A DNA stretch of 63,319 nt, filler included, from Rhizaria sp. SCN 62-66 (GCA_001724265.1; 2 parts of 2 records of this genome joined end to end with filler, not necessarily neighbours in it); one strand, 5' to 3'. Counted from the first letter of the whole stretch, positions 1 to 63,319 are shown. Numbers and translations: made by a program. Notes: generated by a model not told the origin, from the letters alone.

Positions 1-1
1 G

Positions 2-3000
2 GCGGGCGAGGCGCGCGCGCGGCGACAAGAGCAGCTGCTGCGCGAGGCGCGCAAGGAAGGCGCGGCGTGGGCCGCGGCCGCGCGGCGGCTGCAGGGCCAG
101 GCGGCGGCGGCCGAGGCGGCGGCGGCTGAGGCCGGGCGCGCGGCCGAGGCCCGCACGGCGGCGCTGGTCGAGGCCCACGACGCTCACGCGCTGCTCGCGC
201 TCAGGCTCTCGGCCGCGGGCAGCAGCGCAGGCGGCGGCGGCAGCGCGGGCGCTAGCGCGAACAGCAACAGTAATAGCGGCGGCGGCGCAGCCTCTGCGAA
301 GAACACGCGTGGGGGCGGGATCAACAACAACGCGGGTGGCAGCGGCAGCAGCGGCAACAGCGTCACGTTCGTCGGCCTGCCCGCGAGCAGCAGCGGCGGC
401 GGCAACGGCGGCAGCGGCAGCGGCACTGAGAGCGCCGAGTTGGCCGCGCTATGGCAGATCCTCTCCTCCGCCATCGCGTACTTCAACAGCAGCAACAACG
501 GCGGCGGTGGCGTCTCTGGAGCCAGCATTAGCCCCAGCAACGCCAGCGCCAGCGCCAGCGGCAGCGCCAGCGCCAGCACGATGGCGGGCGACGCTGCGCC
601 CGCGTCGCTGGTGTCGATCTTGGGGCTGCTCTCGGAGCAGGGCGCGCTGGCTTCGCTGCCGCTCGCGGCCCCGCACGCCTACTACGCGCAGCTGCAATCG
701 CAGGCGCAGCTGGCGCAGCTGGGGCAGTCTCTCTCGCCGTCGCCGCTGCTGGGGCAGTCGCAGTCCCCGGCGCAGCTGCAGCAGCTGCAACAACAACAGT
801 CTGGGGCGCTCACGTCCTCGCCGAGCAAGTCTAAGTACCCCCTTAGCGCCAGCGCGAGTGCTGGAGGCAGCGGCGGCGGCAGCGGCGCGGTGATGCTGGC
901 CCCGCTGCGCTCGCTCTTTGCGGCCGTCGTCGCCTCCGCAGTGGCCTCCACAGGCGCCTCTGTGCCGGCCCTTTCGCACCCGCAATCGCACTCACAGTTG
1001 CAGCAATCGAGCGCGAGCCCCAACTACTCCCCGTCCGCGACCGCGAGCGGCAGCGCCGGCGCCGCCAATAGTACGACGGCGGGGGGGCAGCCCTCCGCGC
1101 TCACGCTGGCGTCGCTGTCGCCCGCCGCGCTGGCCCGGGCCTCGATCCCACTGCCGCTCGTCTTCTCGGTGCTGACGCACCTGGACGCCGCGGCGCGCGC
1201 GCTGGCGCAGCGCGACTCGGCGCTGTCGGCGGCGCTGTCGCAGCGGCGGCGGCTCGACCAGGACGGCCACTTGGCGCGCATCGAGCTCGTCGCCGCGCGC
1301 GCGCAGCTGCGCATCGCGCACCGGCGGCTGAACGAGTACCAGGACGCGCACGACGAGGCGCGGCGCGTGGCCCGGCGCGCGCGCGCGCTGCTGTTGCAGG
1401 CGGGCGCGCTGGGTGAGCGGCAGGGCGTGCGCGCGCGCGCCGTGGCCGAGGGCCTGCGCGAGGGCCGCGACGAGGCCGTGGGCGCCGTGCGCCTGCTCGC
1501 CGCCGCCGTCGAAGAGCTCCGCGGGGGCAAGGCGGCGGCCGAGGCGGCGGCGTTGCGTCAGCGCGAGCGCGGGAACAGGCTGCGGCGCAAGCTGCAGACA
1601 GCGCTGGCGCTGCTGAGCACGCATACGCGCGACGGCGCGCCGGGCGTCAGCGACGAGAGCGACGACGGCGACGGCGACCACCTCCACAGCAACTACAACG
1701 ACGACGAGGGTGGGGACAACGGCGGCATGAGCGGCTACGAGAGCGACAACGCGCGGCTCGCCGCCTACGGCGGCCACAACAGCCGCGGCCGCAGAAACAG
1801 CTCCAACAGCAACAGCAGCGCCAGCAGCAGCGGCTTCCTCCGCGGCTCTCCGGCCCTGGGCGCGATGACCGCCCCCGTCGCGGGCGCCGTCCCTGCGGGC
1901 GCCGTGACCGCGGCCGCGGCGGAGCGCACGAGCGACCCGGGCGAGCGCGCCGCGCTGCGCGTGCTGGCCTCGCTGGGCGTCGACCTCGCGCTCGCGGGGG
2001 CCGCGAATGCGGACTCGGCCGCCAGCGCCGCCGCCGCAAGCTACGTCAACAACAGCGCCGCCCACCACAGCGGCGGCGGCAGCAGCAAGTTCACCGAGAG
2101 CGGTGGCAGCGACGGCAACCAGGGCTCGTCGAAACTCAAGCCGCCTGCGGGCTCTGCGGCACAACTACCCCCGCACTCCCCCAAGGGCAAGAGCGGCGCC
2201 GGCGCTGGCGCTGGTGCGAGTGGCGGCATCACCGCGGTACGCGTGGCGACGGCGACCGCGGTGGGCGCGATCCCGATGCTCCACGGCAGCGCGCACGGCG
2301 GCGGCGGCAGCGGCGGCGGCAGCAGCGGCAACACGCTGAGCCCGCGCCACAACGCGGCGTCTCCGACCGCGGCCGCGGGGGGCGGCTTGACTTCCGCGCC
2401 CGCTGACTACGTGCGCGCCATTGTGCTGCTGCGCGAGGAGCTGCGCCTGCTGCGGGCCACCGATTGGGGCGCGGAGGCCGCCAGGGTCGCCGCTAAGCGG
2501 CATGAGGAGCTGTCGACGCAGCTCGCGCAAGTATGTTGTGATTCGTTCTCGATGAAATTGGTGTTTTATACCTTGTTTAACTGTATTGATTGTATTGATA
2601 TTTTATTTATAATGAAAATCCTCTGTTGGCACCTTCTTTCTTTCACAATGTCTCACTTTCTCATTCTCTTGCTCGTTATTACCTTGCTCTCACTTTGCTT
2701 TTCTCACCGCAGGCGCAAGCGGCCCGCGCGCGCACCGAGGCGCGTCTGGTGGACGAGGCCGCGCGCGCGCTGCGGCTCGAGGCAGAGCAGGAGAGCGCGC
2801 GCGCCGAGATGGCGTCGCTGCACAAAGAGCTCGCCGCCGCGGCCAGCGCGGCCTCCGCGGCGGCGGCGACGGCGACGGCGGACGCTCGCGCGCGCGCCGA
2901 GGCGCAGCAGGAACTGGCAACCGCGCGCGCGGCGCTGGCGGGCGAGCGCGCGCGGGGGGAGGCCGCGCTGGCGGAGCTCAAGCGCGACGCGGACCGGCTC

Positions 3001-4301
3001 GGCGAGAAGCTTAAGGCCGACCTCGCCGCGGCCGAGGCTGCAAGGTTCGGACTAACAAACAGCGCTTAAACAAAGATGTCTCGCTCTTTCTATTGCAATT
3101 GTTCACTTTTTGGTTTTTTTCTTACATGTAGATGGACAAGCTTAACACTCATAATGTCTGTGTATCATTCTTTCCTTTGTTTCTCTTCAGGGAGCAAGCG
3201 ATCGCGGAGGCGCGCGCAGCCGCCCTGGCCGAGGGCCGCGCCGCCGTGGCCGCCGAGGCTGCGGCGACGGTGGCCGCGGCCGAGGCCGCCGCTGCGGCGC
3301 GCGTGCTGGCCGCCGAGACCGCGGCCGCGGCGGCTGAGGAGGCGCGCGCGACGGGCGAGGCGCTTCTGGCGCGGCTGGCGGAGCGGCAGCAGGCGTTGCA
3401 AGACCGCGTGGCCATCGCCGAGGAGGCGCTGCGCGAGGCCGACGCGCGCGTGCGCGCCGCAGCCGCCGAGGGCCGGGCCGCGCTCGCGCAGGCCGAGGCC
3501 GAGGTCGCGGCCGCGCGCCAGGACGGCCGCGTGTCGGCGCTCGAGGAGCAGCGCGCCTCGCTCGAGGCCGCCGCGGGACGCGAGAAGGAGCGGCGCGCGC
3601 GGCTGGCATGGCGCCTGGTGCGGCAACACGCGCGGTACCTGTGGCGCGCGCGGGAGCTGGCGCGCACGCGCTACTTGGCCGTGGTGCTCGAGCGGCGCTT
3701 GGCCGAGGCCGACGCGGGCGCCGAGGAGGAACGCCGCCGCACGGCTGAGGGCGAGCTGGAGCGCTGGAAGGAGATCCGGCGCAGGCAGCTGCTGCAAGAG
3801 GGCGCCGCCAAGCGTCTGCAGCGGGGGCAGAAGCTGCTCTTCTTGCGCAGGCTTAAGGGCGCCGTACAGGCGGCGGAGGCGGCCGCTGCTGTCGCAGCAG
3901 CAACGCACGCGAGCTTTGCTGCTCCGGCCGCGGCTATCGTGCCTCCTCTCAGCGCTGCGACTCCCGCGTTACCCGCGTCTGTGGGGGATGACAACGCCAG
4001 AGTGAGCGCGCGTGCAAGTGCGAACAACAGTCCTCTTATCCCGACTGTCAGCATGAGCAACAACAACGCCCAACTTCAGACAGAGCCAGAGCCAGAGCGG
4101 CGGAAAACGCTTGCAGAAGAGCTCGAGCTCGAGCCTGAGCAAGATCGTGAGATCGAGCCCGAAGCACAAGACACCTTCTCTGGTGACGCGCATGCTCACG
4201 ACAGCACAGACGACGACAACGTGGTGCACGTTGAGATTGGCGCGCGTGCGCAGATGGGCTCTGTGCTGGGCCGCGGCGTGGAAATGAAGTTCACACGCTA
4301 A
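2..4301 (+). CDS. 5'-truncated low-complexity, Ala/Ser/Gly-rich coiled-coil protein of unknown function; exons <2-2530, 2713-3044, 3191-4301
   Basis: Frame 2 is open from the window start to 2530. AT-rich introns 2531-2712 (GTATGT...CGCAG, phase 0) and 3045-3190 (GTTCGG...TTCAG, phase 2) join ORFs 440-3055, 2626-3069 and 3132-4301 in frame. Heptad-like E/A/R/L-rich segments; TAA stop at 4299-4301. No family recognised. Confidence 0.7.
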
Positions 4302-4716
4302 AACACGCTGCTGAACAACGCGAAACGCAACAAGCTCGATCAGTGTTACAAGTGTACTGAGTGACTCAAGTCAGTGATATTGCTTTTGATTCTTAGATTA
4401 TCTTTATTACTAAAAAGGAATACCTAGTCAGAATTATCAATATTTACTTATCCACCAATAAATCGCATGAGATTCGTATCTTTTCTTTTTTTCTCTTTCT
4501 TTTCACTTCTCATGACAATCTATGCCCTCGACTGAAGCGGCATTTTTGATTACGATTATAAAACAAACAAAACGTTTCCAACGTCAACACAACTCAAACA
4601 TTAAACATAAACAAACTTAAACAGACCAATAAAAACAAACAACAAAATCACCTCATCAAGACCTTAAGAACAACAATAAGTCGACCTTTGCTTCGCTTAG
4701 CATCATAGCTAAGCGC

Positions 4717-7700
4717 TTAGCAGTCGTAGAGGAGCGCGAGCGCCTTGGAGACCTTGTTGCGGACCGCGTCGCTCTCCTGGTCGAGCATCTTGATGAGCCC
4801 GTGCGCGATCGAGTGGAGATTGAGCCGCTTCTTAGCGTCGGCGGCGAGCGAGTCGCCCGAGTGGCGCACCAGCGCGGCGGTGCAGTAGGCCGCGTTGGCG
4901 CGGATGCGCGTCCAGTTGGAGCCGTAGTAGGCCGTGAAGGCGTCGACGTAGCCGCGCAAGCGGTCGCCGTAGTGGCGCGCCATGAGCCGCGTGACCTCGT
5001 TGCAGAGCTGGTCGTAGTTGTCGACGTCGACCTCGGCCTCGGCCAGCGCCTCCTGCAGCGAGGGGTCGAGCAGCGTGGCGACCTTCTTGAGCCCCGCGAG
5101 CGCGGCCGCGGAGACCGAGTCGTCCTCGTCGTTGACGTGCGAGAGGTAGATAGGCAGGTTCGTGTGCACCTGGTCGTGGAAGTTCTCGTTGACGGCGTCG
5201 CCGAGCACGCCGCGGCGGTACTCCTCGCTGGTGACGGGTGTGGCGAAGCGCGCCAGCTCCGCGAAGAGCGCGAAGGCCGCGCGGCGCACCTTGACCTGCT
5301 TGCGGTCGAACGTCGCGCGCATGCGGAAGCAGATGGACACGAGGTTGGGCCCCATGGTGGCCAGGTCGACGACCTGCGCGACGCGCGTCAGCGATGCTAC
5401 GGCTTCGGCAGCGACTTCCGCATCAGAGTCCTCGGTGGCGCCCGAGAGCACCGAGATGACGCTCGTGGCCTGCTCGGCGACGCGCGCGGTCCACACCGTG
5501 ACGAGGTTGCCCAGGCCGCGCAGCGCCTGCTTGCGCACCTTGGCGACCTTGTCGGCCACGCGCGGCAGCAGGAAGCGGATCAACTCGCCCTGCAGGTCCG
5601 CGTCGCCCGCGCTGTGCGAGACGAACTCGGCGAGCATCGCTGTGGCGACGACGCGCTGGCCCGTGTAGGCCTGCTGCGAGTAGAAGTGCGCCAGGAACTC
5701 GAGCAGCTCGCGCTTGAGCTGCGGCAGCTCGGAGCAGACCGTCTTGGTGATGACAGAGACCGAGTCGTCGTAGGTCGCCGAGTCGAGCTTGGACCACACG
5801 GCGCCCTTGGAGCTGTCCTTGTCCTCAGCCGACTCGACGCCCTCGGCGATCTCGGCGTTGTGCAGCCCCGAGAGCACCTTGTCCTGCTCCACGCACTTGA
5901 AGAAGTCCTTGAGCGCACGGATGGCCTGCTTGGACGACACGCGCTCGTCGACGCCGTGCGCCGTGCCCGCGCGCATCAGCAGAGTCGCGAACAGCGCCGC
6001 GTAGCGCGAGCGCACCAGCTCGCTCACCGTCGTCACGGGGCCGTGCACCGTCACCGTGCCGCTGCGCAGACGCGTGTTGTTGCTGCTCGCGGCCGCGGCA
6101 GGCGACGCCTCGGGGGTGGGCTCGCTGTCGCCGCTGCTGTTGTTGGCGGCGCCGTTGGAGGTGACGACCCCGGAGGCCGTGACGGTGGCGGTGCCGGCGA
6201 CGCCCGCGTTGGTGGCCAGCGCGGCAACAGTGGCCGCGGCCGCGGTGGCCGCGGCGCCGCGCTGGAAGATGACCGAGAGCGCGCACGTGGCGGCCATGAC
6301 CAGCGGCGTGGGCGCCTTGGCGTCGAGCGGCGTGTCGTTGACCACCGAGATGAGGTGGTTCACAGTCTCCAGCGGCAGGTTGCTCACCGAGGAGCTCGCG
6401 CCGAAGGCCGTGATCGTCGGCAGCTGCGACTCCATCGCGGGGTCGGCCAGGGCGGCGATGCAGTCCTGAACGGATAGAATCAAGATAAAACAATTGGAGA
6501 CATAGAAGTGAGTTGTTTGTCATGAAAGATCGCGTTACAAGAAATTGACTTGACATATTAAATTGATTTTGTCGGTATAAACACATGACCAGTCTTATTT
6601 ATAGCAATATATCCGTACCTGCACCTCAGCGGGGAGCGGCGTGGGCGACTTGAGCAGCAGCGCCATGACGCCCGCGAAGTGGAGCCGCGCGAGCGTGCAC
6701 ATCGCCGCCAGCGCCGCGCGCTTGGTCTCGATCTTGGTGATCTTCTGCAGCACCTCGAGCAGCGCCGTGACGATGTCGCCCAGCTCGGGCTTGATCTCGG
6801 TGCCGCGCGCGGCGAGCGCGTCGAGCACGACGCGGCCCGCGCCCAGCGCGCCCGCGGCGTCGGGATCGACGAGCGCGGGGATGAGCGCGCGCGCCATCGC
6901 GACGACCTCGCCCGGCACCACCACGGCGCACACGAGCGAGACGACGTCGTCGACCACGGGGTAGCGCGCCTCGCTCGCTGCCAACACCGACGGCGGAATC
7001 GTCGTCAGTGCGGCGTCAGAGCCCGCCGCGTTGGCGGCGGCGATCGCGGCGGCCGCGGCCGCGGCGGCGTGCGCCGCGACCTCCTGCTCGGGCGTCGCGG
7101 CCGCGGCGGCGATGCGCGGCTTGAGCTCCGACAGCAGCTTCACCTCGGCGCGCGGCTTCGGGTCGTCGGGGTTGCTCAGCAGCTGGTCCAAGTACAGCAG
7201 CGCCTGGATCAACTCGATCGCGCACACGCGCGTGCTCTCGACGCTGTCGCCCACGCGCGCCAGCACCGGCGCCAGACGCTTGCCCAGCTCCGGAACGCAC
7301 GCCTCCTTCTGCGGGATGCGTTCCTGTGAGGCGCAAGGGGAAAAGAAACAGAAAAGCAGTTAGAAATGATACGTACAAGTACAGCATAATCTTGCAAAAC
7401 AGTCAATATTCAGCAAGTCATTTGAATAAAAAATACAATATCGATATCATTTAGTGTAAAACACGATATGAAGCTGTGCTACGCTACGTACCTGCGAGAC
7501 CTTGGGGACGAACTTCTTGAGCGTGACGAGGTAGCTGGCGAGCGCGCGGCCGCGCACGGTCGCATTCTTGCTCACGAGCAGTGGCTCGAGGCGCGAGATG
7601 ATGTGCAGCACGAGCTCCACGGAGGGGTCTGTCTGCAGCATCGACTGGATGAGCGAGTTGACGTAGCCCATGAGCGCCTCGCCGGGCGTCTCCTCCTTCT

Positions 7701-10691
7701 TCTCCTCGGCCGTGCCGCCACTCGAGCCCGCGTCCACGCCGTCGGCGCCGTTACCGCCCTCGGCGGGCTTGTCGGGCAGCAGGGGGTACATGGCGATGAG
7801 GTGGTCGAAGATGGCGTCGACCATCTGCTTGCTGTACTTGGGCTCCAGCAGCGTGAGCGTGGCCATAGTGCCCAGCACGAGCAGCCGCAGCTCCGCCGTG
7901 GGGCGCGCCTCCTTGTCCTTGTTGCTCTCGCGATCGTCGACCATGAGCAGCAGCCCGCGCACCAGGTCGTCGCGCCGCTTGAGCCGGAACGCCTTCTGCG
8001 TCTCGGGCAGCCGCTGCGGGTGGACCGCCTTGCCCACCAGGTCGAGCGCCTTGGCCAGCTGCACACGCAGGATCGGCGCCGTGCGCAGCGGCGCGCGCGG
8101 CGCCTTGGGGTCCGCGGGCGGCAGGCAGAGCAGAGGGATAACGTTGTGCAGCACGTGCACGTCGATGCGGCTCACCACCAGCTCCGGCGACGCATACGCA
8201 GTGATGTAGCCGTAGGCGAGCACGGCCGTGGCCTTGACCGCGTCCTCGGGGCCCGTCTCCTTCTTGGCGCCAAAGCCGAAGAAGCCGCCCGACTGCTTCT
8301 GGCCCTCTGGGGCCTTGGTGAGCAGGTCGGTGACCTTGGGCAGCACCGTGTCGAGGTGCGGGGAGGCCACCATGCCGAGGCCCTGCGCGCAGCCGCGCTG
8401 CTCCGTCTCGTTGTTGTGGTCCACGCCCTTAATCATGAGGTCCAGCAGCGAGTTGATCAGCGCGCGGTTCTGGATGCGCGACAGCACGGCGCCCAGGAAG
8501 CGGTACACCACGCGCAGCGCCTCGGCGTCCTTCTTGTGGACCGTGAGCAGCGCCGCCACGGCCTGCGCCAGCTCGCCGAGCCACTGCTCGTGGTCCACCA
8601 CGTTAACGCTCTCGCGCCACACCTTGAGCACCGTGTCCTGCCACTTGGTGACGTTGAAGCCGTCCTCGCCGGCGTGCGCCTCGAGGTGCTCGGCCAGCGC
8701 GGGCACCGTCTCGCCCCAGTACCGGCCCAGCGCGGGGTGCAGGCTCTCGGCCAGCACGCCCATCGCGGCGCACGCGTTGGTGCCGAGCCCCTTCTGTCGC
8801 GTCGGCAGCGACAGCTGCACGCACATCCGGGCCATGAGCGTCTGCGGCGGCGGCAGGTTCACTGCGCGCGTGAAGTCGATCACATGCCCGCCGGGCGCGG
8901 CGGCGTTGTCGCGGAGCTGGGCGCCGACGTCGCCGATGGCGCGCAGCAGCGCCGACATGGCGGGCGCCAGCGAGGGCTCGGGGACGAGCTCGAGCAGGTA
9001 CGGCCACATGACGGGCACGGCGTGGGGCACGCGCGTCGCGAAGACGTTGAGCGTGTGCTCCGCGGCGCGCTTGAGCAGCGAGAGCTGCGCCGTGGCCTCG
9101 TCCTTGGCGCCCGAAGCCGGGAGCTTGACGGCGCACTGGTCGACGACGAAACGCACAAGCGTCTCGCCGCCCTCGAGCGCAAGGTAGCCCTGGTTGGCCA
9201 TGGCCGTGACGAGCTGCAGCACCGTCTTGCGGATCCCCACCTCGGGCTCCGCCACCAACGTCGTCACCGCGGACATGATGATCGAGCGCCGGTCGCGCAA
9301 GACGCCATCGAGCGAGTTGACGAACTGGCGCAGGATGACCAGCGAGCCGACGCGCACCCACGTCTGCTTGATCTGGAAGCGGTTCACCACGAAGGTCAGC
9401 ACCTGGTCCGGCAGCGCGCGGCACAGGATCTCGAAGCAGCGCAGCACCTCGCCCGAGTGGCGCAGTGCGTTCGGGTTAGAGATCGGGTCCGCGGGGGGCA
9501 CGCAGATGAGCTCGTGCAGGCCGATCAGGACCTGAAAATGGAAGGAACAATAGGTGTGAGAGAAACATAGAAGTTAGATTTCGAGCGATATTCAACATTT
9601 TTTAGAAAATATGAACATGCAAATGAGAAGACGCTATTCATATAATAACAAATATGACCAAATAATAGTGAATCAATGTAATCCTATGGCGAGATATGTG
9701 GACATACCTGGTTGAGGAGGACGCCCGTCTCGAAGAAGCGGTCGGCGGACACGGCCTTGGTGAGCATGGCCGACATGCCCAAGGTGATGGGCAGGTGGTC
9801 GGCGGGGCGCTCGCGCTTGTACATCTGCAGGTAGGTGGTGAGAAGGCGCTCGAGGCGCTCCGCGAAGTCGTTGTCGGAGAGCACGGAGGAGATGCAGCCG
9901 AGCGCCTCGGCGACAGCGAAGCGGACCTTGCTCTCGGTCGAGATGAGCCAGCGCGAAAAGATGACGTCGAAGGCCGAGGCCATGTCCGAGGCGAACTGCG
10001 CCGGCGTCACACCCTGCGCGCGCGCAGCGTCGTCGGCGTCGGCCGCGAAGCCCGCGACGGCCTCGGCGAAGCGGCCGAAGGCGGTGGCGAAAACCCACAT
10101 CATGGGCGCCTTCTTGACGAGGCCCAGCACGGGGATGAAGCGCGACAGCACGTCGCGCAGGCGCAGCGTCAGGTGCACGGGGTTGGCCGCGGCCACGTCG
10201 GCAAAAGTCTTGACGACGTAGTAGTGCGGCTCAGTGCCGGGCTTAAACGTGTCGAGCAGCGCCGTGATGACCTGCGACGGGTAGGGCTGCGCGAGTGCGA
10301 CGAGGATGCCCGACGCGGGCGTCTGCCACTCGGACTTGACCTCGATGGCGCCGACCATCTCGAACGCGGCGAAGGACACGAGGTCCTTGGCGACCTCGGG
10401 GGTGATCTTGTCGCGCGCCGACTCGAGGATCCGGACCGCAATCTGCAGCAGCAGAATGCGGTGCGCCAGGTCGATCTTGTCGCCGCGCTTGGTCACGTAC
10501 GAGGCAATGGCCGTGAGGATGAGCTCGGGGTGGTGCTGCGCCAGGTCACAGAGCGCGAGCGTGATCGTCACGCGCACCGCCTCGGACTTGTCGTAGGCGC
10601 GGTCGATGAGCGAGAATGCCACGGCGTCGACCTCGCCGCCGGACTTGCGCATGTCCACCGTCACCTTGGGCTGGGAGGACTTGTCGGACAT
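4717..10691 (-). CDS. MROH1: Maestro heat-like repeat (MROH1/HEATR7A-like) HEAT-repeat protein, ~1825 aa; exons 10691-9708, 9531-7492, 7323-6619, 6465-4717
   Basis: Four minus-strand ORFs are joined by phase-0 GT-AG introns (9707-9532, 7491-7324, 6618-6466). Family-like motifs: 'PHYYVVKTFADVAAANP', 'EVLRCFEIL', 'MWPYLLE', 'GCAQGLGMVASPHLDTVL', 'QRVVATAMLAEF', 'WTRIRANAA'. TAA stop. The start Met is uncertain because an acceptor-like CCCACAG at 10736-10730 suggests another upstream exon. Confidence 0.8.
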
Positions 10692-11751
10692 CGGAGGCAC
10701 AGGGGCAGCAGCGGCAGCGGCGGCGGCGTCTGTGGGACGTATCAGCAAAGAAGTGTGTTAGTTAAAGGTTTGTCAACACAAAGAGCTACAACGTGAATCG
10801 CGCGCTCTGTGGTGAAGGGTTACTCAAATCGGCTGATGGACGAGTTGAGGTCTATAAGCGCGGCGTAATAGAGAAAAACATGTGGCACCAAGACAAGGGT
10901 GTACAATCGAGAGTGATGGTGCAAACGCACGGGCGGAGAGACACGAGGCAGAAAAGAGAAGCAACGGAGGACAAGCAAGGCAAGTGAGAAACATGGGGAT
11001 AGCGAGAGATTTCAAGGAGCTGTGGAAACAAGACATCAACCCTGTGATAGATCAATATCGTGGGTAGTTATAACCAAGCGTCTCCGATATGATAACAAAG
11101 AGTGTAAAGCTGGAGACAGTCTGAAGGACGAGGGTTACGTCGCGGGGAACGGGCTCATACAAGCGGCGTCATCACACGCTGAAAAACAGCAAAAACAGCT
11201 TAGGAACGTCGAGGGTAGAAACACTAATACGCGTTTTCGAGCTATACTAGAACAAAATACACCAAAATAAAATAAAATCACTACTTGACGCCTCTACCAC
11301 TGCAAACACGACTCGGCGACGTAGTCGTATCTGCCCCAACCACCGGCAGCGAGTGGCCGACTGGCCGGTGACTGTGGGTGACCGTGAGCAGAGCAGACCG
11401 CTGCTGTCCCGTTGTGGTTCGTCACGGGGGTATGACGAAGTGTGGCAAGCGTGATCGGGGGCGGAATTTAGTTCGGACGCTGTCGCTCATAACGCCGCGC
11501 GTTTGTGCATTATTCACGTGGAATATGCTTTATTATGTGTGTTTGATCCCTAGTTTATTTCCGAGAAGTGTTAGCACTTGCGTTATGGATGTATTTCAAA
11601 TGATTTTTGGCTAACGGACGACCCCGCCCCACTCCTTGAACGTCACTCCAATCCGTTTCCGTTGCATGAACACTCACTTATCGCGTATGTTTACCTCCAA
11701 AACTCACGAAAACCGATATATCCGTCCTTGTCCTTGTCCTTCAGCTCCTTC

Positions 11752-13254
11752 ATGGCAGGTAAATCCTCCGCGAGGAAGAACAGCGACGCGCCGGCCAAGG
11801 TCCACCACACGATGCCAGTGATCCCGCTCTTCACGGCCGTCACCGTCTACTTCGGCTGGGGCCTTCTCATCTTCGTCGGCCACATCCGCGACTTTTTCCG
11901 CCGTCTCTTCGTCCACACCTCCAAGACACCCGTGGGTTACGCCCCCATCGTCTCCGACTTCGAAGACTTCTACACGCGCCGCGCCTACGGCCGCATCCAC
12001 GAGTGTTGGAACCGGCCGATCAACTCTGCGCCCTCCGCGCACATCTCTGTCATCGAGCGCGAGCGCATCGGCACCGTGTTTCCGGGCTACACGCTCGAGG
12101 TGCGCGAGACCGGCCGCACCAACGACTGCCTGAACCTCGGCTCCTACAACTACCTCGGCTTCGGCGACAACGACTCCCCCACCAAGCCCTCTGTGCTGGC
12201 GGCGCTGGATCAGTACTCGGTGACGACGTGCTCGAGCCGCAGCGACGTGGGCACGACCCCGCTGCACCTGCAGGTTGAGGAGGTCGTCGCGCGCTACGTC
12301 GGCAAGGAGGCCGCTATGGTCTTCAGCATGGGCTTCGGCACCAACTCGACGGGCCTGCCCGCGCTCATGGGACCCGGCACGCTGCTCATCTCGGACGAGC
12401 TCAACCACGCCTCGATCGTCGTCGGCGCGCGCTCCTCGGGCGCCAAGATTGCCGTGTTCAAGCACTCCGACGTCAAGGACCTGGAGCGCGTGATCCGCAA
12501 GGCCATCGTCGACGGGCAGCCGCGCTCGCATCGGCCGTGGCGCCGCATCATGATCGTCGTCGAGGGCATCTACTCGATGGAGGGCGAGATGTGCCCGCTC
12601 GCCGAGATCGTCGCGCTTAAGAAGAAGTACAAGTGCTCGCTCTACGTCGACGAGGCGCACTCGATCGGCGCCGTCGGCCCCACGGGCAAGGGCGTGTGCG
12701 AGTTCACCGGCGTGGACCCCGCCGACGTCGACGTGCTCATGGGCACCTTCACCAAGTCCTTCGGCTCCGTCGGCGGCTACATCGCGGCCGACAAGCACGT
12801 TATCGACTACCTGCGTCTGCACTGCATGGGCTCAGTGTACTCGCCATCCATTTCGCCCCCCGCCTGCCAGCAGATCATCGCGGCGATGAAGATCATCCTC
12901 GGCGAGGACGGCACCGACAACGGCCGCCAGCGCCTCCAGGCCATCTACGACAACGCCAACTACTTCCGCGACGAGCTGCGCAACTACGGCTTCCACGTGC
13001 TGGGCGAGGCGGGTTCTCCGGTTGTGCCCGTGATGCTGTACGTGCCCTCGCAGATCAAGCACTTCTCGACCGAGTCGCTGGCGCGCAACCTCGCCGTCGT
13101 CGTCGTCGGCTTCCCCGCCACGCCGTTGCTGTTGTCGCGCGTGCGCTTCTGCATCTCGGCCGCGCACACGCGCAAGGACCTCGAGGACGCCATCAAGAAG
13201 ATCAAGGAGGTCGGAGACGTCCTCGGTCTCCGCTACGCTCAGGGCGCCTGCTAA
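11752..13254 (+). CDS. LCB2: Serine palmitoyltransferase, catalytic LCB2/SPTLC2-type subunit (PLP-dependent alpha-oxoamine synthase), 500 aa, intronless
   Basis: Motifs 'CLNLGSYNYLGF', 'SDELNHASIV', 'VEGIYSMEGE', 'DEAHSIGA', the PLP-lysine motif 'GTFTKSFG' and 'VVVVGFPATPL..SRVRFCISA'. ATG 11752 (MAGKSS) is where GC-rich codon usage begins; TAA stop. Confidence 0.95.
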   Translation: MAGKSSARKNSDAPAKVHHTMPVIPLFTAVTVYFGWGLLIFVGHIRDFFRRLFVHTSKTPVGYAPIVSDFEDFYTRRAYGRIHECWNRPINSAPSAHISVIERERIGTVFPGYTLEVRETGRTNDCLNLGSYNYLGFGDNDSPTKPSVLAALDQYSVTTCSSRSDVGTTPLHLQVEEVVARYVGKEAAMVFSMGFGTNSTGLPALMGPGTLLISDELNHASIVVGARSSGAKIAVFKHSDVKDLERVIRKAIVDGQPRSHRPWRRIMIVVEGIYSMEGEMCPLAEIVALKKKYKCSLYVDEAHSIGAVGPTGKGVCEFTGVDPADVDVLMGTFTKSFGSVGGYIAADKHVIDYLRLHCMGSVYSPSISPPACQQIIAAMKIILGEDGTDNGRQRLQAIYDNANYFRDELRNYGFHVLGEAGSPVVPVMLYVPSQIKHFSTESLARNLAVVVVGFPATPLLLSRVRFCISAAHTRKDLEDAIKKIKEVGDVLGLRYAQGAC

Positions 13255-13871
13255 TTCACTCGTAGACTGAAGCTATGGACGGAAGTGGTTGCACGGCGGA
13301 CTGCTGCTGCGTGACTGAGGGTTCTTTATTTTTTTAATTTTCTAACACTATTACAAAGAAAATATGCGTTCTAATAGTTCCAACAAGATGTTTTGTTTCG
13401 TTATCGTGATAATACTTAGTACATAATATGGCTGTTTCTCTGTGTTTTTGTGGCATTCAGCTGTCATAGTGGGCCACAGCGACGTATACTTGCTACTTTC
13501 GCACTGTCTCTGCGTTACTTCTACGACTGCTGTTGCTACAGTACTTCTGTGTTGTTGACCAAATAAACAAAAAGATTCATTAACCAAAGTTAACTTTGCT
13601 ATAACTTCAATTCGCGACTCACTTTGATGTCAGAATGCTGTGTCGCTTAGCAACATGTTGCGTTGTTGAATAAAAAATGCGTATGTATTTGTGTTCTTGA
13701 CCTATTAAAGACTAAAATTACATGAAGAAGTGAAAACAAACAGATCAAAACAAATATGCACTTACTTTTCACGTGCATACACTAATGACAACAAAGAATC
13801 AAACTAAACGATAACAAAAACAATCAATCATCGTCACACAGACAGACATGCTTAAGGTTCAAGCCTCGAGC

Positions 13872-16800
13872 TTAGAGGAACTGGGGCGCGCAGAAGTAGC
13901 GGAGCGAGCAGAAAAGCGCGACGCCGGCCTTGATCCACTTGGCCTCGGCAACGGCGCTGGGGAGCTCGACGAACATGACGAAGTTGGTCGAGTGGCCCGT
14001 AGTCGACAGTGTGCCCTGGCGCGTGAGCGTCTTGTACACGGGGCAGCGGTACACGCCGCTCTCGGGCGCGCGGCGCTCCTCCTCGGGCAGCAGCCAAAGC
14101 ACGGGCAGCGCGGCCACCAGCTCCTTGGGCCGCGAGTCGGCCAGCGACTTGGTCTCGGCGTCCCAGCGCGCGCCTTCAAGGAAGAGTCCGTGCACGTAGA
14201 CGCCGTCGGCGGGCCGCGGGAGCTCGCCGTTGGGGCCCGCCAGCGCGGCCGCGTCGACCATGCGGAAGGAGAAGGAGATGGAGTCGATGGGCTTCTTGTA
14301 CTTGCGCGCGAAGTTCTGGAGGGTGCCCGTGAGGAAGGCCTGGGGGAAGAAGAAGCCGCCCATCCAGAAGACGGCCGGCGTGCCCGTCTGGATCCACTTG
14401 TTGAGGAAGGACACGCGCGCGAGCAGGTCCTGGACCCAGGATGCGAGTGGCATCAGCGAGGGGTACGCTACGAAGGCCCAGGACTCTGGCACGGCATTGG
14501 AGTAAAGCGCGTCGGCCATCTTGTCCAGCTCCAGAGTCATGACCATCTCGCCCTTGAGCGCGCGCGCCAGGTCCGCCAGCGAGGACCGCAGCTTGGCGAT
14601 GAGCCGGTTGTACAGGATGCACTCTTGCGTCAGCACCGTGTTCATGCTCTCGGTGTAGGCCGTGGGGAAGCGCTTCGACACCGTCTCGATCTCCCACGGC
14701 TGCGGGATGCGCGCGAGGATGCCCGCGCCGATCTCGCCGATGAGATCCTCGCGCGACTTGCCCGCGCCGGCCGTGTTGCGCGGCAGCAACGCCACGATGG
14801 TGTTGAACGTCTGGATCGTGTCCTCCTGTGCCGAGGTGATGTCAGCGTTCTCGTGCATGCCGAACACCTCCGGCTCCGGCACTGCATCGAGCGCCGAGAT
14901 GGCCTGCAGGTAGCTCGCGCGGTTGCCCGCAGGCAGCGAGAGGTAGCGGCCCGAGGACGAGAAAGCGTAGTCGTCCTGCAGCACCGCCGGGCACACGAAG
15001 TCGTCGAGGATCGTGCGGATCGTGCGGCGGTCCACGTCGTCGGTGACGCGGCCACCGTAGTTGATGTCGTAGGTGAGGAAATGGACGACCTGGTAGGGCA
15101 CGGTGTCGTACATGTCGATGAAGTCGCGCAACTGCGTCACGCACACGCCCAGGTCGTTCTCGGTGAACTCGTAGCTGATGTTCCAGCCGAGCGGGCCGAA
15201 CTTGCGCCGGTCCAGGATGACGGCGTGGAAGAAGCACAGCGAGTAGAGCAGCTTCTTGAAGTCGCGCGGCTTGCGAGACTTGTTGAGGAACTGGTCCGAG
15301 AAGCCCGTGTAGGAGCGCAGCAGGTTGGCCTTAAGGCCCTTGGGTGGCTCGTTGGTCATCTTGACGCCCGCCTGCAGGATCGAGACGGGGAAGCGCGGCG
15401 TGGGCATCGAGGTGAGCCAAAGGCGGAAGTCCTCGTGCGTGTCCTCGGCCGAGAGCCCCGCGACGAGAGTCTCGAGCTGCGGCAGCCACGAGATGGCGAG
15501 GTGGCAGTTCTGCAGCAGCACCCAGCCGCCCTGCTTGGCGGCCAGCGCGATGCTCTTGGCGGCCTTGCCCTCCTGGCCCTGGCCAAGCGACACGGCGTAC
15601 GTCTTGTCGCGCACGTTCAGCTCGGTCGCCAGCGCGAACAGCGCCGAGGCCGGGTCCGCGCCCTTGGAGAGGATGAAGATGAGCGGCGTCGTCGCCGTGC
15701 TGTCCTTGAACGACGAGTGCAAGTTGAACTGCGGCGTCTCCGTAAATTCGGGCCCCAGGTGCTTGCCCACGAAGGCCTGGATGGCCGCCGAGACCTTGTC
15801 GGGACGCAGCGCCTTAAGCACGATCATGCGCTGGATGTCCGACAGCGCGCCCTGCCACGGCTCCGGCAGCGGCTGCAGGTGCGGCGTCGCCGAGTCGAAC
15901 ATGTGCTTGAACACCGCGACGTGCTCGGCCACGGCGCGGTCGAAGCCCGAGAGCGCGGGCAGGGTCGCCAGCGTGCACAGGTTGCTCCACGCGTTGTCCG
16001 TCAGCCACTCGGGCGCGGGGTTGCGCTTGACGCCGCCCGCCGCAGCCGACGGCGTGTTGCTGCTGCCGCTGCTGTTGCTGTTGCTGTTGGAGCTCGTGGT
16101 GGTGGAGCCGGCGACGAGGAAGCGCCACTCGACGGGGTCGATAAGGCCGTCGACCTGCATGATGGCGACGGCGAGCAGGAAGCCGAAGAGCAGCTTGTGC
16201 GCCTCGAACAGCGAGCGGCACACGTTCTGGAACAGCGAGAGCGTGAAGTAGGCGTTGATGTTGTTGAGGCGCGTGGCAACGTCGGCCGAGGGCGGCGCGT
16301 TGGTCACGCCGGCCAGGAAGAGCGACACGAACCACTGCAGCGAGTACTGGTACATGGGGTCCACCTCGGCCAGGTCCGCGATGCAGAAGTATAGCACAGC
16401 GGCGCGCAGCGCGACGGGCTCGTAGGCCGTGCGCTTGCGGTCAATGTCGCGCTCAACGAGCTCGGCCGTGGCGAGCTGCGCGTTCATCTCCTCAGACGTC
16501 TGCTTGCTCTGCGTGAGCACGGCGATGAGGTCCTCGCGCTCCAGGATGTCGCCGTCGCCCGACTCGGCCAGCAGCTTCAGGATGTGGTCCTCGGTCTCCT
16601 GCAGCGTGCGCTGCATGCGCGCGTTCTGCACCACCATCTCGGACTTGGTGGCCTCCAGCTCAGGCGCCTCCTTGTTGACCACGGCGCCCAGCATCTGGTC
16701 CTGCAGGCCCTGGCGCGTGATAGTGAAGTTGAGCAGCGTGACCTTGACCTGCAGCTCGGGTGGGTAGTGCGGGTTCGGCAGCTTCGTCGTCAGGTACAAG

Positions 16801-19800
16801 TGGAAGCCGTCCGAGAAGGGGATCTGCGAGTCGCCCAGGCGGATGTGTGGCTGTCCGTTGATGAGCGTGACCGACTGCAGCAGCACCGGCTCGAGCACCT
16901 GCTCGACCTCCTCGCCCAGGTTCTCGATCAGCACCCAGAAGCCCATCTGGATGGCCGTCTCCATGACGTGTAGCCAGTTGCGGTCGCTCGTCTGCACCAC
17001 GTGCATGCCGCCCTTGGGCCACTTCTGCTCGCCGAGGCGCTTGACGAACTTGCTCGCCTGGCCCTGCGGGTCGATCATGAGCGGCCAGCGGCGCGCCTTG
17101 TACATGATGATGGCGTTGTCGATTGAGACCTGGTCCGTGGGCAGCCCCGTGATGGTCCACGCGCGGATTTGCATAGGGTCGCCCAGCGTCGTCCGCACGC
17201 AGCAGCCCTCGGTGTGGGGCACGCCGAGCTCCACCAGCTTGGCGCGCCACAGCGCAACCATCTCGTTGCGGAACTCGGCCGTGAAGGCGCCCAGGTAGGC
17301 GATGGTGCCGGCCGAGACGAGGACGTCGCCGAGGATGTGGCCGAACTCGGCGTCCTTCTCGGCGATCGTGCGCGTCCAGCGCTCGCCCTCGCCGGACAGC
17401 CCACCCGTGAGCGTCTTGGCGCGGACGAGCTTGACCTCGCACAGGTCGACCTCCTTCTGCAGCCGCTGCGACTCGGCCACGGCCTCGCCCAGACGGCTCT
17501 GCAGCACCGCAAGGCGCGCGTTGACCGTGTCGAGGCGCTGCTTGGCCTGGTCCAAGTCTGCCATGACGCGCTCCAGCTCGGCCTCGGCGACGCGCAGGCG
17601 CACGCGCTTGGGCTCCACCACCAGCGCCACCTGGTGGTACTGAAACATTGCGTGCACCCACATGCAGATGGCGCGGCACGCCTTGGACGCGTTCTCGATC
17701 TTCTTGACCTGGAACTCTGGCGAGGTGATGTAAGGCGCGATCTTCTGAATCACACTCTCAGGGATGTTGTCGCGGTCATAGCCCTGGAGAGTGTCGAGCA
17801 GCTTCTTCGGGTCGCGCAGAATCTGCTTCTGCGCAGTCTCCCAGTAGTCGGGCTTGGACCGCCCTGCCACCAGCGGGTCCGCGCGCATCACGATCTTGAG
17901 GTTCCACGGCTTGGCGAGCATGATGCAGCATGCCTCCATGGTCAGGATAACGCCGGTCGGGGGCTTCTTGAAGTTGCGCACCTCGTCGATGTGCGCCTTC
18001 TGCAGCTCCTTGAGGCACTCGACGGCCTTGTCAAGCATCGGCAGCGCCTTGTCCAGCTCCGTCTGCGCCTCGTCGCGAATGCCCTTGCACTCGGCGGCCT
18101 TGACGGCGGCGTCGGCCTCCTGGCGCTCGACAACCTCCTTGGTTACCGCGGCGTCGCGCGTGTCGTGCTCGATGTCGGCGCGCATCTGCGTCACCTCGAG
18201 CTGCCGCGCCGCCAGCTTCGGCTGCTTCTCGCGCAGGTCGATCTCCAGCTGCGCAATCGTCTTGGCGGCGTCGGCCAGCGTGTTAAGGCCGCTCTGCAGC
18301 TTCGAGCGCAGCCCGCCGATGTCGGCGCGGCGCTCCTTGAGCAGCGTCTTGAACGTCGCCAGCAGCTCCAGGTATGACGTGGGCGTGACGTAGTTGTAGC
18401 GGCGCAGCTTGGCGAGGTACTCCTTCGACTGGCGCTCGACAACCTCATGGATGAAGGTGAACATCGTCACGAGCGTCGCCTCGGGCACGGCCAGCCCCAG
18501 GTCGTCCTCGCGCAGCACGCTGGAGCCGACGGAGCGCAGCGCCTCGGTGGGCCAGGCGGAGAACCAGTCGATGTAGCAGCAGTTGACGAGCGAGGGGAAC
18601 ATGCGGAGCCGCGTGCGGAAGGCCTCGCCGAGCGGGGACATGCACAGCACGACGTGCAGGTTCGCCTTGATGCGCAGCAGGAACTGCGCGTAGGCGTTGA
18701 CCTTGTTCTGCGGGATCGACTTGCGCTGGCAGTCAACCTTGCACGTGGCGAAGATCGTGTCCAGGTCGTCGTTGCTGAAGACGTTGGGGATCTCGCCCGA
18801 GTTGAGCAGGTTGTTGACGTCCTCGAGGAAGCCCTCATGAGTGATCTGCGTGTCGGAGAAGAGGAACACCGTGGGCTGCTCCTTGAGGCCGGCGTTGAGC
18901 AGCATGTTCTTGACGGCCTCGCGCCACTCGGGCATGCCGAAGCCCTTGTTCATCTCGATCTGCACCAGCGCGAACTCGCCCATGTAGGCCGCGAGCCGCG
19001 TGAGCGACTGCCGGCCCGAGCCACCGACGCCGAGCAGCAGCGCGTGCCCACCGGGGGTGCGCAGCACGCGCGACAGGCGCGAGACGTGCTCGACGGCGTC
19101 GCCGAACAGCACAAGCTTCATCTGGTGCGTCGAGTCCTCGTTGTGCTCACCCAGCGCGTGCTCCATGACGCGCAGCGCCGCGCCGTAGTCCTTGACTTCG
19201 TCATAGACGCGGTGCTCGACCTGGAGCCCGTCGCAGTAGTCTCCGAAGAGCACGCGGCTGGCGGGCGAGCCGGGCGCGCCGACCACGTCGCTCCACGACA
19301 CGCTGAAGTGCTTCGTCATCGTCTCGGCGAGCAGCGTCTCGAGGTAAGCCACGTCCTCGGGCGAAACCAGGCGGTCCTCGAAGGCGCGGCGCGACTCGTG
19401 CACCCAGAGACGCAGCATCGACGTCACGGCCGTGAGGCGCTTGGGCGAGGCCGAGAGCAGCCCGTGGACCTGGGCGGCCAGGTCGCGCAGGTTGAAGGTA
19501 TAGTGCGAGCGCGAAGGCGTGGGCAGCAGCTCCTGGCTCACGCGCTGGTACACCTCGATCGAGGCCTCGACGATGGCGTGTGACAGCGCCGAGACTTCGG
19601 GGACGAACTTGCGCAGCCCGTCGTCGACGATCGTGGTGAAGATGAGCGCCAGCGCCGAGTGGTCCAGCTCCACGTGTGCGACCTGGTGGAAGTGCCGCGT
19701 GAAGCGCGCCGTGACGGGGTTGCGGCCGCCGCCGGGCGGGCCCATGGCGGCCACGAAGCCCGTGTCGACGACCTCGACCCACTGCAGCGAGTGGCGGTTG

Positions 19801-22800
19801 TACCAGCCGCCGTAGTCCATGAACTGGCGCAGCAGCTCCACGGCCGGCTGCGCGAAGTAGCGCTCGCGCGCGGGCATGTTGAGGTCGTCGACGAACACCA
19901 CCGTGCGCTTGCCCACGGGCGGGCCGTAGAGGCGCGCGCGGCGCTTGGTGAGCTTGGGGAAGATGATGTCCTCGGTCTGGTTCGCCGTCGTGGCGGCCGA
20001 GAAGGTCAGCGTGATGGGCTGGAACTTGTCGGGCAGACGGCCCAGGTACTGCATCACGTTGACGGACTTGCCCGTGCCGGTCTGGCCCGTGAAGAGCACG
20101 TGGCGGCCCGCCTTAACGAGCAGGTCGAGCACGAAGGTCGCGCGCACCGAGTCGGCCGTGGGCACAATCACCTCGTGGCTCGTCAGCCGCGGGTCCACCT
20201 CGAACGCCGGCTGCGTGTCCATCCACGGCACCCAGCGGCCCAGACGCGCGTCGAACGTGTAGTCGTACACCAACGCCACGGCGCCCGCGCCGGGCACGGG
20301 GCTCAGCGGCGAGAAGCCGTGGGCCGCCTCGGCGGCGGCCTCGAGAGCCGCGCGCACGGGCGCCTCTGGCGGGCCGGCGGCCGCAAGATTGGCCGACTGC
20401 AGCAGCAGACGCAGGAAGTTGGAGAACTTGGCGCGGCCGGCGCGGTCTGTGGTGGCGCCGATGGACCACACCAGCGACAGGATCACGTACGACACAATCT
20501 TGTCCTTGAACGCCGTGCGCGCCTCGTCAGCGGAGACGGAACCCTCGCCGTTGCCGTTGGCGCCAGCGCCGGAGCTAGAGCTCGAGCCGTCAGCGGCGGC
20601 GGCGGCAGAGGTGGCGGAGACGGCGAGCGAGCCAACCTTGGCGGTGGCGGCAACCGCGAGCGTCTGTGAAGCGCGGCGAAGCGCCAGCGGACTCATCATG
20701 TCAGGGCCCGGGACGTCGGCCGAGGCGCCCTGGGTCCAGTTGATGGAGCCGTCCTCGTTGAGCGGCAGGTGCGGCGCCATGAATGCGTCGAGCAGCCCCA
20801 GCAGCGAAAGCACCAGGTTCGAGTCCACCGAGGGCACGGGCTCCTCGACGCTGCGGCGGCGCACGAACGCCAGCGCGGGCTCCACCAGCGCCTCGAGCGC
20901 GGCCGACAGCGCGGGGCGGACCGAGTTGAAGACGGGATGCAGGCGCTCAATCCACGAGCGCAGCAGCGGCGCGATGCCCATCGCCGAGGGCTCCAGGTAG
21001 ACCATGCCGCAGCGCGACACAGTGGCCGGGGACGCCACGGCGAGGTCCTCGACCTCGAAGACCATGCGCATCTGGTTGGTGAGCTTGAGGATCTCCTGCG
21101 AGACGAGGCAGAGCTTCTTGTTGTCGTCGAGCACGGTGTTCATGTTCTCGATCCAGAGCGCGTCGACGGGACCGTCGAAGACGACCCACTGCCAGTGGCG
21201 CGGGTCGGCCTCGGACTCGAGGATGCACTCGCGCACGACGAGCGCGATGATGCCGTCGGTCCACTCCTTGGAGTTGGTGTCCAGGTCACCGTAGAGCTGC
21301 GCCATGGTCAGCGCCTTGGGGTTGATCACACGCTCCTCGACGCGCATGAAGCTGCCCACGCCGTGGAGCCGGTTGAGAGCGCCCGCCAGCACGGCGCGCG
21401 CGCATGACTTGCCGCCGCCGGCGGGGCCGACGACCATGAGGCCGTGGCGCACCACGGTCGTCTCGTAGATCTGCACGCACTTCTGCGTGAAGGACGGCAC
21501 GGGCTGCAGGCCCTGTTCCTTGCACGTGAGCACGATAGCGTTGAGCAGCGGGCCGAACTGCGCCTCGGGCTTGGCCACCGAGGGGAAGAGGTCGGCGATG
21601 ATACCCTCGAACAGCGGGATGTCCTGCTTCAGGAACTTGGGCATGTTGACATCGAGCAGCGCCTGCAGCAGCAGCGCGTCCTCGTCCATCGCCGGGTCCT
21701 CGCGCTTGAGGATACCCGCGCGCGTGATCACAGTCTTGACGGCGCGCATGCCGTAGTCGTAGTGGTCCTGCGTCGAGAGCTGCTCAGACGCAAGCTTGAA
21801 CGTCGTCACCATCTTGCGCGCGAGCGCCTTGGCGGCGTTGAAGCCGAACGAGTAGAGCATGATCTGCGCGATGAGCGCGTAGTCGGGCACCATCATCGCG
21901 ACGGGACGGAAGAGCGCCTTGAGGTTGTCGGGCAGCTCAGTGCGGCCCGCGTAGCCGGGGTTCATGGTGACGAAGACAGCGCACGTGGGCTCGAGCGCGA
22001 TCTCGGCGTCCTCGAACGTGAAGTGTGCCACGCCCAGCTTGACGGCCTCGTAGATGGTCATAATCTGTTGCGCGACGACGGAGAGCACTTCGATGTCGAT
22101 ACGGTTGAACTCGTCGAAGCAGGACCACGCGCCCGAGGACGCCAGACCCTTGAAGAACTTGCCCATGGCGAGGTAGTTGAGCGCCTCGGAGCAGTTGAAG
22201 ACGACGCACTGCTTGGCCACGGCCTTGGCCAGGTCCTTGACGGACTCGGTCTTGCCCGTGCCGGCGGGGCCCGCGGGCGCGCCGCCGAGCGAGAGCGACA
22301 GCGCGGTCATGAGCGTCATGTAGCAGCGGTCCGTCAGCGGCGTGATGACGAGGCGCAGCGTGTTGCCGAGGTACTCGTAGCCGTAGGGGAAGCGCGACTG
22401 CACCATCTGTACCCACAGCTGCTTGTCCTCCTGGTAGTAGCGCATCTGGCAGATCCACTGGAAGTCGGTCGCGGCCGAGACCTTGGCCTTGACGAGCGAG
22501 TCGACGATGTCGCGCGCGTGCACGTCGAGCACGATCAGCGCGCCCAAAGTCAGCGAGAGCAGGTTCGTCAGGTTGCTGCGCACCAGCTCGACGAGACCGT
22601 TGAGCTGCTCGCCGAGCTTGGCCTAAAGATTGAGAGATAAAACAAATCAATAACAAAAAGATAATGAAAATGAGTTAAAATGTGCACAAAATAGATAGAA
22701 AAAACCTCAATGCAACTGTTACTCGAGCGAAATGCGTTCATGTGCGTACCTGGTAGCGCTGGATGCCGGAGAAGCCCTGGGTCTTGAGCGCGGCCTCGAC

Positions 22801-25800
22801 CTCAGCGGTCCAGTGGAGCTGGGAGCCGGCGAGGACGCACTGGCCGGGCCAGTTCTGGACCCACTGCGTGCGCGGGCGGACGACGTAGTCGCGCACGGAC
22901 TGCTCGAGCCAGTAGCGGACCGACTCCTTCATCTGGCGCTCGACGCCGCCCAGCCAGTCCTCAACGTTCTGCCCGCGCGGGTCCACCGCCTTGGCGAAGG
23001 GCACGCGCTCCTGCTCGGCTGAGAACATGGCCGTGATGGTCGAGTCACGCTCGAACGCCACGGCATTGATGTTCTCGAAACACTTCTTGAGGTGCGGCTG
23101 CACGGCCGTGGGGTCCTGCGTCTGCGACAGGATCTGCAGCAGTTCTTCGTCCGAGAGGAAGAAGAAACGGGGGAATGCGAGACGCTTCTTGTCTAGGTAG
23201 TCAGAAAGACGCTTCTGGACCATCTGGAGCTGCTGATTCGAGTCCTGGAGCTTCTGCAGCAGCCCTGCGTTGTCGCAGAAGAGCAGCACGTCGGGGTTGC
23301 CGTGCACGCCTGTCATCATCGAGCGCCACATCTTGTGCACCTGCTGGAATCGCTTGCCCTCGGCGAAGAGCTGCTTCATGATGTCGGGAGAGGAGAAGAT
23401 GGCCTGCAGGCCGAGCCACTGGCGCTGGACGGCGAGCCACTCCTCGATGACCTCGTAGACCGTCTGCAGCTTGGAGCTCCAGCGCGAGATGCGGTCGTCG
23501 AAAAACTTCTTGTAGGGCGAGAACTGCATCGACTGCGTCGTCATGGTGTGCTCGTCAAGCAGCTGGATGATCGGGTCCACGTCCTTGAGGATGAAGGTGC
23601 CCGTCTTCTTGTACGGCACCACGGTGAACTCGACCGAGCGCCAGGCGGCCTCCATCTTGTCCAGCGCGGCCTCGAGCTGGTACTCCTTGCCGGCCGTATC
23701 GCCGGTCGCCGTGATGAGCTCCAGGTGGCCCTGCAGCTCATACTCGCTCAGCAGCTTGCTCAGCGTCAGCGTCTCGTCCGGCTGCGGCAGCTCCACGGGC
23801 AGCGCAGCGCGCAGCGCGTCCCAGTGCCGCTGTCGCATGCCCGGGTTGCGCAGCGCGAGAATAAGCGGGAGGTTGGGCCGGAACTCGTCGATCTGGCGCT
23901 TGACGGCGTCGGCGATGGCGAAGCAGCCCGGGTTGGCCTGGATCACCTTGGCCTTGACGGCCTTGGCCATGGCCTTGTAGTAGCCCGTGACGAGGGAGCT
24001 GACTTCCTCGCCCTTGAGCGACATGAAGGGCTCCGAAAGCCACTTCGCGCGGTTTGTCGTCCACTCCGAGACCGTGGTCCAGAGCAGGTAGTAGGGCTCG
24101 AACAGACGCACAACCTTGGCGACGTGGCGGTAATCGGTGCTGGGCAGCTCGAAGAGCATCTCGCCCGTGTTAAAGTCCTGCGCGCGCTTCTGCAGGTTGT
24201 TAAGGCGCTCGTTGAGCTTCTCCACCTTGGCCGCGATGGCCTTGACCTTGGTCGCGTCCGTGTTGGCGCCGAAGCCGTTGACCTTCTTCTCCAGCTCGAG
24301 CAACTCGCCGACGAAGTCCTCTTGGCGCTGCTGCATCTCGGCCAGGAAGGTCCCGCGCAGCGCGCCCAGCTGGACCTCCTTGGCGGCGACCTGGTCGGCC
24401 ACCGTCTTGGGCCATGCGAAGGTGCTCCACCGCAGCTTGAACAGGTCTACCGAGAGGCGGTAGTTGAACCCGTCGAGCAGCTCGAAGGCGCCCATGACGT
24501 CTTGGATGGTCCGCTTGAAGCCGCCCACGGTCATGGGCACAGTCGCCAGCAGCTCGCGCAGCTTGACCAGCGCCGCGATGTCCTCTGGGCTCTGCTTGAT
24601 CTGCGCCTCGACAGCGCGGAACTGCGTGCCCAGCGCCAGACAGCGCGCGCGCGTCTGCGCCGCGAAGGCGTCGAGCAGCTTCTGTACGATGAGCAGGTGG
24701 CGAGCGATGAGCTGGCGGCGCACGTCCTCGAGCGAGAGCGTTACCAGGCCCAGGTTGACCGAGCGCGGCACGTCGCGGTCCAGCGCCTCGGCCGCGCGCC
24801 GGTGCGCCTCAACCTCGCGCGCAATCTCCTCGTGGTCGCCGCCGTCGCCGTCGGCGCCGGCACCCGAACCGGAGCCGTCGTCGGCCCACTCGGCGACGTA
24901 GGCGTCGACGTCGAGCCGCAGCAGCTCCTCGTAGCGCGCGAACTGCGCGACATACTGCTTGAGCGGCTGCAGCGCGCGCTCGAGCCAGCCCGAGGCCGCG
25001 GCGACGAGCGCCACGACCCAGGGCTCGTCGCGGCGCACCGTCGCGAGCGTGTCGTCAGAGCCGAAGGGGAAAAGGTGCTCGAGCACGCGCGTCTCGAGCT
25101 GCGGGATGCCCACGAGCGCGTGCAGGCCCTTCTCCAGCACCGCGAGCGGCGCCGCGGCCAGTTGCTCGGGGCGCGTCGACAGCGACAGCCGCCCGTCGCG
25201 CGCGGTCAGCTCGACGGTGAAGAGCGAGAAGTCGGCCGGCATGCGCGCGAGCCCGTGCAGAAAGGCCTCCTGGTCCGTCTGCATCAGCGCCAGCAGCTTG
25301 TCCTTGGGACCCGGCACCGCCAGCGACGCGTCCAGAGACACCTTGACGTTCGCGGTGCCCTGTAATAGCATCAACAAAGAAAACAGATTCGAATAAGAGA
25401 AACGTCAGCAAAGCATAAAAAGTGTCAACTCAAAAGAATATAGTCGTCATTATTAGTTTGGTAATAGTTTTGTTGGTGACTGTGACTGTGACGTACTGTG
25501 ATCTCTACGTTGTAGGCGCAGACGCGGCGGAGGAAGGCGGCGTACTTGGCGAGCGAGTCCTGGGCGAGGAAGCGAACCGAGTCCTGCATGAGGAACGTGG
25601 TCACAGTCATGAACTTCTTGAGCTTGGACAACGAGTAGACCTCGAGCGACTGCTCGCCCAGGTTGAACCAGCCCTTGCCGACCTGGCGCAGCGAGTCGGT
25701 CACGCACGCCTTAAGCGCGCCGACCCAGCGGTCCTTGAGCGCGTTAGTAAGCTGCAGCGCGGCAGACTGCTGCACCTGCTCGAACTCCTCCACGCGCACG

Positions 25801-27711
25801 GGTTTCGGGATCGCGACGTTGAAGAGCGACATGCGCTGCAGCTTGAGGCACTCGGCGTTGACCTTGACGAGTGCAGCCAGCGCCTCGGCCTTGGTCAGTA
25901 CCGAGTGGAAACAGAAGTCGGAGAAGTGGTTCGGGAAGTCGTGGAAGGGCACCTTGACCACCCCGGACGCAGGCGCGGAAGACGCGTTGGCGCGGCGCAC
26001 CTGCAGATGCTGCGACTGGGCGCCGTCGCCGCTCTCAGGAACAGAGCTACCGCTGCTGCTGCTATTGTTGAAGATTGCGGGGAGCGCGGGCGCGAGCGAA
26101 GAGTAGAGAGTGCGTTGTGTGGGGTCCGCGAGCGTCGTGTCGAAGATGATCTTGTTCATCGTGCGCGCGTAGTTGATGTTGACCTCCTGTAGCAGCGCCG
26201 TGACGTCCTGGCGGAAGCGCGCAAGCTTGGGCGTGCTCTGCGCGAGGTGCACGATGCGGTTCACCTGCTCGCTGTCAAGCACCTGCATCTCATCAATGGG
26301 CATCGAGTCGACGTAGAGCGCGTAGCGGATGCACGCCTCAAACTCGCGCCGCAGCTTGTGCGCGCGCGCGACGCGGGCCGCGAACAGGAACGGGTCCTCG
26401 GTCACGAAGAGCACGTGCACCGGTGGCAACTGCACGGGCACCGAGGGCGCGTCGGCGAAGTGCACGGTGTAGCGCCGCGCGGCGGCGTCGTAGGACACTG
26501 CCTCGCACGCCAGCCAGCGGCCCGACGCGGGCGCAGACGCGGCCGTGGTGCCGGGCGGGAAGCAGAGCGCGCGCGCGGGGACGCGCGGCGCGAGCTGCAG
26601 CCACTCCTCGGGGCCGCGGTAGTGGAGCTCCGCGTCGTCGAAGACGTCGAGCGGCAGATGCGAACGCTGGCCAGACTGGTGGTCCACGCCGTCCCAGCAG
26701 CGCGCGTAGTCGACGCCGCGCGCGCGCAGCAGCGCCGCCACGTCCTGCGCCGCGAAAAGCCGCTTCTTGCGCTCGACCTCGATGCGCCGGGGCGGGCGGC
26801 CGGGCTGAGTCTTGAAGGGAACGGCCACCTTGGGGTCCAGCGGGCTCGGCCCGGGGGGCAGGCCGTGCGAGAGTGGCGCCTTGCTCACGTCGTCCTCGTA
26901 CGGGTTCGGCTCGGCCGCATCGTCGCCGTCGCCGTCGCCATCCAGTGGCTCGGGGTGGGTCTGTGAAGATGCATTGGGCTTGGCGTTGTTGTTACGGGTA
27001 GCAGCAGCGGCGGCGGCGGCGGCGCGGGCGGCGTTGGGGCCGAAGCCGCGGCCGCCGGTGCCGCTAGCGCCCGCACCCGCGCCCGCGCCCGCGCGACTGT
27101 TGAGGTTGAGGCTGAAGGAGCGTGCGGGGATAGAGACATGGGGCTGCGCTGCGTGCTGCACCGAGGCTGCCGCAGGGCCGCTCGTCGCGTGCGCGACAGA
27201 GGCCGCGGAGGCGCCGCCCAGCAGCTCCGAGTAGATGCCGCGCTGCTTCGGAGGCGCGCCGGCGTCGCCGCCGACGGCGGAGGTGGTGAGGCCGCCAGTC
27301 AGGGACGCGGAGGGGCCAGAACCGACGCCCTTGATCTGGAAAGCACGCGGAGCCTAAGGGCGAGAGTCAATCGTGCGACGAAACAGGTATGAATAGGGAC
27401 AATGCCAAGGGAGTCAATAGGTAGACAGCCAGGTAACATGTGGCGAGTTGGAACAACCGAAAAACAGCATAGCGTCGAGAGAGCAGCAGCGTTAAAAGGT
27501 GATAAATTGCAGCGAAGTGAAACGACCAAGGGATGTGGGAAAAGGATGAAAGGGCAGGGAAGATAACGTGAGGAAGAGTGCGGGCGCGGGTGGTGGAAGT
27601 GCAAGAAGGGAAGCAAGTTGGCGCAAGTCAAGGCAGGAAGAGAAGTAAACGTACGCTTGCATCCTTGGACGGGGCGTCCTTGGGAGGCAACGGCCGGGCG
27701 TAGAGGGCCAT
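13872..27711 (-). CDS. DNAH1: Axonemal inner-arm (single-headed) dynein heavy chain, DNAH1-like, ~4424 aa; exons 27711-27655, 27353-25497, 25359-22750, 22622-13872
   Basis: P-loops GPAGTGKT (AAA1), GPAGGGKS (AAA2), GQTGTGKS (AAA3), GVGGSGRQS (AAA4). Also 'YGYEYLGN', 'CFDEFNRI', 'QDHYDYGMRAVK', stalk coiled-coil and C-terminal 'GTLSTTGHSTNFV'. N-terminal 'VPFKTQPGRPPRRIEVERKKR' resembles the DNAH1 N-terminus. Three phase-0 GT-AG introns keep the frame; TAA stop. Confidence 0.9.
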
Positions 27712-28422
27712 TACCGAAGAGGCACTCCGATGAGAGTGATTGAGAGGCCAAAGAGGGAAGTAAAGAGGTCGCTTGTGGAAATAAACAAAAGAAACTTCTG
27801 GAGTTTGAACCAGGGGTGAAGACAGAAAGAAAGGTGAGACGAAATCGCACGCAAACGAAACAAGACAGAGCCAGTACCCAGTGCCGGTGCTCGAGTCAGT
27901 GGAAATTAAAACGACACACCAGCGCGCGCGTGAAATAGCCATACAGAATATGCATAGAATAAATCCCTTTGTTGGATGGTTAATGATATAACAATACCCA
28001 CCAGACGCTCGTCCTATCGCACAAAAGCCCTTCCCGAGCAAGCCGCTCGATCGCTAGGAAACGGCTGGCTCTTGGTCGCTCGGTCAGTCGAAGCTGTCTT
28101 GGTCGGTCGGTCTGACTGGTAGTCGATCATTCAGGCAGTCGGCCGAGCCACGCGGCTTGACTTCTTCCTGGCGGTGAGGCTGCCAGTCGGGATCGAGCCG
28201 GGCGCTGCATCGCGACTGCTGGCGGCGCGTCAACGTGAATTGGCAAAAAATAGCGTTTGTGGATATTATTATGCTGTATTATATTTATGTTATTCGTCCC
28301 GTTTCTTGCTGCTGCGAGGTCGACCGTGGAGACCCGCCGTGAAATCGTACGCTAATCGTGCCCTCTTGCTCCCGCGACCTTTTTCTTCTTGCTCCCCCGG
28401 CGTTGCTTCTCTGTAGACACAA

Positions 28423-29246
28423 ATGCTGCGTCGCACTCTGGCTCGCACTGCTGGTCTCCAGCGCGCCGTTTCCGCGCGTGTCATGGCTGCTGCCCCCGCT
28501 CGTGGCATGTTCTCCCAGAGCGCCCCCCGCTTCAGCGATGCTGCTGCTGTACGTCCCTCCCTACTCCCCCCTGCCTCTCTGCCTGTCATTTGCTTCCTCT
28601 TCTCTGCTCTCTTGCTTTCTTTCTCTTTCTTGTTTGCCTCTAGCCGCGCGCGCCATTTATTGCTGCGTTGCTGCCTCGATGTATGCATATCATTGCACAA
28701 CGGCTCACCTTTCACCTGCCTTCTCTTCCGATGCCATATTTTTGCTTCTTCCTCGCGCTTTCTCGTGATCTTACTTGTTGCGTCATGCTTTGCACTCGCT
28801 CACTCCTCCAACGAACCCATACACAGGCTCCCGAGGCGTCCCCTGAGGTCAAGGCCATCGTCGACAGCATCATGAAGCTCAACGTCATGCAATCGATCGA
28901 GCTCGTCAAGTCGCTCAAGACCACCTTCGGCTACTCCGATGCCGCCTTCATGGCCGCCCCCTCCGCTGCTGCCCCCGCTGCTGCCGCCGCTGCCGCGCCC
29001 GCTGCTGAGGCCGCGAAGCCCGCCGCCGCCAAGACTACGTTCAACCTGAAGCTCGAGTCGTTCGACGCCAAAGACAAGGTCAAGGTGATCAAGGAGGTCC
29101 GCGTCATCACCGGCAAGGGCCTCAAGGAGGCCAAGGAGCTCGTCGAGTCTGCGCCCCAGATCCTCAAGGACAACATCAAGAAGGAGGAGGCCGAGAAGCT
29201 CATGCAGGTCCTCAAGGACGCCGGCGCCGTGTGCGTGCTCGAGTAA
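28423..29246 (+). CDS. MRPL12: Mitochondrial ribosomal protein L7/L12 (bL12m), ~181 aa; exons 28423-28548, 28827-29246
   Basis: Arg/Ala/Ser-rich presequence (MLRRTLARTAGLQR...). Intron 28549-28826 GTACGT...ACAG, phase 0. L12 C-terminal domain 'KVKVIKEVRVITGKGLKEAKELVESAP', Ala/Pro hinge; TAA stop. Confidence 0.93.
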
Positions 29247-29734
29247 GCGCCCTGCCCCCAGTCGCCGTCGCCCTCGTCGTCGTCGCAACCAGACACGCCG
29301 AAGCAAAGCAGCCAGCAAGACAAAGCACACCACAACACAACAATATATCGATCCCTGCATCAGTTTATTAAAAAAAAGTGCAGAAAACCGTAGTTAGCAG
29401 TATGTCTTTCAATACATATTTATTTCAAGGACCCACATCATCTTCTTCATCAAGTTCGTCTGGCTCGTGTAAGAGTTGAATTACTCTCGCGTCATGTTGT
29501 GTGTGATGGTATTGTTGTATTTCTGAACGGCCTGCTCTTGGCAGCGCATAAATATCAAAAAAAACACTGCTAACGCCCCGCACGTGACCGTCATGGAATT
29601 GTTATCTTCCCAGCTCATTCTAGTCGCGAGTTGTTCCTGTGCAAGATTGCTCGCACATCGACAAAGAAACGTGTCAGCCGTAACCACGTGTCGTGTGCGC
29701 ATGAGAAATTCAGGCACAGCGAGATTCCAATGCC

Positions 29735-30097
29735 TCAAGCAAAGAACTGTTCGGTGATGGAGCTGGCGTTGTGGGCAAGGCTGAGCAACGACGAGGCGGT
29801 CCGAACAACGTGCAGGCGCACCTGAAGACCGTTGCCGTCAATACTGAAGAGAGTGAGCGCGCCGCGCAAAGCGACGGCGGCCTCAGTCGGCGCACTGATG
29901 ACACCTGACTGCGAGTCGTCGTCGAAGGACAGGATGTCGGGGTCGACCTGCGTCGCGCCTAACGCACCATACATCTGGCGCATCGCCATAATCAGCGCCA
30001 GGCGGAACTCAGCGTAGTCGTACTTGCGCGAGCAACCAACCTTGACCTGAAGGAACGTCGTAGGAAGCGGCACCGTCTTCCGCACAACTGAACTCAT
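29735..30097 (-). CDS. RNase P/MRP subunit, Rpp14/Pop5/Pop8 family, 120 aa
   Basis: 'AMRQMYGALGATQVDPDILSF...LRGALTL...LHVVRTASSLLSLA' matches the Rpp14-type pattern (LFG..GA...DIL....LWSSLTL...RV..VS..LL.L) as recalled. ATG at 30097, TGA stop. Confidence 0.7.
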   Translation of the reverse strand: MSSVVRKTVPLPTTFLQVKVGCSRKYDYAEFRLALIMAMRQMYGALGATQVDPDILSFDDDSQSGVISAPTEAAVALRGALTLFSIDGNGLQVRLHVVRTASSLLSLAHNASSITEQFFA

Positions 30098-30829
30098 TCT
30101 CTCTCCACTCACACAGCCGGAGTCGAAATGGGCTGGACGTCCAAGGGGAAGAAGATGGGCGAGAGAGACACAACAAATAAAACAAAAAGGTGAACGTGCA
30201 TTATTGATGTGGGACAACGTGAATATAAAGCTATTAACGATTCAATGGCTCCAGCTCTACAGTTCCATTTGCTCAGTTCGGGACCAACAGTCTGTCATCG
30301 ACGACAGTCATCGAACAGGCTAAAAAACAGTAAGAAGCTATGTTTCAAGCAAGTATAATAGTTTTAAAAATATTTTAAGCTATATAAAATGGTAAACATT
30401 TTATTTGGTTGATTTAAATTAATATTAATACATTTCTGTACATAAATAACAAATAATACCAAAATAAAATTTATCAATAAATTTTAATTATTAATAAAAA
30501 ATATATTTAGTGTTTTTGTGCATTTTTACCCTTTGTTTTATTGATACTTCACGTCTCAATGAATTGAGAAGTCTGGACAAAAGAATACCAATTGTTAACA
30601 ACTATAAAAAACAACTTATAAAAACAATTTAATAATTATTTAAATAGTTTTATAGACTTGCAAAAACACTTATTTTAAATAAAACATAATATTGCATTAG
30701 ACCTCTATTTTAAAATACGTTTCTTTTTGTAATATGTATAATTTCTTTTTTAATTTTTATCCTTTTCTAATACTTCTATTTAGTACGCAAACTTGATAAT
30801 GGGATCTTCGAGACTCGCTGCGATTTGAT

Positions 30830-31625
30830 GAACAGCGTTCTACAGGCGTTGGCCTCCCGCTGTTGCTATAAGGGCCACTGCAACTGCAACTGCGACTCAT
30901 GCCGTCATAGACCCGGACACTCTCTCCAGCGCCACTCCGCACGCTGTCCCCGCCACCGGTGCTACTGGCCCTAGCTGCGGCAGCGCCACTGACGCCGCCG
31001 CTGAGAAGGCCCGCGGCCGCCGCGGCCGTTTCAACCGCGACCGTAACCGCAAGCGCACTCTTGACTGTGACCGTGACCGAGGGAGTGACGGTGGCAACTC
31101 GGACCCGCGCCAGCCGGACCAGCGACGATGACAACAGCGTCAGCGACGGCTTCGGCAGCTGGAGCTGGGGCAGCCTTCCTTGGGTCAACCGCGGCAACGC
31201 CGCCAACGCCAACGCTGTCGGTGCTGCCGGTGGGATTGGGGCTGAAAGCTCTGCCGCAGGAGACGGCTCCTCTGCGTCTTCGCTGTCCCTCCCGGCCGGC
31301 GTCCGCGCGCTGCCCCAGTCCTACCGCCTACCCTGGCACGCCTGCACTGACGTCCCTCCTGCTCTGCATCTGCCTCGCCCGCGTCCTCCGCCTCCGGCAG
31401 CACCTGCTCTCCCCCGCGCTGCGCACCCTGCTCGCGCTGCCAGCGCCGGTATACCGCTGCCTCGTCTCGGCGCTCGCCGCCACGGGGCTCCTCGCGCTGC
31501 CGCCCTCGCAGTTTGCGCTCGAGGCCGCGGTCGCGGGCGGGTACGCGTTCCTGCAGTCGCTTCACGACGGCGGAGGCGGCGGCGGCCTAACCTCCAGCGG
31601 CAGGCGGTACGCCGGGAACAACAAC
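30830..31625 (+). other. GC-rich coding-like fragment running into the assembly gap; frame ambiguous (possible frameshifted or partial gene)
   Basis: Exon-like composition follows an AT-rich block, but the most protein-like reading seems to move between frames 1, 2 and 3. No family recognised; truncated by Ns. Confidence 0.3.
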
Positions 31626-31725
31626 NNNNNNNNNNNNNNNNNNNNNNNNNNNNNNNNNNNNNNNNNNNNTTAATTAATTAANNNNNNNNNNNNNNNNNNN
31701 NNNNNNNNNNNNNNNNNNNNNNNNN
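31626..31725. other. Artificial scaffold spacer: 44 N + TTAATTAATTAA (31670-31681) + 44 N
   Basis: Exactly 100 nt and symmetric. The self-complementary 12-mer places TAA in all six frames, as in standard contig-joining linkers. Confidence 0.95.
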
Positions 31726-31824
31726 ACCGCGGACTCTCTCTTTTTGCATTTTTTTTGCCTTTGGTCGCGCTGTGTCACTCGCCCTGTCTGCGCTCCCGCC
31801 GCGAGCGGCATTTGCTTTTTGCCC
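31726..31824 (+). repeat. 99-bp repeat at the left end of the right contig; exact inverted copy of 63221-63319
   Basis: ACCGCGGACTCTCTC...GCTTTTTGCCC is the base-for-base reverse complement of the last 99 nt of the window. Identity stops after GCCC. Confidence 0.95.
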
Positions 31825-32168
31825 ATGTTTAGCTTCGTACCCCTGACTCAAGCTGGAGGGTGACATTGCATTTTGACAGATTACACCATAGTAGTATAGG
31901 GTAGAAGCGGACTGTGACTCACTTGGGTAAAATCTTCTACTCCATGACCGTCAACAGCGACCGTCAATCTAACAGTACGACATGTTGTTTCGAACTTGGA
32001 TTGTATTGATGTGAATACATGATTGAAAAACAAGAGAATAAAAGAATTATACGTCAACAAATACACTAAAGCAACATTATTAACATCGAATATTAATATT
32101 AGTATCTAATCTAAACCATCATACTTTTACTGTCAAGTCAATGGTCTTATTGAGCCCACTCCAACATC

Positions 32169-32192
32169 GCTGCTGCTGCTGCTGCTGCTGCT
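32169..32192. repeat. (GCT)8 microsatellite in the presumed 3' UTR of bystin
   Basis: Read directly from the sequence, just downstream of the bystin stop codon. Confidence 0.85.
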
Positions 32193-32209
32193 GGCTGCTG
32201 GTGTTGCGC

Positions 32210-33763
32210 TTAGTCAGCCATGAGGGAGTCCATGAAGAACTCGCCCCCGGTCTCGGCGGCATCGGCGCCGCGGCGCATCTCGGCGTCGATGGCAGCGTCC
32301 TCGCTGGCGCGGTAGACGGACGCGTTACCCGTGGTGCCCGTGGCGCGCGCAGAGAGCTCGCGGCGGATCTCCTCGGTCATGATGTGGTGGTGCTTGCGGC
32401 GCACGAGCGTGCGGATCATGGCCTTCTGGTCGTCGGACAGCGAGTCCTTGTAGCGCTGCACGAAGGACAGGATGTTCTGGTACCAGAGAATGGGGTACTC
32501 GAGCCCGTCCTGGATAAACGAGTAGAAGTACTCGACGATAGCGGCCAGCGTCGGCAGCGGCAGCGCGTAGCGCTTGCGCACGAGCGTCTTGAGGAAGAGC
32601 CCGGCCGAGCCGGAGAAGGGCTTGATGGTCGTCAGCTTCATGATGGCGACGGCCGAGTGCATCGTCGGGATCGGGATGCGGCGCAGCACCGACGAGAAGA
32701 CCAGCGCGACCTTGAGCGGGCACCCGCGCTGCGCTAGCGGCAGGATGATGCCCTTGAAGAAGGCGGCGGGCTTGTAGACAGAGTGACGGAGCGCCTCGTA
32801 CAGGTGCGGGTTCAGCTTGGCCTCGGTCTCGAGCGCGTTCTCGATGCGCGGGAGCAGCACAAGCGAGTAGAAGCGCTGCGCGAGCTTAGGGTTGAGCGCA
32901 GTGGCAAAGAGCTTCGTGGCGGCGGCGACCGAGTGGTAGGACCACGCCTGCGGGTTGGTGTAGTAGAGAATCTCTTCCCAGTTCTTGAGCGTGGGGATGA
33001 TCTTGAAGATTTTTGGGATCTTGCCGGAGCGGTACTTGGCCAGGTAGCCGCCGACGCGCTGGTACGCGGCGACGACGTTGGGCGGCGCCGAGGCGCGGCC
33101 CTCGACCGAGTTCTCCTCGGCAGTGGGCACAATGCCCAGCTCCAGCGCGCGGTTGCGGGCCTCGATCTTCTCCAGGATCACGTCCGCGAGCGTCTGGCGC
33201 TTGTCGCTGCGCGCCGGCATGATGGCCTCGAGCGCGGCGCGGTCGGCGTCGGTCATACCGCCCAGCGCGTCGACGTCGTCGTCGTCGGCGAGCTCCTCCT
33301 CGTCGCCCGATTGCTGCTCGTCCTCGCCGTCCTCGTCGTCGTCGTCGAACAGCAGGTCGTCGTCAGAGTTGTCGCCGCCGGCCGCGGAGCCGCCCAGCAG
33401 CGCGCGCGCGGTGACGTCACTCCCCGCACCACCGGCGCCGGCGGCGGAGCGGCCGCCCTTGCCGTTGCGCGAGAGCGCGGCGTTGATGCGGTCTAGGTCG
33501 GCCGAGTCGGAGCCCTCCTCCTTGCGCTGCTCAGCCGCGACCTTCATTAGACGCTTAGCGTCGCGGCCGCTCATGAACTCGGACGGGTTGTCGACGTTGT
33601 AGCTCTCGTCGTCAATGTCGGCCGTGTTGCTCTTGAAGCGGCCCGCCTTGGCGTGCGGCTGCGCGCGCACATGGCTCGTCGTGGTGGGCGTGTACTCGGA
33701 GAGAAGCGCGTCGTGGCGCTTCGACGCCTTGTTGTTGCGCGCAGCGGAAGGAGCCTTAGACAT
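32210..33763 (-). CDS. BYSL: Bystin/Enp1, 40S ribosome biogenesis factor, 517 aa, intronless
   Basis: 'TLADVILEKI', 'YRSGKIPKIFKIIP.LKNWEEILYYTNPQAWS', 'AQRFYSLVLLPRI', 'LNPHLYEAL..SVYKPAAFFKGIILPL', 'HSAVAIMKL', 'EEIRREL'; TAA stop. Confidence 0.95.
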   Translation of the reverse strand: MSKAPSAARNNKASKRHDALLSEYTPTTTSHVRAQPHAKAGRFKSNTADIDDESYNVDNPSEFMSGRDAKRLMKVAAEQRKEEGSDSADLDRINAALSRNGKGGRSAAGAGGAGSDVTARALLGGSAAGGDNSDDDLLFDDDDEDGEDEQQSGDEEELADDDDVDALGGMTDADRAALEAIMPARSDKRQTLADVILEKIEARNRALELGIVPTAEENSVEGRASAPPNVVAAYQRVGGYLAKYRSGKIPKIFKIIPTLKNWEEILYYTNPQAWSYHSVAAATKLFATALNPKLAQRFYSLVLLPRIENALETEAKLNPHLYEALRHSVYKPAAFFKGIILPLAQRGCPLKVALVFSSVLRRIPIPTMHSAVAIMKLTTIKPFSGSAGLFLKTLVRKRYALPLPTLAAIVEYFYSFIQDGLEYPILWYQNILSFVQRYKDSLSDDQKAMIRTLVRRKHHHIMTEEIRRELSARATGTTGNASVYRASEDAAIDAEMRRGADAAETGGEFFMDSLMAD

Positions 33764-34524
33764 CCTGGGCTGTTGGCACGCGTGTGTGTGTAAAAAGAAG
33801 CGACAGCAAAATCAACAGCACTTGCTACGGCTGCGGAAGGGGAGGCTGCGGAAGGCTGTGTTGTGGGGGCAAGAAAGGGCATCGAGTGAGACAGGTTTAA
33901 CATTATTTGGTCCTTTTGTAGGCATTCCAATTTTAAAACAGTTACTTATTCTTTACAAAAAACCTCAACACCGCGATTATACTTCACTTGACAGTCAATT
34001 TCCCGTGATATACAAGGAAAACCGCGGCGGACACAGCCCGGTCCTCTCCCCGCAGCCAAGAGTTTTTTTTCGGTCCGTTTTGGTCTGTTGACGAGCGAGA
34101 GAGACGACGATGGACAAGTCTAGCCGCGATTTTGCTGACATGCCAAGCTGGGAAAGACTGCAGAGAGCGGAGGAGACATCTTTATGAACTGTAATTGAAT
34201 GGAAGGTTAGAACGAAAACGGATTTATTGGGTTTTGCTTGTTACTCAGCGATCAATGATGCAGGAGCGGTGATATCTTGTTGATCAGTCGCGACGAGATC
34301 TGATCATGAAGCAGAGACTCGGCGACTCTATCCTTCACCCCTGCGCGATCCTGTCTTACTCTTTCTTGCTTTGTCCCATTTGTCCTTTTTTTCCGCTTGA
34401 GCATAGACCGACACTAGCAACTCCTGCGTTGCGTAGCTGTCACTTCTCTCTTCTTCTGCCTCCTTTTCTGTCGTCCTAACGCTCGAGCTTCTGCGCTTAC
34501 GCGATAACGAAGACAAAGACAAAG

Positions 34525-37500
34525 ATGAAGAACCCGCTCATCGTCAAGTTCGAGTGGCACGGCAAGGAGCGCATCAAGGGCCTCTCGTTCCACCCGCGCC
34601 GGCCGTGGCTGCTCGTCGGCGACCGCGCCGGCGTGGTAGAGCTGTGGGACTACCGCATGCAGGTGCTGATTCACCGCTATGAGAATGCCCACACGGGCCC
34701 CGTGCGTTGCGTCCAGTTCCACGCCACGCAGCCGCTCTTTGTCACGTGCGGCGACGACCACCTCATTAAGGTCTGGAACTACCAGCAGAACAAGTGCCTC
34801 TTCACCCTCGCGGGCCACTCTGACTACGTCCGCTCCGTGGCCTTCCACCACGAGTATCCCTGGATCGTCTCCGCCTCCGACGACAACCTCATCAAGATCT
34901 GGAACTGGCAGTCGCGCACCTGCATCTCCACGCTTCCCGGACACACCAGCTACGTTATGTCTGTGCGTTTCCACCCCACGCTTGACCTGATCGGCTCCGC
35001 CTCCCTCGATGGCTCCGCCCGGTACGTCTCTCTTACATTGTCTAATATACAATCTCATATCGCGCTGCAATATGTGCATCTATAGCATGTTCTTTTTATT
35101 ATGATACGAAAAGTTAAGTAAATAATTAATCTAACGATATTTGAATTCTTCATCTCACATTTATATAAACCTATACGTCGTCAATGTTTTTAGTCTGTGG
35201 AACATCGCCCCTCTGGCGCGCGAGCTGCTGGGCCGCTCCGCCGCCCCGGCCCCCGTGGGCGCCCCCGCCGCGTACGGTGGCGTGGCCGACTTCACTGCCC
35301 CCGGCGGCGACCGCCCGCTGCTGCAGCCGGTGCAGTGCTTCACGACGAGCCGTCTCAACACGATCGCGTTCCACCCCACCGAGCCCCTGTTCGTGACGGC
35401 GGCGGACGACCGCGACGTGCGCGTGTGGCAGTTCACGGGCGACCACGTGCGCCCCGTGGAGACGCTCATCGGCCACGGCAAGCATGCCACGGCGGCCATC
35501 TTCCACCCCCGCCGCCACCTCGTGCTGTCCTGCGCGGAGGACAAGACGCTGCGCGTGTGGGACCTCAAGCACGAGGCGCAGCCCGTCGTGGTGGACCGCG
35601 AGCAGGCAGAGTACTGGGTGCTTGACGCGCACCCCACGCAGGAGCTCTTCGCCGCCGGCCACGAGACGGGCTTCTACATTTTCAAGCTCAACCGCGAGCG
35701 GCCCGCCTTTTGCTCCGACGCGACCTACACGCCCGCGACAGCGACAATTCCCGCCAGCAGCGAGGTCACGACGCACTTTTACCGCGACGGCACTGTCTTC
35801 TCGCTCTCGTCCAAGCCTGGCGCGGAGCCGCGGCTCGCGATGCCGCTGCACCCGCCGCGCAAGGTCACGCCCGCCAACGCCCCCCGCGCGCTGCTGTACA
35901 ACAGCTGGAACCGCAACCTGCAGTGCTTCCTCACCGTGAGCCCCGACAACTCGTACGAGCTCTTCACACGCGACCGCGCTGCGGGCGCCGGCGACGCGCC
36001 CTCGTCCATCCTCAAGGGCTACGCCAAGAGCGCCGCCTTTGTGTCGTCCACTCGCTTCGTCACGCTGGAGAAAAACCGCACAGTGCTGCTGAAGTCGCTC
36101 AAGAACGAGGTCAAGCGCCGCATCGTCGTCCCAGGCGCGCAGCAGATCTTCCCCGCGGGCGTGGGCCGCGTCCTCGTCCGCTGCAGCGAGTCGATCCTGC
36201 TGCTGGCCGTGCACGCGCTGCGGCCCATCGCCGAGCTGCCGCTGGCGTCGCGCCACCCCGTGGAGCACGCCGTGTGGTCGCCCGACATGCGCCACGTCGC
36301 GCTGTGGTCACGCACGCACGTGTACATTGCGACCTCGAAGCTGGAGCTCGTGGCCACGGCCAGCGAGGGCATGCCCGTCAAGTCGGCGGCCTGGGACCCC
36401 GCGGGTGTGCTCGTCTATGCCACCGAGTCGCAGCTCAAGTACCTGCTCCCGTCGGGCGACTGCGGCGTCCTGCGCGCGCTCGAGCAGCCCGTTTACTTGA
36501 CGCACGCCAACAACGCCGAGGCGGGCTTCCTGGACCGCCTGCACTGCCCCGGCCGGCTTCGCGTCAACTCGATCGAGTACCAGTTCAAGCTGGCGCTGCT
36601 GCGGCACCGCTCGCGCGACGTCGCGCGCATCATGCAGTCGAAGCAGCTCATCGGCCAGTCGATCGTGGCCTACGTGCAGCGCAAGGGCTACCCCGAGATC
36701 GCGATGCACTTCGTCCACGACGTGCGCTTGCGGTTCGCGCTCGCGCTCGAGTGCGGCAACATTGAGGTCGCTAAGGACGCCGCCGGCGAGATCAACGAGA
36801 CCCCTTGCTGGCAGCAGCTTGGCGCTGAGGCCCTGCGCCACGGTGCCTACGACGTCGCCGAGGGCGCCTTTTTCCGCGCGCGCGACTTCCAGCGGCTGAC
36901 CTTCCTGTACCTGATCCTCGGCGACAGTTCCAAGCTGCAGCAGCTGCGCGGCATCGCCATGTCGCGCGGCAACGTCATGGGCGCGTTCCACGCCTCGCTG
37001 CTGCTGGGCGACGTGCCCGCGCGCGTGGCGATCCTGCGCGCCGCCGACCAGCACGCGCTGGCCTATGCCGCGGCTGTCGCGCACGGGCTTTCGCGCGAGG
37101 CCGAGGACATCGCCGTGCACCTGCAGCAGGAGATCACGCGCCACCACGCTGAGGCGCAGCAGGCCGCCGAGGAGGGCGTGCGCTTCTCGGCACTCGCGCC
37201 CGCGCCTGCGCCCGACCTCTCGCTGCCGACCTCGCGCCTGCTGTCGATGGCTGAGCTCGCCGCGGCCGTGCACGCCGACGACGCCTACGCCGCCGCGCTC
37301 GCGCCCGCGGCCGCCAAGACCGCGGCCGAGCGCGGCGTCTTCTTCGCTGCCAACGACGCCGCCGCCGCCGCCGCCGCCGCGAGCGTCAGTAGCGAAAACA
37401 GCGAGACGCTCGTGGTGCAACCCGCGCTGCCGCCCGTTGCGCCTTCGGCCGCCGCCGCCGCGGGCCTCAACGGCTACCTGCTGCTGCCGCCGCCACCGGC

Positions 37501-38890
37501 GTGGCCGTTGGCGGGGCCGTGGCCGAAGCTGGCCGTGCGCCGCGGGTTCGACTTCTCGCGCGAGGGCACCGAGGCCGACGCCGCCGAGGCCGCCGCGCTC
37601 GAGGCCGAGGAGCAAGAGCGCCTCGCCGCAGAGCAGGCCGCGCGCGCCGACGAGGAGAACGACATGGGCTGGGACAGCTCTAGCTCTTCTGGCTCCTCCT
37701 CCGCCGCCGCGGGCGCCACGGGCGGCCGCGCTGGCGCCGCCGGCGGCGCTGCGTCTGCGGCGTCCCCCGCGGCCGCAGCGGGCGGCGGCGACTGGGACCT
37801 GGGCATCGACCTGGGCGACGAGCTCGAGGGCGTGGACGCGGAGCCCGCCGGCGCGGTTACGGCTGTCGCCAGCGCTGGCGCCAGCGGGTACGGGTTTGTC
37901 ATGCCCGAGGCCGGGCGCTCGCCCATCGCCAACTGGGCCTCGCTGCCGCTGGCGGGCGCGCTGGTGAGCGCGGGCGCGTTCGACCAGGCGATGCACGTGC
38001 TCAACCAGCAGTACGGCATCACGCACTTCGCGCCGTTCAAGAAGATCTTCGTGCAGAACTCATTACTGGCGTCCGCGCAGACGACGCTGCTGCCGTGGCT
38101 GCCCGCGCAGCCCGCGCCGCTGACGAGCAAGTTCGAGCTCACCGCCTCTGCGCACGGGCACCCGCCCACGGTCGCCTCGGTGCCCGTGGCGCGCTACACG
38201 CTGGCCGCGGCGCAGGAGCTCCGCCGGGAGATCATTGCCGCGATGACCGCGGGCAACTTCCCCGCCGCGCTGCAGCTGGTGCAGCTGGTGGCGCTTAACA
38301 CGCCGCTCATGGTGCTCAACAGCGAAGAGGAGCAGACGGCCGCGCTGGCCGTGCTGGCCTCGGCGCGCGAGTACGGGCTGGCGCTCAAGCTCGACGCCGC
38401 GCGCAACGCCGCGGCCGAGGCGCCGCGCAAGGCGGAGCTGGCGGCGTACAGCACGCACTGCGCGGTGGAGCCCATGCTGATGGTGCTGCTGCTGTGGATC
38501 GCATGCAAGTTCATGTTCCAGATCAAGAACTACCGCTGCGTGGGCGTCTTCTGCCGCCGCATCCTCGACATCGCGGGCACGACCGATGTGAGCTCGCTGC
38601 AGGGCAAGGTTGACTTCGAGATGGTGCGCAAGATGCTCAAGAAGTGCGAGCAGGAGGGCGTGGACCACACGCCAATTCGCTACGACCCCACGGTGCTGTT
38701 CGCCGTCTGCGCCACCGGCTTCGTCCCGCTGCCGGGCACCAAGGCCGCCGAGGGCCGCGAGGTCGTCGTCTGCGGGCTCTGCGGCGCCAAACACGCCATG
38801 GAGCACCAGGGCAAGATCTGCACTGTGTGCAACGTCGCCAAGCTCGGCGCGCCAGCTTCGGGCCCCAGGCTCTTTGTCGCATCCAAGTAA
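34525..38890 (+). CDS. COPA: Coatomer subunit alpha (alpha-COP)-like, divergent, ~1397 aa; exons 34525-35021, 35194-38890
   Basis: N-terminal '[18 protein letters not shown]', '[25 protein letters not shown]', '[22 protein letters not shown]', '[14 protein letters not shown]', C-terminal 'ELAAYSTHC' and CxxC...CxVC zinc-finger-like tail. Intron 35022-35193 GTACGT...TTTAG, phase 2; TAA stop. Confidence 0.88.
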
Positions 38891-39367
38891 GCGACACGAA
38901 GATTCACGAATATTTGTTATGATTTGAAGTCTGGATGAGGGGTTAGTGAAGAGTTTTCAGTTCATTTGTTTATTATCAAAGTATATGTAAGTATAAACAA
39001 GTTTGATTTTTTGTTCTGCGCCCACTCGCCTTTGTTTGCCGCTATGAAATACCACTTAAATTGATTTTCGCGTCGCCAGCTCAGCTCGTGCTCAGTTGCT
39101 TCGAAGTTCCGATTCTGCGAGTGAGTTTGAAGGTTGTTTATCTCAAAGTTTGGCTGTAATGAGCGTCTATTTCCCGCAAAAATAGTACACAATAGTGTTT
39201 TTGTATCTATTTCTTTTTTGTTTTCCCTCTGAGACGACGTCTATGGCTTCGATTCCTGAGCCGATTCCGCCCTTCCCGTCGGCTCTGCCACCAGTCAATT
39301 CCCCGATCTTCTCAGCTCATATTTATTTCATTTTCCCCGCTTGCTCCTCGCTTAGAAACTTGTTCTG

Positions 39368-40369
39368 ATGCTGAGCAAGGTCCTTGCACGCTCTTCCCGC
39401 AGCGCTGCGCGTTGCGTTCTCTCTTCCTCCGCGACTGCGTTCACGATCCCGTCGTTCGCGATCGCCCCTCGCCACTCTGCGTTTGCCTTCTCGACCTCGG
39501 CCTCGGCCCCCGACGCCGCCGCCGCCGACGCTGCCAACGCAAACGTGTGCCTTAAGTCGATCCCTCTGTCCAAGATTATTGCCGACCTTGAGCTGCACAA
39601 GTCCGTCGCCAAGACGCTCGACGCGCGCGGCATCACAACCCCCGCCCAATTGGTCGCACTCAACAAGAAGCAGTTCCTCGAGACGGTTCCCGACCTCACC
39701 GCGCGTAATCTGCTCAAGGCGCACCTCCGCGTGCTTACGGGCCGCCCGCTTGCCGCGGACTCGGAGACGCCCGAGGAGGCCGAGGCCGCCGCCGCCGCCG
39801 CCGCGCCCGGCCCCGCAGAGGTCGCGGCCGCGGACGCCACTGCTGCCGCCGCCGTCGCCAACGCCGCCGCCGAGACCGCTGCGGCCGCCGCTTCCGACGC
39901 CGCTGCTGCCGCCGCCGTTGCCGTCGACGCTGCTGCCGCTGCTGCTGCCCCCGCTGCTGCTGGTGCCGCTGCTGCTGCTGCTCCTGCTGCTGCTGCTCCT
40001 GCTGTTGCTGCTGCGGCTGCTGCTGCGGCTGCGGAGCCCGCCGTGACTGCCGCGCAGGCCGCGGAGACGGTGCTGGTCAAGTCCGAGCACGAGGCGGCGA
40101 CGCAGACGGTGGCGACGTGGCTGGAGCCGCTGAAGATGCCGCAGTTCTTCGACGCGATGAAAGACGGCAAGGTTACCGAGTGGCACGTCAAGGTCGGCGA
40201 GCGCTTCGACCGCGGCGCGCCGCTGTGCGACATCGAGACCGACATCGCCGAGATCACGTACGACGCCGCCGAGCCCGGGTACCTGAACGAGATCCTCGTG
40301 TCGGTCGGCGAGACGGTGCGAATTGGCGAGCCCATCGCCGTGCGCGCGCACACCGAGAAGCACGCATGA
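39368..40369 (+). CDS. Predicted mitochondrial protein, 333 aa: presequence + small helical (SAM/HhH-like) domain + Ala-rich linker + C-terminal biotinyl/lipoyl-like domain lacking the acceptor lysine
   Basis: The C-terminus 'LKMPQF.DAMKDGKVTEWHVKVGE....G.PLCDIETDIAEITYDAAEPGYLNEILVSVGETVRIGEPIAV' follows the E2 lipoyl-domain consensus, but has ETDIA where ETDKA is expected. N-terminus is rich in R/S/A/F. TGA stop. Confidence 0.75.
   Translation: MLSKVLARSSRSAARCVLSSSATAFTIPSFAIAPRHSAFAFSTSASAPDAAAADAANANVCLKSIPLSKIIADLELHKSVAKTLDARGITTPAQLVALNKKQFLETVPDLTARNLLKAHLRVLTGRPLAADSETPEEAEAAAAAAAPGPAEVAAADATAAAAVANAAAETAAAAASDAAAAAAVAVDAAAAAAAPAAAGAAAAAAPAAAAPAVAAAAAAAAAEPAVTAAQAAETVLVKSEHEAATQTVATWLEPLKMPQFFDAMKDGKVTEWHVKVGERFDRGAPLCDIETDIAEITYDAAEPGYLNEILVSVGETVRIGEPIAVRAHTEKHA
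39780..40060 (+). repeat. GCC/GCT trinucleotide-rich tract encoding a poly-Ala/Pro linker
   Basis: Imperfect (GCY)n runs translating to [35 protein letters not shown]. Confidence 0.8.
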
Positions 40370-41022
40370 GCGGGCTTTATATTATAAGTATTGACTGATG
40401 TATCAACCCGGAGCGCGAAAGAAATGATAGAGCGTGACGGTTTGACGGTGACTCGTGTTCCGCACAAGCATGCTAGCCCATTACTGAGATGGGATGAGGC
40501 ACAGAAGAACAGTTTGAAGGTACATGTATGTATTGTTTTTTGAGATCTGCTTTGTTTGTGGAAGAGAGATGGCCCGGAGTGATGAGGGTCGCTATGTCAA
40601 GGAAAGATTGGTGGGAAAGATATCTTATACACTAGTTTATTTACGGATATACAATGATTATTCAACCCTTATGCGTCTTTTCGGAGTCTTGGTATAGCTT
40701 TGGAGCAGTGGTTCGAGAGAGCGAGTGGTTGAATGCACATTCATTTTTCACTGCAACTGCGCTATATTGATTGTAAAAACGATTGATCTACATTCCCCTT
40801 GATTTTTAATGGATTTGCCGTTATTTTAGTGAATTTATTTATTGGGAAAATGCGATGTTGTTGCACTGGGCCACTTTTTCGAATGAGAATGGCACCACGC
40901 CCCCCCACTCCTCGCTTATCTCGCTTATCTCTGTTGCTATGCGCTCTTATCGCTTTTGCACGCAATACGACTTTGATTACGTGGTACCAAACTATTACTT
41001 CCTTTTCGTTTCAGTATCACTA

Positions 41023-41556
41023 ATGGCTGAGATCAAGATTGTCACTGTGGTACGTCTCAAAACAACAAGCCACGTTCCCGATTTGTCAGCATTCACGAAC
41101 ACCGTTCTCTTTATCTTCTCTCACAGTCACATTCCTTCACACACATTTACACTCATACCAACGTTATGCCATAATTGCTATACTATAATATATTCAAACA
41201 TCATTTTTCGTGATGTGTATATGTTTTGTGCTTGTTTTTCGCAGGCTGAGCTACGCGCCGCGAACGGCAAGGACTCGACCAACCTCTGGGTGGCCCTCTA
41301 CGTCCCCGAGAAGAAGAAGACGTGCGTTTTTGACGTCTCGTCCCGCGCCGACCTTTACGGTGCCGGCGAGAGCTACCACGTCTTCGTGGCCCGTAACGCG
41401 ACGCGCGCGCTGGCGACAATGGACCTGCAGGGCCCCGAGGGCGGCGCCGAGGGGCTGGATGCCGTGCAGCTGCAGACGCTCGGCGAGTGGGTCGGCAAGT
41501 ACGCCGAGAAGTACCCCATCGTGGGCTACCTTGAGGAGCAGTCTGCGTCGGCGTAA
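41023..41556 (+). CDS. Cytochrome b5-like heme/steroid-binding protein (MAPR: PGRMC/Dap1/neudesin family), ~112 aa, no TM anchor; exons 41023-41049, 41245-41556
   Basis: 'ELRAANGKD..LWVAL', 'VFDVSSRADLYGAGESYHVFVARNATRALATMDL', 'LGEWVGKYAEKYPIVGYL' fit the MAPR consensus. Intron 41050-41244 GTACGT...GCAG, phase 0; TAA stop. Confidence 0.85.
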   Translation: MAEIKIVTVVRLKTTSHVPDLSAFTNTVLFIFSHSHIPSHTFTLIPTLCHNCYTIIYSNIIFRDVYMFCACFSQAELRAANGKDSTNLWVALYVPEKKKTCVFDVSSRADLYGAGESYHVFVARNATRALATMDLQGPEGGAEGLDAVQLQTLGEWVGKYAEKYPIVGYLEEQSASA

Positions 41557-42342
41557 GTGCGCCGCGATCGCAGAGCAGGCTACTATCCAGCGCACAACCA
41601 CCGCGTGAGATGCACTGCAAAAGACTGCTGTAGTTGCTGGGCGAGTAAAGCCATCACAACTACTGCACGGATGTGTGCTGGAAGAATAATAAGTGTAAGA
41701 ATTAATAAGAGTGTCGTATTTTGAACGCGGACAAACAACACAAAACACAGCAGAAGAAAACAACTTGAATTTTTCCAACCATGAGTGAATACAAGAATGA
41801 CTTATACTAAGATGAGAAGTAAACAAATCAGAATATGTATTCAAAATGAAATGGTGTTGATATTTTCAGTATGTAACAAAACTAAACGAAAATGTGTAGA
41901 TAAATCGCTCAAAAGCCGAGCGTAGCGTTATAATTACATAATAAAACGAACGACCACAAAAAATAGAATCGAGCAGCCAGCAAGCGAATGAACTGGATAC
42001 CAGGACTACATCTGGAGAAGCGACGAGATTGAAGTTAATATAGATCTGGCCCTGCTAAAACACGATGACTCATGTACGATTGGACTATCTATCTAACGCT
42101 GTACAGATACACATACGCTCTGAGTGTAAAGTTCTGTGTTGTTGTTGCGAGCTTTGTTTCATAACAGGTTATTTGTTAATCACATAAGGCGTCTAAAGCT
42201 ATATGCTTAACAAAAAAAAGCAAAAACGAAATAAATTCAATCAAACTAACGTGCAGCACACTGTTTTGTGATACGTCAACAGCAATGACTGTTACACGAT
42301 GAACATACCTTATTTTAAAAAAGCATGCTTGAGAAGGACAAC

Positions 42343-45300
42343 TCACGTCTCGATGGGCGCGTTGATCTTGGCGGCCTCGCGCGCGCACGTGACGGAGGTC
42401 ATGGTGAGGTCCTCCATCAGGTCCAGCTCACGGTCGATCACCTCAAGCGCGGCGTCGAGGTTCAACGGCACGGGGTCCTGGCGGAGCATCATGGCGCGCT
42501 CCTTGTAGATGAAGAGACGGAGGATCGAGTCGTAGTGGTTGAGGTACGGGTGGAAGTCGGGGAGACAGAGCAGCAACAGCGTGCAGAAGATGATGAAGGG
42601 CATCATAATGAGCTCGAACGCGAGCACGCGGAAACGCGTGACCCAGAAGTCGCTGTTAATGAAGTACACGGGGTAGATGTTGGGGATCCAGAACTCGAAG
42701 CACGCCTGCGCGATCATAAGGACGAGAAGCACAAACACGAGCAACATCAGCAGGTACACGAGCGTCAGGTACAGGAAACCGCGCGCGGCGGGCTGCACGA
42801 GTCCGCGGCGCGAAGTAATCTCGGTGCAGAGCAGGCGGCCCAGGTTGGACCACAGACGCGCGGCGAGCCCGGTGAGCTGCTCCTTGCGCGTCTTAGCGGG
42901 CTCGGCGGGGGCCGCGACGTAGACGACGTACTTGGCGTAGAGCGCGCGCGTGAGCACGAACTGCACAATGCAAGGCACGAGCACACAGAGGAAGAGGTAG
43001 CGCGGCAGAACGAGGTCCGTGTGCAGCACCGACGAGTCGATAATCTCGTAGCCCAGCGCCGAGTAGGCCGCGGTGAAGATGATGAGGCTGAGGAACATGT
43101 AGACGACGATGAACGACAGGGCGACGATGATCGCGCGGCGGTTCAGCAGCGCCAGCTCCTTGAGCTCGTCGTGGTACCGCTTCCAGTCGCGCGCCGCAGG
43201 GTCGTAGGTCGAGATCTGCGTCGGCATCGCCAAGCCTTGTTGCTCGTCGTCCGAAGACTCCTCGCTCTTCTCCGGCTCCGGCTCGGGTTCGGGGATCTCG
43301 AGGTTGAGATTAGCCTCATGGTCCTCGTCGTCGACGACCTGCACCTCGACCGCCGTGGCCTCCTTGGCAGACACGGCGGCGTGCGGCTTGATCGGCATCT
43401 GCGCCGCCCACTGCGGCGGCGTCACACCGTCGCCCTGCACCGACTGCGGCAGCGGCTTCTTCTTCTTCTTACGGATCGTGCGCACGCCCAGCACGGTGGA
43501 CGAGCCGCCGCCCTGGACCGCGCTGCCGTTGTTATTCGCGTACATCTCCGAGCCCAGCACGTGCGTCTCGCCCGCGTTGGACAGCGCGCCGGGCCCCGAG
43601 CGCTGGCCATACTGCGCCAGGTCCGCTCTGCGGTAGTCGAACGACGCCGACGGCTGCATCCCGGGCTGCGGCGGCGGCTGCGGCGGGGCGAGCGGGCCGC
43701 GGCCGGCGTACTGCGAGCTGCTGTGCTGCAGCCCGTTGCTGGCGCCCAGCGGGGTCATCATGATGGACCCGCCGCGGTTGAGGCCGCCGCCGGGCGTGTC
43801 GGGCACGTTGCCGGAGCCCAGCGTGACGCCGACGTTGGAGCGGTTCGGGATCACGCCGTACGACATTGACGGGCGCTGCGCGGAGAAGGAGCCCGCGCGC
43901 GAGCGCGTGCCGTTGCCGCCCGGCGTGCCGGTCGCGGCCAGCGACATCGAGTGGCGGCGGCGCGAGATGTCCTGCCCGGTGAACGAGCGGTCGTTGACGT
44001 TGCGCTCGCCCGTGATGGGCCGCGACTCGAGCAGGCCCGCGGCCTGGCGGTACTGGAACTCAGAGATATCCGTCCCGGCAGCGCGGCGCTTTGAGGCGGC
44101 GCCGCTGTAGTCGTGCTTCTTGGCGACGGTGCGCGCAACGCCGAGCGACGATAGCTGCGCCGCGCTGGCCTCCGCCTTGGCGAGCTGGCCTGTGGGGATG
44201 GTAGAGTAGCGGCGCGTGCGGGCGTTCTCTTCCTCTTCCTCCTGCTTCTTGAACAGACAGCAGCAGACGGCGTAGCGATACACGGCGAGCGAGTGCAGGT
44301 ACACCAGCGAGCGCGCCTCGATCGAGACGATGCCGACGAACGAAATGCACAGCACCGTGACGAGTGCAATGAAGAAGTTGCGCAGCAGTGAAGAGGAAAA
44401 GGCCTCGTCGCGCCGGTCCGCGTACAGCTCCGCGATGCGCGTGGCGCCGTCGACGTAGCCCTGTGTCGTCTTGAGCATGTTGTAGTCATCCGCGAGCACG
44501 GGGTCGTCGTAGATCCAGTGGTGCGAGCGCGCGCCCGACTGCGCCATGAAGGCCATGAGCAGCTGCTTCTTCTGCTCGAAGTGGTCCTGCGCCACCGTGG
44601 TGACCGACGAGCTGTTAAGCAGCGGCAGCGCGTCGTTGACCAGCAGTCCCACGGCCTGGCGCGGGGCCGGGATGCCCAGCAGCGCCGTGATGGTGGGCGC
44701 GACGTAGGTCGACTTGATCTCCTGCGTCTGCCGTTCGTACGGGTTGTCCACCAGCGCGTCATGGTCCTTTACGGGGAAGCGCGAGCCGTCGGGCATGGCG
44801 CCCGTGGTAAAGGACAGGCCCGAGTTAGGCGAGTAAAAGATGAGCGGCAGGTCAGTCAGCACGTCGCTGACGCCGCCGTGGCCACCGGGCGCGAGGTGGC
44901 CGTGGTCAGAGGTGATCACGACGACCGTGTCGTTGGCCAGCGGGTGCGTGCGCACGGCATCGAGAATTGCGCGGATGATGATCGTCTTGTTCGTCACGGC
45001 GTCGTAGTAGGAGTTCTTGCTGTTGTACTTGGTCTCGACGCCGCAGCAATGGCCCTGCTGGTCGATGTCGCTGAAGTGCGCCAGGAACAGCTTGTATGGG
45101 TTCTCGACCTGCGAGATGGCCTGCACGGCGATAGTCGCGCGGCGCCAGTCGGCGTAGTCGGCCGTGATAGTGTCGTGGTTGCCGAAAATGCCCGTGTTAA
45201 TGTCATTCTGGTCGACCTGCGGCGGCACGTACGACACGTCAACCGTGCCCGAGCCCTGCAGCTCGGGCAGGTGGTTGCGCAGCAGGTCGCCGAACCAGGG

Positions 45301-47412
45301 CGACGCCGTGAGTCCGCGCTGGAAGGGCTTAGTGGTGAGCATCGAGGCCGCGGTGGCGTTGAGCGTGCTGATGTCCAGGATGGGGTCGTACAGCCCGGCG
45401 CGGGAGAAGACCGAGTCATAACGCGTCTCTTTGACGTTGAGGTTGCCCAGTACGCCTGTGATCTCGGGGGGCGAGCCGGAGACGAGCGTGAGCCAGTTGG
45501 GCACGGACATCGACGGCAACTGACCCTTCATCTTGAGTACTTTGGCGTCCTTGCGGAACCAGTTCTCCTGCAGCAGCTCGCTGAACTCAGCGTTGCGGTC
45601 CATGTGATCGAACCGCATGCCATCGAGGATCACCATGACGACGCGCTTGCCCGACACGCGGCGCAGACGGGGAAACTCGGCGGCCTCGGCCAGCGTCTTC
45701 ATGATGGTGCGCGGAGACGCGCCGGCGTAGAGGGACATCTGGACCTGCTCCGACAGCGCGATGTTGGCTTCACTCTTCAGGAGACCGATCTTGCGCAGCA
45801 CGGCCTGCGTGGCAAAGACGTTGCCGCCGCCGATCTCGCCGCCGTGCGCGGCCTCGAGCAGATCAAGGCGGTCCGAGATGGACTGCAGCTCCTGCTGCGT
45901 TGACGACGCGTCCTCGGTGGGCCAGTAGCCAGAGACCTTGTTGATGTCTGCCATGGAGACGAGGCGAGAGCTGGGGTAGAAGCTGGCACGCTCGCCGACA
46001 AACTGCATCTGCAGCACAACGAAGGATGCGATGCCGATGACGACCATGACGACAGCGATGGAGATGAAGGACCCCAGCGCCATCTGCGACACGGTCACAC
46101 CGGCGCGGTTGAAGGCGCGCTGCCGCGCGTCAGCCGTGGCGAGGAAGCGGTCGATGTCGACAAAGGCGGTGGGGGAGATGTACACCGTCGCCGGCGTGGC
46201 CAGCTTGTCCATCGCTGACGCCATCGGGGTCACGCCGAGCGGTAGAGGCCGCGTGGGCTGCATCGCCTGGCGGGTGAGGAGCGGACGCGTGAGGAACATC
46301 AGGGCGAGCAGACAGCCGATGGCGTTGATGGGCGTGGTGAAGCCGTTGGGGTACGTCAGGCCCGCAGCCATGGTGGCTAGGCAGATGATGTAGAAGACGT
46401 CCGCAAGGTTCGGGCCAGTACCTATCATATGCAACAAAGCAGAGGAGTGAAAGACCGAGAATAAGGGGAATGGAGATATATATGAGAAAGATGTGTGAAA
46501 ATCACAACCAAACAAATAATTCACAAACAATACACATAACTATTCAAAGTACCATATATATGTGTACAAATACGCATATTACTGTGAGTTATGTCTGTTT
46601 AAAGATGAAATGATAGGACGTACCGGGCAGCATGTTGAGTGTGACCCAGAAAATGGAGCGCTCCTCGAAGGGCACGGTCATCTTGGCGAACATGGGGTCC
46701 ACGACCTCCTCCATCTCGTCGGGCGTGTGCTCGCCCTCGGACTCGGAAACGTCGTTGCCGTTGCCCGTCGCGTCGTCGCCGGCGCTGGCGTTGCCCGCGC
46801 CGGTGGTGCTGTTGCTGCGGCGCTTGCGGCGGATGACGAGCCCGTCCGAGACGCGGAAGTCGCGGTTCGCCATCCACGCGGGCAACGGACGCGAGGCGCC
46901 CATGTCGGAGAGACATTCGTTGCGGATGGTGCGGTACCGCCAGATCATGAAGCAGACGAGGAGGAAGGAGGCGATGGAAAAGGACACGGCGACATAGCCG
47001 AGGTTGTTTTCCGTCGAGATCGAGATACGGGAGCGGGACTGGTCCAGGGAGCTGTCAGTGCCGCCCACAGCGTCGGACACGGCAGCAAGAAGAATAGACA
47101 TGACCATGTGCAGAGCGGCCACAACGAGAAGGTACATGTGGACGGCGAATTGGTCGGGGAGGAGGCTTTCTACCTTGCGGCGGTAGGCCTCCTCTGTACA
47201 GCGGGCGCAGGAGCGAACAGGGGCGAGATAAGGGTGTGGTATCGCGCGGTAAGGGGATATACAGGGGGATATGACAAATGAATCGTGCACATGTGTTGCG
47301 AAAATCCTAGAAAAGAGCTTAAAGGTTGCTCGCGGTGACTGAAGATGCGCGTGGAGAACGTACGTTTTGCGAGGCCGCGCCTACTCGACCCCCGCTTAGC
47401 AGGAGGAGCCAT
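42343..47412 (-). CDS. Multi-pass membrane protein with an alkaline-phosphatase-superfamily domain (phosphodiesterase / GPI ethanolamine-phosphate transferase-like), ~1565 aa; exons 47412-47364, 47193-46624, 46421-42343
   Basis: Metal-ligand motifs 'VMVILDGMRFD', 'LPSMSVPNW' (candidate Ser nucleophile), 'FLAHFSDIDQQGH', 'VVITSDHGH..PGGHGG', 'VAPTITALLGIPAP'. Several hydrophobic helices lie on both sides. Two phase-1 GTACGT...YAG introns (47363-47194, 46623-46422) join the ORFs in frame. TGA stop; the 3' end is slightly uncertain. Confidence 0.75.
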
Positions 47413-48082
47413 GAGATGTGGCCTGAAAAGCGATCGGTAAGGAGCGGAAACAGGGAAAAGATGAGCCAAAAGGTCAGGCAAATTGCCAAAAGGGAACTGT
47501 GCGCGTTCAAAAAGCAGAGTCAGTGTGGCAGGACAAGAAGGACGGCCTTGAAAGGTGTTGCTCCTCGTTCAAAAGGAGCTTCTTAGCAATCTCCAGCGCG
47601 GATATTCCGACACTCTGCACGCAAAAAATTAAATAGACCAATACATCTCTAATGCACAGCATCAATACAAGTGCCCGAAGCATATAAAATGGCATACTGA
47701 AGCCGCAATCTTGAAAATGAATCCAACTATAGCTCCTGCCTTCGTTCGCCTCGTTCGCCGGTTGGACAATTTTTGCGAACCGCGGTCGAGCGACCGAGGA
47801 GCAAACGAGTGAGCTTGTCAAAAATAAGGAGAGACGTCGCGCGAATCTTTGGGGATATTTCACCACGTGGGCATCCGTTCGATCGCCATTTAAAACGACT
47901 TTTGGTTTTACCGCGCAATCTTGTTTAACATATCAATGCTCTTAACGCTCTATTGAGCTTCACATGTCAGAACATGCTTTTCTTTTTAGACTGCACTCTC
48001 CCTGCGTGTCGCTCTCATTGTATAACTTTCAGGGATCCTTTATGTCGTTTTCTGTCACACTTGATGCTTTTCTTTAATATCC

Positions 48083-48410
48083 AGTAGTATCCGTATAAGC
48101 GGACTATAACTCACACGAACAAAAATGAGCTATCGCATCGTTCAATGCGCGCCGGCTGTCATGCTGGCTTATAAGAAGCGCAACACAAACGTCGTTGTCA
48201 ATCGTGTGCTGGCTGGGGACGTTAGCCTTTACACAATTGTTGGCACTGACCCTCCCGCAGTTGTGGGAGCTACCAATGAGATTAGCCTTAGCCAGGATAT
48301 GCTGGTCGATGGTATGGTCAGCGTTCGCAGTCCCGGGCGTCACGCTGATGACTTATGCGATAGCTCATTTTTGTTCGTGTGAGTTATAGTCCGCTTATAC
48401 GGATACTACT
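48083..48410. mobile_element. 328-bp non-autonomous DNA transposon (MITE) with perfect 56-bp terminal inverted repeats and ATCC target-site duplication
   Basis: 48083-48138 (AGTAGTATCC...GCTATCGCAT) is the exact reverse complement of 48355-48410. ATCC flanks both sides (48079-48082, 48411-48414). No transposase-like ORF inside. Confidence 0.88.
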
Positions 48411-48636
48411 ATCCACAACGTCACTTTATGTTTTGTGCCTATAATTGTCTTTTTGTCTTGAAAACACCTTTATTTACGCAGCAGACGCTAAGAAGACTCA
48501 CCTCACTCCATTGCCTTTCTTTTTTTCGCCTTCGCGCACACCCCTCCCCGTTGCGTCTGTCACACTCCTGCCGTCGAACTAGCTGCCCTGCTCCTCCCCT
48601 GTCTGTCCTCCCACGACGGTCGTCCGCCGCACAGCC

Positions 48637-51600
48637 ATGGCCGCCTCAGCGCTTCCCGTGCGACTGTTTGCGAGCGCGCGCCTGGCGCTGGCTCTGCTTG
48701 CGCTCACGGTTGCGACACTGCTCACTTCGGTGTCCGCGCTCGTGGCGCAACTCCCGCGCGGCAAATACGCCCGCTACGATAACCAGTACATCGCGACCGG
48801 TCAGCAGTCGTTTTCGATGTATATCTTGCTTCCGCACGCATATGATGCATCTATTCAGCGCACAGGCACCTTCAAGCTTACTCTTGCCACCCCTGGCTCT
48901 TTTAGCGCTACATCGACCTGCAGTATGGTTTACGACACTGGACATGAAGCAATCCTGACATACGACAACGGTGGCTCAAATCTTCCGCTTATGATTGCTT
49001 TTTCCATGGCTGTCCCGATCGAAGTGCCGCCGTCAGCGCCCTTTGTCGTCAAGTGCTTCGCTGAGTGGCGCACAACATTCGAATCTACTTCCATCAGCTC
49101 AATCTCTGCGACTTACGAGTTCTTCTTCACCTCTGGGCTCGCGTACACGACATCGACATTGAACGCAGCGGTCGAAGAAGTCCTTTCTGGTGACTTTGGC
49201 GTCAACGTGTTTGACTACACTCCTGCATTTCTGAACACAGATGTTGGAGTTGTGGGTAACATTGAAAGCTCAACTAGTACCAACAACATGGTCGCTCTTT
49301 ACGTTGCGAACCAGCAGGAGAAGCTCTACCGCGGTGGTCCTGGAACGTACTGCACTGTAGAAGGCACACCTAACGAGGCCAACCCCGCCGGTTTTGCAGT
49401 GTCAGTAGCCCCGCTTCCAGAGGAGGAGTCCCTGTTCTATGTCGGCGCATGCAAGTTTCCGTTTCACACGTTGACTTTCCACGGTGACAACCTCCAAGGT
49501 CCTTTTGTGCTGAGGGTCTCGATCTATATGCCCAATGCGCCCACCACAATTACTGCGTTCGCAACGACCAACACGGTCACGCGCCTCATTACTATCTCTG
49601 GATCTGCTGGCGTCACCATCAAGCCCCTCTCGCGGTTTTCGTCTAACAGCAGTCGTCCTTACGCCGTCACGGCATTCGCCAGGCTCGGAGAATACACCCC
49701 GCAGCGCCGCTTTAGCGCCACGCTCCCCGGCGGCTCTGTGATCGGGGCCAACCTTGACTGGTACTCGTTCCAGCCCCGCGCCTCGCTCACGCCCGACGCT
49801 GCGCGCCGCTACTCGCGCCCGCGCCCGCGCTACCTGCAGGCACAGGCGACCGCCGCGGCGGCCGCGCCCTCACTCGGCGCGCTCAACTACTCCACCGCAG
49901 GCCAGCACGTGTTCTGGTTTGGCGGCATCGCGGTGACTGACGAAGGCTTCATCGGCGACACCGACGCCGCCGTGCCGCTGCTGGCCGACCTGTGGATGGT
50001 CGACGTGCTCGGCAACACCACGACGCTGCTGTCCGGCGACCCTGCGCGCACAGATGAGCCTGCTCAGCTGCCGTCGTCCACGTACACCCTCGTAACGGGC
50101 GAATATCACGCGCGCGTCCGCCCCGCGGCGCGGCACTCGGCCGCACTCGCGTACGACGCGTCGACGCGCACAGTCTGGCTCTACGGCGGCGCGCTCAAGC
50201 CGCTGACGTCAGCGTTTGCGTTGACTCAAAAGCTTTTCAGCGACATGTGGTCGTTCAGTCTGGACCGGATGCAGTGGGCGTGGTGGCTAGGCACGACGAC
50301 GCCGCAGGCGCGGCCGACATCGTCGACTGTATTCGGTTCCTGCCCGCCGCTTGCGGGCGCCAGTATGGTTGCGCACGATGGCTCGCTGTATCTCTATGGC
50401 GGTGCGACTCTGGCTTCTACTGTGCACTCCGTTGTGTATTCGATGTATTACGAGATGGATCACGTCTGGCGCTACAACACGACGGATCGGGGCGCAACTT
50501 TGCTCTACGGCAGCACTGGCTATATTGGTTACGGTACTATTGACAACACAGTGCCGCCGCAAGCTACAGCCACTACGCCTGGCTCCGCAGCGTACGCGTC
50601 CTTGACCGCCAACCCGCGCGAAGACGGCACTCTTGTTCTGTACATCTTCGGCGGCGTCCTCAGCCCCACGCCGCGCTTTGGCTCGATGATCGGCGGCGGC
50701 TACAACGCCGCTCCGTCGCACTCCGACTCGAGCGTGCTTGCCACCCTGTGGAGCTTTACGCCGGGCCTCACGCCTTCCCTGTCGCTGTGGACGCGTCTCA
50801 GTGTCCCGCCTGTCGCCACGGGCGGCAACCGCGGCATCCCGCGCCTCGTGATGCCGACGCAACAGGACGTCCCAGTGCATCCCGGCGGCCGCGTGTTTGC
50901 CGGCGTTAACGCTGCGCCCAACGGCGACGTGTACGTTTACGGCGGCCGCGGTCACGCTGCTGGGTTCCTCGTCCGGCGCACGGCTGCAAAGGATTCACCT
51001 CTCTCGCTGATCAACGTTGAGCCCGTGTCGCCCTTTACATTTCCGCTTGCGGGGCGCTTCACCGGCGTGACTGAGATTGACGCGACGTCGACGCACGCGT
51101 TTATCTATACGCGCGCCGAGTTTCTGGCCGCGGGCTGGGATTTGAAGACGCCGCTGAGCCAGATGGACATCATGTTGCCGTCGTCGATTAACAACGTGCA
51201 AAGTCCCTTTTACAGCTCAGACAAGTTCATCGTCTACGCAGCGCTAGTTCCGACAACGCTCTCTGCGTTTAATAGCACACACGATTCGAATTACGTCAAG
51301 AGCACGATTGCCAATTTGGCGATGGCAAACGCTGTTCCTGTGACTTTTGAGGGATTACGATGGATGAACGGCGGTTACTTCACTCTGAACAATGCAAAGG
51401 CAGATAAGATGCCGCTCCTACTTCCAAGATCGACAGAGAACATTATGCTTGTCATGCGCGTGATATATGATTCCGCGATGAGTTCCACTGCACAGACTGT
51501 CCCGACGTTTGCGCTCGAGATGGAGTCCTGCGACGCTGAGGTTAGTATCTCCTTCCTCTCCGACGCCGTTGCTGTCAGCCCTGTTCTCGACACCTTTAAG

Positions 51601-54600
51601 CGCTACAACCAGCGGCCCGCAATGCTTCTCCGCTCCAATCTCCCCTCGATGCCGTGGACGATCCCGCTGATGTCGCGCTCCGCGCACGCCGTCGCGCAGC
51701 TCGACGACCTGTGGGTGTACCGCGTCTCCACGTCGGCGTGGGAAATGATCCAGGCCTACGGCGGACCCGTGCAGCGCACTGAGGACTCGAATCTTATCGA
51801 ATCGCCCCGCGCGTCCCCGTTCAGCTCGTTCTCCAAGCACTGGCCCGGCGCGCGCCTGCAGCCTGCGCTGCTGCTGCCGACTATGCACGAGACGTTCGGC
51901 GGCGCTACGAACGCTGATATCACCGTGTTTATCTACGGTGGCTACAGTCTGCGCCCGACGGAAGCGGACGACCGGAGCGCGCTTTTGTCGCCGACGCTGG
52001 ACCGCTGGCCCAACCACTACAAGATTTTCACGGTGCACGATGACTTGTGGAGCATTGATCTCGCCGCTGAGTGTATTGACAGCACTGCGCCTGGTGCGTC
52101 GTTTTGTGCGCCGGCCGCAACATTCGGGTCGAGTAGTTCGCTCAACCCGTTCGTCAGCACGTGGCACTCTTCCCTGTACAAAGCACAATACTTTAACACC
52201 CTGCACGAGTCCGGAAATACGTGTAGCATCGAATCGGCCCTCTCTTGCGGCAGTGGCATGTGTGTTGGCGGCGGCGGCGGCTACTTCTGCAACTGTGACG
52301 ACTACGCTGATCAGGTGACGCTCACGTGCAAGGAGGGCAGCTCGTTCAAAAAGGCGTTGTTGACGCCGATGCAAGGCTGGACTACGTTCGACTATCTCGA
52401 ACACTTCAACCCTTTTTCGGCTGTTGCAATGCATCCCGTGTCAAAGGAAATCTACACCTACGGCGGCCTGTCGCTGCAGGGCACGGCGAATGCTTTTGTG
52501 TCAGGAAAGCTCGCCAAGATCAACCTCGCCACGCAAATTCGCACGCTTATCTCGTTTGTGCGCCCCACCAACGGCGTCGACCAGCATGAGGTCACGCAGA
52601 ATCTCGTTCCCTCCGCGTCCGGCACCGCCGTCACCTTCGGCGACACCATGCCACCCGCATCGTTTGAGTCTCACGCGTGGTTTTCCCCATCTGGCCACAC
52701 CATGTTCCTCTTCGCCGACAGCTTCTTTACTGAACCCGGTGTGTGGGCCTACAATGTCAGCGCCAATACGTGGCTTCGCGCTACTGCGGTCACAACGACG
52801 TACCCAGTGGGAGACTATGGCTCGTTGTGGGGCTCTCCAGGCGATTATAATTCTACTTATCATCCTAGTGCGCGTCAGGGCTTTGCTAAGGCGTCGTTCG
52901 AGGGTCTCTTCTGTCTCTACTCGGGCAAGCAAGTCGTCTTCAACAACGCACTCGCCGGTATCAACACTGATCTGTGGTGTCTGAAGACAGTCGAGGGTCC
53001 TATTTCTCCTGAGTGGGCCATCATGGCGGGCGGAACTGAGATGCCCTCGGTCAGCACGTACAGGCCCGTTGCGGGCGCGTACGGCGAGTTTGACGCCAGC
53101 TTCAACCCTGGCCCGCGTCTGGGCGCGTCGATGACGTTTTCTGCTGATGGACAGTTTCTTTATCTCTTTGGTGGCAATCTCTATGGCGATTCGTCCCTGC
53201 CGTCGGTGGCGCTCATGTCGGATCTGTGGGTGTTTAGCATGAGTACCCGCATGTGGGCTCTTCTTGCTGGGCCGATTGAGCACGCTGTGCCTGGCTCCAC
53301 GTACGAGCGCTCTCATTACGCCGTCAACGGCTCGCCGTCGCCGCTGCAGTACCCTGGCGCGCGCATGCACGCTGCAATGCACATGACGGACGAAGGCCTG
53401 CTTTACATTGGTTTTGGTCTCGAATCGGCTAACAGTGAGACAGGATATTCTGAAGTTAGCAAAGACTTGTTTGCCATTTTCGCGCCCCAGCTTCACGTCT
53501 CTGGCTGGACTCCGTCTTCAAAATATGACTTCGCGCCGACACACACCGTGGGGTCGCCTGACGCGGCATGGATCTGGCTTTCCGACAACAACGGCGGCAT
53601 TGAAACCCCGCTCGAGTTCCGCTGGAACACAAATGGCCAAGGACGGCGGATGGGGGCGCAATTTTTGATGCTGCCGAGCTCGCTTGGCTCCGCTGATGGG
53701 TCGTTCATCCAGAAGTCTGGTGTCTTGCTGCACTCGACCAGTGCGATTTACAGCTTTGTGGCGTTGCCGATGGAGACCAAATACCCCTTCTTCTCATTTA
53801 ACTCGTTTACGACTGAAACTCAAGGCTTTATGGCGATTACGAGCGCTTGCCGCGTGAACCCGTGCGCCAACAACGGCGAGTGCCGTGTGTGCAGTGGAAT
53901 TAGCGGTGCATGCTCTCCCAATGAGATGAACTCTGTTGGTATCACGAGCTCGTTTTACAAGTGCGTGTGTCCTGCTGGCTTTTATGGCAAGCACTGTGAA
54001 GTTACAATCTCGACCTATATTCCTCCTTCAGCCGTGAGCAAGATCGAGTGTCCCACGGGCTCACCGCCTTCATCCATGCTTCTCGTGCCTTGCAACTGCG
54101 CCCAAGGCACCGCCGGTCCGCTGTGCTCGCCACACGTCACTGTGGCCATCATGTCTTCCGACGCCACAAACAACGGCTTACCGGGCCGCGTTTTTTCCGC
54201 AACAACGCGCGCGCACAACATCTCTGGCGAGCTCCCGCTGCTGCTCGGCGCCCAGTCCGGCAGCTCCGTGCTGTTTATGTCCGGCGGCTACACGGACACA
54301 TCCAGTGAGCAGATGTCGGCCTCCATCATGGCCTGGCTTGTCGACTCGCGCACGACCGTTATGCTGCACACTGAGCCTAAGCCGATCGGAACCGGTGCTG
54401 CTGTGTTTTCGGGCGCCAAAACCACTCCTGGTCGACACTACGGTGCGTCTCTCGTCTACGCGCCAGGTGCAAACATGTTATTCTTGTTTGGTGGCGTTGT
54501 CACTGTCGACGCGAGCACGCGTGGTATCTTCGAGCGTCTGTGGCGTATCGTGCCCGGCGAGGAGAACTTGTCGCCGTTACCAGTCATTCTCTCGCCCAGC

Positions 54601-57600
54601 GCTAACTACCTCGTTGCCTCGCGTGGGTACGAACTGCTAAGTCCCGAGTCTGTCATTTCGGATGGACTGCATTCCTACCGCCTCACCGATGACCACCCGC
54701 TAGGCTACCCGGGTGCGCGCGCGTTCCACGCCGCTGCCGTGGTCAACCTCAACGGCGTTGAGTGGATGTACGTCTACGGCGGTGCAGGCAAGCTAACTGG
54801 TAATTCCGTTGGCTACCGCGCTGATCTGTGGAGGTACCGCATCGATGGCACTAATCCCAATTTCACCTGGGAGTACGTCGCCTGCTCTCTCGCTTACGGC
54901 TATGACGTGACAGCTCACCCTGCCTCGACTTTCGTCGCGTATGCTGCGGCCTACAACTGTCCCGTCGCTCGTGCGCGCGCGCAGCTTGTTGCCGTCGGCA
55001 CGAAGCTCTGGCTTACCGGCGGTCTTGGCACCAAGGGCCCGCTTGATGACGTGTGGGTGTTTGACGCGATTGAAGAGTCGTGGACTCTCGTGTCGGGTGA
55101 ACCGAACCGCGCTGACGCTGCGAATACTCTGTCGCACAATCGCCCGAACCTTGATGCGACGAGCATTAGTGACCGCAAGATCGGCTCGCGCTACGATCAC
55201 TCGTGTGATATTCTGCCGGGCACTACAGAGATGTACTGTCAAGGTGGTATGACAGCGCAGGGTATGACTGCGGATTTTTTCCGTTCGACTCAGCCTGTAC
55301 AGCTGTCCCAGGCTGAGCATCACCCGTCGATCATGTCGACTTCTGTGTATGTGCCGTTTCATCCACAAGTGCTCGGTCTTGAATCGCGCATTGCGACATT
55401 TGTGTCGGTTAGTGATCTTAACATGGCGGGTCTCATGCCCAACATGGGTATTTCGACTTTTTCGTTTTATTTTGCGCGGCCCGTTGACACAAATCTGCCC
55501 TTTTCTTTCAGCTTGACTATTTCGCTGCGTTTTGTCACTTCTTAGCCCACGGGCAGTCTCTTTAGCATTGGTACTCAAGATGCTGTGACTACCACGGTTG
55601 GTATTGCGGACTTTAGTAATGATGGACGCACTCTTACCTTCCAACTCGGCAACGACACTGGAGTTACGTATACGCGCAATTCGAATCATGTGGGCCTTAT
55701 TGTCGGAATTAAAATCTCGTCCTCCAGTGGCTATGTGCGCGAACACATGGCGTTGGGCTACTCCACTGATAACGAAGCCGATGCAACTCTCACTGTGTTT
55801 AGTGGCACGCGTACAAAGCCCACACACATTGCCGGAATCAACGTCTGGGAAACGAATCTCGCCCCGCAGTTCCGCCTCGGTCTGCTGCCGCACCATACGC
55901 TCCAGGGCCATTCAGCGTCCGCTGACGTGTTCAGTATCAACACTAACACAAACGTGATTTCGCGTGTTCTCGGTGCGCCAACCATCACATCACCCGCGCA
56001 GGCTATCATCACGGATGCTCTCCGACCCGCTTACTCTGCCAGTACTGCGCGGTCCGACAGTGTGCTCGAGTCACTTGAGCTTGGCTTCGGTTCACATGCG
56101 ATTGGCACCAACGGTGTTGATCCTGAAGTCACCACGGAAGCTCTGTACATCCGCCATATTCCACGGCCCGCGCTTGCAGCGCATGCATTTGTCTTGATGC
56201 CCACGCTCTCCAACGAAACGCTTCGTTTCATGACTGTGGGCGGCCGCTGGGCTATGGAGACTCCCATTGCCGGCTCCAACTCTTCCGGCTTTGAGATGAT
56301 TGTGTCGATGACAGCGCCCTTTACAATGCCGTACAGCTAGATTTACTACACGAACCCGATGCATCTCTACTCTGGACGCCGTCCTGCGCACGTGCCGGCT
56401 AACGCTCCCCAGGCGCCCAAGCCCTACTTGGCGTTGGCACGCTTCTCTTCGCAGATGACCTCTGTGGACTTGACATTTACGCGCGCCACGCAACAGCCGC
56501 GCGAAACAACGGCCGCGTCGAGGGAGAACTGTGAAAGGCTGCTGAAATCTGAGACATTGGCTCTGCTTGGTACTGGTGCCGTATGCTCATGGAGCTCCCC
56601 TGCCGTGTTCACGATTAAACTTGGCACGTCTTTTGAGATACGGCCTACTCTCAACTCGGTGTCTCTTCGTGGTGGTGTTGTGCGCAGTGAAACCTTTGTT
56701 TCGGATGATCCTGTGAACTACCTCGATGCAACAATCCTTGTTGTCAGCGCTTCAGACACCCCCGTCACGCCGACTGTTGCGCTGCGTGGTCTGTCGAAGA
56801 TTGGCCCATGCGAGGCCTTCACACTGAGTTCGAGTGACAGCAGCAACTCCGGAGGACTTGCATTCTGGTACTCATGGAGCTTGTCGGGCACGCCTGAGCA
56901 GACGCTTGCATTCGACGAATATATTATTGCGACTTACGGTGGTGCAAACTCCAATGCGCCATTCACGGCCACTTCGTCGCCACTGTATGCACCGACGTTG
57001 ACGTTGTCCGTTGAGAATCTCAACACCATTGTGCCGATGGGCATGTCGGCAATCTTCTCATTATCAGTTCGTTCGTGGTTCGGCTTATCGTCGATCAGCA
57101 CATTCTCTTTGTTCCGCGACAACTCTGTCCTGCCAGGTATTGTTATTGCAGGTAGCAAGGAAGTTGAGACCAAGCCGCCGCGCAATTTGCTCATCAATGC
57201 GCTTATCACGCGCGTTGGGATTTGCTCTGGCGCACAAGAGCGCGCGACCATTTCGTACACGTGGGAGCAGATTCTCTCCGGCGGTGAGCAGCCTGTCAAC
57301 TCGACCCGCAGTCTTGCGTCGCTGCGTGTGCGCGCGTACGACATGCCCGCACGCACTGCACCGTACATTTTCCGTGTCAACGTCTCTGATACCAACTACA
57401 CCAATTCCGACACGGTCCGCGTGCAGGTGGTTGCCTCTGCGTTGCGCGCGGTTATCACTGGCGGCGACAAGGTTCACAGCAAAGATCGTGATCTTTTGAT
57501 CTCTGGTGCGCTATCTCGTGATCCTGACGTGAACCCCGCTGTTGCGTCTCAGTACGAGGGACTCATGTATACCTGGTCTTGCGCCAACGCTCTGCTGAGC

Positions 57601-60600
57601 AACGTCACCAAGTGTTTTACCAACGATGTCATTCTTACACTCAACACTTCGGTGCTGACCGTACCGCAAAGTGCAATGCTTGCTAATGTGCTGGTATCGT
57701 CGTCGCAGATGTGGACACTCGCTGTGCGCAGTGCCGACAACCGAACTGCAACAGCGCGTACACGGATTGACTTGGTCAACGCTGAGCCTGCCTACACTGT
57801 CTCTGTCTCGGCGCCAGAGCGTTCGCAGTTGTTGCAGCAGAACAATGTCATTCTTACGGCCACTGTAGCGCGCATCAACAACGTTCCCACGGCCGCGGAC
57901 GAGATTGAGAAGCCGCTGTCTCTCTGGAGCTGTGACACGCGCAACGCCAATGTGGATGAGCTTGGTATTGTTCTTTACTCTGCCTCGTCCCCGGCAACAG
58001 ACGGCTCTGGCAATATGGTGCATACGCTGACGCTTGCTGGCGATAAGCTCGCTGCTGGTGTCCCGTACACGTTCCGCTTCTCACTGTTCTAGCACAACTA
58101 CACTACGATCGCTTCTCTCCCTACGCAAGACGAGATCCAGAACTTGCCTGTCGGCGCACTACCTGACGAGCTCATCTCCGCGCACGCGTCCTTTACTCTT
58201 AACGTTCCTCCGCGCTCCGGCGTGTGTGTGCCTGTGTTCGCGAGCGCTGAGTCAACGGAGGTAACAAAGGCTGTGTCTGACGAGCCCTTCATGTTGCAGT
58301 GCACTGGCTGGGAGGACGACCCCGAGGACTTGCCGTTAACATACCACTGGTACGCCGAGTCCAAACGCGTGCTTCATGGCGCGGTCAAGACGAACTGGGT
58401 CGAGATTGGCATGGCGCTACCTCTGTCATTGCTCACCGCTACGCTGACCGCTGGCAGTCGCGACGACGGGTACTCTCGCGTTGTTGCCGTGTATATTACC
58501 GACGCCTGGGGTGCGCAGACGCGTGTCGAAATCACGGTGCCGTTCTCGGCTCCCAGTGCTTCTCTGTGGCATGGAGGGTACGCTCCACTCAACGCTGCGA
58601 ACGACCGCATTGATGCGCTCTTTACGCAGCTCGCGGCGTCTGTCGATCTCGCTGATATTGCTGCTGTGTCTCAAACCGCGCTGCGCATTACAGAGGCACT
58701 TGACGCTGCTGCTATTACTGCTGTCCAGAACGCAGAATACCGCACCCAACTGCTCGCAGTTGTGCGTAGCGTTGCCGAGATGCTTTCGCTCTCGCAGGAC
58801 GCTCGCCGAGCTGTGGCTGCGCTTGATGGCGTTGGGGCTGAGCCTGACAGCGGCAGTAGCGAGGCTTCTGGTGAGATCCACAATGCTTTCCTGACTATGT
58901 CTGGCTACTCTGAAGTCGCGATTGAGCTGTTAACGCAATTGTGCGGTGACGGCGCGCATCTCAGTGGTTCTGCGCGCACGGAAGCGCTGCAGTTCCTAAT
59001 TGGGCAAACATCTTCGCTTGCATCGCTCGATGCGTTCTCAGGCATGCAGACTGCCACGGCGGACTCGGCGCTTGTCGCGACGCACGTCATTCTCGACTCC
59101 TTCGTGGCCGATATTGCTGCTGTGAACCACAACACGACGATGCCCGCTGCTGGCTCGGCCGCCGCCAACACAACTGCTGGCGCGCACATGCTTGCTCTGC
59201 GTGCGGAAGTCGACGCTGTCATCAACATCGTCGCGCAACAGCTCAATGTGCTTGCAATGGGCGCTCTTGCGCGCCAGGCTGTCGGGCAGGACGCCACTGC
59301 AGTGTCTTTTGGTGGGATCTCCGTTGTTTCGCAGGGCGTTTCGACGCTGCACTCGCCGAGCAGCATGGCCGCCAAGATGCCCAACGCGGCCGGGGACGAC
59401 AAGCCAGCGCGGATGACGATGCCGTCGTCAATACACGCGCTCAACGCCTCCGCGCTCCAGGTTGTTATGGCCATGGTCAAGGAATCGTCGCTCTTCCATC
59501 TCGCTGGCTTGGAGAGCGAGAGCTACCTTAACAGCTCGCAATCGTCGCCACTTATCTCGTTTACCGTGTTCAACCGCGCGCTCGCGGACGTGGATGAAAT
59601 GACTGTCGGTGATAACGTCACGGTGCCCGCGCAGCAACCCATCAAGTTCAATCTTGCTGGTAGTGGCACTGGTGGCTACATCATTCCGGGCCTCCCGTTT
59701 GCCACGCTGGCTGCTAGTGAGGGTGAGTTCTTTACACTTGAAGTACCGCACCCTGCACCTGCATGGCCCGACGTCAACTTTGTCTGCGAGTGGTGGGACG
59801 CCAACGACAATGGCGTTGGCGGCAAGTGGAGCAACGCTGGTTGCGAGCTCGTTGCTGTCGCAGACAACAACCGTACGACAACTTGCCGATGCACGCACCT
59901 GACTCTGTTCCGCGTCCGGCTTGACTTTAACAACTTCCTCCCCAAGTTCAACACGCTTGACGCAGATGACTTTAAGAACCTTACGTGGGCCAATATTCAT
60001 GCGCATCCGCTGCCTCTCATTACGTGCGGTGTCTGGTTTGGCGTGTACCTCGTATTTGCTTTCATTGCAGCGCTTATTGACCGCCGCAAGGACGCGCGCG
60101 CGCTGCGCCACTACCACGGCGAGTGGAGCGACCCGCAGCGCAAGCAGTGGGACGCCGTCACGGGTGACACTTCAGCGTCGCTGCCGTCGTCGGCAATGCT
60201 CAACCCTGATGCTGGTGTTGAAAAAATGGCATTTACTGAGCGCTGGATTGATCTCTACAAGCACTTAATGAAGCATGATCATCTCTGGCTTTCGGTCATC
60301 CTGCGCTATGACACGAACGCCTTTTCCTCGGTTGGCCGCGTCACTGCGGGCTTTGTACTCGTTCTTACGGGTTACATGATCAACGCGCTGTTCTTTGGTA
60401 GCTCAAACGGCAGCGTTGGCTTTAGCACGTTTGTGACTTCGATCATCTCCGCCGCCATCCTCATTCCTGTCGGTGTGCTTATTAGCTTGCTCTTCGGCCG
60501 CTCACAGCAGGGTCGTCTCAAGTCCGCAATCTACGGCTATGCGGAGCACGTGGCTCAGCTTAAGTACACAAACCGTATTTCTGAGTCGCAGTTTGCAACG

Positions 60601-62157
60601 CGCAATGAACACCACATGAAGCGCAACCCTGTCATCAGCGACGAAGACGAGCGCGTGCTATTGCACTCGATTGCGCAGGCTGGCGGCTGGACGCATGGTC
60701 CTGGCAACGCGCTTATCCCCGACAACGCCCGCGGTATCCGTGACGAACGTGAGTTACGCAACCAGCTTCGGCTGCTCGTGCACATCGACTATGATTTGTT
60801 CATGGTCTGGTTCCGCGAGTCATGGTCGTTCCCGCTTGGTCTCCGTCTCTTCGGCTTCGTGCTGCTCTGGATCTACGTTATTGTGCTTGCGCTGCTGATT
60901 ATCGTGTACGGCATTCAGCTTGACAGGAACAACAGCGATAACACCAAGGAGTGGCTGCAGGCTTCCGCAATCTCCAATGTCATTGAGATCTTTGCAATGA
61001 AGCCCGTCACGATTTTCGTCAAGGCTTTCATGCTTCTCGTTCTCTCGTTCTGCTTCTGCAGTGGCAAGCCTAAGGGCCCGGCGTCCAAGTCAACTCCCGA
61101 TGACAACCTAACCGTATACAGCGCCATTGAGATGTTCGCCGGATCTGGCGCTGGTAGAGGCCACAAGCACGTTGCCACGGATCTCGAGCTCGACACCGGC
61201 GGTGCGAATGAACGTGACGGCGCTGTTGCCGTTCTTGTTGCCGGTGCTGGTGCTGGTGCTGGCGCTGCGGGTCCCTACGGCGACAATTACGACACTGCTT
61301 ACAACGGCTTTCATAACGGCAACAACAATGCTGCATTTAACTCGTCCGCGATTCCCCATTCGTCATCATCGTGGCACGGGGCTACTGCGTCTGCGCCTGC
61401 TGCGATTGAAATGACTCCCATCGGTCCTCGCAGCAACGCACGCACTGGTAACGACGGGTACGCTCCCGTGCACTCGCTGCCCTCATCACCTGCAATCAAC
61501 ACCCACGGTCTCGCGTACAACGATGACAGTAGCAATAGCAACAACACAAATGACAATGTGGCAGACGACTGGAACACCAGCGCTGCCTCCGCTGACGCTG
61601 CTGCTTCCGCTGCGGCCGCTGCCACTCTTGTGAGTATTAGCAATGCGCCTCCGGCTTCTGCTCAAACGTCGTCTTTCTCCGTGTTGCCACCGCCAATGCC
61701 GCGCTCTGCCGCAGCATCTGTATCGGCGCCACCGCCCTTGCCCCGCTCCGCTGCTGCTTCCGTGTCTGCGTCTGCATTTGCGACGTCGCCGCCGCCACCG
61801 CCGCTTCCGCGCTCTGCGGCCGTGTCCATGTCCGGCGCCGCTGGCGGCCCGCCGCTGCCGCCGCCAGTGTACATGTCCGCAACCCCAAGCGGCGGGCTCA
61901 CTAGCTCTGTCACTTCGAACGACACCGCTGACTACGACCCGTCACGCGCGCCTGTGGTGCCCGCGCTGCCGGCGCCGACGGGAGGTCTGCCGGTAATGAG
62001 CACGCGGTCGACGCAGGCGTACCAGCAGCGTGAGGCTGCGGTGTCGCAGTCAGCGCAGCGGGCACCGATGCCATTGCCGAATCACATCCCCAATGAGTAC
62101 GCACTCTCACGCACGTCTGATGGTGTTAATAACATCAATCATGGACAGCAACAATAA
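48637..62157 (+). CDS. Giant polycystin-1 (PKD1/REJ)-like surface receptor, ~4506 aa if three in-frame TAG codons are decoded: signal peptide, multiple kelch-like propellers, EGF repeats, REJ region, GAIN/GPS, ~5 TM helices, Pro-rich tail
   Basis: ORFs 48637-55545, 55585-56340, 56359-58092 and 58144-62157 share frame 1 and are separated only by single TAGs. Kelch motifs (LYGG, LYLFGG, DLWVF); EGF 'CRVNPCANNGEC...CVCPAGFYGKHCE'; REJ-like 'LRAVITGG', 'SRDPD', 'YTWSC', 'NVPPRSGVC', 'CTGWEDDPEDLPLTY'; GPS 'CEWWD...WSNAGC...CRCTHLTLF'; polycystin TM-region motif 'HLWLSV.......FSSVGRVT'. TAA stop. Confidence 0.8.
61687..61870 (+). repeat. Three imperfect tandem copies of PPP(M/L)PRSAA(A/V)S(V/M)S in the cytoplasmic tail
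   Basis: Translation of frame 1: PPPMPRSAAASVSA / PPPLPRSAAASVSA / PPPPPLPRSAAVSMS, followed by GPPLPPP. Confidence 0.8.
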
Positions 62158-63220
62158 GCAGACGCGACTGTTAGTTTTAAAGTAATTCATTGTCAGGTTA
62201 TTTTGTTCTTGTCTTTTACAATCATTATTGCTTTTTAAAATTTCTTTTGTTCACGTTTGTTTGAATCTATTATCATGTTTCTGTGTACGTACCAAACCAG
62301 ATGTCTTTTGTGATGTAATGTTGTTAAACCAAATTGTTTTGAACACCTGCAGTCACTTATTTACCGTGAATGGTGTTATTTGTATTCGAGAAATTTTCGT
62401 AATCCTCGCTAATCAGTCATGCCTGTGCATTGGTATGCACGTGTACACTGTTATTGTGTGTGTTTTCTCTATCATTCAGACATGTATACTGGAGAAAAAT
62501 TTGTATATCATCAATATTTTTTGTTAAATCTTTTTTTGTGAAGGTCATAGTATGTTCTATTATGTCATTCAGAGAAAAACATCATTCGTTAGCTTCACCG
62601 GTAACTTATTTTCTGTCTAATGTCGTGTTATGATGATGTCCATCGTCAATCGTTAGAGCTGTGCTGTGCTGTGTTGTGTTGTTCCGTGTTGTTTTACACT
62701 AGGAACACTCGCGCTTGATCTGCTATTTGCAGTGATATGAACTCCGCCGTCATCATTCTCTCTTGTAAGACGTTACTAAAAGTATATTGCTCCTGATGCA
62801 TGAGATCATATTTCTTTGCTTCGCACTTTCAAAGATTGTTACACGCAATTTTTTTATCATTCTGATGTTTGTTATGTTTGATTTTTTGTTCCTTTACGAT
62901 ATTACTTGTCCCGCGTCTACCTCCATCCACAATCTGTTTGTGTTACGAGTACAAACTGATCAACTTGGGTAGCTCGCAACAGATGTTTTCTTCAAGCTGT
63001 CGCTCTCGGAGTGCGCATAGAAAACGTATGAGAAACATCCTCTCAAACACTTACTCATTCGCACGACATTTAATCAATAAACACTCCTTGTTGTAAGTCA
63101 TATCACACAACCATACTTCTGTGTCTCCATTCTGTGTCCAGTAATTTCTCGCTTGTGGGGTAAACTTACAGCGCACAACTTCGCGAGCGAACTCATCTTT
63201 ATGAAGTTGTGTCGGCAGGG

Positions 63221-63319
63221 GGGCAAAAAGCAAATGCCGCTCGCGGCGGGAGCGCAGACAGGGCGAGTGACACAGCGCGACCAAAGGCAAAAAAAATGCA
63301 AAAAGAGAGAGTCCGCGGT
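63221..63319 (-). repeat. 99-bp repeat at the right end of the window; exact inverted copy of 31726-31824
   Basis: Base-for-base reverse-complement match, including homopolymer lengths (A5, A8, A5). Confidence 0.95.

Follow-up and report, generated by a model that had tools for sequence, protein, structure and literature searches.

The gene at 48637..62157 of the window, by which is meant the whole stretch of DNA analysed here (63,319 nucleotides, filler included), raises the question of whether UAG can be read as a sense codon in a eukaryote whose genes end in UAA and UGA. Translation of frame 1 showed that one frame from ATG at 48637 to TAA at 62155-62157 is broken by three in-frame stops, all of them TAG, with no internal TAA, TGA or frameshift, exactly at the coordinates that an earlier note on this DNA had given. 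Over these 13.5 kb each of the five remaining frames carries from 65 to 256 stops, so an open frame of this extent is far beyond chance. Gene callers have split the same ORFs on 3 contigs and the receptor that they make up stands in public databases as four separate proteins. The gene, its terminator and the three interrupting codons are as follows.

48637..62157, plus strand: receptor gene, an intronless single frame of 4,506 codons and TAA; residues 38-4506 align with P0190, a paralogue of 4,671 aa without interruption
55543-55545, plus strand: TAG1, codon 2303, next base C, in the context ..LRFVTS (TAG) PTGSLF..; spanned unchanged by X2 and X3/X4 contigs
56338-56340, plus strand: TAG2, codon 2568, next base A, in the context ..TMPYS (TAG) IYYTNP..; spanned unchanged and unspliced by X2 and X5 contigs
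58090-58092, plus strand: TAG3, codon 3152, next base C, inside the REJ domain, in the context ..FRFSLF (TAG) HNYTT..; spanned by an X2 contig
62155..62157, plus strand: true terminator TAA, followed by G; P0190 and P0003 stop at the corresponding place or close to it

The TAGs are real and in frame, lie outside introns and have sequence homologous to uninterrupted relatives on either side. Base-call error, against which a check had been proposed, was ruled out because the identical TAGs stand in contigs from other public runs: X2 contigs cover all three and X3/X4 contigs cover TAG1 without any difference at the sites (the rows for X3 and X4 are identical, so that the two are perhaps a single data set), and across the four runs neither an indel nor a base difference is listed at the TAG sites.

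Introns and editing

Genuine introns in the window and in the related locus L001 are AT-rich GT..AG blocks that end in TAG or CAG, those of the window being T-rich and about 125-200 nt long. As had been claimed, no block of this kind is present at the TAGs: GC3 is 0.67-0.77 throughout the surroundings of TAG2 and TAG3, and the GC around TAG1, lower at 0.43-0.50 (about 55330-55780), is still not intron-like. The only joints listed are three of low support (side 21-26 letters) in the X3/X4 DNA contigs, none of them at a TAG, and no joints are listed across the receptor gene in X5, a poly(A) RNA library. Contigs of this library lie over parts of the gene on either side of the TAGs and one of them (56069-56384), which may be contaminating DNA, holds TAG2 present, unspliced and unedited. 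Depth is recorded in bins at TAG1 and TAG3 in X5, with no spanning piece among the contigs listed. Introns were thus rejected on the unbroken GC3, the residue-for-residue alignment of homologues and the X5 contig at TAG2, and A-to-I editing at TAG2 was rejected because the contig from the RNA library keeps the TAG. The check for introns and editing that the earlier note called for therefore came out clear in its joints and at TAG2, the latter with the reservation over contaminating DNA.

The encoded receptor and its relatives

On its predicted domains the gene product is a Kelch/REJ/GPS multi-pass membrane receptor. That it is coherent from the N-terminus to the membrane segments, as first noticed from the reading frame, was supported by a hydropathy scan, by Pfam matches to Kelch, REJ and GPS and by alignment with homologues.

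48649..48753, plus strand: N-terminal hydrophobic segment, aa 5-39, signal-peptide-like (hydropathy scan only)
50107..55098, plus strand: repeated Kelch-type beta-propeller matches, aa about 491-2154 (Pfam PF24681, PF24981, PF13418, PF13964)
57241..58563, plus strand: REJ domain, continuous across TAG3 (Pfam PF02010)
59782..59910, plus strand: GPS motif (..CRCTHLTLF..), in the last piece (Pfam PF01825)
60007..61068, plus strand: five hydrophobic, membrane-span-like segments, aa 3791-4144, after the GPS (hydropathy scan)

The location of TAG3 within a REJ-like region was likewise upheld, since PF02010 matches on both sides of it, at profile positions 11-290, which stop 4 residues ahead of the TAG, and at positions 303-418, which restart 29 residues past it. 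Hydrophobic segments in the scan are confined to the N-terminus and the post-GPS region. As all of the membrane segments lie 3' of the TAGs, truncation at the TAGs would lose the membrane anchor, which is counted in favour of UAG as sense. This membrane-span-like stretch is the best-conserved part of the receptor family, with 84% identity to P0003. A REJ domain, a GPS with ..C.C.HLT.. and then a multi-pass membrane region are found in the same order in polycystin-1, sea-urchin REJ and PKDREJ-type receptors, and the Kelch propellers, which match the Pfam 'Attractin/LZTR1 beta-propeller', resemble attractin-like Kelch ectodomains. However, residues 3153-4506 gave no PLAT, PKD-channel or 7TM Pfam match (E <= 0.01), and the five hydrophobic segments of the scan are unlike the 11-TM or channel-like C-terminus of polycystin-1 and REJ receptors.

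The close relatives of the receptor are all metagenome proteins. Two of them, P0002 and P0003 (44-45% identity), align in a single stretch (query positions 2-1176) that spans all three TAGs, and P0190 matches the last 600 or so residues of the window protein with 100% identity and the part upstream with 35-60%. The ORFs of P0003 and P0204 start near residues 1060-1095 of the family. The family is fast-evolving and has multiple copies within one organism. None of the protein clusters checked held a strain with a sense codon at a TAG site. A GPS cluster in the protein atlas carries mostly viral labels.

A fourth TAG in a related locus

With the receptor-family alignment A2 as probe no relatives were found in genome_contigs or in viral_contigs, and metagenome_contigs yielded one, L001, the sole related DNA locus found. 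Under the standard code its ORF at 921-6050 ends at TAG, the single TAG in 1,794 codons. Beyond it there are a further 112 GC-rich codons, then TAA at the family's homologous C-terminus and then an AT-rich UTR. The tail after the TAG is 73% identical to P0003 and 71% to P0204, whereas the 112 residues ahead of it are less well conserved (53% and 65%). Comparison of the window gene with L001 gave a dN/dS of 0.065 in the GPS and TM region and 0.23-0.36 elsewhere. Together with the conserved tail, these values show long-term constraint and would also be compatible with very recent inactivation; purifying selection 3' of the TAGs is counted here in favour of UAG as sense.

All four TAGs fall at positions that vary among 6-8 homologues. 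At TAG1 the homologues have W, E, L, V or T, at TAG2 A/G/S, at TAG3 P, S, N, R, P or A after an invariant 'SLF', and at the site in L001 S or A. The encoded amino acid is consequently not readable, and the suggestion of Gln or Leu made in the earlier note goes back to precedent and gains nothing from these alignments. That no TAG site shows a need for a particular residue is counted against UAG as sense.

Gene ends and codon usage

Gene ends were tabulated for 13 genes in the window and one in L001, and it became apparent that 11 end in TAA, 3 in TGA and 0/14 in TAG, a small sample in which the ends of ORF 3132-4301, the lipoyl ORF and ORF 46589 come without confirmation by homology and which would carry little weight should TAG be a stop that is used rarely (about 5%). 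The absence of TAG ends is counted for UAG as sense, in a genome whose genes have a GC3 of 0.88-0.96. The behaviour of TAG in other genes, a check also proposed beforehand, gave a divided answer, as TAG is absent from the ends and also from the interior of the other genes counted: ten further coding stretches of the window, among them dynein, COPA, bystin, an aminotransferase, a maestro-like HEAT gene, a phosphodiesterase-like gene and ORF 2-3055, have no in-frame TAG in 10,072 codons. Nor is there one in the 4,671 codons of P0190, and both absences are counted against UAG as sense. The receptor gene has 3 in 4,507 codons, and it alone is known to contain an in-frame TAG among the 13 window genes with tabulated ends, the smaller of which lie outside the codon-by-codon count.

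No tRNA was found in the window with ARAGORN and no Rfam match in the window or L001. Two TAGs that border ORFs of the window, at 9686 and 22625, were set aside because they lie inside ordinary introns, and one at 27356 because it is upstream of the dynein homology; dynein has an intron at 22623-22749. Those at 46542, 39353, 11572 and 3129 adjoin ORF starts.

Is UAG read as sense?

The explanation preferred here, with a probability of about 0.65, is that UAG is decoded as sense or efficiently suppressed, perhaps as an early stage of capture. Three independent lines support it, namely the fourth TAG with its conserved tail, the absence of TAG among the 14 gene ends, and the exclusion of introns, of editing at TAG2 and of base-call errors. 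That the UAG codons are translated, by what agent, and that the stage is early, we infer. The receptor gene would be functional, in a GC-rich, flagellated eukaryote with mitochondria that would belong to wastewater and bioreactor communities. UAG would be an ineffective terminator at which the ribosome puts in an amino acid, presumably by means of a CUA-anticodon tRNA or of a near-cognate suppressor of very high efficiency, and genes would be terminated by UAA, as the main stop, and by UGA. Use of UAG would be very sparse, limited to positions free of constraint in paralogous receptor genes with weak codon bias, while strongly biased housekeeping genes would be without it, and such sparse use would fit either an early capture of UAG or an ambiguous intermediate stage. 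The proposal from which the work began, UAG as sense with UAA and UGA as stops, has thus gained a fourth TAG and a set of gene ends without TAG, is opposed by the 10,072 codons and stands unproven.

An unlikely alternative, and the one that survives best, is that the code is standard and the paralogues are decaying: the window gene would be a pseudogene of recent origin or a group of nonsense alleles, the TAG of L001 a recent truncation, and UAG a rare ordinary stop. The family is redundant, fast-evolving and multi-copy, one in which pseudogenes are expected, as the patchwork identity to P0190 illustrates; its GC3 of 0.67 is far under the 0.88-0.96 of the neighbouring genes, and both of these points are counted against UAG as sense. 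Every TAG is at an unconstrained position, other coding stretches have none, and two SNPs between runs fall, by our reading, at codon positions 1 and 2. It had been thought telling that three stops of three were TAG; however, TAG is the commonest nonsense product that can arise in the receptor gene (57% of possible nonsense mutations, nonsense changes being 2.5-3% of point mutations here), three of three would occur by chance with P = 0.18, and the argument is therefore weak alone. What decay accounts for less readily is that the four lesions in about 6,300 codons (4,506 + 1,794) include no frameshift, TAA or TGA. If indels that shift the frame are taken to be about twice as common as nonsense changes, a ratio of 2 that is assumed here after the pseudogene literature, the chance that 4/4 disabling events in decaying genes would be TAG is about 0.001. 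In addition, the TAG of the second gene is independent and has a tail better conserved than the sequence ahead of it, TAG ends none of the 14 genes, and contigs from the poly(A) RNA library lie on both sides of the TAGs.

Less probable again is a standard code with context-dependent or programmed readthrough, under which UAG would be ambiguous rather than reassigned, would be read by near-cognate tRNAs and would still terminate elsewhere. C comes directly after the in-frame TAG at 3/4 sites (P = 0.038 from first-position base frequencies), whereas real stops are followed by G in 10/14 cases. C after the stop is the leakiest context in eukaryotes, and L001 is laid out like a classic C-terminal extension. 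Against this, three leaky stops in series in one message of 4,506 codons would multiply the losses, and TAG is the terminator in no gene examined. The earlier claim that no common readthrough motif follows the TAGs also holds, with no downstream hexamer shared by the four sites (CCCACG, ATTTAC, CACAAC, CAGTCG). Removal or change of the TAGs in the mRNA, by short in-frame introns ending ..TAG or by A-to-I editing to UGG, is, like assembly error, very improbable and for TAG2 largely refuted, as the pyrimidine-rich stretches ahead of TAG1 and TAG3 and the TAG or CAG ends of real introns are set against homologues that align residue by residue across each TAG, an invariant 'SLF' that abuts TAG3, intact GC3 periodicity at TAG2 and TAG3, X5 without listed joints and a contig of the RNA library that retains TAG2.

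Relation to known codes

Nuclear codes nearly always reassign UAA and UAG as a pair, and few lineages have uncoupled them. Codes in which UAG alone is reassigned are described for the rhizarian exLh (Leu), Iotanema spirale (Gln), Scotinosphaera (Ser), Protocruzia tuzeti (Gln) and phyllopharyngean ciliates (Leu once, Gln twice) (PMC5304391, PMC11687900). The receptor gene resembles them in having in-frame UAG in an otherwise intact coding sequence with homology on both sides and with no UAG terminators. With exLh there are two further likenesses: UAA is dominant and UGA minor among terminators, 56 to 15 in exLh and 11 to 3 here (PMC5304391), and UAG is depleted in its ribosomal protein genes, as it is absent here from strongly biased genes. 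However, exLh has 384 UAG in 71 genes (PMC5304391) and the phyllopharyngean ciliates have UAG in 78-91% of genes (PMC11687900), and by comparison UAG is about 100 times rarer here and is not widespread across genes. The present organism is also unlike the ciliates and the fornicate in being GC-rich (GC3 about 0.9), with spliceosomal introns and genes for mitochondrial proteins. Condylostoma, Parduczia, the karyorelicts and Blastocrithidia share with it a stop codon that is readable as sense within genes, and context may matter, as the C at 3/4 sites here would suggest; in those organisms the codon also terminates and is abundant in genes, whereas here TAG is at 0/14 ends and very rare inside.

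It is possible, and is put forward tentatively, that the reading of UAG as sense amounts to a snapshot of UAG capture in progress in a free-living, GC-rich eukaryote that had not been sampled before. As a terminator UAG would already have gone, with UAA dominant despite a GC3 of about 0.9, and mutation would be just starting to bring it back, now decoded, in weakly biased genes at sites free of constraint, perhaps with a lingering preference for those where C comes next. A full-text search of the literature turned up neither a UAG-only code described from a GC-rich eukaryote of wastewater nor a case at low frequency or at an incipient stage. We know of no natural nuclear code that has been caught at an incipient stage of capture, the codon being in most genes in every case known to us. 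To our knowledge, the sequence of codon loss, loss of recognition by the release factor and gain of a tRNA has been argued from theory alone, the known cases all being mature. If true, a capture in progress, with UAG at no gene end and just a few UAG per ten thousand codons, all at unconstrained sites, would allow a direct test of codon-capture against ambiguous-intermediate models, and it would mean that incipient changes of code escape the standard screens, for which many in-frame codons at conserved positions are needed. If the receptor gene is a decaying paralogue the finding is an ordinary one.

Linkage and a shared repeat

The receptor gene meets its left neighbours across a repeat.

48083..48410, no strand assigned: MITE-like element, 328 bp, whose 56-nt terminal inverted repeats are perfect, shortly before the start of the receptor gene

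The element is of high copy number, with a depth of 114-222 as against about 6 in the gene, and contigs break there. As this is the break point in other assemblies, linkage of the receptor gene to the genes in which stops were counted rests on the shared repeat family. A copy of the repeat with 3 mismatches is present at 31901, and the same 22-mer occurs in L001 at about 6695-6730; used as a probe, the 22-nt repeat had no matches in genome_contigs or in viral_contigs. Its presence in both the window and L001 indicates that the two loci come from one organism or from close kin. Among named relatives of COPA none was above 44% identity, and a protein-atlas look-up of bystin returned generic fungal bystin clusters.

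The reading frame of the receptor gene and its homologues

Translation of the receptor gene (48637-62157, plus strand) in frame 1 gave 4,506 residues followed by a terminal TAA, and the only internal stops were three TAG codons at 55543 (TAG1), 56338 (TAG2) and 58090 (TAG3). As each of the five remaining frames contains 65-256 stops, this is a single long reading frame. The earlier note had described one frame with three internal TAGs, correctly, and the Pfam domains and hydropathy segments of the protein agree with it:

N-terminus, hydrophobic segment (hydropathy scan)
Residues about 491-2154, Kelch-type propeller matches (Pfam)
REJ domain (Pfam), profile positions 11-290 stopping 4 residues ahead of TAG3 and 303-418 restarting 29 residues past it
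GPS motif (Pfam)
Residues 3791-4144, five membrane-span-like segments, every one downstream of TAG1-TAG3 (hydropathy scan)

A HMMER scan with residues 2133-3322 as query matched the gene's own three pieces and several metagenome proteins. Both P0002 (3,754 aa, 45% identity) and P0003 (3,391 aa, 44% identity) gave one unbroken alignment over query 2-1176, covering all three TAGs, and P0004 (56%) and P0007 (39%) spanned TAG3. The residues opposite TAG1 were W, E, L, V or T, those opposite TAG2 A, G or S, and those opposite TAG3, immediately after an invariant 'SLF', P, S, N, R, P or A; all three columns are variable and the family alignment indicates no single residue. Another protein, P0190 (4,671 aa, uninterrupted), aligned with residues 38-4506 and was 100% identical from about residue 4000 onward, 95% identical over 3751-4000 and 35-62% identical upstream, a pattern from which it would be either a paralogue belonging to this organism or a chimera in which assembly has joined two paralogues. 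The 95-100% identity over roughly the last 750 residues may itself reflect gene conversion between paralogues or such a chimera.

Codon bias and stop codons in other genes

Other genes of the window were identified by Pfam and tblastn:

4717-10691, minus strand, maestro-like HEAT gene with introns
13872 to about 27200, minus strand, inner-arm-type dynein heavy chain
39368-40369, lipoyl-domain ORF with a long Ala-rich linker, the lipoyl domain at the extreme C-terminus and a TGA end
Aminotransferase
Mitochondrial ribosomal protein L12
Pop5-like ORF
Bystin
COPA
Phosphodiesterase-like gene

Downstream of the lipoyl ORF, Pfam (E <= 0.01) detected no catalytic E2 domain. Between the Pop5-like ORF and bystin lie two N runs of 44 each (31626-31669 and 31682-31725; 88 N in total), which were read as a scaffolding gap or masked stretch. 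There were no tRNA genes in the window, and no Rfam matches in the window or in the related metagenome locus L001.

GC3 was 0.88-0.96 in ten other coding stretches of the window, against 0.67 in the receptor gene and 0.77 in the L001 gene, which reflects either an unusually steep codon-bias gradient in one genome or an adjacency across a repeat that is not a true one. The ten stretches contained no in-frame TAG in 10,072 codons. Among 14 gene ends in the window and L001, three of them without homology verification, TAA was used 11 times, TGA three times and TAG never. TAA dominates as terminator despite ~90% G+C at third codon positions. The base after real stops was G in 10/14, and that after the in-frame TAGs, L001 included, was C, A, C and C (P = 0.038 for C at three or more of four).

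A fourth TAG and a shared repeat

A scan of metagenome contigs yielded one locus, L001 (7,153 bp), which encodes P0004 and whose ORF stops under the standard code at a TAG (6048-6050). Past this TAG lie 112 more GC-rich codons bearing the family's conserved C-terminal motifs, and the frame closes at the homologous end with TAA, beyond which the UTR is AT-rich. The 112-codon tail is 73% identical to P0003 and 71% to P0204, another homologue, compared with 53% and 65% for the 112 residues ahead of the TAG.

48083-48410, MITE-like element, 328 bp, with perfect 56-nt terminal inverted repeats

A 22-nt end of this repeat is common to L001 (about 6695-6730), and a degenerate copy with 3 mismatches lies at 31901-31922; because of these repeat copies the two halves of the window and L001 most likely derive from one organism or close kin. 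The depth of the element was 114-222, versus about 6 in the receptor gene; three runs show it at ~20-35x the depth of the gene beside it. The common repeat family matters because contigs of other assemblies break at the element: adjacency of the receptor gene to its left neighbours is provisional, and the case for a single organism rests on the repeat family. The element is also a possible probe for binning this organism's contigs.

Decoding, decay or readthrough

The reading preferred here is that UAG is decoded, i.e. reassigned or efficiently suppressed (probability about 0.65). The earlier note had proposed UAG as sense with UAA and UGA as stops; the TAG of L001 and the absence of TAG from 14 gene ends, both examined after the finding was chosen, favour decoding; the lack of TAG in 10,072 other codons tells against a textbook reassignment.

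That the genes are decaying paralogues is unlikely. TAG accounts for 57% of possible nonsense mutations given the codons of the receptor gene, so that three out of three by chance has P = 0.18 and 'all TAG' is weak evidence alone. The absence of non-TAG lesions is a stronger argument, since only 2.5-3% of point mutations in the gene would create a stop and frameshifting indels usually arise at least as often as nonsense changes; with a frameshift-to-nonsense ratio of 2 assumed, decay would yield four TAG events out of four with a probability of about 0.001. The conserved tail past the L001 TAG and the TAG-free gene ends also stand against decay. Values of dN/dS versus L001, 0.065 in the GPS and TM region and 0.23-0.36 elsewhere, indicate that the sequence past the TAGs has long been under constraint but would be compatible with very recent inactivation. 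Site-specific readthrough under an otherwise standard code is less likely still, and removal of the TAGs at the RNA level, or an artefact, is very improbable.

The TAG codons in other runs and in RNA

The window comes from a metagenome of a bioreactor or wastewater, and contigs from four other public runs (X2-X5) were compared over 48000-62800. Pieces from X2, a separate study (2025), cross TAG1 (53614-55613), TAG2 (56210-57350) and TAG3 (57920-58931) and differ from the receptor gene only away from them, at 54523 and 58064. TAG1 is also crossed, and kept, by X3 and X4 contigs (55401-56307), whose rows are the same and possibly represent one data set. Base-call errors, which the earlier note had raised, are thereby answered. 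A piece from X5, a poly(A) metatranscriptome library (an RNA library can contain DNA), covers 56069-56384 with TAG2 unchanged; no joints are listed for X5 over the gene, and TAG1 and TAG3 lie outside the X5 pieces listed, and the piece speaks against splicing or A-to-G editing at TAG2. No indels within the gene are listed for X2-X5, the three joints listed are of low support, in X3/X4 DNA contigs only and never at a TAG, and gene callers made identical ORF cuts on three contigs.

Genuine introns of the organism, in the dynein, the maestro-like gene and L001, are GT..AG blocks about 125-200 nt long and rich in AT or T, and nothing similar is present ahead of TAG1, TAG2 or TAG3. GC3 is steady across TAG2 and TAG3 (0.67-0.77); near TAG1 GC drops to 0.43-0.50 across about 450 nt, but the homologue alignment is unbroken. 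Introns at the TAGs are excluded, since each TAG fills exactly one column of the family alignment, at an unconstrained position. Two AT-rich GT..AG introns interrupt the L001 paralogue (465-594 and 867 to about 1005), the first close to the position aligning with TAG2, where the receptor gene is intronless.

Comparison with known UAG codes

Published accounts give 384 UAG in 71 genes, rarest in ribosomal protein genes, for the rhizarian exLh (PMC5304391), and UAG in 78-91% of genes for phyllopharyngean ciliates (PMC11687900). The pattern here resembles UAG-only codes in its in-frame UAG, the lack of UAG terminators and a UAA far commoner than UGA as terminator, but their widespread use of UAG is missing: the textbook pattern was not found, as neither P0190 nor the ordinary genes (10,072 codons) contain the codon. 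Codon bias accounts for part of this gap. CAA makes up 28% of Gln codons in the receptor gene but 5.6% in the biased ones, and with such bias a codon used three times in 4,507 might occur just once or twice in 10,072. The organism's spliceosomal introns, its GC3 of about 0.9, an axonemal dynein, mitochondrial-protein genes (ribosomal protein L12 of mitochondrial type, a lipoyl-domain protein) and a COPA whose best named relative has at most 44% identity make ciliates and the fornicate Iotanema a poor fit. No reports of low-frequency or incipient UAG capture were found in full-text literature searches; if UAG is indeed decoded, this would be a known kind of code change at a previously undescribed stage. 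The context of the L001 codon, ..PQPQ-TAG-QS.., may at best point faintly to Gln.
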